From positions 1-53,260 of IMG/VR virus record IMGVR_UViG_3300036830_000043: a stretch of DNA of 53,260 bases. One strand, given 5' to 3'. The notes below the pieces were generated by a model. It searched no databases. It was given only the letters and a program-made list of their open reading frames with translations, and was not told the DNA's origin. The position numbers were made by a program, and so were the translations under genes. How positions within the stretch are numbered: position 1 is the first letter of the stretch; every line of letters starts with the position of its first letter. Source of the stretch: a virus. Its lineage: Duplodnaviria; Caudoviricetes. Positions 1-53,260 of this stretch are shown here, one piece after another.

Positions 1-127
1 TGGGCGCCTTCGTGGGAGCTTGAGCTAACCTACAGCGGGTGGAATTCCAATCCGATGGCCGGGCCGCTTGGTTGGGAGCGCATGAAGCTCTACGGCGGGA
101 AGGGATTTGAAAACGTGGTGCAGGCGG
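1..127. repeat. Terminal direct repeat, copy 1 (circular assembly overlap)
   Basis: Identical to 53134-53260; the polymerase ORF reads in frame across the join. Confidence 0.95.
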
Positions 128-375
128 TGGCCCGGGACATCCAAGTCAACGCCATCATCAATCTTGAGCGCGCGGGCTACCCCGTGGTTATGCAGACCTA
201 TGACGAAGTGGTCTGTGAAGTTCCGGTGATTGAGTGCCTATTCCCCGAAGGCAGCCACAGCAAGGGCGTGGCCAAGCTCGAAGCCATCATGATGGACCTA
301 CCGACATGGGCCAAGGGCTGGCCTATATACGCGAAGGGTGGTTGGATGGGTCAACGCTATGGGAAGTTCGACTAG
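1..375 (+). CDS. Family A DNA polymerase, C-terminal part (continues from 51196 across the junction)
   Basis: In frame with the ORF from 51196; ENVVQAVARD and motif C-like VMQTYDEVV. Confidence 0.92.
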   Translation, partial: WAPSWELELTYSGWNSNPMAGPLGWERMKLYGGKGFENVVQAVARDIQVNAIINLERAGYPVVMQTYDEVVCEVPVIECLFPEGSHSKGVAKLEAIMMDLPTWAKGWPIYAKGGWMGQRYGKFD

Positions 376-447
376 CAAGAAGCGTGCCAAGGGGTCATGG
401 CAACTGTCTTTAGTAAAATATGGTCTTGGCAAATCTATTTAGTTAAA

Positions 448-888
448 TTAGACGGTGCCGACCAGGTTGGACAGGTAGGCATGCCAATCATCCTTGGTGA
501 AAAAGTGCTCTTCACGCAAGTCTTTGTTGTCATTGTCCCACGATGACCGGCCGAACTTCGAGACAGCGGCCCAATACTCGAAGGCACCCACCGTAGACAT
601 CCCTTCAAGCAGCAGCGCCGCGCGCAGGGTGTCGTCAGCGTAATCCTTGCCCCGGTGTCGGTCCCCGCCATAAAGCCAGTCATGGAGCGCCGCAGGGCGC
701 CTTGAGAGGCCATCGCGGTCAAGATTGGGCAACCAGTCAATCAGGTGGGGGATGCTGGCCATATCGGTTATGAAGCCCTGTGGCACCGTGATGGTTTCCG
801 CACCAGTCTCCCAAATGAGCGGCGCCCCGAACCTCCACAGGTCGGGGCGCCCATCAATTACAATCAAGTTCAATTCGGACTTGAACAT
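448..888 (-). CDS. DUF1353-family protein
   Basis: ITVPQGFITDMASIP...AALHDWLY signature. Confidence 0.8.
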   Translation of the reverse strand: MFKSELNLIVIDGRPDLWRFGAPLIWETGAETITVPQGFITDMASIPHLIDWLPNLDRDGLSRRPAALHDWLYGGDRHRGKDYADDTLRAALLLEGMSTVGAFEYWAAVSKFGRSSWDNDNKDLREEHFFTKDDWHAYLSNLVGTV

Positions 889-1305
889 CTACCCGCCGCT
901 GGCTGCAATCACTGCGTTGAGTATCACGGCCACATCGGCTTGCGCCGCTGCCAGGTCCGCGTTGTTTCCAATCTTCGCTGTAATCGCTGCGCCCAAGGCC
1001 ACTTCAAGAATCTTGGCTGCGGCAAGGTCGGCGGCAGGCAGACCGCTGTTTGCAATGGCCTGGTCAACTAGGGCAGAGACAGCCGCCAGCGTGCCGCTGA
1101 CACCCGTATCAGCCACAAGCGCGGCCTTGGCCACCTTGTTGATTTGCGCCGCGGGCACGCCTTTGGATTCCGCTGTGGCCACAGCAACCAGCACCACTGC
1201 GTCAATCACGGGCTGTGCCGCTGGCGTTGTGAGTTGGTTGAAAAATGAACAGGCACACAGCACTAGAACGGCGCAAGCGGTCATGAGGGTTGCAATTGTC
1301 TTCAC
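889..1305 (-). CDS. Lipoprotein in the lysis cassette (possible spanin)
   Basis: GTG start overlaps the upstream stop; signal peptide with lipobox VLCAC; Ala-rich helices. Confidence 0.6.
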   Translation of the reverse strand: MKTIATLMTACAVLVLCACSFFNQLTTPAAQPVIDAVVLVAVATAESKGVPAAQINKVAKAALVADTGVSGTLAAVSALVDQAIANSGLPAADLAAAKILEVALGAAITAKIGNNADLAAAQADVAVILNAVIAASGG

Positions 1306-1583
1306 GGGGTTTTCTCCGGGGTTGTGGGGGAAGCGGGCGCAGCAGCTACGGGCGCCGCGGGCACGCCCTTGTCCGCCAGCGAATTGGTGGTGATAACGCG
1401 GCACGCTGCCATCAACAGGCCCGATACGGTCAGCGCGATTTGCAGCGAGCGGCCATGCAGCCCAAGGCTGACCAGCGTGGCTTCGTTGACATAGGGCGCG
1501 AGTTGGCCCAATACAACCAGCAAGCCACCCACCCAAATGGTGATGGACTTGGCGGCGCCTTTGATGCTGGCGGGGGTGTTCAT
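1302..1583 (-). CDS. Putative holin
   Basis: 93 aa, two hydrophobic segments, next to the endolysin. Confidence 0.65.
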   Translation of the reverse strand: MNTPASIKGAAKSITIWVGGLLVVLGQLAPYVNEATLVSLGLHGRSLQIALTVSGLLMAACRVITTNSLADKGVPAAPVAAAPASPTTPEKTP

Positions 1584-1982
1584 TTACATGACTCCGTTGT
1601 GGGTGATCGAGAAGTGAGGCATATCCACACTGCGGAAATAGTAGCCCGCGCAGCACAGGGGGTCAAGGGTAAGCCAATAATCGGCCATGGCCTTAAAGAC
1701 CGGCACCGCGGCTTCGCCCTGTAACCAATTGCCATCCGTGTCAAATGCGTTGAAATCTACCGCGAGCCGCGATAGGTGCAGGCTGTTAGCGATACCGGCA
1801 CCGCTCACCGCGTCAGCCGCAGCTTGCGCAGGTAGGCGCCATGTTTCGCCCCACGTGAGGTTGTAGCCCTGCGTCTCTGCCCACGCGATAAGCTCCGATG
1901 TCAGACGGACGTGGAGCACCTGCCGTTGGTGCAGCGTGCGTGGGTCCGTGTCCGGGGTGTGCGGTGAATAAGGCGGATTCAT
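1584..1982 (-). CDS. Endolysin, M15-family zinc peptidase
   Basis: SLHLSRLAVD (SxHxxxxAxD) and DMPHFS motifs. Confidence 0.85.
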   Translation of the reverse strand: MNPPYSPHTPDTDPRTLHQRQVLHVRLTSELIAWAETQGYNLTWGETWRLPAQAAADAVSGAGIANSLHLSRLAVDFNAFDTDGNWLQGEAAVPVFKAMADYWLTLDPLCCAGYYFRSVDMPHFSITHNGVM

Positions 1983-2260
1983 GAATGGCCCCCAATTATG
2001 AGTTTGAGAAGGTACACCACGCCTGCCCCTATTGTACCGCCGATAGCCGACACCGCGGTGATGAAGCCACGCTGCCGGGCCTGGTACACCTGCACCTTTT
2101 GGACACTGGCAACCAACGCTGCGTGCGTCACCTTGTCATCATCAATGTGCGTCTTCAGCGTGTTGGCATGGCCGTCAACCTTGCCTTCAAGTCGGCCAAG
2201 GTCGCCCCGCATGTTTATCAACACGTTGTATATATCGGCATTGGAAACTTCATTGGACAT
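1979..2260 (-). CDS. Small coiled-coil protein with a C-terminal TM helix (holin or lysis accessory)
   Basis: Coiled N-terminus, hydrophobic C-terminus, directly upstream of the endolysin. Confidence 0.5.
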   Translation of the reverse strand: MSNEVSNADIYNVLINMRGDLGRLEGKVDGHANTLKTHIDDDKVTHAALVASVQKVQVYQARQRGFITAVSAIGGTIGAGVVYLLKLIIGGHS

Positions 2261-2262
2261 GG

Positions 2263-4329
2263 CTAGAAGTTCACGTATGACATGGAAGTGAAGGAACTGG
2301 CCACCGGGGTGGTGGCGAAGGTTCCCACTAGAGCTACACCACTTAACGCTATGGTGATGACACCCGTGCCACCACTCGCGATGGAAGCATACCCGGTGAC
2401 CACAGCGCCGTTATTTTCAAATACGGTGGCAAGATATTGCGGCGAAGCCGGGACCGCAGCAGTGCCTACGGTGGCACTTAGGAGAACTGCCGCGGGCGTG
2501 CCGCTGATGGTGCAGGTTATGCGCGGCACCGACAAGAAGACGGTGGTGCCAATCTGCGTCAGCTTCAACGTGGCCGAAGGCGTGGTGGTGCAACCTGACG
2601 TGACTGTCAATGTGGCGGTTGAATTCGTGGTGCCGCCCGAAGATACCGCAACACCATTGATATAGAGAGCCGTTGCATTTAAAGAGCCACTGCCTTGGCC
2701 AGCCCCTGTTGCACCAACTGTAGATAATCCCTGTGAGGTATCAATGGTAAGTGCTGTAGTTCCTTGGGAACCTAAAAGCAATCCAGCATTACTTCCGTCT
2801 ATATAGACTCCGGCCGCTTTAGTTCCCATGTCCAATTGAAACGCGTTGCCGCTATTGCGAACTATAATTGAGCTTGTGGAAGCGGAACTAGTCACACGCA
2901 AACCTTCAGAGCCGGTGACTTGATTGATAGTTAGGGCATCCCCGCTGCTAGCCCCGGATATGGATATAGCAGTGCCGCTTGCAGGTGCGAAGGTATGGTT
3001 GCCGGTCCATGTGGGCGATTGATTAACAGCAGGAACATTTGAATTATTTTTAAAATAGTCGCCCGCGTTGATGGTGCTTAACCCTTTGTCGCCACCCGTG
3101 GGGGAACCAACCGTGACCCCGCCGTCACCTAAGACGTTGAAGTATCCAACGGAACCCGCAGCGTTTATGATTTGTAACGCTGCATCCGCAGATGTGGTGC
3201 CCGCTTTTATTTCAGGACCGAAACTTTGCCCGCTGGTAGTTGAAGCAGAAAATAGAGCCGTTAAGCTATTCGCATTGCCGTTAAATACAGCGGCGATTCC
3301 GCTAGCAGGTGTGAAGGTGTGCAAACCCGTCCACGTGGGCGCAATCGACTGCGACAGCGGGGGCGCCGCATCGGAGCGCATGAACGTGGAGGCCGTGCCA
3401 TTGACCGTGGTCAATCCAATGGTGGCGGTGGGATTCGCGGGGCCTGCGCCTGCTGGCGTTGCCCATACGCCATCACCACGCCAGAAGGTAGTGGATGACG
3501 CTGCGGTGCCGCTGTTCAAATTCGTGGTGGGAAGGTTGCCGGTGACGCCACCGTTGGCCGATGATGCCAGGTTGATTGGCAGCACATCTGCCGCAACAAT
3601 CGCGCGGAATGTCGGCGCTGCGGCCGCTCCGCTGGCCGGTCCAAAAAAGCCCACGTTGGCGCTCTGCGTCGCGAAGCTGCCGGTAAGTGTGCCGGTGCTG
3701 GTGACTGGTGAGCCGCTGACCGTGAATACCGACACCGGCAACGCGAGGCCCACACTTGAGACACCACCGGGCGGGGTGACCCATGTGCCATCGCCACGCC
3801 AGAAGGTCGAAGAGCTTGCGGCCGTGCCGCTGTTTAGATTCGTGACCGGAAGATTTCCAGTAACGCCACCAGCGCCAGAAGCGGCAAGGTTGATAGCAGG
3901 TAAATCAGCACCGACAATGGCACGTAGACCAACAGCGCCCGTGCTGCCGTTAGGTGTGGCAAGGAATTCATTGGCTGTTTGTCCTGTCGCGAAGGTAAGG
4001 GCCAGCGTGCCGGTGTTCGTGATGGGTGAGCCCGCCACGCTGAAGACTGACGGCGCCGTCAAGGCCACGCTGTTGACTGTGCCACCACCTGTGCCCGGGG
4101 GCGTCGCCCACGTGCCGTCACCACGCCAAAAAGTGGTGGAGCTTGCCGACGTGCCCGCGTTCAAATTGGTGACAGGCAGATTGCCTTGCACACATGCGCC
4201 CGCGTTCAGCAAAATATTCTGTGCGTTCCAAGTGCCGGATAGCGCGCACCCTGGTGAAAACACGTTGAAAGTTTGCGCGTGCGCGAGGGAGGCGCACAGA
4301 AGCGCCGCAGCTATGAGTATTTTACGCAT
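2263..4329 (-). CDS. Tail fibre or adhesin-like repeat protein with a signal-peptide-like N-terminus
   Basis: Three GNLPxTNLNxGTxASSxTFWRGDGxW repeats; Gly/Ser/Thr-rich; ATG at 4329 overlaps the upstream stop. Confidence 0.7.
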   Translation of the reverse strand: MRKILIAAALLCASLAHAQTFNVFSPGCALSGTWNAQNILLNAGACVQGNLPVTNLNAGTSASSTTFWRGDGTWATPPGTGGGTVNSVALTAPSVFSVAGSPITNTGTLALTFATGQTANEFLATPNGSTGAVGLRAIVGADLPAINLAASGAGGVTGNLPVTNLNSGTAASSSTFWRGDGTWVTPPGGVSSVGLALPVSVFTVSGSPVTSTGTLTGSFATQSANVGFFGPASGAAAAPTFRAIVAADVLPINLASSANGGVTGNLPTTNLNSGTAASSTTFWRGDGVWATPAGAGPANPTATIGLTTVNGTASTFMRSDAAPPLSQSIAPTWTGLHTFTPASGIAAVFNGNANSLTALFSASTTSGQSFGPEIKAGTTSADAALQIINAAGSVGYFNVLGDGGVTVGSPTGGDKGLSTINAGDYFKNNSNVPAVNQSPTWTGNHTFAPASGTAISISGASSGDALTINQVTGSEGLRVTSSASTSSIIVRNSGNAFQLDMGTKAAGVYIDGSNAGLLLGSQGTTALTIDTSQGLSTVGATGAGQGSGSLNATALYINGVAVSSGGTTNSTATLTVTSGCTTTPSATLKLTQIGTTVFLSVPRITCTISGTPAAVLLSATVGTAAVPASPQYLATVFENNGAVVTGYASIASGGTGVITIALSGVALVGTFATTPVASSFTSMSYVNF

Positions 4330-5054
4330 TACGATTGCACCCAAAGTGAAAGTTGTGTGGAGTAGCGAAGGCATATTGAGTTGTTCGGCACCAACGAAAC
4401 GTTGCCCGGCAAGCGCAAGCGATTCTGTGCGAGTGAACCCGCGTCAAGCGCATTCAGCGTTAAGCTGTGCGAGCTTGACAGATTTGTCACCAACAGATAT
4501 TGGTCATCGGGCGGGGCCGCAATGCCCGTGATGATGACCGACCCTGTGGGCGATAGATCAAGATAGCCAACTTCGGCATTGAATCCGGTGGGGCTGTAAT
4601 CATTGTACGTGGCCGGGGCCACTGCCAATTGCAGCACCAAGGTAGGGTCCGGCTGCAATGATGTCCAACCAGCGCCACCCGTGTCCGGGTCGGTCATGTT
4701 GTTGGCCACCAGCGACAACCAGAAGCCTATGCCCGTGGCCTTCGCGAGCACGGCGCCGACGCCATAGCCACCAATCGCAGTCTGCACAGCCGCGTTGTAT
4801 CCGATGGGTTGGCCTATCTGCGCCGCTGCGCAATATTGAGACAACATTTGAAGTGCGGCATTCATGTCCGCGCCTGACATCGGCACGCCACCCAAGGTGG
4901 GGTCAGTCATCGTCGCTTCGGGGAAACCAAGGTCAAACGATGCGAGCCCTAGGCCCGCGGTGGTCTTCGGTATCAAGCCGCCCGCGTTGATGTACGGGGG
5001 CACCTGGTCAACGCCCCACACTTCAATGATTGGATTGGCAATTGGTGCTGGCAT
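4329..5054 (-). CDS. Short tail fibre (paralog of the 5059-6234 N-terminus)
   Basis: ASFDLGFP...GGVP..GADMN baseplate-anchor motif. Confidence 0.7.
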   Translation of the reverse strand: MPAPIANPIIEVWGVDQVPPYINAGGLIPKTTAGLGLASFDLGFPEATMTDPTLGGVPMSGADMNAALQMLSQYCAAAQIGQPIGYNAAVQTAIGGYGVGAVLAKATGIGFWLSLVANNMTDPDTGGAGWTSLQPDPTLVLQLAVAPATYNDYSPTGFNAEVGYLDLSPTGSVIITGIAAPPDDQYLLVTNLSSSHSLTLNALDAGSLAQNRLRLPGNVSLVPNNSICLRYSTQLSLWVQS

Positions 5055-5058
5055 GGGG

Positions 5059-6234
5059 CTAGGTTCCTATCGCGATATATGAGACGTTGCAAACGTTGTT
5101 GGAATACTGCGTGAACCCATTTTTGGTCAGCACGGGCGAATTCGCGATGTTGACGCCAAAAAACTCAACACCATTGGAATCTGCCACGCATGTCACGATG
5201 CCATCGCATGTGTTGGGGAAAGCCACCGCGAAGGCGTGCGCTTGGAACGTGCCGACCGTCTGCGCCACGCGGCCAATCTTGACGATGATGGCACCGCCCG
5301 CAATGCTATAGGTGACTTCATTGCCGCTGACGCTGCGCGCGATAAACGCGGACACTGCCTGAAATCGCAAGAAGCCATCCAAGGCTGCATTCATCACGGC
5401 CACGGCGCCAAGCGCGCTGACCGTTTCAATGCCTTCATCTTGGTTCAATCGAGTCACAAACCCATTGCCCAAGTTGTCGCGCTCCATCAGCGTGGAGGCA
5501 ACCGCAGGCACAGAGATGGGCACCGACAGCGGCGCCACAGCGGTTTGTATGTTCGTGCCATCGCAATAGATGGGCGTGGGTTGCGAGGGACCACCGGCCG
5601 GGATAACCACACCCGTGCCGCCCGCGGTCATCAGCTTCAGCGTGAAGGCGCCCGTGCAATTGTTGATGGCCAGCCACGATTGGAAAACCGTGGGCAATGT
5701 GATTTGCACGTTGGCCGTCAGTGCTCCGCTGAATACCAAAAATTGTTTCTTGGCCTGCGCCGCAGTCAGCACCACGTTGGCGTTGGTGAGTCCGGCCACC
5801 AGTGCTTGCCCGTATGAATAAATTGGCACCCAACCCGATGGGCTACCGCCGTCCGGGTCACTGACGTTTGCGTTGACGATACTCAACCATGAGCCACCAG
5901 GAGCGCCCGCGGTGACATCGCTGCTGCCAAGCACTGTGCCCGCGGGATAGCCGCCAATCGCGGCCACAATTGCTGCGTTATACAGCCACGGTTGACCGGC
6001 CTGCATCGCGGCAATCGACGCTGTGATGGCGAAGAGAATGCCGTTGAAATCCGGGCCGAAGGGCGGCACGCCACCGCCGACGATGGGCAGCATGGTGTCA
6101 GGCGGGAAACCCAAGTCATATGAAGCCGCACCCGGTGTGGCCGTGGTCTTGGGTATCGGGTTGGTGATTTGCGGCCCCGCGGCGCTTACCGCAAAGGGCT
6201 CAATCATCACTGGTGGTGTGGTAATGCCTGGCAT
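5059..6234 (-). CDS. Tail fibre protein
   Basis: ASYDLGFP...GGVPPFGPDFNGIL and IGGYPAG motifs; C-terminal FAVAFPN; follows the baseplate genes. Confidence 0.8.
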   Translation of the reverse strand: MPGITTPPVMIEPFAVSAAGPQITNPIPKTTATPGAASYDLGFPPDTMLPIVGGGVPPFGPDFNGILFAITASIAAMQAGQPWLYNAAIVAAIGGYPAGTVLGSSDVTAGAPGGSWLSIVNANVSDPDGGSPSGWVPIYSYGQALVAGLTNANVVLTAAQAKKQFLVFSGALTANVQITLPTVFQSWLAINNCTGAFTLKLMTAGGTGVVIPAGGPSQPTPIYCDGTNIQTAVAPLSVPISVPAVASTLMERDNLGNGFVTRLNQDEGIETVSALGAVAVMNAALDGFLRFQAVSAFIARSVSGNEVTYSIAGGAIIVKIGRVAQTVGTFQAHAFAVAFPNTCDGIVTCVADSNGVEFFGVNIANSPVLTKNGFTQYSNNVCNVSYIAIGT

Positions 6235-6243
6235 GTTGAAACC

Positions 6244-6906
6244 TTAAGGCGGCAAATAAAACGGACCAAAGCCCATGGGCACCGCGTTGTTGGACTCGCG
6301 GAACCCTACAAAAATGCTGGTGGGTATAATCACGATGCTGGCCAACACGCCAGCGGGACGCGGAAGCACACCACTCTGCGACAATATAGCGAATTCCGTC
6401 ACAGTAAGCGAGAAACGGAACGTGTATTGCATCGTCATCACGGCTGCTTGCCAGGTATCAAGCACATAGCACACGCCCCGACCCGGGAAAAGGTTGCGCA
6501 GGATGTTGTTGAGCGCGGGCGCAGTGGTTGCGCTGATGTTCGCCAGCGCCTTGGCCAAGATCAAAGTGCGGTAGGCCGTGTCCGTCAACACAACCCCGGT
6601 GGTGTTCACCTGGCCGGGGGTATTGAACACGCCTTGGCCAAAGGGCTGCACATCAGGCACCACCGCCCCATCGTGAAAACCAAAGAGCGGATTGGAGCCG
6701 GGCACCGTGAGCAAGCGCGACACGCCAACAATCTTGCCCCATATATCGAGGCCGAAGCCCACAGCGGTGTTGACGTTCCACACGAAATCATAGAACGCGG
6801 CGAAGTTCGCGGCCGGGTCTAGGTACTCATTGACGTTTTGAATCAACTGCAACAGCGTGGGGCTGTTGGCGTACTGGCTGATAATGGTCTGTTCAACGTC
6901 TTCCAT
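6244..6906 (-). CDS. Baseplate wedge protein (DUF2612-like)
   Basis: SQYANSP and GFGLDIWGKIVGVSR motifs. Confidence 0.85.
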   Translation of the reverse strand: MEDVEQTIISQYANSPTLLQLIQNVNEYLDPAANFAAFYDFVWNVNTAVGFGLDIWGKIVGVSRLLTVPGSNPLFGFHDGAVVPDVQPFGQGVFNTPGQVNTTGVVLTDTAYRTLILAKALANISATTAPALNNILRNLFPGRGVCYVLDTWQAAVMTMQYTFRFSLTVTEFAILSQSGVLPRPAGVLASIVIIPTSIFVGFRESNNAVPMGFGPFYLPP

Positions 6907-6911
6907 GGCGG

Positions 6912-8120
6912 CTACACCAGGCTGACACTGATGTCACCCGCGGCTACGGTCGGTTGCTGGTCGATGCCAATAAGCTGCGCAGTCAGTGTGGGCGTGGCGC
7001 TCCCAAGCAAGATGGAGATGGTGGACACTTCCGGCCCAATCGCTTGGATGGCGCCATAGAACTTCGAGGCCAGCAACAGCGAGCCGACGCGCACGCGGTT
7101 GGACCCATCAGCGCCGTTGAAACTCGCAATGATGGCAGCCTGCACCAAAGCCACGATGTTGGACGGCAGCGTGGAACTATTGGAAATCTGCACCGCAAAC
7201 TTGATGGGCAGGGCCGGGGGCGTCTCCCACGTGATGGTGTAGGTGGGCTGCGGTGGCAGGTAGTTTTGGTCAATCACCGTGCCCGTGGTGTTGCCGTTCA
7301 TGCCGCAGCCCAAATCCTTCTTGGTCCAAATGGCATTGGCGATGTCCTGCGCGGCGCCACCGACCACAGCCACATAGACCGAATGCGCGGCCACGGGGAA
7401 CGCGGTGCTGCCCATGTTGACCGTGGCGTTGGTGGGGTTGTCGATGACGTAGGCATCAATGACCCCGGCAACGTTGAGCACGGCCGCATATATGGCGTCA
7501 GGGGAGCCGTGGCCGTTGAGGGCCACCGACTGTGACCGGCGAAACTCGAAGGCCGCACGTGACTCCACGTTAGCCCCAAGCACGCCATCTGCGACATTGG
7601 TCACAGTGTCGATGCCTGGCAACCCCTGGTAGATTATGGTAACAGTACCAGCCGGGGCGGGTATCGGTCCCAACACCTGGTTGGCGAAAGCCAGGGTGAT
7701 GCTGCCGCCTACGGGTATCTGGCCCGCCTGCGTGCAGACGTAGATGTTGCCGCTGGTGTCCTGTACGCGCGAGCCCACCAGGATGTTGGTGCCCACAGCG
7801 CCGACCAGGAGTACTTGCACCACGGTGGGCAGCCCGGGGTTGCGGTCAATGAAGTAGATGCGCGCAATGGCATCCTGCATGAAGCCGTCCGCAGTGTCCG
7901 GGTCCACCTGGTTGACGAAAAGGGCAAATTGGTCATTGGCGTCCCCGATGATGGCCGCAGTGCTCGATGCAAGCTGACCTTGGGGAGTGTTGAGCGCGGG
8001 GTTGAGATTGCCGCCAAAGGCAGCGTCCATGTCCTGCTGCACGCCATCGAGCACGGCCGATTCCGTGGGGATAACCAGGCCGGTTGGAGTGAACTGAATT
8101 TGGGGAACGCTGGTTGACAT
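6912..8120 (-). CDS. Baseplate J-like protein
   Basis: TPQGQLA, DPDTADG, GANVESRAAFEFRR motifs. Confidence 0.9.
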   Translation of the reverse strand: MSTSVPQIQFTPTGLVIPTESAVLDGVQQDMDAAFGGNLNPALNTPQGQLASSTAAIIGDANDQFALFVNQVDPDTADGFMQDAIARIYFIDRNPGLPTVVQVLLVGAVGTNILVGSRVQDTSGNIYVCTQAGQIPVGGSITLAFANQVLGPIPAPAGTVTIIYQGLPGIDTVTNVADGVLGANVESRAAFEFRRSQSVALNGHGSPDAIYAAVLNVAGVIDAYVIDNPTNATVNMGSTAFPVAAHSVYVAVVGGAAQDIANAIWTKKDLGCGMNGNTTGTVIDQNYLPPQPTYTITWETPPALPIKFAVQISNSSTLPSNIVALVQAAIIASFNGADGSNRVRVGSLLLASKFYGAIQAIGPEVSTISILLGSATPTLTAQLIGIDQQPTVAAGDISVSLV

Positions 8121-8121
8121 G

Positions 8122-8478
8122 CTACAAGCTCACTGTGCCGGTTTTGCCGCTGCTGTCCACGAACAGCACTTGACCCACTACTGTGCGGGTGCTTCTAGAA
8201 AATGAGGATATCACGGCCTGCGCGGAGACTACACCCGGCACGGTCAACGCGGCCTTCACCAGCAGCGCTTGGAGCACGGCTAGTGGCGGGGTGCGCCCCA
8301 AGACCTGGCCGAAATAATCCACGCCCAACGTTTTGTCATACCAGACTTCAGCCAAGAAGGTCTTGATGGCGCTGGCGACATCCTGCGCGAGTTGGTAGGG
8401 TGCTTGCGCCACGGCGATGTTGCGCCCGGAGTCTAGGCACAAATCCCAAATGTCAGTTGACAGTAGTAGCGTCTTCAT
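8122..8478 (-). CDS. Baseplate wedge subunit (gp25-like)
   Basis: EVWYDKTLGVDY motif; synteny. Confidence 0.7.
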   Translation of the reverse strand: MKTLLLSTDIWDLCLDSGRNIAVAQAPYQLAQDVASAIKTFLAEVWYDKTLGVDYFGQVLGRTPPLAVLQALLVKAALTVPGVVSAQAVISSFSRSTRTVVGQVLFVDSSGKTGTVSL

Positions 8479-9170
8479 GTCGTCGGCACGTCCGATTTTC
8501 CGGTGACAGGCGTAGACCCGGCAACGTAGGTGCCCGGGTTGTGCTGATGCGTCTCAACCACGATGCCCTGGCCGTCCGTGATGGTCGAACCCGGCTTGAC
8601 CACGATATTACCACTCGAATCTACCGTGGTCCCGTTTAGATTCAGCTTGCCATCCGGTGTGGTGATGTTGATGTTGCCCGCAGCATCAAACTGAATGAAG
8701 CGCGCAGGCACACCATTTAGCAGCCCGCCAAAGTACAACCCATCGGACCAATCGAACGTGCGAGCGCTGCCGGGGTTGCCGGTCAACGCTGTGTCGGTGC
8801 CAATGTTCGCTGCCACCACGCTGCTGATGTCACGCGAGCAAAACACAGCGGCGCCGATGTCGCCCGGCTTCGGGTCCAAGATGACTGCCGTGTCACCGCC
8901 TTGCATGCGGAAGTACGGCAGCCCATAGATGATGTCATGTTGAATGGCCACACCGTTGGCGCTCTGCAAATTTATCAACACCTGCACATCGACGGTGCCC
9001 ACCGCACTGACGCCACCGTTGTTGCTGCAATTCACCACCTTGACCAAGCTGGCCGTCTGCATCTTCGACAGCACGTAATTGATTATGAACAATTGCGCAT
9101 TGAAACTGCTAGCCGCATCGTTGGGGCCTTCGTTGCTAAACGCTGGTTGGTTTGGTGTGGATGCGCTCAT
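8475..9170 (-). CDS. Baseplate central spike (gpV/gp138-like)
   Basis: OB-fold VDVQ..PKPGDIG, FDWSDG, C-terminal HxH (THQH). Confidence 0.85.
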   Translation of the reverse strand: MSASTPNQPAFSNEGPNDAASSFNAQLFIINYVLSKMQTASLVKVVNCSNNGGVSAVGTVDVQVLINLQSANGVAIQHDIIYGLPYFRMQGGDTAVILDPKPGDIGAAVFCSRDISSVVAANIGTDTALTGNPGSARTFDWSDGLYFGGLLNGVPARFIQFDAAGNINITTPDGKLNLNGTTVDSSGNIVVKPGSTITDGQGIVVETHQHNPGTYVAGSTPVTGKSDVPTT

Positions 9171-10126
9171 GGCCCTGGCTGCGATGGCGGGTAGCAAGTC
9201 ATGTCGGTGAACCAATTGGCGCTAGGCTCCAACTGGTCAATGGTATTGGTGAGTGGGCCTATAATCCAATCACCATCTGCCAGGCTGTTCAAGTCTTTGG
9301 AGAAGCCGGGCGACGTGTCCACAACCACATCGCTGCCCACGATGGTCAGCGGTGCCTTGGTGCGGAACGCGGGATTGTAGAAGCTGCGCACTTGCAAATA
9401 TCCGTTCCCCAAAACCTTGGGATACCCCACTAGGCCCGATGACGGGGATAGCGTGAAGCGCGCAATACTCAATGGGGAACCCTTGGGTGAAATAATTATT
9501 AGGTTTTGGTTTTGGTCCCAAGTGAAGTCAATGTTGGCAGCCTTCGCCACGGTGCGAAGTTGCTCCGATAGCGTGCCCGCCAAATATTGTTTGGTCAGCG
9601 TGCCGGTCACTCCGTTGTTCTGGTACGCGGCGCCGATCTTTTGCGCGATAGTGCTGACGATGCTGTCAACCGTGGCCGTGCCCGGGTAGCTGGTGGGATT
9701 CACCGGGTTGAGCAAGTCGAAGCCGCCCGTGATGGCGCTCACGTCCAAGCACGCGTTGGGAGCCGCATCGTAGTCCGGGCCTGCCGTCACTATCTGCCCG
9801 GCAAACACCGTGGACCATCCCGCGGGTTGGCCGCTGCTGTTGGCCTCAATGAGCACGGAGTTGAAGAAGTAGCCGGGCTTGCCGCCATCGACGGTGACCA
9901 CGGCCAGCGCATTCATGTCCGCTTGGGCCATGCCGTAAATCTTCAGCGTGGCTTCGGGGAAGGCGGGCACGCCAGCACCCTTGATGATTGCGCGCATGCG
10001 CAAGCCCGTGAGGGTCAACACGTTGTTGTTGGTGCCCGCGAACACGGCGCCACTGTTGGTCAGCGTGAAGGTCACCCGCATTTGTTTGGCGGTGAAGCTA
10101 GCCTGCGGCAAGGTCGGATGCCTCAA
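9167..10126 (-). CDS. Baseplate hub protein
   Basis: LKIYGM, VFAGQI, GLVGYP motifs; synteny; start uncertain. Confidence 0.75.
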   Translation of the reverse strand: MRHPTLPQASFTAKQMRVTFTLTNSGAVFAGTNNNVLTLTGLRMRAIIKGAGVPAFPEATLKIYGMAQADMNALAVVTVDGGKPGYFFNSVLIEANSSGQPAGWSTVFAGQIVTAGPDYDAAPNACLDVSAITGGFDLLNPVNPTSYPGTATVDSIVSTIAQKIGAAYQNNGVTGTLTKQYLAGTLSEQLRTVAKAANIDFTWDQNQNLIIISPKGSPLSIARFTLSPSSGLVGYPKVLGNGYLQVRSFYNPAFRTKAPLTIVGSDVVVDTSPGFSKDLNSLADGDWIIGPLTNTIDQLEPSANWFTDMTCYPPSQPGP

Positions 10127-10409
10127 GGTAGAGCAACTGCCAGCGCGAGCCTAGGCCGGTATACACCGGGTCACTGTTGCCCTGCGTGTCGATGACACCG
10201 AAGTCACCGATGAAGCCAAGGTATTGCCGATCAAGCAGCAGCCGCGCGCCTTCGACGCAACGCACAGCAGTGGTGATGGGTTTGCCGTTGACGGTCAGGT
10301 CCATGTATATGCCGGTGGTCTTCTGGTACACAGCTAGTTGGCAATTCTGTCCGGCCAAGGTGATGGCGAAAGTCTGCGAAGGCACAGCGCTCAAGGGCAT
10401 CTGCAACAT
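10098..10409 (-). CDS. Small baseplate protein
   Basis: P..AVPSQTF...DPVYTGLGSRWQLLY pattern; synteny. Confidence 0.7.
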   Translation of the reverse strand: MLQMPLSAVPSQTFAITLAGQNCQLAVYQKTTGIYMDLTVNGKPITTAVRCVEGARLLLDRQYLGFIGDFGVIDTQGNSDPVYTGLGSRWQLLYLEASDLAAG

Positions 10410-11134
10410 TAGAATGGCCCCCCGCCCACCAGCGCATCAGTCACGGCGGGATTATTAAAAAACGTGTCATCCGCCAGCATCACCGTGGCCGGTGCGGGTA
10501 TCTGTGGCTGCACCTGGCCCTGGTTGACGGCTGGCACGGCCGCGGGATTCTGCGCGTTCTCCGTTGGCTGCACAGTGGTGGTGCTGTATTGTGCCGTCAC
10601 TTCGATAATCTGCCTAAAGTGCATTTCCACATCATCTAGCCAGTACGCACCATCCTTGCCACGGCGCGTCACTTCGTAGTGAATCGCGTTGCAATTCAAG
10701 TAGGTCTTCTCCGGGGTCACGATGGTGTACAGTTCCGTGGAGGCCGCGACCTGCGCCACTTCGTTCAAGAATTGCGTGCGGTCATCGACAGTGCCGCCCG
10801 ATGTCATCTTGATGGCAATCTCAAACGGCAACGTGACCTTGTTATAGCTTGCGAACTGCCCTTGCTGCACGGGGAAATCACTGACGCGATATTCCTGCCG
10901 GTTGCTGAAGTCAATGATGGAGTCCGGTGTCAACACCGGGTTGTTGTCCGCGTCGAACACTCCCCAAATGGGAGCGGCCTGCGCGGCTTGCCACAGTACA
11001 CCGTTCTGCGCAGGCGGCAGCACTGGCGGTGCTGAAGGCGTTTGAACAGCGCCAGCTTGTCGAAGCAATTGCGGCACGCCCGGTGCAAAGGGCACGTTAG
11101 GAAATTGCGGCACGGGTATATTGGGGAATGGCAT
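10409..11134 (-). CDS. Tail tube initiator or Dit-like baseplate protein
   Basis: DFPVQQGQFASYNKV motif; follows the tape measure gene. Confidence 0.7.
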   Translation of the reverse strand: MPFPNIPVPQFPNVPFAPGVPQLLRQAGAVQTPSAPPVLPPAQNGVLWQAAQAAPIWGVFDADNNPVLTPDSIIDFSNRQEYRVSDFPVQQGQFASYNKVTLPFEIAIKMTSGGTVDDRTQFLNEVAQVAASTELYTIVTPEKTYLNCNAIHYEVTRRGKDGAYWLDDVEMHFRQIIEVTAQYSTTTVQPTENAQNPAAVPAVNQGQVQPQIPAPATVMLADDTFFNNPAVTDALVGGGPF

Positions 11135-12666
11135 TAGCTTTGCCCCACTGCTGCCTGGCTCACGGACATTTTGCGCTCAATCGCAGCGGGCACCATCATG
11201 GCGATAGCTGCGGGGCTCGCGCCCGGGCCGGGGTAGATGTTGATGCTGCCCACGTCCACATCGGTGCTGTGGCTACTTCCGGCCCCGCCAGCGTTTGGCG
11301 TTGGGCCATCGAGCACGTGCGACAAATAGGCGCTGGTTTCTGCGGGCAACGTTTTCTTCCCCGCGAGCACTTTGCGGATGTTGCCTTGGCCATCGTTGTA
11401 CGCAGCAACAGCCGTGGCCCAATCACCGAACACTTCATGAAGCCGTTTGATTTCCGCACCGGCCACAGCTATCTGTTGTTCCGGGGTCATCGAGGCAGCA
11501 CCCTTGAAGACGTTGGGCATCAACTGCATCAAGCCCACGGCGCCAGCCTTAGAGCGCGTTTGCCCGCTGATGATATCCGGGCGAAAGTGGGATTCTTGCT
11601 GTGCGATGCGCGCTAGCAATCCCGTGGGTATGCCAAGCGCCGCTTCTGTTGCTGCAATCTTCGCGAGTAAGTCCGCGCGCTGCACCGGGTCCGGGGTCTG
11701 CGCATATGCGCGATTGGCTTCCTTGAATGCGTTGGCCACGCCCGTAGTAAATTGATTCCAGTAGCCACCGGCAGGAGCGGTCGGACGGTCGAACGCACCA
11801 GGACCAGCGGGCGCATTCTTTGCCTTCTGTTTCTTGGCCTCAATGCCCTTGAACCAATCATCAATGCCGGACATCGCGCGGCTGGTCACGTCTATTGTCT
11901 TTTCCCACGCGCTAATCAGTCCGGGTGATATCTCTGTCAAGAAGGATTGGAAGGCGCCTTTTTCCGTTTGCAGCACAGCGTTCCATTGCTTCTGCAATTC
12001 CGCGGCTTCCTTCGTGCTGGCTTCTGTGATGGCGTTGTTGCGCTCCGCGAGTTGCTGCAATTCCACGCGGGCCTTCTTCTCCATCGTCAGGTAATTTATC
12101 TCACCTTCGGACAGGCCAGCGTTGCGGAACATCGTGGCTTGATACACTCGGCCATACTGTGCTGTCTTGTCGGCCAGGTCTTCGAGAATGTCACCTTGAT
12201 TGCGCAGGTTGCCGTTGGCATCGCGGATGGATACACCGCGAGCGCGCAGGAACGTCAGCAGCGGGCCGGTAGCTCCGGTCACCTGTTGCTGTGAAAATTC
12301 TTGTGTGATTTTGGCAAAGGCGCTCTGCGCGTCTTCAGCCTTGCCGCCGTTCAACTCCACGGCCTGGCCCCACTTGTTCAATTCGTGGGCGTTCATTCCG
12401 ATGTTGCGCGCAAAGCGGCCTAGGTCAGCTTCACCCTTGTTGAGCCCGCCAAGGAATTTCACAAAGCCGGTGGCGCCCTCGAAACCAAGGAACATGGCCG
12501 CGATATCGAGGCCAAGCCGGTTGAACTGCTTGCCGATGTCTTCAGTGGCCTGCTTATTTTTGCGCTTCGTTTCTTCAAGCGACTTTCCGGCTTCCTGCTG
12601 ACCCTTCTTGTAGTTGGTCGCATCTATGCCGAAGGTAACCAACAGGGCATCAATTATGGTGGCCAC
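11134..12666 (-). CDS. Tape measure protein with a C-terminal lytic transglycosylase (SLT) domain
   Basis: QES, GAVGLMQLMP and AAYNDG motifs after a helical N-terminal region. Confidence 0.88.
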   Translation of the reverse strand: MATIIDALLVTFGIDATNYKKGQQEAGKSLEETKRKNKQATEDIGKQFNRLGLDIAAMFLGFEGATGFVKFLGGLNKGEADLGRFARNIGMNAHELNKWGQAVELNGGKAEDAQSAFAKITQEFSQQQVTGATGPLLTFLRARGVSIRDANGNLRNQGDILEDLADKTAQYGRVYQATMFRNAGLSEGEINYLTMEKKARVELQQLAERNNAITEASTKEAAELQKQWNAVLQTEKGAFQSFLTEISPGLISAWEKTIDVTSRAMSGIDDWFKGIEAKKQKAKNAPAGPGAFDRPTAPAGGYWNQFTTGVANAFKEANRAYAQTPDPVQRADLLAKIAATEAALGIPTGLLARIAQQESHFRPDIISGQTRSKAGAVGLMQLMPNVFKGAASMTPEQQIAVAGAEIKRLHEVFGDWATAVAAYNDGQGNIRKVLAGKKTLPAETSAYLSHVLDGPTPNAGGAGSSHSTDVDVGSINIYPGPGASPAAIAMMVPAAIERKMSVSQAAVGQS

Positions 12667-12895
12667 GTGTCTTCTGCGCCTCGCGCCTGTTGTGTGAATC
12701 TACCGCTATAAGCTCCGCAAGGTCATAGGCATCACGGACACCATAGACGGTTTGCAACTCATTAAGGGTAGCATGTTCGCTGCTGACAATCATGCCAATC
12801 AGCGGGGGGAAATTTTCGTAGTTGGTCAGCCCGCGCGCACGTGCGGCGAATGAATCCGCCCCTAGGTCGGGGTGGACGCGGGCAACGAAAAACCC
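12650..12895 (-). CDS. Tail assembly chaperone C-terminal extension (probably reached by a -1 frameshift)
   Basis: ATLNELQTVYGVRDAYDLAE motif in the -1 frame relative to 12862-13290. Confidence 0.65.
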   Translation of the reverse strand, partial: GFFVARVHPDLGADSFAARARGLTNYENFPPLIGMIVSSEHATLNELQTVYGVRDAYDLAELIAVDSHNRREAQKTRGHHN

Positions 12896-13290
12896 GTGTG
12901 AAGCACGAACAGCGCGCGTTGCAGCGTGTAGAAGGTCTTGATTTCCTCCACGCAGCACTTCGGTCCCGGCAAGATGGATTGGAGCGGCTGCCCCTGCTGG
13001 TGTTCGTATTTCGCGCACATCAGCATTTCATCAAGCAAGCCCTGTATAACGTCGCTGTTGGCTCGAAGCAATCCGACGAAGGCCAGACCAGCCAGCGCAG
13101 CAAAGCCGCCCTTAAGCTGTTCCGGGTCGATGTGCATACCGCTTGAGCCGAGTGCCTGCAACGCCCTGGTGGCCCATCGTTGGCCGTTGTAGGCATCCAT
13201 CTCCGTCAATACGAAGGTCTTGCCGTTGTCGCGTTCACCGTGAGCTTCTTGCCGCACGCCCGGAATCGTCAGCCGTTCCGTGAGGCGCAT
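12862..13290 (-). CDS. Tail assembly chaperone
   Basis: RDNGKTFVLTEM motif; lies between the tube and tape measure genes. Confidence 0.8.
   Translation of the reverse strand: MRLTERLTIPGVRQEAHGERDNGKTFVLTEMDAYNGQRWATRALQALGSSGMHIDPEQLKGGFAALAGLAFVGLLRANSDVIQGLLDEMLMCAKYEHQQGQPLQSILPGPKCCVEEIKTFYTLQRALFVLHTGFSLPASTPT
12889..12895 (-). other. Programmed -1 frameshift slippery heptamer G GGT TTT
   Basis: XXXYYYZ in the correct phase near the end of the chaperone gene; the -1 frame is open to 12650. Confidence 0.75.
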
Positions 13291-13721
13291 TACTCGAACG
13301 CCACGCTGACCGACTGCCAGGTGATTTCATAGGTCTGCGCTTCCAACAGTTTCTTGACATCTGGCAGCGGCTTCGCGCGGGTCAAGGTGCCCTTGGTCAA
13401 CGTGACAATCTTGCCCACCGCGGGCAGGATGATGGTGCCACTGGCAAAGAAAACTTCGCGCACCGTGTCCATGGCTTGGCGCCACTGGTCGAACACAAAA
13501 ATGGCGTCGCTATCGGCTTGCAGGTGAATCATCTGCTTGAACAAATACGGGGTGTAGCCCGCGGACATGATGGCGTCCACGCCAAGTTTGGCTTCCGTGG
13601 GCACCACATCTTCGTTGTCAAACGCGTCATCCGTCGCGTAGCCCTCAAGGGGTTGATCCACGGAGAACACCCCCGGGATGCGCAGGACAAATTCGCTATT
13701 GGCGGCTGTAATCGTGGCCAT
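13290..13721 (-). CDS. Tail tube protein
   Basis: TITAANS..LEGYATDDAF..LQADS motifs; follows the sheath gene. Confidence 0.85.
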   Translation of the reverse strand: MATITAANSEFVLRIPGVFSVDQPLEGYATDDAFDNEDVVPTEAKLGVDAIMSAGYTPYLFKQMIHLQADSDAIFVFDQWRQAMDTVREVFFASGTIILPAVGKIVTLTKGTLTRAKPLPDVKKLLEAQTYEITWQSVSVAFE

Positions 13722-13732
13722 GAGTCAAGCTC

Positions 13733-15256
13733 CTATTGAACGTCGATTGACGCAAGGTCAAGTGATTGGATGCTGCCGCCGTCCGTGTACCAGAACGTCA
13801 TGGGCGGGCTGCCGCGCGCGGTGCGCACGTTGGGCTGCGCATCGAGAATTTGCAGATACCAGCCAGTCTGCTGCAACGTGGTGGCGATGTTCACACCGGC
13901 CGCGTTGTTAACTTCGGCAATCTGTGCCGCCGACAAGTTGACGCCAGCAACGATGCTGCCGAAATTCAGCCCCGCGTTGATGGGGTCCGAGAAGGCAGAG
14001 CGTATGAGCGCCTTGCCGCGTTGCGCATATGGCAGTGCCGGTATTTGCTTCAGCAGGTTCATGCCCGCTTGCTGCAACTGGCTGTTGAGATAAATTTGAT
14101 TCAGGTAGGCGTTGGCCCACAAGAATTCACCGGAGATGCTGCCCGGCTGGTATTCCTGAAACTGCTGCGTGCTGGTCGCAAAGCTGCAATAGGCGTTGTA
14201 CCCATTGGCCTTCAGGTTGGTGTACGTGGTGATGTCGGTCACCTGCGGCACCAGGCCCGCTTGGCCACGGAAGGCTGCGGTGGTATTGCCGTTGGTGGCC
14301 GTCAAATTGATTGAGGCCGCATAGGCGCAGAAGAAGGCAGCGATGGCGCCCGGGACCGTGTTGAAGAGCCCGTTGTCATAGATGACTTCAATGCCGTCCA
14401 TCTCCGCAGCCGCCACTATGTTGCCGAAACTGCCGGTGGCGTTCGGGTTCGTGGTGGGGCTCGCATCCGAGTCCTGGCACGCGTAGGCATACCGCTTGTT
14501 GGTAGTTTGCACCCACGCGGCGAAGGCTTCTTTGACGGTCAAAATCTGTTCCGCCACGGTCATGAACACGGCCCAGTTCTGCTGCGCGCCCGCGATGGTG
14601 GCCATGAGGGTGGCCGGGACTGCCGTGACGGCGCCCGCCGACTGCACGGCACCGGCCGCTGCGGTCAGATTCAAGCCCGTGGTCAGGCTATCGACCGTTG
14701 GGAAGCCAATGGAGCTTGAAGCGCCAGTGGTGGGCGACGTGACCACGAAAGCCGCGCGGAGCGCGTCATAGGTCACCGTGGCCGTGTTGTTGGGCGTGCC
14801 GCCCTGTAGCGCGGTCTGAATGAGCGCCGCAGCGTTGCTGAAGCTGCTGGCGGCTGAAAGGTTGATGGCTTCGGACACCGTTGACACACCGTCGATGGTC
14901 AGCGTGATGGTGCCCGCCAATCCTTGAATCTGCGTCAAGGTCTTGGCCGCAACACTCGCGCCCCGCAGGTAGCCAGCTACCGCGGCGCCGTTGAACTGCG
15001 CGAAGTAGAGCACGGCCGGGATTTGCGTGGAAATGTCCGTGCCACTGAAGTAGATGTTGGCCAACAGAGTTTCGGGGGCTTGCGAGCCGAACCACGCAGC
15101 CACCGCAGCGGCACTGGCGAAGGCTTGCACAGTCCCAATGGGGATGGAAGTGTCAGCGGTCAGGAAGACGCTGTTAAGCGCCAGCGGGGTGCCGCCAGGG
15201 GACAACACACCGGGGAGAACTGCCACAAGGGCTGATGCTGGAATAGAATTAGGCAT
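13733..15256 (-). CDS. Tail sheath protein (DUF3383-like)
   Basis: IPAS..V.VLPGV N-terminus; R.SPPMTFWYTDGGSIQ C-terminus. Confidence 0.9.
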   Translation of the reverse strand: MPNSIPASALVAVLPGVLSPGGTPLALNSVFLTADTSIPIGTVQAFASAAAVAAWFGSQAPETLLANIYFSGTDISTQIPAVLYFAQFNGAAVAGYLRGASVAAKTLTQIQGLAGTITLTIDGVSTVSEAINLSAASSFSNAAALIQTALQGGTPNNTATVTYDALRAAFVVTSPTTGASSSIGFPTVDSLTTGLNLTAAAGAVQSAGAVTAVPATLMATIAGAQQNWAVFMTVAEQILTVKEAFAAWVQTTNKRYAYACQDSDASPTTNPNATGSFGNIVAAAEMDGIEVIYDNGLFNTVPGAIAAFFCAYAASINLTATNGNTTAAFRGQAGLVPQVTDITTYTNLKANGYNAYCSFATSTQQFQEYQPGSISGEFLWANAYLNQIYLNSQLQQAGMNLLKQIPALPYAQRGKALIRSAFSDPINAGLNFGSIVAGVNLSAAQIAEVNNAAGVNIATTLQQTGWYLQILDAQPNVRTARGSPPMTFWYTDGGSIQSLDLASIDVQ

Positions 15257-15268
15257 GGGTCAGACTTC

Positions 15269-15808
15269 CTAGGGCGGATATGTGGCATCGACTTCAATCA
15301 CGTCAACTGTGAGTGTATCCGCAAATTGCTGCGGAGTCACTACCACTGAATTGACCTGCAATTGGAGGGTTACCACCCAACGGTCTTCATACTGCGCTTC
15401 AGCATCCACCAAAGGCATGCGCCGCGGGTCATCGGCATAGAAGGGTTGGCAGGTGGTGAGGGCGTCACAGCCCACTTCAGAACGCAGCAGCGTGCTTAAA
15501 ATGTCCGACCACTCGGACGCGCTTGGACCGTAGCAATCAATCTGCATAGTCCACATCTGCGGCTGCATGTAGGTCACATCAGTGGGGTCATCAATGGTTT
15601 GGTCCCACGCCAGCGAGTTGGTCCCCAAACGCTTCTTGGCGGTGACCGTCAGAAGTACAAAGCCAGCCGACGCAGGCGTGGGCATCGCCACACGATTCTG
15701 GTATCCCTGAATGACGGTGACGCCAACGGCCAAGCCAAGCTGCGCCGCGACGAAGGCCGCAACGTCGGCATACACGGTGTCAGCGGCAGGGGTTACGCTT
15801 GGAGGCAT
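15269..15808 (-). CDS. Tail completion or neck protein
   Basis: QIDCYGP and QYEDRW motifs; synteny. Confidence 0.7.
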   Translation of the reverse strand: MPPSVTPAADTVYADVAAFVAAQLGLAVGVTVIQGYQNRVAMPTPASAGFVLLTVTAKKRLGTNSLAWDQTIDDPTDVTYMQPQMWTMQIDCYGPSASEWSDILSTLLRSEVGCDALTTCQPFYADDPRRMPLVDAEAQYEDRWVVTLQLQVNSVVVTPQQFADTLTVDVIEVDATYPP

Positions 15809-16182
15809 ACCAACACCCTACACCATTCCGGCCAAGTCTCCATCACTGATACCACTTTCCAAGTTTGCGTCACGCTCGATGGCGTTTGCTTGAACGTCAG
15901 CAGGTCACCGCCTTGCTGCGTCGGCCGCACCACGCCTTCAGTGTTGCCGTACATGTGGACGCTGCGAAAAACGCCCGTCAGGTTCATATTGTTGATGTGC
16001 TGCAAATCGCTGTACTTCAACGGTTGCGATTGAATCTTGACCGGCACCGCGGTGGCGAAGGTCGGCGTTTGCTTGCCGGACGCGTTGGGCGTGTTGCCGG
16101 TGCTCGCTTGGAAGCTGGCCGCAATGTCATTGTTGACCGACGTGATGGCACCGCGGACGGTGGCGTGCATGTTGATGCCCAT
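15793..16182 (-). CDS. Head-tail adaptor or closure protein
   Basis: GVVRPTQQGGDLL..WKVVSVMETWPEW; synteny. Confidence 0.7.
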   Translation of the reverse strand: MGINMHATVRGAITSVNNDIAASFQASTGNTPNASGKQTPTFATAVPVKIQSQPLKYSDLQHINNMNLTGVFRSVHMYGNTEGVVRPTQQGGDLLTFKQTPSSVTQTWKVVSVMETWPEWCRVLVCLQA

Positions 16183-16748
16183 TATTTTTCAACCTTCCAC
16201 GCGGGGTTCCGCTGCAATACGCCTGTGTCAATTAAGGGCTTCGCGCGCGTGCCCGTGGCTCCCTTCTCGCCAGCAGCGACGCGCGCACGGGCTTCTGCCA
16301 CGGTGCGGCCGGTCACTATCAAGCTGCTGTCGTCATCCTTCATCTTGCGTAGCATCAGGGTCACTTCACTCAACGGGGTCACGGCGGTTTCCACAATGGA
16401 TTCCACCAGTTCATCAGTCATGCGCTGGCCCATTAAGTCTAGCGCCTTTGCAGAATCGTAGTCATACAACTTGAGGGCCTTGCCCATCAGCGGCCCCCAC
16501 GTGGGTGACTTCTTCGCAATCATCGGTTGGAACGTCGGCCGCGCGGGCTCCGTGGTGGTGCCGAATTCTGCCCACGCTGCAACCTGCGCAATGGGTGTAT
16601 CCGTCTCCGGGTAGGTGGCACGGTGGCCGCTATCCTGCGTCTGGAGATGGCCGACCTTGACGAACTTGCCTTTACGAACGTTGGCGCCGATGTGCTCCAA
16701 GACCTTGATGGCTCGCTTGCCACCAGTCATCTTGGACTTGACGGCCAC
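16182..16748 (-). CDS. Neck or tail morphogenesis protein (HK97 gp10-like)
   Basis: EFGT..PARP and KPLIDTG motifs; GTG start chosen just after the upstream stop. Confidence 0.75.
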   Translation of the reverse strand: MAVKSKMTGGKRAIKVLEHIGANVRKGKFVKVGHLQTQDSGHRATYPETDTPIAQVAAWAEFGTTTEPARPTFQPMIAKKSPTWGPLMGKALKLYDYDSAKALDLMGQRMTDELVESIVETAVTPLSEVTLMLRKMKDDDSSLIVTGRTVAEARARVAAGEKGATGTRAKPLIDTGVLQRNPAWKVEK

Positions 16749-16750
16749 GA

Positions 16751-17239
16751 CTAAAACCCGCGGAAGATGGGGCCAATGGGTCCGTTGTTCTGCGGGCGCA
16801 CGTAGCGCATCGTGCGGTACTTCGCCGTGGACGCCCAAAACTCGGCGCCATACTTGGTTTGAATGTAATAGGCTTGATTCGCGTTGGGCGGGGCATCGTA
16901 CTCCGCAGCCACGGATACGCTGCCTTCTGTGGCCGATGCTACGCGACCAACCACACCCTGCGGCGGGTTCACGTTCCCGGCGCCATCGTTGGTGCCCTGG
17001 TTCAAGAAGGTGATGTGCGCCACCAGCAATTCCAGCAGCAATGCGCGCACGTTGGCATCGCACACCAGCGACTGGCAGGAGTTGTTCAACTGCAAAGTTG
17101 CGCGCGTGAAATTCCGGCCCAGCACCCCGGAGTCAATCCCGGCAAATTCCGGGTAATCCACGATGAACACAGCGGGGTCAAAGCTGACCACGCCATGCAC
17201 AGGCGGTGTGTTGACACACGGGGTGATGGGCTGGGACAT
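16751..17239 (-). CDS. Head-tail connector (DUF4054-like)
   Basis: F...YPEF, LVAH, GRVASATEGSVSV, QTKYG motifs. Confidence 0.8.
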   Translation of the reverse strand: MSQPITPCVNTPPVHGVVSFDPAVFIVDYPEFAGIDSGVLGRNFTRATLQLNNSCQSLVCDANVRALLLELLVAHITFLNQGTNDGAGNVNPPQGVVGRVASATEGSVSVAAEYDAPPNANQAYYIQTKYGAEFWASTAKYRTMRYVRPQNNGPIGPIFRGF

Positions 17240-17242
17240 GGC

Positions 17243-17716
17243 CTAGTCTTTCCGCACCGGAGTCTTGCCCAACTGCGGCCGACCTTCAACCGGCGCTTCC
17301 AAGATGTCCTTGGGCAGGTTGTTGGGGTCGATGGGCTCGAAGCCCGTGCGCAGCGATTCGACGGCCTGCAACACTGCCGTGGCTTCTGCCTTTTCGTCAG
17401 GCACCACAAAAATCAGGTTGTTTTTCCGCGCGGGATGCGCGTAGCCCATGCCGCCGCGGCTGGACTTCGTGGGCGGTGCAATCCAATCGTCCCACACTTG
17501 CTTCGGGATTTGCGTCAAGCCCGGCTCAGGGTTCAACGTGGCCACCGGCTGAATCGTCGGCGCCTTCTTTTGGAATTCCGCGTGCGTGCCGTTCAGCAGA
17601 ACGCGCGCATATTTCGGTCCGCGGATCGAAGCACCCCACACGCCTTCAACGTGTTCAATGCCGACTTCCAGCCAAATCCCGTGAGGGAGTTTGCAACCAA
17701 TCGTGATTAAATCCAT
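17243..17716 (-). CDS. Virion-associated hypothetical protein
   Basis: IGCKLPHG...TGFEPIDP pattern typical of this gene position. Confidence 0.6.
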   Translation of the reverse strand: MDLITIGCKLPHGIWLEVGIEHVEGVWGASIRGPKYARVLLNGTHAEFQKKAPTIQPVATLNPEPGLTQIPKQVWDDWIAPPTKSSRGGMGYAHPARKNNLIFVVPDEKAEATAVLQAVESLRTGFEPIDPNNLPKDILEAPVEGRPQLGKTPVRKD

Positions 17717-17758
17717 TGTCCTTACTCCATAGCTGTTGATGATGCGCTATATCGGCCG

Positions 17759-18289
17759 CTAGGCTCCGAAACGCGCGTTGGTAGAAACAATCGCCAAACA
17801 CCCTGGCGGTGCGTTGCTGCACACTACCCACGGTGTCAACTCTGCGTTGTCAGTCTCACCCGAAAGGGCGGCACCGTCAACCAGGGAAGCATAGACCGGC
17901 ATGCCTGTGTAGGCACCGCCAGCGAATCGTAGCCAGAAATCTCCGCGGGTCATCAGCGTAATGTTGATGCCTTGGCGGATGCGGAAAGCCCGCACCAGCG
18001 GGTCATAGAACTGCCAGGAGCGGCCGAAGCCGATGACCCCGGCGCCGTAACCCGACGCGAGCGGCAGCACCACGCCAATCTGGTCCTGGTCGCTGCTGCG
18101 GGTATTGGCGACTTGGTGGCTGGCATTGTTGCCCCAGCCGAAGCGCCCGGCGATGGTGCCGCCTGCTTGCGCTACGAAGCCACCCGCGGTGGGAGAGGCC
18201 GAAGGCATGCGGGCCTGGCCATTGATGAAGCGGGGAATACTGGCGAAAGCCCCCTCATACACCCCACCATCTGATAAACTATTCAGCAT
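17759..18289 (-). CDS. Capsid decoration protein paralog
   Basis: GDFASxNP-like GAFASIP, GRFGW, TLMTRGDFW and VYA motifs shared with 19900-20817. Confidence 0.7.
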   Translation of the reverse strand: MLNSLSDGGVYEGAFASIPRFINGQARMPSASPTAGGFVAQAGGTIAGRFGWGNNASHQVANTRSSDQDQIGVVLPLASGYGAGVIGFGRSWQFYDPLVRAFRIRQGINITLMTRGDFWLRFAGGAYTGMPVYASLVDGAALSGETDNAELTPWVVCSNAPPGCLAIVSTNARFGA

Positions 18290-18842
18290 GACAGCAACCA
18301 CCGGACAGACCAAAATACGTGAAGTCATCGACGCGGCGAAAGCTGCCGGACTGCTGCACTATTCCACTGGGCGACCGTGTAGCCGCGGGCATACGGCGCC
18401 GCGTCTGGTGAGCACTCAAAACTGCACGGAATGCAATCGAGAACAGAACGCTAAATACTACGATGCCAGGCCGGGGTATGCGACGGCCCGATACCGGAAA
18501 AATGCGAAGAGAGTGTGCGCGCAGAAGCGAGCGCGATATGCAATAAATCCACAGAAAGAACGGGACGCTGCCAAGCGGTGGAACAAACTCAATCTGCCTA
18601 GGGTTCTGGAAAGAAACGCACGGCGCCGCGCTTTGGAAAAGCGGGCTACTCCGAAATGGGCCAACAAACAAGAAATGATTCGCGCTTACGAAAAGGCTGC
18701 GGAGATGGGATTGACTGTGGACCATGTGGTGCCGCTTAAAAGCCCGTTGGTGTGTGGGCTGCACTGCGAGGCCAACTTGGAATTGATTCCGGCCAATGAC
18801 AACTTCCGCAAGGGAAACCGCCACTGGCCGGATATGCCTTAA
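18288..18842 (+). CDS. HNH homing endonuclease (antisense to the late operon)
   Basis: N-terminal TGRPCSRGH...CTEC zinc finger; C-terminal VDHVVPL...CGLH...NL...N..KGN. Confidence 0.88.
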   Translation: MTATTGQTKIREVIDAAKAAGLLHYSTGRPCSRGHTAPRLVSTQNCTECNREQNAKYYDARPGYATARYRKNAKRVCAQKRARYAINPQKERDAAKRWNKLNLPRVLERNARRRALEKRATPKWANKQEMIRAYEKAAEMGLTVDHVVPLKSPLVCGLHCEANLELIPANDNFRKGNRHWPDMP

Positions 18843-19858
18843 CCAACCATTTGTACGACAAAAACAGGACGATAGAAAATCGTACCCCACGTGCCGCCTG
18901 ACTTCTTCTGTTCCCACGAAGAAGACTTGGTGACCACCGCGTGGCTGCGCATCTTCTCCGTGAAGGCGCACTGCACGGTCTTCTGACCGCGCACCATCGG
19001 GGCGTACAACTGGACCAACTCGCCAGCCGCGTCCGCCGTGGAGAACTGCGGGATGGTGTAGATGGTCAGGTTGGGGAAGTTCGTCTTGATTTGCGTCAAG
19101 ACGTTCAGGTTGGTGCTGTTGGACTTGTTCAAGTTCAACGCGTTGGTGGGCGACAGACCCATGCGCAGGTCGCTCTTCGCGTTCAGGATGCCGTTGGACT
19201 GCGTGACCAACTCCTGCACCAAGCGCAGGATGTCGTCATAGATAATCAACGGGTCGGTCTGGCTGGTCCAGTTCAACGTCGGCGCGATGGGCGCGGACAA
19301 CGCGGGGTCATTGACACCGCCGTAGTTTTGCAGCCCGGCGATGCCGAACAGGTAGCTGTCATTCTGGAATTCCATCATGACGCGCAGGCTGGACGCGTTC
19401 AACTGGTTGACCCAATCCACACGGCCTTCGGCTTCCCGCTCAATCTCGCGCTCGCCGTATTCGGTGAACGTCTGATAGTGGTAGCTTTGGCGCTGCGGAT
19501 AGTTGATGTTCGCAGACACGCGGCCCGCTTGGCTGAAGTCGCCGTAGCTGGACACATAGCCCGCGCGCTCCGCGGTGATGAACATCGCAGTGTCGCTGAC
19601 CCACGTGCCTTTCTTGGTTTCATCGTAGAATTCAGCCGCGTTCAGGGGCTCCAAGACAATCTGGATGATTGCCGGGTCCACAAACGTGGTGAACAGCGAC
19701 GGGACACCGGAGTTGGCAGCGGTCACCAGTTGCGGTTGCGCGTCGAAGGCCAAATCCTGGTCAATGAGTTGCAGGCCCTTGGCTTCGCGGCCGAGTGAAG
19801 CCATGAAGTGGACGCCATAGCGGCGGGCAAGGGCGGCTTGGTCAAATGCGATTTTCAT
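18839..19858 (-). CDS. Major capsid protein (DUF2184-like)
   Basis: LAFDAQP.LVT..NSGVP, YGDFS..G, RQSYHYQT, K..GGTWG motifs. Confidence 0.92.
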   Translation of the reverse strand: MKIAFDQAALARRYGVHFMASLGREAKGLQLIDQDLAFDAQPQLVTAANSGVPSLFTTFVDPAIIQIVLEPLNAAEFYDETKKGTWVSDTAMFITAERAGYVSSYGDFSQAGRVSANINYPQRQSYHYQTFTEYGEREIEREAEGRVDWVNQLNASSLRVMMEFQNDSYLFGIAGLQNYGGVNDPALSAPIAPTLNWTSQTDPLIIYDDILRLVQELVTQSNGILNAKSDLRMGLSPTNALNLNKSNSTNLNVLTQIKTNFPNLTIYTIPQFSTADAAGELVQLYAPMVRGQKTVQCAFTEKMRSHAVVTKSSSWEQKKSGGTWGTIFYRPVFVVQMVG

Positions 19859-19899
19859 ATGTGTCTCTCTGTGTCCTAACTCTGTGAAGCCGCTGGCCC

Positions 19900-20817
19900 T
19901 TAGTTGTACCAGGTTGAAATGATGGCCAATTCGCCGGGGTTGCAGTTCGTGGCCACGGTGAACTGGGTTTGCACGTTGCCAGCCGGTACCGTCATCGTTT
20001 CCGACGCGGTATGGACCGGCGCATTGCTGACGATGTAGGTGCCGACGCCGCCGACGCCCGTGCCGAAGGCCACGATGGTGGTGCCCGCAGTCACGCCGCT
20101 GCCACTGATGACATCGCCGACGCTCAACGATCCCGCAGAGATGGCCGTCACGTTCAGCGTGTTGCTGGTCGTGGTGACCGCTTCCGCAGCTTCGTCAGAC
20201 GGCGCTGCGCTCAACTTGTACACAGCACCCACGGTGTTGGGGGCGCCGCTCACCAAGCCGGTGATGGTCGTGCCGCCCGTGATGCCTGTGCCGGTCACCG
20301 CGTCGCCAATCTCGATCAAGCCGCTGGTGATGGTGGCAATGGTCAGTTCGCTGGTAGCCGCAGTCAGGGACGCGGTACCGGTGAAACCGATGGCGCCCGT
20401 GAAGGACGTGGTGCCGCTGCCGGACTGCGCCGCGCCCGTGGTTTCGTCGGCATAGACCGTCTGGCCCGCCGTCGCACCGTCGCCGAAGCGCGCCCAAAAC
20501 TCGCCCTGATCAAACAGGGTGACCATGAAGCCCGAAGGGACCAGCATGGTGGCCGCGCCCAAGAACGCGGTAATGAGCGCCTGCGCATTGCGAGCGAAGA
20601 AGCCGATTTGGTAGCCGCTCGAATAGCTCTGATGTACCGACTGGTCAGCCGGGTTCACGAAAGCGAAGCGACCGACAAGCAGGCCGGTGGCCGGTGCAAC
20701 AAGGTTGCCGCCGATGGCGAGCACTGAGGCGCGCGGATTGAGTGACGCGAAGTCACCTTCCACAGCCGGGGGAGCCTTGGAACCGACGACATTTTGGAAA
20801 CCGTTGGGGCTTGACAT
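19900..20817 (-). CDS. Capsid decoration or cement protein with inserted Gly/Thr-rich repeats
   Basis: GFQ..V...[13 protein letters not shown]-terminus; directly upstream of the capsid gene. Confidence 0.8.
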
Positions 20818-20835
20818 GTGATGTTTTCCTGCTGC

Positions 20836-21516
20836 TTATCGCTTGATACGGTCGAAGCCCGGGAAGGCTTCAGACATTGATTTGGTGCCCGCGGCCGGTG
20901 CGCCGTCTTGCGCAAGAGGTGCCGTGGACTTGGTGGCCACATCGAACAGTGCGGCGAACGCGGACGGATCAACACCGTTGGTGTCAATGCCCAGCTTGGT
21001 CAGCGCGGCGCCGTAGACTTCAGCGGCGCTATCCATCGCAACCACGCCGATGACCGGCAGCACTTTTGTGCGGGCTTCGGTCAACGCACGGTCGGCGGCG
21101 ACAGCAGAGCGGACGCGCGCGTCAATAGCTTGGTCCATGGCCTTGCGGTCCTTGCCGCCCAAGCCCCAATTGCCATCCTTCGCCTTCTTGTCCTTGGCGT
21201 GCTTCTTGTCCTTGGCCTCACCCTTTTCCTGCGGGTCTTCGTTGTCTTCGTCCTCGCCATCGACATCATCTTCCATGTCTTCATCGTTGGCATCGTTGTA
21301 CTTGATTTCCGTCTCCGGGCCTTCGAGGTTCAGCACGGCGTCTTTGGCTGCCTTGTCCTTCGCGGCCTTGTCCTTTGCCGCTTTGTCCTTCGCGGCCTTG
21401 TCGGTCGCTGCCTTGTCCAGCGCCAACTGCGCGGTCACGGCTGCGGTGATGTCTTCCGGCTTCGCATCTTTGGCGAGGAACGGAACCAGGGAGGCAACAA
21501 GGGCAGAGATTTTCAT
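20836..21516 (-). CDS. Scaffolding protein
   Basis: Highly charged; DKAAK x4; AMDSAAEVY motif; position. Confidence 0.75.
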   Translation of the reverse strand: MKISALVASLVPFLAKDAKPEDITAAVTAQLALDKAATDKAAKDKAAKDKAAKDKAAKDAVLNLEGPETEIKYNDANDEDMEDDVDGEDEDNEDPQEKGEAKDKKHAKDKKAKDGNWGLGGKDRKAMDQAIDARVRSAVAADRALTEARTKVLPVIGVVAMDSAAEVYGAALTKLGIDTNGVDPSAFAALFDVATKSTAPLAQDGAPAAGTKSMSEAFPGFDRIKR

Positions 21517-21540
21517 GTGCGGTGACTCTTTGGGTAAAAC

Positions 21541-21594
21541 TGTGAACTACATCACTTCAGGGACCAGATTATCGCAACAAATCCTAGGATGCAA
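21541..21594 (-). promoter_or_regulatory. Capsid-operon promoter TTGCAT-N17-TAATCT with a downstream CRP-like box (21541-21556)
   Basis: Shares CGATAATCTG with the promoter at 25711-25740; TGTGA-actaca-TCACT box. Confidence 0.55.
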
Positions 21595-22360
21595 CAGCCG
21601 CATCATGCACGTAGGCATCTGGCCCCACGCGGCCAGCTTCTACCAGCGCCACGTGGTTGCCCACCAAGCGGGTCATGCGGCCATCGTATTTTTCACCGTC
21701 GATTTCTCCCGGCGACATGTCCACAACGTAGCGATAGCCGCAAGAAAGCTCACGCTGCGCACCGGACTCGATGACGGCGATGGCTTCGGCATCCCACACA
21801 GTCAGGTCGGCGATAAGGAACGGATGGCGGTAGCGAACATTCGACACGGTGCCCACGATATAGGGCTTATTCGGCTGCGCCGCTGTGGAAGCCACATGGT
21901 GCATCATGAGCGGGATGCGCTCATACGTGGACGCTGCGGCTTCCAGTTCCGCCTTGTCGCGGTAGAGCATGTACGCGCGGCCGGGCTCAAGCCCCAGCGC
22001 TTCAGAGCCTGGAATTTCCCGGCCGAAGTAGGGGCACACATTTGCCTTCGAGATGTTGCACGATTCGACAACCAAGCGGCCGTCAACCGTCTCCTGGCGC
22101 AACGAGCGGTCAAACGCCATGCGCCGGTCATGGGCGCCGAGCACCGCGCAATCTTCTTCCAACTCGATGTCTTCGTCCTCTTCCAACTCGATGCAATCGG
22201 CCACGCCCAGTTCTGCCAACTCGGATGGCGTCAAGTCGTTGTCTTCACCGGCTTCAGAGTATGCGATTGCCACGGCTTGCTTAGGGGGTTTTCCCGCGGC
22301 AATTTCCGTGCGCACGTTCGCGCTGAATGCTTTTTTGGATTTACCTTTTTGGAGCGGCAT
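21584..22360 (-). CDS. Prohead protease (DUF2213-like)
   Basis: ISKANVCPY.G.EIP, ELSCGY and NHVALVEAGRVG motifs. Confidence 0.88.
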   Translation of the reverse strand: MPLQKGKSKKAFSANVRTEIAAGKPPKQAVAIAYSEAGEDNDLTPSELAELGVADCIELEEDEDIELEEDCAVLGAHDRRMAFDRSLRQETVDGRLVVESCNISKANVCPYFGREIPGSEALGLEPGRAYMLYRDKAELEAAASTYERIPLMMHHVASTAAQPNKPYIVGTVSNVRYRHPFLIADLTVWDAEAIAVIESGAQRELSCGYRYVVDMSPGEIDGEKYDGRMTRLVGNHVALVEAGRVGPDAYVHDAAVAS

Positions 22361-22385
22361 GCCACCAGCATACGGTGGCTAAGGG

Positions 22386-23216
22386 TCAATCGTCAAAGCC
22401 CGAGATGATGGACCGGCTGGTGCAGCGGCAGTTGGGCTCCGTACCCGGCCACACGCGGCGCTTCGCCACGGGGTCATAAACGCCTTCGGCAATCTTGAAT
22501 ATCAGCTTGTCCTGGCCCCACTTCACGTGATGCGAGCGCGGGACTTTGCCGCCACCGCTGTGACGCCACGCGGCTTTTACTAGGCCAAGCTCCTGGCGCC
22601 GGGTGTTCTCAATGACAGCCTTGGCTTTGTTGTTCTGATCGCGCGCGATGAAGGACGCGCGACGATGGGACACCCCGTAGTTCTTCTGCAAATCCTTGCG
22701 TAGCGTGCCCATGTCGCCGCCGCGCATCACGGACTGCCACACACTGGTGGCCACATCCTTCAGGAATTCTTCGGATATGGATTTAATCAGCCCCACGTTC
22801 TCATGCAGCACCGCGTGGTATTGCTGCACGCTCTTCTTCGACGGGCTGAAGGCGACGGTGAAACCCTGCTTGGCCAGCGCTGCGCTGAATGCGCGCTCTG
22901 TCGTGGCAAAATTCTTGGTGACGAACTTACGCCCCAAGTCCAGCGACATCTTATTGAACTTGCGTTGCCACAGTCCGCCCCATTTCTTCAACGCTCGATT
23001 CAGCGCCACTGTGGGTGTCACCGCGTCCTGGCCGAAGCCCGCAGTGGGTGTGTGGGCCTTCCAGGCAGCTTCGATGTGGCGGACCATGGAGTTGGCCGCG
23101 CGGTTCAGCATGTCCTGGAGTTTCTTTCGATACCAAGCTTCAACGCCCTTGTTGGCGTGGAGCGCTTCAAGCTCAACGGGCTTGCCGGTGGGACTGCGTA
23201 GCTTCCGGTTACGCAC
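22386..23216 (-). CDS. Head morphogenesis protein (Mu gpF / SPP1 gp7-like)
   Basis: NVGLIKSI, RASFIARDQ, PGTEPNCRC motifs; start uncertain. Confidence 0.88.
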   Translation of the reverse strand: MRNRKLRSPTGKPVELEALHANKGVEAWYRKKLQDMLNRAANSMVRHIEAAWKAHTPTAGFGQDAVTPTVALNRALKKWGGLWQRKFNKMSLDLGRKFVTKNFATTERAFSAALAKQGFTVAFSPSKKSVQQYHAVLHENVGLIKSISEEFLKDVATSVWQSVMRGGDMGTLRKDLQKNYGVSHRRASFIARDQNNKAKAVIENTRRQELGLVKAAWRHSGGGKVPRSHHVKWGQDKLIFKIAEGVYDPVAKRRVWPGTEPNCRCTSRSIISGFDD

Positions 23217-23610
23217 GGGCGTTGGGGGCGAGCGGGGCGCCACCGAATTGTTCGTGAAGCTCCTGCGATAGCGCAAGCGCCCGCCAGGCCAGTTGGTCGG
23301 CCTCATTCAAGAGCGCCGCGCGGCGCCCGCGGTTCACTTCCTCCAAGAATGGGTTGCCAGTGGTCGGGCCGTCCTTCTCGCGCTCAAGAAGCGCGTAGAT
23401 GTCTCCCACATCCATCAGGTGCCGCACGATGCAGTCTGCGTGGTCATTCGACTTGCCCCGGGCGTGGTGCATCTCTTCTCCGGGGTTGTGCTTCTCATTC
23501 GCGACCATTGACACGCGTGCCACACCAGCCAAGGCAGCAGCGAAGTATGCAAGACACCCGCGGAACATCGGGTACTTCTTGCGCACCGCGCTATCTGTCG
23601 GCAGTGACAT
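23209..23610 (-). CDS. dATP/dGTP diphosphohydrolase domain protein (DUF5664-like)
   Basis: RK..P...G...YF..AL..VA.VS...NEKH..DCIVRHL..AWRALA pattern. Confidence 0.7.
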   Translation of the reverse strand: MSLPTDSAVRKKYPMFRGCLAYFAAALAGVARVSMVANEKHNPGEEMHHARGKSNDHADCIVRHLMDVGDIYALLEREKDGPTTGNPFLEEVNRGRRAALLNEADQLAWRALALSQELHEQFGGAPLAPNARA

Positions 23611-23612
23611 CT

Positions 23613-24689
23613 TCACTTTTGCACGCTCACCCATTCGGCCTTCTCGCGCTTTGCCGGTGGGTCACAGAACACGGGCATGGTCCAGTTGACACCGATGTCC
23701 GGGTGGGTGGTGCAAAGGTTCTGGCTTGGCGGCTCAAAGCGGTAGTTGTTGTCGGCCGCGTATTCGTCATAGCCCTTCAGGCAGGAATTGACCATCAAAT
23801 GGGACAGCACAATGCGTTGATGCCAGTGGCCGCATTCCATGATGTCGTAGGACTGGTCCACAGCCGCGTTGCGCTGTTGCTTCTTCTGGTTGCCGCGCAT
23901 CAACGGCCCGATGGGTCCAATGATGCTGTCACCGCTGCGGAACTGGTCCCCGTGGGTCAGCAGGTAGCGGGTATTGAAGATGCGGTAGAGCGCGTCCGCG
24001 CTGTCCGGGATATAGAAGGTGACGCGCCTATCATCCTTGAAACGCTCTGCCAGGAACTGGTACAAAAGCCAGCCAAATGACGTGTCATTGCGGTCTTTGT
24101 GCCAGGTCTTCTTGGTGTCGCGGTCATGGTTGCCGGACACGCAGGGCAGGAACACGCGGCCGAACACATCCGCCAGCAGCGCGATGGCAGGCACCAGGTT
24201 GCGGTATAAGTCCAGCATCACCGGCATGGTGTTCATTTCGTTGGTGGCCGCAAGCTCTTCGTGGATGTTGCCGCCCACCATGTCGCCGCCGAGTTTGACC
24301 ACGATGCCCGGGTAACGCATCGCCGGGTCAAGAATCTTCAACAGCTTGATGGTCTTCTGGACCACATTGGCCAGGCGCCGACGCGCAATGGTCATGTTGA
24401 ATTCGTTGACCCCGTTGACTTGCGCGGGCTTAACAACTTCACCCCAATGCAGATCCGACAGCATGAGGCCCGGCACGCCCGGCGCATCGGTGGTGATGGT
24501 GGGCTTGGTGACCCACTCCGGGATGCGTAGCGCTTGTGTCTCCAGGCGCGCAGTGCCGATGATGTCACGGATGATGTCCGCGTTGATGGCAGCCGCCTTG
24601 GCCTCGCGCAATTCCTCGCGCAGGTTCAGGATGATGGTGGTAGGGTCATGCTGCTTGCGCAGGTCATCGACCGTTTTTGACTTCTTCAC
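23613..24689 (-). CDS. Calcineurin-like metallophosphoesterase
   Basis: SDLHWG, GGDMVGG, SGNHDR, THGD and GHWH: all five metal-binding motifs. Confidence 0.9.
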   Translation of the reverse strand: MKKSKTVDDLRKQHDPTTIILNLREELREAKAAAINADIIRDIIGTARLETQALRIPEWVTKPTITTDAPGVPGLMLSDLHWGEVVKPAQVNGVNEFNMTIARRRLANVVQKTIKLLKILDPAMRYPGIVVKLGGDMVGGNIHEELAATNEMNTMPVMLDLYRNLVPAIALLADVFGRVFLPCVSGNHDRDTKKTWHKDRNDTSFGWLLYQFLAERFKDDRRVTFYIPDSADALYRIFNTRYLLTHGDQFRSGDSIIGPIGPLMRGNQKKQQRNAAVDQSYDIMECGHWHQRIVLSHLMVNSCLKGYDEYAADNNYRFEPPSQNLCTTHPDIGVNWTMPVFCDPPAKREKAEWVSVQK

Positions 24690-25027
24690 GTGTTGAAATC
24701 CTCGATGGTGAACGCGCGGAAGGCGTTGGGATAGTCCTTGCAGACCTTGGTCGCGGTCTTCGGGTCCGCAAACCATACATTGCGCGATGCCTTCTTGGAA
24801 TTCAACCCCGTGGCGATAACCACGTGTTTTAGGAACGCCCGGCGCACATCGGCCGCATCGTGCTGGGTGATGCCCGCGCGCTTCAGGAAGTCGGCCTCAT
24901 ATTCGTGGTTTTCCTTGCCGCCTTCCCGCAGCATCGCCGCCAGCGCCGCTTCCACCTTGCGTGGGTTCACCACTTTCTTGTCGTGGGCACCGCGTAGGTC
25001 TGCAATTGTCTTAGCTTTCGTCGCCAT
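24686..25027 (-). CDS. Hypothetical protein, possibly nucleic-acid binding
   Basis: 113 aa, basic; translationally coupled to the phosphoesterase. Confidence 0.6.
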   Translation of the reverse strand: MATKAKTIADLRGAHDKKVVNPRKVEAALAAMLREGGKENHEYEADFLKRAGITQHDAADVRRAFLKHVVIATGLNSKKASRNVWFADPKTATKVCKDYPNAFRAFTIEDFNT

Positions 25028-25177
25028 TGGTCTTTGTCTCCGGTTTGGTTTTCACTAAAGCGCCGCGGAAATACCGCGGTTTCTCGCCATTCTGCGTGTT
25101 GACGCTGCTGTCAACTTCGCGTTGTTCGTTGCGGGAGACCATGCCCGCGTCGGCAATCTGCCGCATGCTTTGCTTCT

Positions 25178-25702
25178 TCAGTCGCATCCTTGGCCCTTCT
25201 CGCTGATACCGTCCTGGTAGTATTTGCCAACGCCATCCGCCTGTCCACGGGTTGACAAAAACACATCTGCATCCACCCAGCCCTTCGGGCAGTGGAAGCC
25301 CCAGCGGCGAATCGGTGGCCAGCGGAACCACAGGGACCACACGGGCTTGCGGCTGTAGAGCACCACACGGTGCGGAGTCTCCGCGCGTCGGAAGTGAGGC
25401 ACGAACGGCCAGCGGTGGTGGATGCTATCAAAGTAGCCACGGTCGCGGATGTTGCAGTTGACTGCCTCCACGGTCGGCCGCTTCATGGCGTAGCTGCACG
25501 CATAGGTGCGGACAATCTCGGCGAAGCCTTCGAGGCTTAAGATGATGCTGATGTTGTCGGACTTGTGGTCATGCAGCGCGCGGTCTTCGTCGCTGCGCCA
25601 CCATTTGTGCAGGCAGAGTTGCCAGCCATGCCAGTTAAACAGCACCCAACGGTGCGTCTGTGGGTCAAGGCGGGGGCCTATGATTAGGTCGGGGGCTCTC
25701 AC
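25178..25702 (-). CDS. Cupin or cysteine-dioxygenase-like metal-binding protein
   Basis: LH...RSDEDRALHDH...SIIL, HRV, WSL, WGF pattern. Confidence 0.6.
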   Translation of the reverse strand: MRAPDLIIGPRLDPQTHRWVLFNWHGWQLCLHKWWRSDEDRALHDHKSDNISIILSLEGFAEIVRTYACSYAMKRPTVEAVNCNIRDRGYFDSIHHRWPFVPHFRRAETPHRVVLYSRKPVWSLWFRWPPIRRWGFHCPKGWVDADVFLSTRGQADGVGKYYQDGISEKGQGCD

Positions 25703-25710
25703 TGGACGGG

Positions 25711-25740
25711 CAGATTATCGACGCGTGACGGCGGTGTCAA
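25711..25740 (-). promoter_or_regulatory. Sigma70-like promoter TTGACA-N17-TAATCT with an operator at 25726-25739
   Basis: Consensus -35, 17-bp spacer, palindrome TGACggcggtGTCA. Confidence 0.7.
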
Positions 25741-27494
25741 GCGGTCTTCTTAGCCTTCGCAAGCTTCAACGCGTTCTTCCGGTCCTTCTCATTTTCCTTG
25801 GACTGGTGCTTGCGGTCCTTGTCCGCTTCGCTCGATGCGTGCTCAAGGTCCGGGCTGCCGTCTTCTTCGTCATCATCGTCCGTGCCTTCGCCGTCCAGCG
25901 TCGGTTCGGGGAGGCCGGGCGCTTCGCCGGTCAAGCCGTCATAGCCGCTATTGGGGTCTTTGGCCAGTTTGTCGCGAACTTCCTGTGGGTCCAGCACGCC
26001 CTTGTCAATCAGCACGCCGTCGCGGTCTGCGTCGCTCTTACGCTCTTCGGCCAGTTCCTTGGCGGTCGGTTCATCGAGCGGCACCCACTCATGGGTGATG
26101 CTGTCATCAATCATGCCGTAGAGATGGCACTGAATCGCTTCAATGCAGAGCTTGGCGTTGTTGTCCACAAGCTGCTGCTGGCTGGACAAGAATTCGTGCC
26201 ACACTTGGATTTCGCCTTCGCTGGACGCATTCAGGCCGGACGGGGTGACGCCCGTCATGATGACCAGGGGCTGGTGGACAATCGCCGCCATGTGCTCCTG
26301 TGCCTGCGCCTGGAGCTTATCGAGGCCGGACAGCGACGTGTCGGCCTTCACGATTTCTTCCGTGGCCTTGTCCAGGAGCATCAGGCCCTGGTTGTCTTTG
26401 TTGTTCGCGAACAGTTGCGCGCGACCCAACACACCGCCGTTTTCCGTGTCTTCGAGCAACGCAGCCAGGTTGGTCATCAGCGCGGTGATGGAAAACTTGT
26501 GGATGAAATCGTTGACGGACTTGCGCGTGCGCAGCCACATGTTGACGGCGGGCTCCAGCAACTGCGTCCAGGACAGCCCACCGAAGTTATAGGCGGGCTT
26601 CAGCAGGTCCGGCACCGGACGTGACAGGAACATCAACAGCCGCGTGTGGTGGGTCTTCTTGCCCATCACGAACCACGAAGACGGCTTGTAGAAATCCGGC
26701 CGCGTGGGGTCGGTGGCGTTGTACGAATACGGGGTGGTCCAGTACGGCTCGATGGGCTGGAAGCCCAGCAGCGAACCCTTGGGAATATTCTTGGGGTCAA
26801 TCTCCAGCGGCGCCTGGCGCTTCAGGTCATCTTCTTGGCCCTTGATGCGGATGTATAGCTGACCGCGGCCAAAAAACCCGTCATATTGAATGCACGTGCG
26901 GAAGTGGTCACGCAGCTTGAAGTCTTCCATGGCCTGCGTGATTTCAACTATTTTGTCATCGAGCGGGTCACTGTTGTCTTCGGTTTCCGTCTCACCAGAT
27001 TTGCCTTCATCCTGCGCCAACTCTTTGGTGCCGTCCTTCTTTTTTGGCTTCTTCGACACCTTGAGCTTCAACCAGCGCCGGGTCATCTCCGCGGCCTGCA
27101 TCTCGGACGGCGCGCGATACTCTGCGACTTGCAGCAGTTGCGCTAAGTACGGATAGCCCTGGAAGAAATAGCCGAACGCAAAATTTGTGTTGCCCCACCC
27201 AAAGAGCCCATCCACGCTGGGCATGTCATCGAAGGCCATTTCCTTGCAGCCGTTGTCCATCGCGAGCACCAGCCCCTTGCCGGTGGGCGGCTTGGCGGGG
27301 ATGACACCGGGCGGTAATTCGGGCAAACGCAGCGCATTGCCATAGCCGGGCGTGATGTCGCGCAGCATGGTCTGGCTGTCGATGGCGTGGCTGATGGGGG
27401 CGCCCGCGCTCTTCCGCGCTGCGCTGCTTAGGTTCTTCAATGTTCCCGCGGGAACAATACGCGCAGGGGCGGCTTTACGGGGTTTGGCTTTCAT
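25737..27494 (-). CDS. Portal protein (DUF1073-like)
   Basis: GYPYLAQL, P..LKPAYNFGGLS, G.TPSGLNASSEGE motifs; follows terL. Confidence 0.9.
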   Translation of the reverse strand: MKAKPRKAAPARIVPAGTLKNLSSAARKSAGAPISHAIDSQTMLRDITPGYGNALRLPELPPGVIPAKPPTGKGLVLAMDNGCKEMAFDDMPSVDGLFGWGNTNFAFGYFFQGYPYLAQLLQVAEYRAPSEMQAAEMTRRWLKLKVSKKPKKKDGTKELAQDEGKSGETETEDNSDPLDDKIVEITQAMEDFKLRDHFRTCIQYDGFFGRGQLYIRIKGQEDDLKRQAPLEIDPKNIPKGSLLGFQPIEPYWTTPYSYNATDPTRPDFYKPSSWFVMGKKTHHTRLLMFLSRPVPDLLKPAYNFGGLSWTQLLEPAVNMWLRTRKSVNDFIHKFSITALMTNLAALLEDTENGGVLGRAQLFANNKDNQGLMLLDKATEEIVKADTSLSGLDKLQAQAQEHMAAIVHQPLVIMTGVTPSGLNASSEGEIQVWHEFLSSQQQLVDNNAKLCIEAIQCHLYGMIDDSITHEWVPLDEPTAKELAEERKSDADRDGVLIDKGVLDPQEVRDKLAKDPNSGYDGLTGEAPGLPEPTLDGEGTDDDDEEDGSPDLEHASSEADKDRKHQSKENEKDRKNALKLAKAKKTA

Positions 27495-27508
27495 TACCGT
27501 AATGTAGC

Positions 27509-29227
27509 CTAGGACCGGGGGAAACGGAAGCCGCCCGGGTTCCCCGGCGCTGCCCGCGCGCCCGCGGCGCTGGTCTGCTGCAAGGTCTCTTCCGTGATGA
27601 CCAGGCGCCCGATGCGCGGCGCCATCGCGATGACCACAGCATCCGCCAGGTTGGGGGAGGCCATCTTCAGCTTCTCCTGCGGCGCCTTGTCAATCAGCAT
27701 TTTGCCGGAATTGTCCTGCTTGTATTGCGCCTGCGATAGCTCCGTGACCAACTGCCCGAAGTGCTGGTAGCCGCTCGCCAGGCTGATGCAGTCCTCCACC
27801 CGCGGCAATGGCATCGAGGGGTCGCCGCGGCCCGCAGCGGACTCCACAAGCAGCCAGGTGTTACGAAAACGCCAGCGCGCGGTAAACCACGCCTGCGCCT
27901 TCATGTTTTTGTAATAGTCCTCATTGGTGCGGTCTGTGCCGGGGGCGATGGCTTCGGGGTCCACGGGGCTGGCGCTGCCGCGGTACATCGTCGCGCGTAC
28001 CGTGCGAATGCGGCGCAGCTTGCGGCCTTCGTTGATTTTGCGCGCATCGCCGCGGATACCCACACCCATGCCGTCGCCATCGTAGGCAAACTCCGGTGTT
28101 TCAAAGCGGTCACACAGGCTGAAGGCACGCTCCGCGGTTTCGTACAGGTCCGAGTCTTTGCCGGTCCACATCTCGGCGTACTTGATTAGGATGCCGTGGC
28201 GGATGGCTATGGCGTTCTTATCCTTGCCGCGGTCGGCTATGTCCAGCCCGGCCAGCTTCATGCCGCTGATGGTCCAGCCCAACTTGACATGCGCGTCAAT
28301 CGCCGCTTGCACGTAGTTGTACGGGATGACGATGCCCTCCATGGAGGCATCGAACTGGTTCATGATTTCCTGGTTGAACGTGATGGGATCTAGTTCGTAG
28401 CGCTTGCGCTCCAACCACGCTTCATCCTTACGCAGGTCATCGTACCAATTGAAGTCAAAACGGTGCTTGGTCGCCGCGTAGCGCCGCGCCTTGTCGGCAA
28501 ACGGATTGGCGCTGCCGTTCACCGATGACATGTCTATGCGGCAGTCGGTGTTCATCGAGATGGCGGCATCGACCACCGCAGGGCGCATCAAGTGGGCGGC
28601 TTCGTCAACAAAGAAGATGGCCTTACGGCCACCGCGGCCCATGCGGTCGCCCGCATCACCGCTGATGCTGCTGCGCGTCTCCGGGAACGTCAGGCCCATG
28701 TGGGTGCTGTGTTTCTTGACGTTCCACCCCGCGCGGAATTCTTCGGGCAGATTCTCCAGGAACATGCGGCCCTTGAAGAACAGCGTGTCAGGGTTCGTGG
28801 TTGAGTCCAGCTTGTCTTCGGTGGCGCTGCCGAACCCCAGCATCATGTTGCGGTGGAAGAGGCACAGCGAGACGGCCACGGCAAATGCGATCCATGAGGC
28901 GCCCACGTCGCGCGACTTCACCAGCACGCCCGGGTCGCCGCCTTTCCACATGGCAATAATCCACTCCACCAACTCGCGCTGTTTGGGCATGAGTATCAGC
29001 GGCATCACGGGGTTGCGGCCCTTACCGCTGACACGCGGGTCAACGGTTATGGCCCAGTCGCTGATGAAGTCGGCGATGTGGTCTTTGTAGTAAGCCTTGA
29101 CGGCTTTGAGCTTGGCGGGGTTGGCCCGGAGCCACTTCAGGCGTTCGGTGCGCTCAAGGAAGATGGGCCGGTAATCCGGGTTTTTGAAGTCCACCTGGTA
29201 CGGTGGTGATGGTGTTGCAGCGGCCAT
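27509..29227 (-). CDS. terL: Terminase large subunit
   Basis: Walker A variant KSRDVGAS; Walker B FFVDEAAH; nuclease GLDIAD and SPNLADA. Confidence 0.92.
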   Translation of the reverse strand: MAAATPSPPYQVDFKNPDYRPIFLERTERLKWLRANPAKLKAVKAYYKDHIADFISDWAITVDPRVSGKGRNPVMPLILMPKQRELVEWIIAMWKGGDPGVLVKSRDVGASWIAFAVAVSLCLFHRNMMLGFGSATEDKLDSTTNPDTLFFKGRMFLENLPEEFRAGWNVKKHSTHMGLTFPETRSSISGDAGDRMGRGGRKAIFFVDEAAHLMRPAVVDAAISMNTDCRIDMSSVNGSANPFADKARRYAATKHRFDFNWYDDLRKDEAWLERKRYELDPITFNQEIMNQFDASMEGIVIPYNYVQAAIDAHVKLGWTISGMKLAGLDIADRGKDKNAIAIRHGILIKYAEMWTGKDSDLYETAERAFSLCDRFETPEFAYDGDGMGVGIRGDARKINEGRKLRRIRTVRATMYRGSASPVDPEAIAPGTDRTNEDYYKNMKAQAWFTARWRFRNTWLLVESAAGRGDPSMPLPRVEDCISLASGYQHFGQLVTELSQAQYKQDNSGKMLIDKAPQEKLKMASPNLADAVVIAMAPRIGRLVITEETLQQTSAAGARAAPGNPGGFRFPRS

Positions 29228-29363
29228 GGTTTCCCAAGCTCCGGTTGATGTACGTGTCACCAGAATTGTGACACAGGTCTAGGCCGCTTGCAAATTTTCG
29301 TGATTAGATGGCCGGTTGACACTTATGCGCATATGGCAACGCTTCGCCACTCCCTGTTGAAAC

Positions 29364-29406
29364 TGTGAACTGTGACACGCTTGTCAACCTGAACATAGAC
29401 CGAGAT
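29364..29406 (+). promoter_or_regulatory. Early promoter: CRP-like box 29364-29379, operator 29373-29386, -10-like CGAGAT
   Basis: Same architecture as 32335, 35240 and 40627. Confidence 0.55.
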
Positions 29407-29429
29407 ACGCACACCAACCACGGGAGTAG

Positions 29430-29798
29430 ATGAAGATGAAATTAACCAACTGGGATGCGACGAAGAAAGAATGGTCAAGCGAGACGGTGGCCGAAGGCCA
29501 GGTGGATTTTGACCAGAAGGACCGCTTGGGCCGCACCATCGGCGCCGGGTTCTACATCGAGGCGCAGACCTTTGTCACCGATGAAACCATGAACTACGAA
29601 AACAACTTGGAGCGTAACCCCTGCTTGGCGGGTGGCCCCGGTTTGTACTTCAGCGCCACCATCTTCAACACCCGCAACCGTGAGCGCTACCAGGCGACCA
29701 CCAGCACTCTGTGCGCCAGCATGGATGCCGCCCACCGCTACTGCGCGGCCTACATCGCCAAGAAGCGCAAAGACGCTGTGAAAAAGGCGGGCAAGTAA
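29430..29798 (+). CDS. Hypothetical protein
   Basis: GGGAG RBS; first gene of the plus-strand block. Confidence 0.75.
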   Translation: MKMKLTNWDATKKEWSSETVAEGQVDFDQKDRLGRTIGAGFYIEAQTFVTDETMNYENNLERNPCLAGGPGLYFSATIFNTRNRERYQATTSTLCASMDAAHRYCAAYIAKKRKDAVKKAGK

Positions 29799-30356
29799 AT
29801 GGCGCACGGCGACCCACGCTATACCGGGGTAGCACTGATGCTCCCCGACGTGCTGCCGCCCATCACGCGAGTGGTGGCCGTGCAGGTCTATAACCGCCTG
29901 GTGCGGGCCTTTGGCGGCACGGAGCACATCCCGGTGGGTGTACTCGAAGCCAGGGGCGGGCGCCCGATAGCGAGCAACTACGGCAGCCGCAGCAGGGGCC
30001 GGACGTGTTGGGCCAGCACCACCCCAACGCGCAGCCACTTCAAGGGGTGGGGGCGCATCGTCCACGATGCCAGCCACTACGTCTTCGAGCAACGCCACCC
30101 GTCAGCGCGGCCCCACGATGGTGGCCACGCGCAACTGGAAACCCAGATGGCGCACTACGTGATGTCGCATCGGCTGATAGAACGCTACGCCCCGCAACCG
30201 CGTAAGCGGGTCAAGGTTGACACCAACGTCAAGCTGGCCAATACTGACGCGGCCATCAAGCGTTGGCAGACCAAGGCGAAGCGCGCGGCGACAGCCCTGC
30301 GCAAGCTAAACGTCAAGCGTAAACGAATTCTGAAAACCATGGAGAACCCGACGTGA
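29799..30356 (+). CDS. Hypothetical protein with an HDxxH...H zincin-like motif
   Basis: IVHDASHY...PHDGGH; basic C-terminal helix. Confidence 0.6.
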   Translation: MAHGDPRYTGVALMLPDVLPPITRVVAVQVYNRLVRAFGGTEHIPVGVLEARGGRPIASNYGSRSRGRTCWASTTPTRSHFKGWGRIVHDASHYVFEQRHPSARPHDGGHAQLETQMAHYVMSHRLIERYAPQPRKRVKVDTNVKLANTDAAIKRWQTKAKRAATALRKLNVKRKRILKTMENPT

Positions 30357-30592
30357 ACAGCACATGCCGATTTTGCAAGCTCACCACCGGACAAATGGTG
30401 AAGTACAACGTGCGCCACTATGCCCATGCTGCCTGCGGCTTCAAAGCCAAAGGCGTGGCATTCCTCGCAGCTTTGACCGATTGGCAGTGCTTCAGTGAGG
30501 TTCCCTACCGCGCGGCAGTGGAGGCGGGCGCCAATGTTGAGGCGGAACTGGTTAGGCGTGCGAATAAATATCAACAGGAGAACCCAACATGA
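30353..30592 (+). CDS. Hypothetical protein (CxxC...HxxC)
   Basis: GGAG RBS; overlapping start and stop. Confidence 0.6.
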   Translation: MNSTCRFCKLTTGQMVKYNVRHYAHAACGFKAKGVAFLAALTDWQCFSEVPYRAAVEAGANVEAELVRRANKYQQENPT

Positions 30593-30683
30593 TGACCCGT
30601 GAAGACTGGTGGACTTACTCACGCGTAGAGAATGCGCGCCGCGACCGTTGGCAGCGATTCATGCGGTGGCTGGCGGGACAGCT

Positions 30684-31571
30684 ATGAGCAAGCAATTCTA
30701 CAAGCACACCGAATTCCGCGCGGCAGCGCTGGCCATGATTGATGTCATGAACGACATCTGCGACAGCTACGTGGCACAGGGCTTCGTGCTCACCGTCCGG
30801 CAGCTTTACTACCAGCTTGTCGCCCGTGGCCACATCGAGAACACGGAGCGCAGCTACAAGCGCACCACCAACCTGGTGAATGACGCGCGCCTGGCCGGAC
30901 TCATGGACTGGGATGCCATCGAGGACCGCACGCGCGCCTTCATCAAGCGCAGCCGCTGGGAGACGCCCAACGATGCGCTGGCGAGCGTCGCGCAGCAGTT
31001 CCACATGGACCTGTGGACAGGGCAGGAGCATCGCGTTTACGTCATCGTGGAGAAGGAAGCGTTGGCCGGTGTGCTAGAAGGTGTATGCAACGCGCATGAT
31101 GTGCCACTCCTGGCAGCGCGCGGCTATCCATCGGGCACGGTGTTGCGCGAGTTTGCGCAGATAGACCTGGAGCAATGCGGCGGCGAAGAACAAACGCCCG
31201 TCATCCTGCACTTCGGTGACCATGACCCGTCTGGCATCGACATGTCGCGCGACCTGGAAGAACGCATCGAACTGTTCAACGAATGCGGCCAGGCGGTGCT
31301 GTTCCGCCGTCTCGCGCTCAACTGGGACCAAATCGAGGAACAGAAGCCACCGCCCAATCCAGCCAAAGTCACTGACTCACGGTTTGCCGACTACGCGCGC
31401 AAGTACGGCATGGAGTCATGGGAGTTAGACGCGCTGACGCCCACGTATCTGACCGACCTGGTGCGCAAGCATGTCATGGAGTACATTGACGTGCCCGTGT
31501 GGAACCGGCGCATAAAATCCATCAAACACATTCGCACTCGGCTGGAGAAGACAGCCAAGGAATTCAAATGA
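30684..31571 (+). CDS. Topoisomerase VI-A / Spo11 / JetD-like Toprim protein
   Basis: TVRQLYY (catalytic Tyr region), VEKEAL, RGYPS, GDHDPSG, WELDAL. Confidence 0.82.
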   Translation: MSKQFYKHTEFRAAALAMIDVMNDICDSYVAQGFVLTVRQLYYQLVARGHIENTERSYKRTTNLVNDARLAGLMDWDAIEDRTRAFIKRSRWETPNDALASVAQQFHMDLWTGQEHRVYVIVEKEALAGVLEGVCNAHDVPLLAARGYPSGTVLREFAQIDLEQCGGEEQTPVILHFGDHDPSGIDMSRDLEERIELFNECGQAVLFRRLALNWDQIEEQKPPPNPAKVTDSRFADYARKYGMESWELDALTPTYLTDLVRKHVMEYIDVPVWNRRIKSIKHIRTRLEKTAKEFK

Positions 31572-31972
31572 CTGACACCAGTGTCACCGACGCGGCCCAA
31601 ATACCCGTAACTCAACCCGCCAGCCTGGCATCACTATCACTGACTCCGATGCTGCGCTACCGTATACAGGAGGCCAACGGCCAGACGCACGTCGGCTACT
31701 TCCTGCCGGACCCGCAGAGCAAGCCCGCGGGGCAACTGAAGCTGATAGCGCGCACCCAGCACCCGACGCGGGCCATCGCGGACGCCCGCATCATTCGCCG
31801 GGCGCGGTCGGTGTGCATGCGGGCCAAGAAGCCCTGGTTGCAATACGTGTTCACCAGCGACACAGGCGCCTTCCAGGCGTTTGAAGATGAAGCGGTGGCC
31901 ATCGAGGCTGCCACGAAGTCGGAACTGCCCTGCGTGCTCTACAGCGTCGATGGGACATGGAGGCATCTGTAA
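31568..31972 (+). CDS. Hypothetical protein
   Basis: ATGA overlap with the upstream gene. Confidence 0.65.
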   Translation: MTDTSVTDAAQIPVTQPASLASLSLTPMLRYRIQEANGQTHVGYFLPDPQSKPAGQLKLIARTQHPTRAIADARIIRRARSVCMRAKKPWLQYVFTSDTGAFQAFEDEAVAIEAATKSELPCVLYSVDGTWRHL

Positions 31973-32184
31973 TGGACCCCGGCTGCACATGCGGCGCCAC
32001 GCTGAAGCACTCCGCAGACTGCGTGGTGTTTTGGGCGCCGCTGCCCCGGCAGATGCAACTGGAAGACATCGTGCCAGGCTGGGTGTGGGCATACCCCGGG
32101 CACGTGTTCCTTGACGGGTCTGTCATGCAGAGCGGGGCGCCACCGTCCTGGTGCTCGAATGACTGGGCTTGGCATGGCTGCTGA
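31972..32184 (+). CDS. Small Cys/Trp-rich hypothetical protein
   Basis: TAATG coupling to the upstream gene. Confidence 0.5.
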   Translation: MDPGCTCGATLKHSADCVVFWAPLPRQMQLEDIVPGWVWAYPGHVFLDGSVMQSGAPPSWCSNDWAWHGC

Positions 32185-32332
32185 CAAGCACCCCGAACCC
32201 GCCCAGTGCGTGTGGTGTTGGCGCCCGCTGTGCGCTTCCGTGGAATGCCGCATTGCCTACCACAATGCCATGTTCATCCCGGCCTGGTACGAACCCAAGC
32301 GCCGGGTGCTGGACCTGGAGCCGCACTCCTAA
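32174..32332 (+). CDS. Small Cys-rich hypothetical protein
   Basis: CxxC..C...C; overlaps the upstream stop. Confidence 0.45.
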   Translation: MAADKHPEPAQCVWCWRPLCASVECRIAYHNAMFIPAWYEPKRRVLDLEPHS

Positions 32333-32334
32333 AC

Positions 32335-32378
32335 TGTGACACACATCACTTGACGCGCGTGTCATCTTGGCCCAAGAT
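32335..32378 (+). promoter_or_regulatory. Early promoter: CRP-like box 32335-32350, TTGACG-N17-CAAGAT, operator 32351-32364
   Basis: TGTGA-cacaca-TCACT; TGACgcgcgtGTCA; followed by AGGAG RBS. Confidence 0.7.
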
Positions 32379-32404
32379 CGCTACACCAACCAGGAGTAGC
32401 GCAG

Positions 32405-32656
32405 ATGGCAAAAGTTACAGCGAAGTTGAACGCGGCACAGGCCACGGAGAAGTTCTCCAACATCAAGGGCACCATCATGGGTGCCAAGCTCTTCGGGGAC
32501 CACGTGGCCCTGTTGGACATGGGACGCGGCGCCAAGGCCGTCATCATCAACGGCAACATGGATTGCTGCTGCCCCAATGCCACCATGGCGATGGTCCAAG
32601 TGGAACGGGCTCTGCGCATCGTCGCCAAGCACTTGTCCGGCACGGTGCGCTGCTAA
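32405..32656 (+). CDS. Hypothetical protein
   Basis: AGGAG RBS downstream of the promoter. Confidence 0.7.
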   Translation: MAKVTAKLNAAQATEKFSNIKGTIMGAKLFGDHVALLDMGRGAKAVIINGNMDCCCPNATMAMVQVERALRIVAKHLSGTVRC

Positions 32657-33666
32657 TGCGCGCCCGCACTGACAAGTTTCGCCCTTCGGTGATTGACCCC
32701 ACCAAGTTCACCTTCATTGGACACCACTACATCGGTGGCATGAGTGACGAAACGTGGGCCGCGCTGTGCGACGAAATCAACGAAGGCGCCGAAGCCCTCG
32801 AAGCGCACCAGAAGGCGCACCCGGGGTTCACGGTGGCGGGCCACAAGTGGGAAGGCCAGTGCGACTGCTGCGGCGCCCGCTACAAGTTCGGCGCTTGGTT
32901 CCACACTGAAGAGGGCAACACCTACATCAGCATTGGCGGCACGTGCGCGTCCAAACTCAGCCTAGGCAGCCCGGAGGCAATGAAACGCTTTCGCGAACAA
33001 GTCAACACCTTCAAGGTTCACCAGGAGCGCGTGGCCAAGGCCCGTGCCTACCTAACCACAGTCAACCTGCTGGCTATGCTGGACCTGTACTTGGACAAGA
33101 CCAACACGGTGCGCGAGTTTCCAGAAAACACCCTGCGTGACATGTGTGGCAAGGTGGTGCAGTGGGGAAACGAACTGTCAGAGAAGCAACGCGCGTTTGC
33201 CGCCAAGCTGCTACAACAGATACAGGACCGGCCCAAGCTCGAAGCGGAGCGCGAGGCACGCGACGCCAACCGCAAGCCCATCCCGGTGACCGACAAGCGC
33301 ATGACCATCATCGGCAAGGTCATCAGCGCCAAGTATGACCAGGGCGGCTGGAAGGACGAAAACGGGCGCCAACGCGACTTCTACCGCCCGGAGTGCATCA
33401 AGATCACCATAGAGCACGCGGACGGCTGGCGGGTGTGGGGCACGTGCCCGGACACCATCTACGGCCCCGTGGGCTACCCGGACCGCACCGAAGACGGCGG
33501 GTTGACGGGCAAGTACCGCAGCATGGACGATGCAGCGGCCGACCTGAAGGGCAAGACGGTCCAACTTGACGCGCGTGTCACAATCAGCGATAAAGACCCC
33601 AAGTTTGGTTTCTACAAGCGGCCCACCAAGGGCAGCATCATCACCGACACCGCGGTGGCCGCGTGA
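32656..33666 (+). CDS. Hypothetical protein with a CxxCG zinc site and an OB-fold-like C-terminus
   Basis: TAATG coupling; CDCCG...GGTC; GKVIS...WRVWGT...FYKRP. Confidence 0.75.
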   Translation: MRARTDKFRPSVIDPTKFTFIGHHYIGGMSDETWAALCDEINEGAEALEAHQKAHPGFTVAGHKWEGQCDCCGARYKFGAWFHTEEGNTYISIGGTCASKLSLGSPEAMKRFREQVNTFKVHQERVAKARAYLTTVNLLAMLDLYLDKTNTVREFPENTLRDMCGKVVQWGNELSEKQRAFAAKLLQQIQDRPKLEAEREARDANRKPIPVTDKRMTIIGKVISAKYDQGGWKDENGRQRDFYRPECIKITIEHADGWRVWGTCPDTIYGPVGYPDRTEDGGLTGKYRSMDDAAADLKGKTVQLDARVTISDKDPKFGFYKRPTKGSIITDTAVAA

Positions 33667-33968
33667 ACTACATCCTAATCGGGCAGCGCCGCGTCAGCCC
33701 CTACGGCGGATGGTCACAGATGGTGTGCGTGGGTGACCGGCTCTACATGGTTTCGGTGCGCACCGGCAAACGCATCCGCATACCATACAAACCCCGCGGG
33801 CCCGGCGCCTACGGCTACCAGTGGATTGGCCGCGTTCACTCGATTGACGATGGCGAGCGCATCACGTGGGAAGACATCGTTGGCGGCTCACTCGGCGTGC
33901 GTGGTCTACTGCGCTATGCCGGGGTACTTGACACGTCTGTCAACCCAGCGCAGGATACGCCCACGTGA
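33663..33968 (+). CDS. Hypothetical protein
   Basis: GTGA overlap. Confidence 0.6.
   Translation: MNYILIGQRRVSPYGGWSQMVCVGDRLYMVSVRTGKRIRIPYKPRGPGAYGYQWIGRVHSIDDGERITWEDIVGGSLGVRGLLRYAGVLDTSVNPAQDTPT
33928..33956 (+). promoter_or_regulatory. Promoter TTGACA-N17-CAGGAT with an operator at 33929-33942
   Basis: Consensus -35; TGACacgtctGTCA. Confidence 0.6.
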
Positions 33969-34273
33969 ACCAGGCAGAGATTTATGAACGGTGTTACGCC
34001 TACGAACGCAACAGGAGATATGCAGCAATGGTGAACAGCAAACACGTCGGATTGTCCCTAGCCGCCCTCAAAGCTATTGAAGCCGAAGTGCTGGCCGATA
34101 CGTCGCAAGCTGCGGCGGGTAACAAAATCGACCCCAAGGAATTCATGACTGCGGTGCGGGCTCGCACGGCCAACGCGGTGCGCATCTATTGCGCCCAGTT
34201 GAGCGTCGAAGCCACCAACACCAGCACTGAGTCCATCACCGACCAACTGCGCAACATGCCGGGAAACATCTGA
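33965..34273 (+). CDS. Hypothetical protein
   Basis: GTGA overlap. Confidence 0.6.
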   Translation: MNQAEIYERCYAYERNRRYAAMVNSKHVGLSLAALKAIEAEVLADTSQAAAGNKIDPKEFMTAVRARTANAVRIYCAQLSVEATNTSTESITDQLRNMPGNI

Positions 34274-34644
34274 TGCGCCAGTCACGCAAGAAGCTCCGCG
34301 CACGGGCGCTGCGCGATGTGCGCTCATTCATGGTGCCGCCACATCTGCTGCGCTCGAAGGACGGCGCCGAGACGCGGGCCATGCTCCATTGGCTGTCGGG
34401 CTACGCAGCCGCCAGGCGCGACATAGCGAAGGCCAACCGCAGGCCGGTGGGTTTAAATCTTGACATCATTGGTGGACCTGGCCCCATCGAAGCGCCCGCC
34501 AGCGGCAAAGCTCTTCTGGTCATCCCGGCGCTGGGCTCGCGCCCTCAATCACGCATCGAGTGCTTGGCGTGCGGCTGGCCCTGCAACAGCGTGGGCACGT
34601 GCAGCAATCTGGGCTGTCCTGGTCTCGGCGGGGGCGACGCATGA
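34273..34644 (+). CDS. Hypothetical protein with a C-terminal Cys cluster
   Basis: TGATG coupling. Confidence 0.55.
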   Translation: MRQSRKKLRARALRDVRSFMVPPHLLRSKDGAETRAMLHWLSGYAAARRDIAKANRRPVGLNLDIIGGPGPIEAPASGKALLVIPALGSRPQSRIECLACGWPCNSVGTCSNLGCPGLGGGDA

Positions 34645-34937
34645 GCGCCCAAGTAATCGACGCCCGCGCACGTTTCACTATCGCCCGTGCTGCGGCCATC
34701 GCCAAGCGCGACATGAGCATGACGTTGGGCCAATCGTGGCAGGCGGCAGAGCGCGAGCTTGAAGCGGCGCTGGTCACCAACTACAGCGCCGAAGAGATGG
34801 CCCGCATAGCCGCGGTGGCCAAGCGCCTACGCCCGGAGACTGAAGCCAGCGAGTGGAGCGCCGACGAACTGCAAGCGGCCATCATCGGTGCGGAGCACGT
34901 GTTCACCGACATGGACGGGCGGGTGATAGAGCCATGA
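34641..34937 (+). CDS. Hypothetical protein
   Basis: ATGA overlap. Confidence 0.6.
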   Translation: MSAQVIDARARFTIARAAAIAKRDMSMTLGQSWQAAERELEAALVTNYSAEEMARIAAVAKRLRPETEASEWSADELQAAIIGAEHVFTDMDGRVIEP

Positions 34938-35134
34938 ATGACAACTACACCCCGGAAGCTGCCGCGGAAATCTGCGCCATCTACCAGCGCCAATGCGTGG
35001 AGCGGGCGCCCTGGCGCACACGCGAGTGGTGGCGCGAACTGCGAGCACGCACAGACCGACATCCGCATGGCGGCTACCGGCTCACCAACGAAGACGTTAT
35101 GCTGCTAGGCGCTTGTGGCGTGCGGCGCTACTAG
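34934..35134 (+). CDS. Hypothetical protein
   Basis: ATGA overlap. Confidence 0.5.
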   Translation: MNDNYTPEAAAEICAIYQRQCVERAPWRTREWWRELRARTDRHPHGGYRLTNEDVMLLGACGVRRY

Positions 35135-35239
35135 GATGTTAGACCGCGAATGGTGCCTGCTGTGCCAATCCTGGCAGCTAGGGGCCTGCCGCACGCCCGA
35201 TGACGCAGCCCAGTGCCCCATGCAGCGACCTGATGGAAG

Positions 35240-35282
35240 TGAGACGCAGGACACACAACGCAAGTGACAGCCGCGTCAAGAT
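35240..35282 (+). promoter_or_regulatory. Early promoter: CRP-like box 35240-35255, operator 35265-35278, -10-like CAAGAT
   Basis: TGAGA-cgcagg-ACACA; TGACagccgcGTCA. Confidence 0.55.
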
Positions 35283-35319
35283 ACGCGCACCCCATCCGGG
35301 GCAACTAGGAGTGATGACG

Positions 35320-35499
35320 ATGCAACAGCACAAAGCCCAACGCCACAGCGGCAGCCATGCCAACGTGGCCGTGAATCGCGCCCACAAGCGTGCCAAGGTC
35401 TACACAGGCCCCAACCGTGCGCAGCGTCGCGCAGAGATGCGCTTGGATGCAGCCGTGGTGGACAGTGCGGCCTTGACCTTCGAGGCGCCGCAAGCATGA
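35320..35499 (+). CDS. Small basic hypothetical protein
   Basis: AGGAG RBS; NRAQRR motif. Confidence 0.55.
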   Translation: MQQHKAQRHSGSHANVAVNRAHKRAKVYTGPNRAQRRAEMRLDAAVVDSAALTFEAPQA

Positions 35500-35861
35500 G
35501 CAAGACCAACGAAACAGGGGCGCACCAGGCGTTGGCCGACACCGCGCGTATGCGTGGGCTCGATGCGCTGCGTGATGACCCCTTGGAACTGACGCAGCCG
35601 TTGGCAGCGCCTATCCGTCGCCACCGCGCGTGGGAGGGCAAGCTACTGGGCGCGCAGCTAACCCCGCGTGACCCGGTGCGCGAACGGCGCAAACCGTCCA
35701 CGGTCGGTGAGCGCCAACCGCTGGTCATCATGTCGCGCAAGGTAAGTGCTGCCGAAGCGCAGCGCATCTGGCCGCAGCCCACGGCACTAGCCAGCAGCGA
35801 CCCGGACGGCCATCGCCAAGCCTTCGTGGACTACATCAGCGACCAGGGGCAGCCGTTATGA
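35496..35861 (+). CDS. Hypothetical protein
   Basis: ATGA overlap. Confidence 0.55.
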   Translation: MSKTNETGAHQALADTARMRGLDALRDDPLELTQPLAAPIRRHRAWEGKLLGAQLTPRDPVRERRKPSTVGERQPLVIMSRKVSAAEAQRIWPQPTALASSDPDGHRQAFVDYISDQGQPL

Positions 35862-35925
35862 GCGCCAAGACCCGCCAGCGGCAGCGTAGGGCGTTGCGCG
35901 CGTTCAAGCGCCAGCAGCGCCGGGT

Positions 35926-36141
35926 GTGGCCGTGAGCGCCATGCGTCCCATCAACCCGTGCGTGGTGGCGACACCGGACGGCCGCATAGGCGTGCTCACC
36001 GGGCGCGTGGGCTTCGACGGTTGTGTGGAGATAAGAGGCAGCCGCTTCGTGGCATCTGTGCCGCTGTCGGTGCTGCACTTCTACTTGCCGCCTGGCAGCG
36101 TCACCGCCAGTGACCCGCGTTACTTAGCGTGGCGCCCATGA
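35926..36141 (+). CDS. Small hypothetical protein (SH3/KOW-like beta pattern)
   Basis: VVATPDGRIGVL; start uncertain. Confidence 0.45.
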   Translation: MAVSAMRPINPCVVATPDGRIGVLTGRVGFDGCVEIRGSRFVASVPLSVLHFYLPPGSVTASDPRYLAWRP

Positions 36142-36425
36142 GCCGCGACGCGGGGCTGCGCTTGGCCGTGGCATGTCTGGTGGCGCTGGTCGCGTTCGCT
36201 GTCCTGGTGTCACGGTGAGCCCGTTAGAGCGCCTTGGCAACCTTATCAACTGGGCAGCGGTGCCGTGCTTTTTGGTGTGGCTGTGGCTGGCGGGATTCGG
36301 CGGCAATCAATGAAGCCGCAGCAGCGGGGCGTTTAACACGCCACCTTGGGAGGGAGAACCCGAACGTGTGCCCCGTGCCGCGAGCTACCGCGGCCCAGTG
36401 GCGTAGTCACCAGTGCGCGGCGCCA

Positions 36426-37217
36426 TCATCGTAGCGCAGGCCGCTGTACCATGTCCATATAGCCCTGCGTGGGGTCGGTGCTCGCGTCCAACGGCGCATC
36501 GACGGGTGGCGGCAGACCTAGTTCGCCCACTTTGCCTTCAGTCTGGTAGGCACCCAACAGCTTGGCCACTTCCTTGCGGGCATCGGCCCTATCCTCCATG
36601 AGCACTTCTAGCTGGCCATTGCTGCCAATCTTGATGCCTCGATACAGGCGCCGTGTCTTCGGTGGCAGCTTGTCGGTGTCGGTGACATAGACCGCATGCA
36701 CGCCAGCGCCACGACACTGCGGACACGTTGGGTTGGGCTCGCGTTGCGGATCGAACCCAAAGCCCCCGCGGCAGCTTGGCGCCTTGACACGCATGTCAGG
36801 TGTGCTGTTGTCTTCAGCGTCGGCCGCTGCAAACGTCCATTCCAATTCTTGCCACTGGTACGCGTAGCCTTCACCGTAGCAATGGCGACAGCACAGTGCG
36901 CGGTATCGGATGATGTCGTTGGCGTCGGCGCCCGCAACGTCTAGCTGCGCTTGCAACACGTCGCGCGCTTTGATGATGGTGGTGGCTGCCGCAGCGGCTA
37001 GCAACTCTTCAATCCTTGCGGCCACCAAGGGGTGAGCCAAGGCGCGGCTAGCTTCCTCCCACACGGTAGTTGGCTGGATATTCCACGCAACGTTGTACGC
37101 CATCCGGTAGGCCGTTGATGCGTTCTGGTACTCGCAATAATAACGCGCAAACGCTTCTTGCTTGGCCGTGAGCAATTCGCTAGCTAATTCAACCGATTGG
37201 GACACCTGTGCGTTCAT
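36426..37217 (-). CDS. terS: Terminase small subunit with a Cys-rich insertion
   Basis: LTAKQEAFARYY...NASTAYRMAY...P.V.ARIEEL; CRHC and CPQC.G.G. Confidence 0.82.
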   Translation of the reverse strand: MNAQVSQSVELASELLTAKQEAFARYYCEYQNASTAYRMAYNVAWNIQPTTVWEEASRALAHPLVAARIEELLAAAAATTIIKARDVLQAQLDVAGADANDIIRYRALCCRHCYGEGYAYQWQELEWTFAAADAEDNSTPDMRVKAPSCRGGFGFDPQREPNPTCPQCRGAGVHAVYVTDTDKLPPKTRRLYRGIKIGSNGQLEVLMEDRADARKEVAKLLGAYQTEGKVGELGLPPPVDAPLDASTDPTQGYMDMVQRPALR

Positions 37218-37263
37218 GTCCACAGCCTACCGCAACGCCTAGCACCGTCAAGCCCCTCCAACG

Positions 37264-37428
37264 GTCGGTCGGTTGTTTTAATATCCGCCAGTAATTTAAA
37301 TATTATTCTCATTATTTATATTGGGCGATTATTCTCCTTACTCTAGTAGTAGGGGTAATAGCGCTAGTTGCAATCATTAATGAATTAGAATAATATTTAA
37401 ATTCCTGTCCACTTAAAAAGAGACCGAC
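37264..37428. repeat. AT-rich long imperfect inverted repeat (candidate origin or packaging site)
   Basis: Perfect 17-bp arms at 37293-37309 and 37387-37403, plus outer GTCGGTC/GACCGAC arms. Confidence 0.75.
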
Positions 37429-37433
37429 ATACC

Positions 37434-37796
37434 ATGACTAACACCCAAATGAAGCTAAACGCCCGCGCGGCCGGTGAGCGCTTCTACCACAGCGGTCAAC
37501 CTTGCAAGCAGGGCCACAACTCTAAGCGCTACGCCAGCACCGGCCAATGCGTTGAGTGCATGACGGGCAAAAGCGACAAGCCCTTGACCGAAGCGCAACA
37601 GCACGCGGTGCAACGCTACAAGCTGGCATTCTTGCTGCCGCTCGAAGCCACGCCCGAACTGTTGCTAGGCTTGGATACCTATATGGTAGATTGTGCCAAG
37701 CGCTACATGGAGCACCACAAGCTGTTGCCCGCATCTCTTATCAACGCTCAAAGTATGGCCCAGTCTACGGGCAAGCCTATCCGCGACTTCCTGTAG
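37434..37796 (+). CDS. Zinc-finger protein related to the HNH N-terminal domain
   Basis: SGQPCKQGH..R.ASTGQCVEC. Confidence 0.7.
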   Translation: MTNTQMKLNARAAGERFYHSGQPCKQGHNSKRYASTGQCVECMTGKSDKPLTEAQQHAVQRYKLAFLLPLEATPELLLGLDTYMVDCAKRYMEHHKLLPASLINAQSMAQSTGKPIRDFL

Positions 37797-38224
37797 CAAC
37801 ATGCAACGCATCAAGCGTAGGCCCAAGGTGGGTGGCAAGCGGCGCCCGCTCAAGGCTTGGGAGTCTGCTAGGCTTGCACGCAACAAGCGCCAGTGCTGCC
37901 GATGCGCCGCTATGCCCCATCCCCACCGTAAGGGCAGCCGCTCCACCATCCGCAGTGGGCGACGCAGCATAGAAGTCCAATGTGAGCCCTGACGCGGCGC
38001 TGTATAATGTGCGTGACGCAGAGCCGACCGCAGCGCATCGGCATGGATTGCCCGCCCTGTGTGTCCGCTCTGCGTCGCTTGCGATTCACCCCATGGAGCG
38101 CGCCCACATGCCAAACATCGAGCCCATCACCTGCGCCCGCGATTGCGACCACTACGAATATTGCAACGATGGTGACCCTGAAAGCTCGCAGGAAGGCAGC
38201 GGGGACGCTGATTTGTACTAGCAC

Positions 38225-38254
38225 TTGACAAGCGTGTCACCTTGGCCCCAAGAT
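38225..38254 (+). promoter_or_regulatory. Promoter TTGACA-N18-CAAGAT with an operator at 38226-38239
   Basis: Near-duplicate of 32350-32378. Confidence 0.65.
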
Positions 38255-38294
38255 GCGCGTACTGCCCACCCCGGGCGCCACGTCAGGTGAACAT

Positions 38295-38501
38295 ATGTTT
38301 GCGTTGATACTTCCCAACGGTCTGATGTATGCCCCCAAGCTGGCATCGACGTTGACCCGCTGCACCGCCCAATGCGCGAAGTGGAAGACGGCCGAAGGCG
38401 CCGCGCTCGCTTGCGACAAGGCCAATGCACAGCGCACCGACAAAGAACCCAAGTTTGAATTGGTAGTGCTCTACCAGGAGGCCGATGTATGCGCAGCATA
38501 A
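38295..38501 (+). CDS. Hypothetical protein
   Basis: AGGTG RBS downstream of the promoter. Confidence 0.5.
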   Translation: MFALILPNGLMYAPKLASTLTRCTAQCAKWKTAEGAALACDKANAQRTDKEPKFELVVLYQEADVCAA

Positions 38502-38797
38502 CCATCCCCCGCATCACGGCCATCACCGTGTTGCTACTCTTCGCGATATGGGCGCATGAGCCGCTGCCCGTCGCTGCCGCCACTGTCCCACCGCCTGCCG
38601 CGTTCGTAAGGGCATCGGACTCACTGACTGTGGCGCCGACCAACCGCAGCTTTGGGCTGTACACCAATGGCGTTGAGTTGGTGCGCGTTGGCCCTACAGG
38701 TCGCATATACATGAAGGGCAAAGAAGTCCACACTGACCCGGAGTATCGCGCAGCCATGATGGCGCTGATGCGCGGGGCCATGGGGTGCCAGCCATGA
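38489..38797 (+). CDS. Exported or membrane hypothetical protein
   Basis: AGGAGG RBS; N-terminal hydrophobic segment. Confidence 0.6.
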   Translation: MRSITIPRITAITVLLLFAIWAHEPLPVAAATVPPPAAFVRASDSLTVAPTNRSFGLYTNGVELVRVGPTGRIYMKGKEVHTDPEYRAAMMALMRGAMGCQP

Positions 38798-39294
38798 ACA
38801 ACAGACGCGAAACGTGGGCCTTCCTCGCGCAATGCGGCCTTGAGTCCACCCGCATACCACGCATCATTGCGCTGCTGATTATCTTGGTGCTGTTGCTGTT
38901 CATCAATGGCCAGGTCAACGCACAGACGGTTGACACCACTGTCAGTGCTCCCATGGTGCCGGTGGCGCCGTTGCCCAAGCAATTGCCTGTTCCTACCCCG
39001 GCCACTGAATGGCTGTTTGATGCAGCGCTCACCGCCGACACGTTGCAGACTTTGTATATCCACAAGATGCTCGGCTATACGGAGATGAACGTCATTGAAG
39101 GGCGCAGGCCCAGTGAGTCCGTCATCATCGGCTACGGTGTCACCTGCGCGGTGCTGCACTACATCGTAACGCGCGAGCTTATCAAGCACAGCACCAACAG
39201 CGTTGTGCAGATGTGGGAGTCCGGCACGCTTGGCCTTGAAGTCATCGTGGTGAAGCGCAACGCATCGTTGGGCGTGCGGTTTTATTTCCCATGA
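38794..39294 (+). CDS. Membrane or exported hypothetical protein
   Basis: TM/signal segment; D..QT...E.N...G..PS motif; ends GVRFYFP. Confidence 0.6.
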   Translation: MNNRRETWAFLAQCGLESTRIPRIIALLIILVLLLFINGQVNAQTVDTTVSAPMVPVAPLPKQLPVPTPATEWLFDAALTADTLQTLYIHKMLGYTEMNVIEGRRPSESVIIGYGVTCAVLHYIVTRELIKHSTNSVVQMWESGTLGLEVIVVKRNASLGVRFYFP

Positions 39295-39767
39295 TTGACC
39301 GCTACAGCATCGGGCGACGCATCAGTGATGGCCGGTGGGCTGTTGCCGATATGGAGGCGCCCATACAGGCTAACCCGGTGTATATCCACACATCGCGCGC
39401 AGCCTGTGAAACGTGGGTGGCCAATGCGCTCAAGCCCGAACCCACACCAGCCGACCTGCCGCCACCCCACGCTGCGCTGGCTCGCGTTGAGGCCATGCAG
39501 AATGAGTTGATAGCGCTGCATGTGAACACGTGGGGTGCCTACGAAGTCCCGCGTTATGGCATTGACGCGCGTGTCAGGCATAAGCCCACGGGCAAGCTGT
39601 GCCGGGTACGCGGCTACATGGCATGGACGCCACCCATCGTGCTATACAGCCTGACCGAAGTGGACGGGGAACAGTTGCCGGACTTGACCCCGTTATCCGA
39701 CATCGAGGCCGTGACAGCACACAACGGTGAGCTAACCCAATGCGATGGCCCGGACTCATATGAGTGA
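39291..39767 (+). CDS. Hypothetical protein
   Basis: ATGA overlap. Confidence 0.6.
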   Translation: MIDRYSIGRRISDGRWAVADMEAPIQANPVYIHTSRAACETWVANALKPEPTPADLPPPHAALARVEAMQNELIALHVNTWGAYEVPRYGIDARVRHKPTGKLCRVRGYMAWTPPIVLYSLTEVDGEQLPDLTPLSDIEAVTAHNGELTQCDGPDSYE

Positions 39768-39966
39768 AACCACGCGATACCGTGGGCTGTGCGGGCATTG
39801 CGGCTGCACCGTTGAAGGTGGGCTAGGCGTGATACGTAGATGGAACGGCGCCGCGCGTCGCTACGCCCCGAAGTACGCGGCCAAGAATGCCATGGGTGTC
39901 ATCACAGCCCTGCATTGTCAACCGTGTGATACGATTTATACAACCAACAGGAGAACCAAGAAGTGA
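39760..39966 (+). CDS. Small zinc-ribbon protein
   Basis: CGHCG...HCQPC. Confidence 0.5.
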   Translation: MSETTRYRGLCGHCGCTVEGGLGVIRRWNGAARRYAPKYAAKNAMGVITALHCQPCDTIYTTNRRTKK

Positions 39967-40631
39967 GTAAGCGATACAGAGTTGAAGCCATTGTGAACAC
40001 TGACCGTGTGGGTGAGTTGCAGATTGACTTCGCCATCATGGATTATTGTGTGCTGCCGGGTCAGTTACCTAAGCAAGCGGCTGTATTCACCACCGCGTTG
40101 CAGGCCGTCGAATGGGCCAAGGTTGCCAACAGCAATGATGACAAGGCAAAAGCTGCGTTTGATTCCATGCCCAAGTTCTTTGGTGTGGACTTCGCTGCGC
40201 CCGGCACCAAAGACCGCACCACCTTCAGCTTCGACGTGGAGACGCATGCCAAGCGCTACTTCATCGGCCCCGGCATGGACAACGCCTTGTATGGTTCGGC
40301 CACGGCCATTGATTCGTTGCGGGCCAAGCTCAATGGGCGCTATCACCGGATTCAGGAGTTGACCAAGGTCAACATCACATTGCGGGCCAACTTGAAGGAT
40401 GCGCAGAGCACCGCCAATGACTTCAAGTCCGAACGCGACAAGCTAGCCGCTGCCTGGCAGGAATGTCACAACCATGAATCAGTGGCGTGTCGCGATGCCC
40501 TAGCCACGGCCCAAGATGACGCCCGGATGGTACGCATACAACGGGATAGCCTACAGCGTCAATTGACCAGGGCAGAAGGTGATTACAGTGAGTTAAAAGG
40601 CGCTGTTATTGCCCTTGCATCGAATCTGTGA
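39963..40631 (+). CDS. Hypothetical protein with a C-terminal coiled coil
   Basis: AGGAG RBS; GTGA overlap; heptad C-terminus. Confidence 0.7.
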   Translation: MSKRYRVEAIVNTDRVGELQIDFAIMDYCVLPGQLPKQAAVFTTALQAVEWAKVANSNDDKAKAAFDSMPKFFGVDFAAPGTKDRTTFSFDVETHAKRYFIGPGMDNALYGSATAIDSLRAKLNGRYHRIQELTKVNITLRANLKDAQSTANDFKSERDKLAAAWQECHNHESVACRDALATAQDDARMVRIQRDSLQRQLTRAEGDYSELKGAVIALASNL

Positions 40632-40669
40632 CACAGTTGGCATACACGGACTGACAGACGCGTCAAGAT
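40627..40669 (+). promoter_or_regulatory. Promoter: CRP-like box 40627-40642, operator 40652-40665, -10-like CAAGAT
   Basis: Same spacing as 29364 and 35240. Confidence 0.55.
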
Positions 40670-40691
40670 AGCACCACGTTAACCAGGAGAT

Positions 40692-40778
40692 ATGACCATG
40701 ATGACTTCCACCCTTGCCTTGATTCTAGTGTCACCCTTCTTGCTGGCCTTCATCGGCCGCGTGGTGTTCGCCCGCTAA
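40692..40778 (+). CDS. 28-aa hydrophobic single-TM peptide
   Basis: AGGAG RBS; MTMMTSTLALILVSPFLLAFIGRVVFAR. Confidence 0.6.
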   Translation: MTMMTSTLALILVSPFLLAFIGRVVFAR

Positions 40779-40849
40779 CAGTCTCCCTGCTGTCGCACAT
40801 AGGGTGTGGCAGCGACCCGTTGGTGGTCATCCCCCGCCAGCGGTTACCT

Positions 40850-40877
40850 AGCCCCCTTCACCGGGGGCTTTTTTTTT
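40850..40877 (+). terminator. Rho-independent terminator
   Basis: AGCCCCC/GGGGGCT stem followed by a T-run. Confidence 0.85.
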
Positions 40878-40936
40878 GTCGGTTGACACGCGTGGCACCA
40901 CATGTGAGACTTGCATCACACTGTAAGGGGATAGCC

Positions 40937-41098
40937 ATGAAAATTGTGATTTGCTTCGCGCTCGCGTACATCTTCCTGGTTGCAGGGATACTGTGGTCCA
41001 TCCATCGGTGGCGCCAGCATCTAAACCGTGACGCCATTCCTGGTTTGGACAAGACCCCGTGCCACAATGGCACCCATGGATACGAAGACACACATTGA
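40937..41098 (+). CDS. Small membrane protein
   Basis: AAGGGG RBS; N-terminal TM helix. Confidence 0.55.
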   Translation: MKIVICFALAYIFLVAGILWSIHRWRQHLNRDAIPGLDKTPCHNGTHGYEDTH

Positions 41099-41234
41099 TG
41101 CACTGCTAGCCCGTCTGAAGGCTGGCGACCCCGCGCGGCAGTCCATCGTGGAGGCCATCATAACGGCCTTCAATGCGCGCCCTGTGCCTCCTGGCACGGT
41201 GTTAGTCCAAGGGTGGGTCCACATAGTCCGTTAA
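41076..41234 (+). CDS. Small hypothetical protein
   Basis: Overlaps the upstream gene; stop converges with the primase stop. Confidence 0.45.
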   Translation: MDTKTHIDALLARLKAGDPARQSIVEAIITAFNARPVPPGTVLVQGWVHIVR

Positions 41235-43636
41235 GGCTTGGCCTTCTGTGCGGCCTCATACGTCGCTTTAATCTGCCCTGCGTCGGTCATCATCAGGGTA
41301 GTGTGGTCATTGCGCACGTACAGCACGGGTCCGGTGGTGCCGTCGCTTAGGAGGCCCGCCACGCGGCCTTCAGGCAGTCCGGGGTGCATCCGGTAGCCCA
41401 ATGACTCAATCATGGCTTGGCGCTGCGCACGGGGCACTGCGCGAGCCCGCCCGGCTGCCGTCAACATCTGGTCTACCTTCACGGAGTTGACCCACCCACC
41501 AGCGAAACCCGGCATACCAGCGCGTGCGGCCTCCAATATCTCCTGTTCCGCTGTGCCGAAGCTCACCAAGATGTGTTCGGCCGTCGATGTGGTCACTGGG
41601 CTATAGTCGGTACGGAAATCAGCGTCAATGGTTTCAGTGGCCAGGTAGTGCGCGACGTGCGCCCATCCATCGCCACCTTTAGCCCACGCCCACAGGGCAC
41701 CGAAATATTCTTGGGTGAGGCCGTCGCGCGCGAGATGTTCAGGGCTCTGCTGTGCAGCGAAGAAGCTGCCAATGCGCCTATCATCGGGCGTCTTGCGGAT
41801 GCCAGCTTTATGGTTGGAATTCATTATGCCGTTGAAGCATATCTCACGAGTCACTTTGTCCACGCCCTTTTGCTCAATCTCCAAGCTGTCTTGGGTAATC
41901 ATAGGCTTGATGGTTTCCCACATGTGGCCGTAGTCATCGGCAATCTTCACATCTTCGAGCGCCACGAATAGGCAACCGTACAGCGACGCATTAAAGTTGC
42001 TGTCCATGTTTTTTGGCGTCGGCTTCTGCGTGTATTTTTTGCTGATGCAGTATTCCATAGTGGCGCTGATGAATGATTTGCCATTGCCGGGCACGCCCTG
42101 AAGGAAGGGCCACCACATGCACTTCTCGCCCTTACGCTGCACCATGAACTTCAGATAGTTGAGCAACACCCGCCAGTCTTGCGGGAACAGCACGTCCAGG
42201 TGGCGCAGGAACGGTGTTACATCGCCAGGAATGGCACGGATGTCAACCGGCAACCATGAGTTTATCCACTTCTGTCCGTCGCGTACCTTGATGGTGCCGG
42301 GTGCCTCGCGCGGCTCGAAGTACATGCCACGCACCTTGGGGAAATCACACACGCCCGATTCAATGAAGGCTTCCCACGCAGATTTGCTTGGCTTCTCGCC
42401 CATCGGTGTGTGGGCAAAGGTGCGCCCCGCGTTGTATTGCGCCTCAAATCGCTTTTGGTCTAAGCCGATACCATCCGGGGTCATGACCTGGTGGACATCT
42501 TGCACATAAGTGCAGCCTGCGAAAAGGTCCAACAATCCATTGACCGGGATGAATGTGCCCTTGGCTGTATTGGCGGGCGCGTACTGCACCACATCGGGGA
42601 TGGGTGGCGCACCGGGTGCCAATCCTTCTACCAGTTGCGTCCCGGTGCTGCCTTGGGGCGGCTGTGGTGCTTCCCGCGGTGGAGGGGGCGCCATCGGCGC
42701 AGGCGCGGCCACTGGTTTATTGCGGCCGGTTGTGGCAAAGGTCTTTTGGCGGGCGCACGCTTTAAGGATGGTATTGCGGAGATAGCCGTCACGCTGTTCC
42801 CACTTGTCGCGTGCCAATCCTGAATCGACCATGAGCCGCAGCATGCGTTCGCAATCGTTGCCGGTCCAAAATGCCAAGTGATTAGCAAGGCTAAGGTCTG
42901 CACTAGATTCATCATATGGTGCCTTTGATGTGTGGTTGGGCGGCAGGTGTCGATTGAGCGCCGCAGCGTTGGCCGTGTACAAATCCGCGAACGTCGCAGC
43001 GCCACCACCAAAGCGGTTGGCCATGCTCTTAGACTTCATGGCCTTATCTAGCAGCGCCTTGTCATCCGTGTCACCTGACCAATCAGGGTGCGGCCGATCA
43101 GTCCATTCACCTTCTGCGGCCTCTTCTTCGGTCTGCACGAAATAGTCCGCGGTGAATTGATGCAATTGCGCTGTAGCGTCATGCGATACAGAGCCCACCG
43201 CGTTGGTGCCGGTCAGCGCGATATAGCGCAGGTCCGTATATAGCTCGATGTGCAGTTGGATATTCTTGGTCTTATGAAGTGGTGGGGCGCCAGCGTAGCT
43301 ACCGAAGATGTGCAGCCCCTTGCCTGACATCGACACTTCGACATAGCAACCAGCGAAGCGCGTCAAGAATGCCTGCGCGAGTGGGGACCACTGGCCATCA
43401 ACCAAGGCGCCGTCGATGTCTACGCAAAACACCCCGTATTCGGGGCGCAGCACGAAGCCGACGCCATAGCCCAAGCCAAGCGCTGCCGCGCACGCTTCGG
43501 CCTCATGTGGATACATCCACGCGGCCGGATTCTGTGCGTCCGTGGGCCAGCCGTTCACGTCCACAGGGGACTTGTCGGCAGCCCGAAATATGATGAACGC
43601 GCGGCGATGGGCCAGCGCGTCTAACAACGGATTCAC
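41231..43636 (-). CDS. Primase-polymerase/helicase (NrS-1-like)
   Basis: DID and S.SGKGLH prim-pol motifs; D.SSAD..L..HLAFWTG helix bundle; Walker A GVPGNGKS; DDRR. Confidence 0.9.
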   Translation of the reverse strand: MNPLLDALAHRRAFIIFRAADKSPVDVNGWPTDAQNPAAWMYPHEAEACAAALGLGYGVGFVLRPEYGVFCVDIDGALVDGQWSPLAQAFLTRFAGCYVEVSMSGKGLHIFGSYAGAPPLHKTKNIQLHIELYTDLRYIALTGTNAVGSVSHDATAQLHQFTADYFVQTEEEAAEGEWTDRPHPDWSGDTDDKALLDKAMKSKSMANRFGGGAATFADLYTANAAALNRHLPPNHTSKAPYDESSADLSLANHLAFWTGNDCERMLRLMVDSGLARDKWEQRDGYLRNTILKACARQKTFATTGRNKPVAAPAPMAPPPPREAPQPPQGSTGTQLVEGLAPGAPPIPDVVQYAPANTAKGTFIPVNGLLDLFAGCTYVQDVHQVMTPDGIGLDQKRFEAQYNAGRTFAHTPMGEKPSKSAWEAFIESGVCDFPKVRGMYFEPREAPGTIKVRDGQKWINSWLPVDIRAIPGDVTPFLRHLDVLFPQDWRVLLNYLKFMVQRKGEKCMWWPFLQGVPGNGKSFISATMEYCISKKYTQKPTPKNMDSNFNASLYGCLFVALEDVKIADDYGHMWETIKPMITQDSLEIEQKGVDKVTREICFNGIMNSNHKAGIRKTPDDRRIGSFFAAQQSPEHLARDGLTQEYFGALWAWAKGGDGWAHVAHYLATETIDADFRTDYSPVTTSTAEHILVSFGTAEQEILEAARAGMPGFAGGWVNSVKVDQMLTAAGRARAVPRAQRQAMIESLGYRMHPGLPEGRVAGLLSDGTTGPVLYVRNDHTTLMMTDAGQIKATYEAAQKAKP

Positions 43637-43918
43637 TTAGGCCGCTATGGCTGCCAGTGCTTCTTCGCGGCGCTTCTTTTCCAAACGTCGCGCAGTCAAA
43701 TCACCGGCCACAAGCGCCTGCGATATGATGATGTTGTTGTTGGTGCGGATGGCTTCGAGCACCACCGCCTTGCGCAGCGCCTTCATGGTGCCCCAATTGC
43801 TGTTGACTGTGCCCATGCCAATCTTCAGCTTGGTGGCCACGTGGCGTTTGAGCACGTTTTGATAGCCGAGTGTTTCCGACAGTTTGACTGCTGCGGCCAG
43901 GATTTTCGCTTTGTACAA
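43637..43918 (-). CDS. TetR-like HTH transcriptional regulator
   Basis: ILAAAVKL...GY..V....VA..L....GTV...WGTM..LR pattern. Confidence 0.75.
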   Translation of the reverse strand: MYKAKILAAAVKLSETLGYQNVLKRHVATKLKIGMGTVNSNWGTMKALRKAVVLEAIRTNNNIIISQALVAGDLTARRLEKKRREEALAAIAA

Positions 43919-43951
43919 GGGTGATTCTCCGGTTGGTTAACAAGTATGGGC

Positions 43952-43965
43952 TGACAGTGGCGTCA
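43952..43965. promoter_or_regulatory. Operator in the promoter spacer of the TetR-like gene
   Basis: TGACagtggcGTCA between TAGACA and CATACT on the minus strand. Confidence 0.65.
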
Positions 43966-43969
43966 CTGT

Positions 43970-44437
43970 CTATAGGCTGCCCGGCCCGGTAACTATTGCA
44001 GCATCGCCGCCATGTGTGTTAATGAGCGCGGCCCATTTAAGCTGCGCTTGCTCTTCGGGCGAGTTGGTCCACTTCCACGTGGCACGCTTGACTTCGCGGC
44101 TGACGAACTGTGCCACGATGGTGCCGACATCTCCGGCCACTATCAGCTTCGAGCGGAAACCGATCAAGTCCCCTGACTTCACGGCAGCGTTCATGGCAGG
44201 CGTGTCATTGGCCAGGCCCCACCGCACGAAGCTGCCACTATCGAGCATGCCAGCGCCCACGTTATTGCGGAATAGGTAGACGTTGCGGCGCTGTGCTGCT
44301 TCGAGCCGCACCAACGATTGCTGCCGTGACTCACTGCCATCATCAGTGGCAGGCGGTATGTACGTGATGGATGTGGCTAGATCGCGCAGTGCATCGGCGG
44401 ATATGCCCCACTTGCGCGCCCACTCCAACAACGTCAT
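43970..44437 (-). CDS. VRR-NUC family nuclease
   Basis: ES..Q, FRNNVG, SGDLIG, EVKR, EQAQ.KW motifs. Confidence 0.85.
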   Translation of the reverse strand: MTLLEWARKWGISADALRDLATSITYIPPATDDGSESRQQSLVRLEAAQRRNVYLFRNNVGAGMLDSGSFVRWGLANDTPAMNAAVKSGDLIGFRSKLIVAGDVGTIVAQFVSREVKRATWKWTNSPEEQAQLKWAALINTHGGDAAIVTGPGSL

Positions 44438-44564
44438 AGGGTGCGCTCTACTCGCACGTGGTCCCAATGTGCCACGAACGCTGACGCGTGGGAGATGCTA
44501 CGGGCCAGCAGCCAATAGGTGAAGCCGCTGCCGATTGCAAAAGACACTGTGACTTTGTAGCGTT

Positions 44565-44822
44565 TCATTGTCCATACACCATCTTGGTTAGGAAGATTGC
44601 ACACAGCGAGCCCGTGCCGCCACCGCAAACGCAACCGACCAGCGCAGGCCATGTGCGGTTGTCTTTGCCTTCGATGAACTTCACGGCAAACCAAAAATTG
44701 TTGCCGCTGATAATCATATCAGTGACCAGCGTGGCCCAGTAGTTGCCCTGCACATACGCGCGGCCATTCGCCACCAGCAGAGCGTAGAGCCAGAATTCTG
44801 CCGCGAACCAAAACGCGAACAC
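44565..44822 (-). CDS. Small multi-TM membrane protein
   Basis: Hydrophobic segments; GGGTGS..AIFL. Confidence 0.55.
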   Translation of the reverse strand: MFAFWFAAEFWLYALLVANGRAYVQGNYWATLVTDMIISGNNFWFAVKFIEGKDNRTWPALVGCVCGGGTGSLCAIFLTKMVYGQ

Positions 44823-44823
44823 T

Positions 44824-46548
44824 TTAAACTTTTTCAAGGGCCACCACGTTGTTGACAAGCAAGTCAGCCCTGATGCGCGCCTCAAGGTCCGCTGCATCTT
44901 TCACCCCCAACGCGTGGGCTGTGGCCACGTCGGTGCCGAACTTAAACCAAAAGCGCTGATAGCCCTCGCGCTCCCCACGGCCCTGATGCAACTGCCAACC
45001 CTGCCATAGTTGCCAGGCTGCGCGCAGCGTCGCTTGGGCGTCCTGCCGCTCTGCGTGGCGCTTGCGTATGGACTGGGCCACCACATTATCAGCGCCCCGC
45101 GGTATCACGGCCGGGTTGTCAATGCGCGCGATTTCACCGCGTAGGGCTGCGAGCGCCGCGGGGTCAAGCTCCACCAAGTCACCTTCCACCTGGTCAGGCG
45201 TGCCACGTCGCTGTGGTGGTGGTTTCGTGCCGCACTCCGGGCAGCCAGGCAGCACCACGGGATATGGTTGCAGGTATAGCGCGCAGGCTTCGTTGAGACA
45301 CGGCCGCAATGGTATGGCATCGTCCATGGTCCCACGGCTGCGCTTCTCGCGTCGCGTCAGCTTATAGGTCTGTTCCACATCGGGGAGCCCGTGGCGCTGG
45401 TAGTTGTTCACGTGGTCAATGATGATGGCCGCAGGCTTGACACTAGCGGCAATCAAGGCCAAGCGCTGCTGGTCGGTGTAGCCGCCCCATTCACGGTTTT
45501 GCTGGTCCGTGACCATGATGCGCAACGCGCGGCCGAACTGCTGCGCGTATAGTTGGAAGCTCGCGGTGTGCCGGGCCATGCTGACTACTTCGACAGCGGG
45601 CACGTCCACGCCTTCACCCAACACATCGACGCTGACCAGTTGGAGTATCTGCCGCGCGCGGAACTGGCGCATAAGTTGGCCGCGCACAAAGAGTGGCGTT
45701 TTAGCGGTGATTATTTCCGCGGGTATCCCGGCCTTGCGGTAGCCCGCTGCAATCTCCGTGGCTGCCTCGATGTCCACCGCGAAGGTTATGCCTAACTTTC
45801 CCGCGGCAAAGCGCATGTAGTGCGCCACCACGTCACCCACTATGGATTTGTTGCGATGGATGGCGATACGCAGGCGTTCCGGGCTGAAGTCACCTGTGCC
45901 GGTGATATTCACGTCACTCATGTCCGTGGTGTCCGGTGGCGCAATGAGCCGGTAATCACACAAGAAGCCGCGGTTGATAAGCTCGCGCCCGTGCGGTCCC
46001 AACACCAGCCGGTCAACTAAGCCGTCAGCGCTGCGGCCAAGGCCCTTGCCATCAGCGCGGTACGCATGCGCCGTGGGAAATAGACCGCGCGCATTCTTGG
46101 AGAACATCTCCATGGCGCTGCCCCACTTGTTATCTTTCAACACGTGGTGGCCTTCATCCTGCACAATCAAGCCGACTTGCTGCAACCAGCGGTCAGTGGT
46201 GTCATGATTCAGTAGCGTGTCAACACCAGCGACGCGCACCGGAGCACGGGGGCTGTAAAAACTGCGCCCGTGCATCTCCATTTCAAGTTGTATGATTTGC
46301 TTCTGAATCGCCGCGGGGGCAATGATGCCATGTTGGACTTCTTCACGATTGAGGGCCAGGGCGGCTTGGCCAACTAATTCTTGACGGTGCGATATCAGGC
46401 ATGCTGGTTGGTCCATCTCTTTGACGATATCGCAGAAAACCACGGTTTTGCCGCCACCTGTGGCCATCACCGGCATGACCACACGGGCGCCTTCGTGCCA
46501 TGCGCGGTAGGTTTCTGCCTTCAGTTCAACTTGGAAATCACGAAGCAC
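44824..46548 (-). CDS. SF2 DEAD/DEAH-box helicase
   Basis: TGGGKT, DEGHH, EGVDVP, QQFGRALR; C-terminal Zn site. Confidence 0.92.
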   Translation of the reverse strand: MLRDFQVELKAETYRAWHEGARVVMPVMATGGGKTVVFCDIVKEMDQPACLISHRQELVGQAALALNREEVQHGIIAPAAIQKQIIQLEMEMHGRSFYSPRAPVRVAGVDTLLNHDTTDRWLQQVGLIVQDEGHHVLKDNKWGSAMEMFSKNARGLFPTAHAYRADGKGLGRSADGLVDRLVLGPHGRELINRGFLCDYRLIAPPDTTDMSDVNITGTGDFSPERLRIAIHRNKSIVGDVVAHYMRFAAGKLGITFAVDIEAATEIAAGYRKAGIPAEIITAKTPLFVRGQLMRQFRARQILQLVSVDVLGEGVDVPAVEVVSMARHTASFQLYAQQFGRALRIMVTDQQNREWGGYTDQQRLALIAASVKPAAIIIDHVNNYQRHGLPDVEQTYKLTRREKRSRGTMDDAIPLRPCLNEACALYLQPYPVVLPGCPECGTKPPPQRRGTPDQVEGDLVELDPAALAALRGEIARIDNPAVIPRGADNVVAQSIRKRHAERQDAQATLRAAWQLWQGWQLHQGRGEREGYQRFWFKFGTDVATAHALGVKDAADLEARIRADLLVNNVVALEKV

Positions 46549-46870
46549 GGGTTAGATATCTCTCTGCATTCTGTATGCCTTCCAAGTTGTCGCCCAATCT
46601 TCCAATTGCCAAGTTGCAGTCATTGCAGAGCCAGCCGCGGAATATACCCGTTTCGTGGTTGTGGTCACAACAAAGTTGCTTAAATTCTTTCGAGCAACAT
46701 TCGCACGCAGCAGGCATTGGCCGGGTGGGTTCTGGCATGCCCCGTTTTTTACGTTGACCTTTTAAACTGGTTAGCCGTCTTTTCTCATAATACGCTTCTG
46801 GATTTTCTGCTATCTGCTTAGCTCTCCATTTAGCATTTTGTTCAGCTTGTTTTACGGGGCACCTTGACAT
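46538..46870 (-). CDS. Endonuclease VII-like HNH endonuclease
   Basis: CECC...DHNHETG..RGWLCNDCN..IG; low GC. Confidence 0.85.
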   Translation of the reverse strand: MSRCPVKQAEQNAKWRAKQIAENPEAYYEKRRLTSLKGQRKKRGMPEPTRPMPAACECCSKEFKQLCCDHNHETGIFRGWLCNDCNLAIGRLGDNLEGIQNAERYLTRAS

Positions 46871-46893
46871 GGTTGTCACGATAGCAATAGAAT
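46864..46893 (+). promoter_or_regulatory. Promoter TTGACA-N18-TAGAAT with an operator at 46865-46878
   Basis: Near-consensus hexamers; TGACatggttGTCA at the divergence point of the replication genes. Confidence 0.75.
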
Positions 46894-46932
46894 CCGGCCG
46901 ACGCAACACCCCAACCCCGGAGAACATAGCAC

Positions 46933-47772
46933 ATGCAACTAATGATTGACACGGCCGCGGACCCAACAGACCTGTTGCGCCGTGCTGCCGCTTTCCTTGT
47001 TACCGAAGCCGACGCGCGCGACGCGGAAGACCACGGCCCCACCCTTCCCATTCGACCTAACACGCTGCGCATCCCCGAATTGGCGGCTGCTGGTGAGACG
47101 GCGCCCGTGGTGGATACGGCTGCGATCTTCAGCGCCAACAAGCAACCGGCTGGACTCGATGGCCACGGCCCCAACCCGGTGCCCCTTCCCCTGGTGGCAC
47201 CAAAACCACCTGTTGCGCCCGCACCCCCTGCCGCAGCCGCCCCCGTGGGAGATGCTGCCGCCAGTGCCGGGACTGCCCAACCTGCGGCCAATCCAGTGGA
47301 GCGCGATAGCAGCGGCCTGCCGTATGACGCGCGAATCCATCAAGCTGCGCGTGGCAAGAAGCGTGATGGCACTTGGAAAAATCAAAAAGGCATTGACCCG
47401 GCAGTTGTCGCGTCTGTCACCGCAGAGCTACGAAGCGCAAGCCCGGCGCCTGCTGCGCCAGTCACGTCCATAGCACCTCCACCACCTGCTGCATCCGCTC
47501 CGGTGGCACCCCCACCCCCCGCGGACACGGCGAATACCGGCCAGCCTGCTGCACTATCGCCGGGGGCGCCATCGGGCGTGACCGCGTTCCGTGTGCTCAT
47601 GCAGACCATCACGGCCAACACCAACACCGGCAAGTTGAACAATGACGAAGTGGACGCGGCCTTGAAGTCCGTGGGATTGCCACCGCGTCAGTTGATTAGC
47701 TTGGTGCAGAACCCGGACAAGGTGCAGGGTGTCGCTGACTACATAGCGGCTGTGCTGGCCACCAAGGGGTGA
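46933..47772 (+). CDS. Pro/Ala-rich replication-module protein
   Basis: D..GLPYDARIH....K..DGTWK motif flanked by low-complexity linkers. Confidence 0.75.
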   Translation: MQLMIDTAADPTDLLRRAAAFLVTEADARDAEDHGPTLPIRPNTLRIPELAAAGETAPVVDTAAIFSANKQPAGLDGHGPNPVPLPLVAPKPPVAPAPPAAAAPVGDAAASAGTAQPAANPVERDSSGLPYDARIHQAARGKKRDGTWKNQKGIDPAVVASVTAELRSASPAPAAPVTSIAPPPPAASAPVAPPPPADTANTGQPAALSPGAPSGVTAFRVLMQTITANTNTGKLNNDEVDAALKSVGLPPRQLISLVQNPDKVQGVADYIAAVLATKG

Positions 47773-47957
47773 TTCAGTTCGATAAGACGCAACCGATAGA
47801 GATACGCCCCCGCTATGATTTTGGCGGGGGCGTAATTCTCCAAAGGTTAAGCGCCACCAGCTATGCCCACGTACTCACGGCCGAAGTGATGCGCGCGGAG
47901 TTGGTGACATATGAGTCAACCTTGGACGCGCAACATCGACGGAGCCGCACCACTTGA
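47769..47957 (+). CDS. Small hypothetical protein
   Basis: GTGA overlap. Confidence 0.45.
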   Translation: MIQFDKTQPIEIRPRYDFGGGVILQRLSATSYAHVLTAEVMRAELVTYESTLDAQHRRSRTT

Positions 47958-48454
47958 ACGCTGCAAACTTTTCAACCTGCAACCTATACCGCTATTGGTT
48001 GCAGCGAGATATCAGCCCGCCAGTTGACCGTGAGCGCACGCGCTGCCTGTGGGTGATGTTGAACCCATCCACGGCGGATTGCACCGTCAATGACCCCACT
48101 ATTGGGCGCTGCATGGACTTCACAGCGCAGTGGCGCTATGACGACATGGAAGTGGTCAACTTATTTGCGTACCGCTCCACCAATCCCAAGCTGTTGCTGT
48201 TGCCGAAGATTAAGCCCATAGCCGTGGGACCGGACAATAACACGTGGATATTGAAGCGTGCGGCGCTGGCTGACCTGGTGATATGCGCGTGGGGCGCTCA
48301 CAAGTTCGTCAAAGAGCGCGGGGTTGACGTGCTTGCCATGCTGAAGACTGTGGTGCCGCCAGTGCTGATTGGCTGCATAGGCCGCACGCGCGACGGCTAC
48401 CCCAAACACCCTTTGTATGTTCCTGGCAATACTAAGTTGGAGCAATTCGCATGA
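47954..48454 (+). CDS. DUF1643-family protein (UDG-like fold)
   Basis: YRY.L, MLNPSTAD...DPT, NLFA.R.T.P, AWG, P.HPLY motifs. Confidence 0.85.
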   Translation: MNAANFSTCNLYRYWLQRDISPPVDRERTRCLWVMLNPSTADCTVNDPTIGRCMDFTAQWRYDDMEVVNLFAYRSTNPKLLLLPKIKPIAVGPDNNTWILKRAALADLVICAWGAHKFVKERGVDVLAMLKTVVPPVLIGCIGRTRDGYPKHPLYVPGNTKLEQFA

Positions 48455-49593
48455 CCGAAACGTTGGAACGTTCACACACCCGCATTGCGCCAAGCTCGCT
48501 GCACATCACCACACCGTGCCCGGGCTCCGTCATTTTGTCGGAAGCCATGCCGGTCCTGCCGCGCACCGAAGAAGAGTTGGAGGGAGACGCGGCGCATTGG
48601 GTCGCATTGTGGGCTGCGTATCATCAGCTTGAGTTGACCAGCATTGTGGGCCTGAAGGCGCCCAATGATGTGGAAATAACGGATGAAATGATTGACGGCG
48701 CGCTACTGTACGTTGAGACGGTCGGCGCCAACCCGGGCGCAGGTGAAGTGCAATTGGCCATTCCGCGCATCCATCCGACAGAATGCGGGGGCACACCGGA
48801 CTGGTGGACGTGGGACGCAGCCAACAAAGTGCTGCGCGTGATTGACTACAAATTTGGCTTCCGCTTCGTTGAAGTGTGGGAGTGCCATCAGTTGGTGGCC
48901 TACGCGGTGGGGCTCATGGATTTCCTTGGCCTGGCTGAAGAAGACTGCATTTTGGAATTGACTGTGGTGCAGCCACGCAGCTACCACCCGGATGGCCCGG
49001 TGCGCACGTGGCGTGTGGCACCCTCGAAGCTACGCGCCTTCGTCAACGTCATGCACTCAAGTGCGGTGGAAGCGCTTGGCCCGAATCCCTCCACACACAC
49101 CGGGGCGCATTGCCTCGATTGCAAAGCGCGTGCCGCGTGCCTCACGTACCAGCAGACCACCGGGGGCATCATCGACTATTCAGGGAAGGCGCAACCTAAC
49201 CTTCAAACCCCTGACGATGTGTGCCGTGAACTGGCTTTGGTCATGGATGCCCGCCAGCGATTGAAGGGCCGCGAAACTGGCCTAATGGCCATGGCGGAAC
49301 ACTTCGGCCGGATGCACAAACCCACCCCGGGCTTCTCGATGCAGTCCAAGCCAGGGCGCCTGAAGTGGTTGGATGATGTCAGTGTCACCGAAGCTGAAGA
49401 CATGCTGAGGTTGCTGACCAACGGGGAGAAGAGTGCCTTGAAACCCCCGGCGCTGATGACGCCCACGCAGACCAAAAAATTGCTTGGCAAGGCTGGCGCT
49501 GATATAGTTGACATGTATGCCAACCGACCGAACGGCGCCATGCAATTAGTCCGCGACAACATGGCCAAGCTGTCCCGTATATTCCAAAAGTAG
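48451..49593 (+). CDS. Cas4-like PD-(D/E)xK exonuclease (DUF2800-like)
   Basis: PSS..CPGS, G.AAH, GTPD, IDYKFG, QL..YA, HC..C...C. Confidence 0.88.
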   Translation: MTETLERSHTRIAPSSLHITTPCPGSVILSEAMPVLPRTEEELEGDAAHWVALWAAYHQLELTSIVGLKAPNDVEITDEMIDGALLYVETVGANPGAGEVQLAIPRIHPTECGGTPDWWTWDAANKVLRVIDYKFGFRFVEVWECHQLVAYAVGLMDFLGLAEEDCILELTVVQPRSYHPDGPVRTWRVAPSKLRAFVNVMHSSAVEALGPNPSTHTGAHCLDCKARAACLTYQQTTGGIIDYSGKAQPNLQTPDDVCRELALVMDARQRLKGRETGLMAMAEHFGRMHKPTPGFSMQSKPGRLKWLDDVSVTEAEDMLRLLTNGEKSALKPPALMTPTQTKKLLGKAGADIVDMYANRPNGAMQLVRDNMAKLSRIFQK

Positions 49594-49604
49594 GAGAACC
49601 CGCA

Positions 49605-50552
49605 GTGAGCAACGAACGTTTAGAGATTCTTTTCCCCATCGGCCGCTTCGTCCAAGGCAGCTTGACGGAAATGCAGACCACCGACGCGGATGGCAAACCG
49701 CTCAAGGTGAAGAACGGCCCCAACGCTGGCCAGGACACAGAGCGCAGCTTTTTTGCCGTGGCTATCGCGAAGATTGCAGGCCACACACATTGGGCACAGA
49801 CCGAATGGGGCCTGAAGATGTGGAACGCGGCAGCAGCGGCATGGCCACAAGGTCAGAGCGGCAGTCCGTCATTTGCCTTCAAGGTCGAAGACGGTGACAG
49901 CGCCGTGCCCAACACCAAGGGCAAAAAGAATTGTGACCGGCCCGGCTTCCCCGGCCATTGGATTCTGAATTTTGGCAGCGGCTACCCGGTCAAGCTGGTC
50001 AACGGTGATGGCACTGTGGTGCTGACCGAAGCGCAGGCCAAGCAGGTCAAGTTGGGCCACTTCATTCAGGCGTTCGGCTCCTACGTGACCAACAGCAGCG
50101 CGCTGAAGCCCGGCATGTATCTCAACCACGCAGCCGTCAGCTATCAGGGCTTTGGTGAGGAAATCCACCTTGGCATCGACACCACCAAGGTTGGCTTCGG
50201 TGCTGGCGCCAAACCCGCTGGCATGTCCGCTGTGCCGGTTGGTGGCGTTGCCCCTGGCCAGATGGCTGCCGCTGCTGGCGCCCCGCCAATCCCCGCTGCT
50301 GCGGCTGCGGCCCCGCCCATTCCCACTGGCATCCCGTCAGGTGCGCCACCGATTCCGGGCGCTGCTGCGGCGCCTCCCACCGCTGTGGCTCCTGCGGCTC
50401 CGTTCGTGCAGAGCGCCGCAGCCCCGCCACCGCCCGCAGCACCGGCACCCCCGGCCGCTGACCCGGTGACCACCACGGGCATTGCATACGCGTCCTACAT
50501 CGCCCAAGGGTGGACCGTCGCGCAGATGAAGGCGCAGGGCGTTATCGCGTAA
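49605..50552 (+). CDS. Single-stranded DNA-binding protein (DUF2815-like) with a Pro/Ala tail
   Basis: K.EDGD, G..GHW, PGMYLN motifs; position next to the exonuclease. Confidence 0.75.
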   Translation: MSNERLEILFPIGRFVQGSLTEMQTTDADGKPLKVKNGPNAGQDTERSFFAVAIAKIAGHTHWAQTEWGLKMWNAAAAAWPQGQSGSPSFAFKVEDGDSAVPNTKGKKNCDRPGFPGHWILNFGSGYPVKLVNGDGTVVLTEAQAKQVKLGHFIQAFGSYVTNSSALKPGMYLNHAAVSYQGFGEEIHLGIDTTKVGFGAGAKPAGMSAVPVGGVAPGQMAAAAGAPPIPAAAAAAPPIPTGIPSGAPPIPGAAAAPPTAVAPAAPFVQSAAAPPPPAAPAPPAADPVTTTGIAYASYIAQGWTVAQMKAQGVIA

Positions 50553-50689
50553 TGGCTGGCAACCCACGCAGCAACACAGCCAGGGGGCGCGTACCAGCGT
50601 ATGGCGCCTCCTGGTTTAATGCGAACGTGTCACGCCAGCGCAAGCGCAACAAACTGGCGAAGGCCAGCCGACGCAAAAACCGGAAGTGA
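50552..50689 (+). CDS. Small basic protein
   Basis: TAATG coupling; RKRNKLAKASRRKNRK. Confidence 0.45.
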   Translation: MAGNPRSNTARGRVPAYGASWFNANVSRQRKRNKLAKASRRKNRK

Positions 50690-50853
50690 CACGCGTGCCA
50701 ATGGTCCTGGTGTTTAGTTTGAAGTGCTGCCAATGTGGGCATCTATTCACCCGCCGTGAGCAAGACATTGACCCGCAGGATGGGCCAGCTTGTCCACGGT
50801 GCATGGGACCGTGCGAAGTCGAAGGAACAACAAGGGTGGTGGAACGTGCATAG
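50686..50853 (+). CDS. Small zinc-ribbon protein (FmdB-like)
   Basis: CCQCGHLF...ACPRCMG. Confidence 0.5.
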   Translation: MTRVPMVLVFSLKCCQCGHLFTRREQDIDPQDGPACPRCMGPCEVEGTTRVVERA

Positions 50854-51196
50854 TTTAACTTTCGAGCAACTGCGCCACGCCAACGTGCGGCGCATCCCTC
50901 AATTCAAAGACAAGCATGGCAACCTATGCCACAACGCTGATGGCAGCGATTGGGTGCCAGCGCAATGGTTCCAAGCGCTGGTGGGTGAAGTCGGTGAGTA
51001 CGCCAACGAACGCAAGAAGCTCGAACGTGGCGACCTGACACCGGACGAATTCCAAGTGAAGGCAGCCAAGGAACTGGCTGACGTGCAAATCTATTTGGAC
51101 ATCCTGGCCTTCCGTTTAGGCATTGACTTGGGCGCAGCGGTGCAGGCCAAATTCAATGAGGTATCAAGGCGCGTTGGCGCTGACGTGTTCTTGTGA
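50846..51196 (+). CDS. MazG-like nucleotide pyrophosphohydrolase
   Basis: GEVGEYAN..KK...ELADVQIYL...L..AV..KFN. Confidence 0.85.
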   Translation: MHSLTFEQLRHANVRRIPQFKDKHGNLCHNADGSDWVPAQWFQALVGEVGEYANERKKLERGDLTPDEFQVKAAKELADVQIYLDILAFRLGIDLGAAVQAKFNEVSRRVGADVFL

Positions 51197-53260
51197 TGCT
51201 GGCCGGGCAACAGTTCGCCGTTGGGCCGGGCATCGCTACGGTCCAAGCGGACTTCGACTTTGAAACCATCAGCTTCGCGGGATTCGTGTGGGTGCAGGAG
51301 GCCGATGACCACCTAGCGCCGCGCAAACCAGGACACTGGGAATCACTGCCCGGATTCTCACCGCAGAAGCGCGGCTTGAAAGCCGTGGGCATCCGTCCCT
51401 ACGTTGAGCACGAAACGTTCCGGCCGCTGCTGTTGGCCTATGACCTGAAGGATGGCAGCGGCTCGCACCAATGGGAATGGGGCACGCCCTACACCGAACT
51501 TGAACCCCTGTTTGCGCACATCCGCGCGGGCAAGTTGATTGAAGCACACAACGTGGCCTTTGAATGGTCCGTGTGGCAATACTACTGCGTGCCGGTCCTA
51601 GGCTGGCCCGCTCTATCGCTGTCACAGTTGCGATGTAGTGCCGCTAAGTCCCGGGCCAATGCGTACCCCGGAGCGTTGGCGGATGTCGGCTTTGTGACAC
51701 GCATATCAAGGCAAAAAGACCCCGCGGGCGACAAGCTCATGAAGCTGTTTAGCATCCCGCGCAATCCCACGAAAAAAGACCCGCGTGTCATCACGCAGCC
51801 GCACGAGGCGCCAGCGGAGTGGGAGGCATATAAGCGTTACAACATCCGCGACATCGAGGCTGAAGCGGAAGTGAGCTTGAAGAGCCCGGACCTATCGCCA
51901 TTCGAGTTGGAAGCATGGCAGTGTGACCAAGCCATCAATGACCGTGGTGTGCAGGTTGACATAGTTGCCATCGAAAACTGCATAGCGATTGTTGAACAAG
52001 CGTATGAGAAGTACGGCAACGAACTGCGGGCCATCACAGGTGGCATCGAGCCAAGCGAACTTCAGCAGTTGTCCGGTTGGTTGAGCGGCCAGGGCGTCCA
52101 CATGGGCGGCATGGACGAAGAGAACGTGACCATAGTGGTGGACCGGCTCAAGGCTTACGCTGCGGAGAACGGCGGAGATTTGGGCGCGTATCGCAACGCC
52201 TATCGCGTGCTGGAAATCCGGCAGATGTTGGGCAGCGCCAGCGTTAAGAAGTTGTGGGCGCTGCGTGCTTCGGTTGACAAGCATGGCAGGGTGCATGACC
52301 TATATATGTACCACGCAGCCCGCACGGGGCGGGTGACCGGCATGGGGCCGCAGCCTACCAACCTGTACAAAGGCACATGGAATGACATCAAGGAAATCGA
52401 GGCCGCGCTAGAAGTTATCGCGAGCCGCTGCCTTGAGTTGGTGGAATACATCTACAGCCCGAAGCTGTCCGCGCTCGATGTGGTCAACAATTGCCTGCGC
52501 TCGCTGTTCATAGCGGCGCCCTCCAAGGTGCTCATATCGTCGGACTACTCCGCGATTGAAGGCGCTGTGGCTGCGGCGCTCGCGGGCTGCGAATGGCGCC
52601 TAGATGTCTTCCACACGCATGGCATGATTTACGAAACCAGCGCGAGCCGCATCACGGGCGTCCCCTTTGAAGCCTTCGTACAACACCGGCTTGACAGCGG
52701 TGGCGTGGTCACACGCGTTGACGGCAAGCTGTTGGGCATCAAGGGCGGCAAGCACCACCCGATGCGCAACAAACAAGGCAAGTTTGCAGAGCTATCCCTA
52801 GGATTCGGCGGATGGATAGGCGCCATGAAGGGCTTTGGCGCCGACGAATTCTTGACCGAAGAAGAGATGAAGCACGTGATACTGGCGTGGCGTGACGCGT
52901 CCCCGGAACTACCGGAGATGTGGGGCGGACAGAGCCGTGGCCGCTTTGACGATGCGCGCCCGGAGATGTTCGGCCTTGAAGGCTGCATGGTGTCCGCGGT
53001 GCTCAACCCGGGCCAAGCCTTCTTCTACCGTGGCATTGGCTACCAGACGCACGGAGACGTGCTGTATTGCCTCCTGCCGTCAGGTCGCATGCTCACATAC
53101 CACGAACCCCGGCTGGCACCCTCCACGCGTCCGTGGGCGCCTTCGTGGGAGCTTGAGCTAACCTACAGCGGGTGGAATTCCAATCCGATGGCCGGGCCGC
53201 TTGGTTGGGAGCGCATGAAGCTCTACGGCGGGAAGGGATTTGAAAACGTGGTGCAGGCGG
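51196..53260 (+). CDS. Family A DNA polymerase, N-terminal and central part (about 770 aa in total)
   Basis: Exonuclease motifs DFDFET and AHNVAFE; motif A SDYSAIE; motif B RNKQGKFAELSLGFGG; missing from the ORF track because it runs off the end. Confidence 0.92.
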   Translation, partial: MLAGQQFAVGPGIATVQADFDFETISFAGFVWVQEADDHLAPRKPGHWESLPGFSPQKRGLKAVGIRPYVEHETFRPLLLAYDLKDGSGSHQWEWGTPYTELEPLFAHIRAGKLIEAHNVAFEWSVWQYYCVPVLGWPALSLSQLRCSAAKSRANAYPGALADVGFVTRISRQKDPAGDKLMKLFSIPRNPTKKDPRVITQPHEAPAEWEAYKRYNIRDIEAEAEVSLKSPDLSPFELEAWQCDQAINDRGVQVDIVAIENCIAIVEQAYEKYGNELRAITGGIEPSELQQLSGWLSGQGVHMGGMDEENVTIVVDRLKAYAAENGGDLGAYRNAYRVLEIRQMLGSASVKKLWALRASVDKHGRVHDLYMYHAARTGRVTGMGPQPTNLYKGTWNDIKEIEAALEVIASRCLELVEYIYSPKLSALDVVNNCLRSLFIAAPSKVLISSDYSAIEGAVAAALAGCEWRLDVFHTHGMIYETSASRITGVPFEAFVQHRLDSGGVVTRVDGKLLGIKGGKHHPMRNKQGKFAELSLGFGGWIGAMKGFGADEFLTEEEMKHVILAWRDASPELPEMWGGQSRGRFDDARPEMFGLEGCMVSAVLNPGQAFFYRGIGYQTHGDVLYCLLPSGRMLTYHEPRLAPSTRPWAPSWELELTYSGWNSNPMAGPLGWERMKLYGGKGFENVVQA
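53134..53260. repeat. Terminal direct repeat, copy 2 (circular assembly overlap)
   Basis: Identical to 1-127. Confidence 0.95.

What the first reader, a model, noticed from the sequence alone, without database searches (positions are those of the whole stretch)
29364..40669. CRP/Clp-like boxes at the class II (-41.5) position of four early promoters, overlaid by the phage operator
Seen: TGTGA-N6-TCACA-like boxes at 29364 (TGTGAactgtgACACG), 32335 (TGTGAcacacaTCACT), 35240 (TGAGAcgcaggACACA) and 40627 (TGTGAcacagtTGGCA). They start 37, 38, 37 and 37 bp before a shared -10-like hexamer (CGAGAT or CAAGAT). Three of the four promoters lack an obvious -35, and each carries the TGAC-N6-GTCA operator. 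Known: class II CRP-family activation uses a site centred at -41.5; CRP senses cAMP and Xanthomonas Clp senses c-di-GMP. Inference: early genes form an AND-NOT gate, on with a host second-messenger-sensing activator and off with the phage repressor.
Basis: partly seen in the sequence, partly recalled or inferred. Interest (0 to 1): 0.85.

Follow-up and report, generated by a model that had tools for sequence, protein, structure and literature searches.

The report
Conserved CRP-like boxes in phage promoters
A soil phage and its relatives carry a conserved CRP-like DNA box where a transcription activator would sit, beside a site for a small phage repressor, so its early genes may be wired to a host nutrient or signal sensor.

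Summary
The four boxes exist at the stated coordinates. They lie 37/38/37/37 bp before CGAGAT/CAAGAT, and each promoter carries TGAC-N6-GTCA.

The boxes are not chance. The close relative G3 keeps both half-sites while the N6 spacer drifts. Indels that move the operator are compensated, so box-to-(-10) stays 37-38 bp. In 81 related phage records, TGTGA[CT] peaks 36-38 bp before a -10-like hexamer. 43 box+operator+(-10) units occur in 21 of those records.

The family logo is asymmetric: AAA-n-TGTGAC-G is strong and the proximal TCAC is weak.

- a fifth box promoter, P0 at 29267;
- box-less TTGACA promoters P5, P6 and Prep;
- the 29 genome-wide operator copies;
- the likely repressor, a 93-aa HTH-only TetR-like protein (43637-43918, minus strand).

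What binds the box is not shown. The host is unknown, no TSS data exist, and no CRP-family protein was found among 53 window proteins scanned (structural-block ORFs were left unscanned). A host CRP/FNR-family class II activator is my leading reading (about 0.4). A phage-encoded activator is the main rival. Another first-stage note on this same genome had already flagged the operator and the TetR-like protein.

The parts
29267..29309 (+). P0: box TGTGAcacaggTCTAG (29267-29282), 37 bp before TTAGAT (29304-29309).
   Evidence: It is conserved in G3 (TGTGAcacagcACTAG). This is the least certain of the five units.
29364..29406 (+). P1: box 29364-29379, operator 29373-29386 (overlapping the right half of the box) and the -10-like CGAGAT 29401-29406.
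   Evidence: The box and operator are identical in G3. The best -35 match is 1/6.
32335..32378 (+). P2: box 32335-32350, -35 TTGACG 32350-32355, operator 32351-32364 and -10 CAAGAT 32373-32378.
   Evidence: The G3 orthologue reads CGTGAcgtagaTCACA. There the operator is shifted 5 bp, but box-to-(-10) stays at 37 bp.
35240..35282 (+). P3: box 35240-35255, operator 35265-35278, and -10 CAAGAT 35277-35282, which overlaps the operator.
   Evidence: The G3 orthologue reads TGTGAcgcccaTCACG (9/10). A -4/+4 indel pair around the operator keeps the distance at 37 bp.
40627..40669 (+). P4: box 40627-40642, operator 40652-40665, and -10 CAAGAT 40664-40669, which overlaps the operator.
   Evidence: The G3 orthologue reads TGTGAcgcgaaTCGCA (9/10).
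38225..38254 (+). P5: TTGACA-N18-CAAGAT with operator 38226-38239. It has no box in W.
   Evidence: The G3 orthologue does carry TGTGAC 38 bp before CAGGAT.
40883..40911 (+). P6: TTGACA-N17-GAGACT with a one-mismatch operator (TGACACGCGTGGCA). It has no box at the activator position and drives a 53-codon ORF at 40938-41099.
46864..46893 (+). Prep: TTGACA-N18-TAGAAT (11/12) with operator 46865-46878, upstream of the replication genes. It has no box.
43943..43972 (-). Promoter-like TAGACA-N18-CATACT with operator 43952-43965 in its spacer, directly upstream of the mini-TetR gene.
43637..43918 (-). Mini-TetR: 93 aa, a TetR-type HTH domain without a ligand-binding domain. It is the candidate operator-binding repressor.
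   Evidence: Pfam TetR_N matches positions 1-47 of 47 at E = 0.004, below the curated cut-off. The family profile A3 (21 sequences) hits TetR-family PDB chains down to E = 4.6e-10. The gene is syntenic in 34 relatives.
21541..21556 (+). Box-like site TGTGAactacaTCACT (9/10), downstream of the minus-strand TTGCAT-N17-TAATCT promoter of the scaffold/capsid genes.
   Evidence: The G3 counterpart is TGAGAagtagaTCAAC, which I read as 7/10. Its function is uncertain.

Best explanation
The boxes are real cis-elements of a promoter type shared by a clade of soil phages. Each promoter has a sigma-70-type -10 (CAAGAT, CGAGAT or TAnnnT) and usually no usable -35. A 16-bp site AAAn-TGTGAC-N4/5-TCAC starts 36-38 bp upstream of the -10, so it is centred near -41.5, the position of a class II activator.

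Most likely (inferred, not shown), a dimer of a host CRP/FNR-family regulator with CAP-like half-site specificity (CRP, Vfr or Clp type) binds there and recruits RNA polymerase. A separate 14-16-bp palindrome, (T)TGAC-N6-GTCA(A), overlaps the -35, the spacer or the -10. It is most likely bound by the phage's own 93-aa HTH-only TetR-like protein, which then shuts these and many other phage promoters.

On this reading the ORFan operons at 29430-40780 are on when the host activator is active and off once the phage repressor accumulates.
For: 1. Coordinates and spacing hold.
2. Footprinting against the 75-83%-identical relative G3: across five orthologous boxes the half-sites differ at 7 of 50 positions and the N6 spacer at 11 of 30 (Fisher p = 0.027). 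The G3 boxes match 6, 8, 9, 9 and 9 of 10.
3. In P2 and P3 the operator moved by 4-5 bp relative to both neighbours, with compensating indels that keep box-to-(-10) at 37-38 bp.
4. Family-wide, in 81 records (1.48 Mb), TGTGA[CT] to [TC]ANN[AC]T counts are 26, 22 and 21 at 36, 37 and 38 bp. Most of the other distances from 10 to 69 bp give about 5-17, with single values of 19, 21 and 22 at 32, 42 and 63 bp. The control word TCACA shows no sustained 36-38 peak (19, 39, 19).
5. 43 units in 21 of the 81 records give the logo AAA n TGTGAC G .. T (27/43) C (36/43) A (20/43) C (24/43).
6. In 9 of the 43 units an ATG opening an ORF of 40 codons or more lies 6-8 nt after the -10, and in 7 of those 9 exactly 7 nt after it. 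This leaderless geometry supports the -10 and TSS assignment.
7. In W, the promoters with a 6/6 TTGACA (P5, P6, Prep) have no box. Box promoters P0, P1, P3 and P4 have -35 matches of 3/6 or less.
8. Box bases do not co-vary with operator bases. G3 boxes are mostly TGTGACG, while its operators are of the TGACA type.
9. No CRP-family or other dimeric winged-HTH protein was found among the 53 window proteins that I scanned with Pfam and/or PHROGs. About 24 ORFs of my gene list, mostly in the structural block 2263-22360, were not scanned.
10. The early ORFans are not shared with G1 or G2, although the box is.
11. A review gives the CAP consensus TGTGA-N6-TCACA, places CAP in the -35 region at class II promoters, and says that Xanthomonas and Lysobacter Clp are inhibited by c-di-GMP (PMC10187061; passages seen).
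12. For the operator protein.
Against: The host is unknown, so a matching CRP-family protein cannot be checked.

The family logo is strongly asymmetric. In G1, G2, L045 and L078 the proximal half reads TCTAG or TCTCG, not TCAC. Conserved positions outside the CAP core (C and G after TGTGA, and AAA displaced by one base from CAP's AAA flank) fit a different reader equally well.

Genome-wide the consensus is at chance level at <=3 mismatches.

No TSS, expression or binding data exist. The three isolated phages with the same helicase-nuclease-(TetR)-primase module that I scanned (Stenotrophomonas B2, Pseudomonas Psp6, Shewanella SppYZU01) have no box units. No case with a known host is therefore available.
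Confidence: 0.42

Rival explanations
1. The box is read by a phage-encoded activator, either made from a box-less promoter early in infection or delivered with the virion. It would act as a class II activator, as Mor and C do in Mu or CI does at lambda PRM. The resemblance to the CAP consensus would then be partial and coincidental. The box promoters would be 'middle' rather than immediate-early promoters.
For: The strongly conserved part is an asymmetric 11-mer, AAAnTGTGACG, and the right half is weak or different in several lineages. Box and operator occur together in one clade (helicase identity of roughly 55% or more) and are absent from more distant relatives and from three isolates, as expected for a clade-specific phage factor. 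W has strong box-less promoters that could make such a factor first: the AT-rich 37264-37428 region upstream of a conserved Zn-ribbon protein, and Prep at 46864.
Against: No conserved candidate with a recognisable activator fold was found. The only HTH detected is the mini-TetR. The conserved 165-aa protein at 43970-44467 matches an endonuclease PHROG only weakly (phrog_93, E = 1.6e-8). I read its alignment as nuclease-like from a recalled VRR-NUC motif, and a profile search of solved structures found nothing. The Zn-ribbon protein is no more frequent in box loci (4/15) than in others (19/64). The box is constant across lineages whose operators have diverged in their inner bases.
Confidence: 0.28
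2. The box is a conserved promoter element but not an activator site. It could be a direct RNA-polymerase contact (UP-element-like A-tract plus flanking bases). It could also be an auxiliary half-site (it contains TGAC) that helps the mini-TetR repress.
For: TGTGAC contains the operator half-site word TGAC. An A-tract lies at about -53 to -51. The distal half alone carries most of the information.
Against: The distance from the box TGAC to the operator TGAC varies (14, 23, 16, 20 and 19 bp in W P2, W P4, G1 and G2 units; my counts). The distance to the -10 is fixed at 36-38 bp. Operators are preceded by CT, GT or AC, and only once in 29 W sites by TG. Box bases do not follow operator bases in G3. 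In W and G3 the proximal TCAC half is also under constraint.
Confidence: 0.15
3. The boxes are chance resemblances within paralogous promoter copies and have no function of their own.
For: At <=3 mismatches the consensus is at chance level genome-wide. P1, P2 and P4 share CTGTGAC and could be copies of one another.
Against: The element and its spacing recur in 21 of 81 related records. The spacer turns over, and operator shifts are compensated by indels.
Confidence: 0.03

Closest known systems
Class II CRP(CAP)-dependent promoters of E. coli (galP1 and the synthetic CC(-41.5); recalled, with the general description from PMC10187061)
   Same: A 16-bp dyad of the TGTGA-N6-TCACA type overlaps the -35 region. 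Counting from the end of the core to the second base of the -10 gives 22 bp between them in P0, P1, P3 and P4. The review calls a 22-bp spacing exclusive to class II, but whether it counts the same way is my reading. The -35 is weak or absent, and one half-site is better than the other.
   Different: The reader protein is unknown. The distal half is extended (AAAnTGTGACG). In several lineages the proximal half is TCTAG. The promoters belong to a phage and also carry a phage operator.
lac promoter logic (CRP activation plus LacI repression; recalled)
   Same: The architecture is AND-NOT: an activator site sits upstream and a palindromic repressor operator overlaps the core promoter.
   Different: lac is class I (-61.5) and its repressor senses a ligand. 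Here the position is class II, and the putative repressor has no ligand-binding domain.
Xanthomonas/Lysobacter Clp and Pseudomonas Vfr (CRP-family regulators; PMC10187061 passages)
   Same: They have CAP-like half-site specificity and occur in Gammaproteobacteria. The nearest isolated phages by helicase similarity infect Shewanella, Acinetobacter, Stenotrophomonas and Pseudomonas.
   Different: No link to any of these hosts is shown. The Stenotrophomonas and Pseudomonas phages that I scanned have no boxes.
Phage class II-type activators: lambda CI at OR2/PRM, and Mu Mor and C (recalled)
   Same: A dimer is centred at about -42 to -43.5 and replaces a poor -35.
   Different: Those activators are phage-encoded and read phage-specific sequences. 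No such protein was identified here.
Dispersed repressor sites: the stoperators of cluster A mycobacteriophages, and the SlmA sites of E. coli (SlmA is a TetR-family protein) (recalled)
   Same: Tens of copies of one short site are spread over the genome, many of them inside genes. There are 29 in W, 24 in G3, 19 in G1 and 10 in G2.
   Different: The sites here are palindromic, so they have no orientation. The candidate binder is a roughly 95-aa HTH-only TetR-like protein, and the phage looks lytic.

Membership tests
CRP/FNR-family class II activator site | A 16-bp dyad TGTGA-N6-TCACA with both halves present | tested here: inconclusive
   W boxes match 7, 8, 9, 8 and 8 of 10, and G3 boxes 6, 8, 9, 9 and 9 of 10. 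In the family logo the left half is near-invariant. This is partly by construction, because the search pattern fixed G2, G4 and A5. The right half reads T 27/43, C 36/43, A 20/43, C 24/43. G1 and G2 have TCTAG or TCTCG instead.
CRP/FNR-family class II activator site | Site centred near -41.5, which means a fixed distance to the -10 | tested here: met
   The distance is 37, 37, 38, 37 and 37 bp in W. The family-wide peak is at 36-38 bp. Indels are compensated. A leaderless ATG lies 6-8 nt after the -10 in 9 of 43 units. No TSS was mapped, so the centre is inferred from the -10.
CRP/FNR-family class II activator site | Weak or absent -35 hexamer at activator-dependent promoters | tested here: met
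   P0, P1, P3 and P4 match 3, 1, 2 and 3 of 6, and P2 matches 5 of 6. The box-less P5, P6 and Prep match 6 of 6.
CRP/FNR-family class II activator site | A CRP-family protein of matching specificity is present in the host (or the phage) and binds the site | not testable with these tools
   The host is unknown. No cNMP-binding or Crp-type HTH hit was found among the 53 window proteins scanned. About 24 ORFs, mostly structural, were not scanned.
CRP/FNR-family class II activator site | Activity depends on cAMP or c-di-GMP | not testable with these tools
   No experiment was possible and no RNA run was available.
TetR-family repressor with palindromic operator | N-terminal TetR-type HTH domain | tested here: met
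   Pfam TetR_N covers positions 1-47 of 47 at E = 0.004 and 17.3 bits, below the 24-bit cut-off. The profile of 21 homologues gives 261 PDB sequences at E <= 0.1. The 60 best listed are TetR-family regulators or unnamed transcriptional regulators, and the best scores 4.6e-10.
TetR-family repressor with palindromic operator | C-terminal ligand-binding and dimerisation domain (about 120-150 aa) | tested here: not met
   The protein has 93 aa. Most homologues have 75-140 aa, and one ORF call of 245 aa (L098) is probably over-extended. I therefore call it TetR-like or 'mini-TetR', not a full family member.
TetR-family repressor with palindromic operator | Palindromic operator overlapping promoters, including the regulator's own | tested here: met
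   There are 29 sites against 0.95 expected, and only the N6 spacing is enriched. Operator start to -10 peaks at +12, +15 and +22/23. An operator lies in the spacer of the promoter-like site upstream of the gene. An operator lies within 150 nt upstream of the homologue in 8 of 34 loci.
TetR-family repressor with palindromic operator | The protein binds that operator | not testable with these tools
   Only co-occurrence is available. Homologues occur in 15 of 29 operator-rich loci and 5 of 28 operator-poor loci. This comparison is confounded by relatedness and by partial coverage of the records.

The most novel reading that the evidence does not exclude
A whole clade of lytic-looking soil phages hard-wires its fast-evolving ORFan operons to a host CRP/FNR-family second-messenger sensor through conserved class II boxes. 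A ligand-less mini-TetR with 10-29 dispersed operators later shuts them off. Infection would then be gated by the host's metabolic or signalling state at the level of the first phage transcripts.
Probability: 0.35. Interest if true: 0.75.

Novelty: new variant of a known kind. Interest (0 to 1): 0.6.

Why it matters
If a host CRP-type regulator drives these promoters, a lytic phage's first genes would read the host's cAMP or c-di-GMP state. That would be a simple, testable route by which host physiology decides whether infection proceeds.

Whatever the reader protein is, the work defines three things:
- a clade-wide promoter grammar (box, floating operator, weak -10, and often leaderless starts);
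- a family of HTH-only TetR-like phage regulators with dispersed sites;
- about 40 natural promoter variants that make the spacing rules directly testable.

Tried and rejected
**Searches and analyses that led nowhere**
- Megablast of 29000-41000 against GenBank phages found no match.
- Host inference failed. Portal, helicase and fibre tblastn gave only distant or host-less hits. There are no tRNAs.
- The genome-contig scan found only relatives of one widely spread gene: Chromatiales and Cellvibrionaceae MAGs, a Thermotogae-labelled MAG and Ectopseudomonas khazarica. None belongs to the clade.
- The look-up of sequencing runs listed no RNA holder. It listed four DNA rows labelled soil metagenome, and I did not lay reads.
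- The protein atlas was uninformative for the Zn-ribbon protein.
- The PDB profile search for the 165-aa conserved protein found nothing.
- The earlier-findings look-up for relatives returned nothing.
- Three isolated phages with the same replication module were scanned for boxes. There were no box units, and at most 3 TGAC-N6-GTCA sites each.

**Literature**
- 'TGAC-N6-GTCA': 0 papers.
- bacteriophage + class II + CRP + early promoter + cAMP: 1 paper, irrelevant.
- phage + CRP-binding site + phage promoter: 0 papers.
- TetR + phage-encoded + operator + lytic phage + early genes: 76 papers. I read only the listing of 15, and none described this system.
- I therefore found no description in print within these four searches. 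Supplements were not consulted.

**Ideas rejected**
- Operator protein also reads the box: there is no co-variation in G3, and the spacing to the operator varies.
- The box as a -35 for a promoter 17 bp downstream: no conserved -10 lies there (positions 16-21).
- Sigma-54, ECF or FNR boxes: the words and spacings do not fit (my reading).
- The P/A-rich 279-aa protein at 46933 as regulator: it is low-complexity.
- An 18-of-21 near-duplicate between 21537 and 32331: by my own arithmetic, about 24 such pairs are expected genome-wide.

**Caveats on counts**
- The 43 units used a relaxed left half, [TC]G[TA]GA[ACT]. About six of them look like false positives (L036:6017, L040, L044 plus strand, L061, L070, L095).
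- W P0 (no operator) and W P1 (CGAGAT fails the -10 pattern) are not among the 43.
- Most relatives are only partly covered (10 kb or less on each side of the helicase).

Full report
**What the window is.** The window is a complete 53,260-bp virus record with direct terminal repeats. It has a long minus-strand structural block. That block includes terL at 27509-29260, the portal gene at 25737-27494 and a head-morphogenesis gene. The replication module holds a primase (41231-43636), a helicase (44824-46548), an exonuclease, a Gp2.5-like SSB and a DNA polymerase. A plus-strand array of small genes runs from 29430 to about 40780. Nearly all of these lack PHROG or Pfam matches. I found no integrase and no CI-type repressor among the proteins I scanned, so the phage looks lytic. 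About 24 ORFs of my gene list, mostly in the structural block, were not scanned. 'Early' for the ORFan array is an inference from gene content.

**The observation.** All four boxes, their distances to CGAGAT/CAAGAT (37, 38, 37 and 37 bp) and the accompanying TGAC-N6-GTCA sites are as described. P1, P3 and P4 have at best 1, 2 and 3 of 6 matches to TTGACA at 16-18 bp. P2 has TTGACG at 17 bp.

Taken alone, the CAP consensus is not enriched at <=3 mismatches: 181 sites against 176.5. At <=2 mismatches there are 25 sites against 14.6 +/- 3.8, and the maximum of 200 shuffles was also 25. Seven of the 25 lie in the 4.5% of the genome that I call intergenic, where 1.12 are expected (p = 1.6e-4).

The operator is a much stronger signal. 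It has 29 copies against 0.95 expected, and only the N6 spacing is enriched. Its extended form is TTGAC(A/G)-N4-(C/T)GTCAA.

- P0 at 29267: box plus TTAGAT at 37 bp, with no operator.
- P5 at 38225: TTGACA-N18-CAAGAT.
- P6 at 40883: TTGACA-N17-GAGACT.
- Prep at 46864: TTGACA-N18-TAGAAT.

The last three carry an operator and no box.

**Relatives.** A search with one early-region protein gave 18 loci. Only two of them (records G1 and G2) are true relatives. They share the structural and replication genes at 25-63% amino-acid identity in the best aligned segment, but none of the ORFans. They carry 19 and 10 operators with different inner bases.

A search with the helicase found G3, which is 65-83% identical in DNA over aligned blocks (mostly 75-83%) and has 24 operators. 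A helicase alignment (A2) then gave 80 loci.

**Evidence that the box is functional.**
- Substitution pattern. Between W and G3, the five orthologous boxes differ at 2 of 25 left-half positions, 5 of 25 right-half positions and 11 of 30 spacer positions (Fisher p = 0.027). The G3 versions are as good as or better than those of W: CGTGA-N6-TCACA, TGTGA-N6-TCACG and TGTGA-N6-TCGCA.
- Compensated indels. In P2 the G3 operator lies 5 bp further from the box and 6 bp nearer the -10. In P3 it lies 4 bp nearer the box and 4 bp further from the -10. Box-to-(-10) therefore stays at 37-38 bp.
- Conserved units in distant relatives. In G1 and G2, seven promoters read AAAGTGTGACG, then a weak -35 (TAGAC), then the operator, then CAAGAT, TACGAT, GATACT, TATAAT or TATACT. 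The box starts 36-37 bp before the -10.
- Family-wide spacing. Over 81 records the distance from TGTGA[CT] to a -10-like hexamer peaks at 36, 37 and 38 bp (26, 22 and 21 counts). Most of the other distances from 10 to 69 bp give about 5-17, with single values of 19, 21 and 22 at 32, 42 and 63 bp. The control word TCACA shows only an isolated 39 at 37 bp.
- Operator positions. The operator takes three discrete positions relative to the -10: +12, +15 and +22/23. At +22/23 its TTGAC serves as the -35.
- Units and logo. 43 box+operator+(-10) units occur in 21 of the 81 records. About six look like false positives of the relaxed pattern.
- Leaderless starts. In 9 of the 43 units an ATG opening an ORF of 40 codons or more lies 6-8 nt after the -10, and in 7 of those 9 exactly 7 nt after it. 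This supports the -10 and TSS assignment and places the box centre at -41.5 to -43.5.

**What the box looks like.** The logo is AAA-n-TGTGAC-G-y-r, followed by T (27/43), C (36/43), A (20/43), C (24/43). The distal half is therefore strong and the proximal TCAC weak. The dyad is clear in W, G3, L089, L042, L048 and L049. The proximal half is TCTAG or TCTCG in G1, G2, L045, L078 and W P0.

A review that I read in passages (PMC10187061) makes these points:
- The CAP consensus is TGTGA-N6-TCACA, and R180, E181 and R185 contact G2 and G4.
- Real sites deviate from the consensus.
- At class II promoters CAP sits in the -35 region.
- A spacing of 22 bp to the second -10 position is exclusive to class II. 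My count of 22 bp for P0, P1, P3 and P4 assumes that the review counts from the end of the core.
- Xanthomonas and Lysobacter Clp are inhibited by c-di-GMP.
- The rhizobial Clr site has conserved C6 and G11 flanking a 4-bp spacer. The phage box shares that feature (TGTGAC-N4-GTCAC).

**The operator reader.** The 93-aa product of 43637-43918 (minus strand) aligns over the whole Pfam TetR_N model at E = 0.004, below the curated cut-off. A profile of 21 homologues hits TetR-family structures down to 4.6e-10. It has no ligand-binding domain and no paralogue in W.

Its gene follows a promoter-like site with the operator in the spacer. The gene is syntenic (helicase, nuclease-like gene, TetR-like gene, primase) in 34 relatives. 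In two isolates the depositors annotated the syntenic gene as TetR-family: Stenotrophomonas phage B2 and Shewanella phage SppYZU01. Binding is inferred, not shown.

**Who reads the box.** This is open.
- For a host CRP/FNR-type dimer: the word, the N6 geometry, the class II position, the constancy of the box across lineages whose operators and ORFans have diverged, and the lack of a conserved phage candidate.
- Against it: the asymmetry, the non-CAP conserved positions, the TCTAG lineages, and the restriction of the box to one clade.
- The box does not follow operator bases in G3, and its distance to the operator varies. The mini-TetR is therefore an unlikely reader.

I put about 0.42 on a host CRP-family activator, 0.28 on a phage-encoded activator, 0.15 on a non-activator element and 0.03 on chance.

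**Novelty.** Activator-plus-repressor promoters are textbook. I did not find, in four searches, three things: a conserved CAP-like class II box across a phage clade, an HTH-only TetR-like regulator with tens of dispersed sites combined with it, or leaderless starts at such promoters. I rate the finding as a new variant of a known kind, with interest about 0.6. Another first-stage note on this same genome (e1-6299313) had already flagged the operator and a TetR-like protein.

Noticed in passing
window 37264-37428: A non-coding island rich in A+T lies between terS (36426-37223, minus strand) and a conserved 120-aa Zn-ribbon protein (37434-37796). It holds two sigma-70-like promoter matches (TTAATA-N17-TATTAT and TTTAAA-N16-TATATT) and has neither operator nor box. 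It could be the immediate-early promoter region or an origin.
   Followed up: partly
window 43637-43918 (-); loci L034-L112: A family of roughly 75-140-aa HTH-only TetR-like proteins is syntenic between the helicase and the primase in 34 related phage loci. The matching genes are annotated as TetR-family in Stenotrophomonas phage B2 and Shewanella phage SppYZU01. Those two isolates lack TGAC-N6-GTCA enrichment. Pseudomonas phage Psp6 has CTTGA-N8-TCAAG x7, and SppYZU01 has GACG-N4-CGTC x12.
   Followed up: partly
relatives: G1 (L024-026), G2 (L027-029), G3 (L031-033), L036, L042, L046, L049, L052, L083: In nine box promoters an ATG opening an ORF of 40 codons or more lies 6-8 nt after the -10 hexamer. 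This implies leaderless mRNAs in this phage clade.
   Followed up: partly
window 30217-30245: TTGACA-N17-AATACT (10/12), with operator 30218-30231, lies inside the ORF 29799-30356. It is a possible internal promoter, or a purely repressive 'stoperator-like' site.
   Followed up: no
window 30609-31571: A 320-aa protein (PHROG 6247, labelled 'DNA topoisomerase', no Pfam hit) is spread widely beyond this clade. It occurs in 18 IMG/VR loci and in four genome contigs, one of them a 158-kb contig of Ectopseudomonas khazarica. In G1 it has its own promoter with two tandem operators.
   Followed up: partly
window 21537-21557: The best CAP-like site in the genome together with P2 (TGTGAactacaTCACT, 9/10, flank AAAC...T) lies downstream of the minus-strand TTGCAT-N17-TAATCT promoter of the scaffold/capsid genes. 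The G3 counterpart matches only 7/10, so selection on it is doubtful.
   Followed up: partly
window 46933-47772: The first gene after the strongest sigma-70-like promoter (Prep) encodes a 279-aa Pro/Ala-rich low-complexity protein. It is conserved in 62 of 79 related loci, and its function is unknown.
   Followed up: no
window 40693-40869: P4 drives only a 28-codon hydrophobic ORF. Hairpins and a strong terminator-like site follow (40850-40869 plus a T-run), so this looks like a self-contained unit.
   Followed up: no
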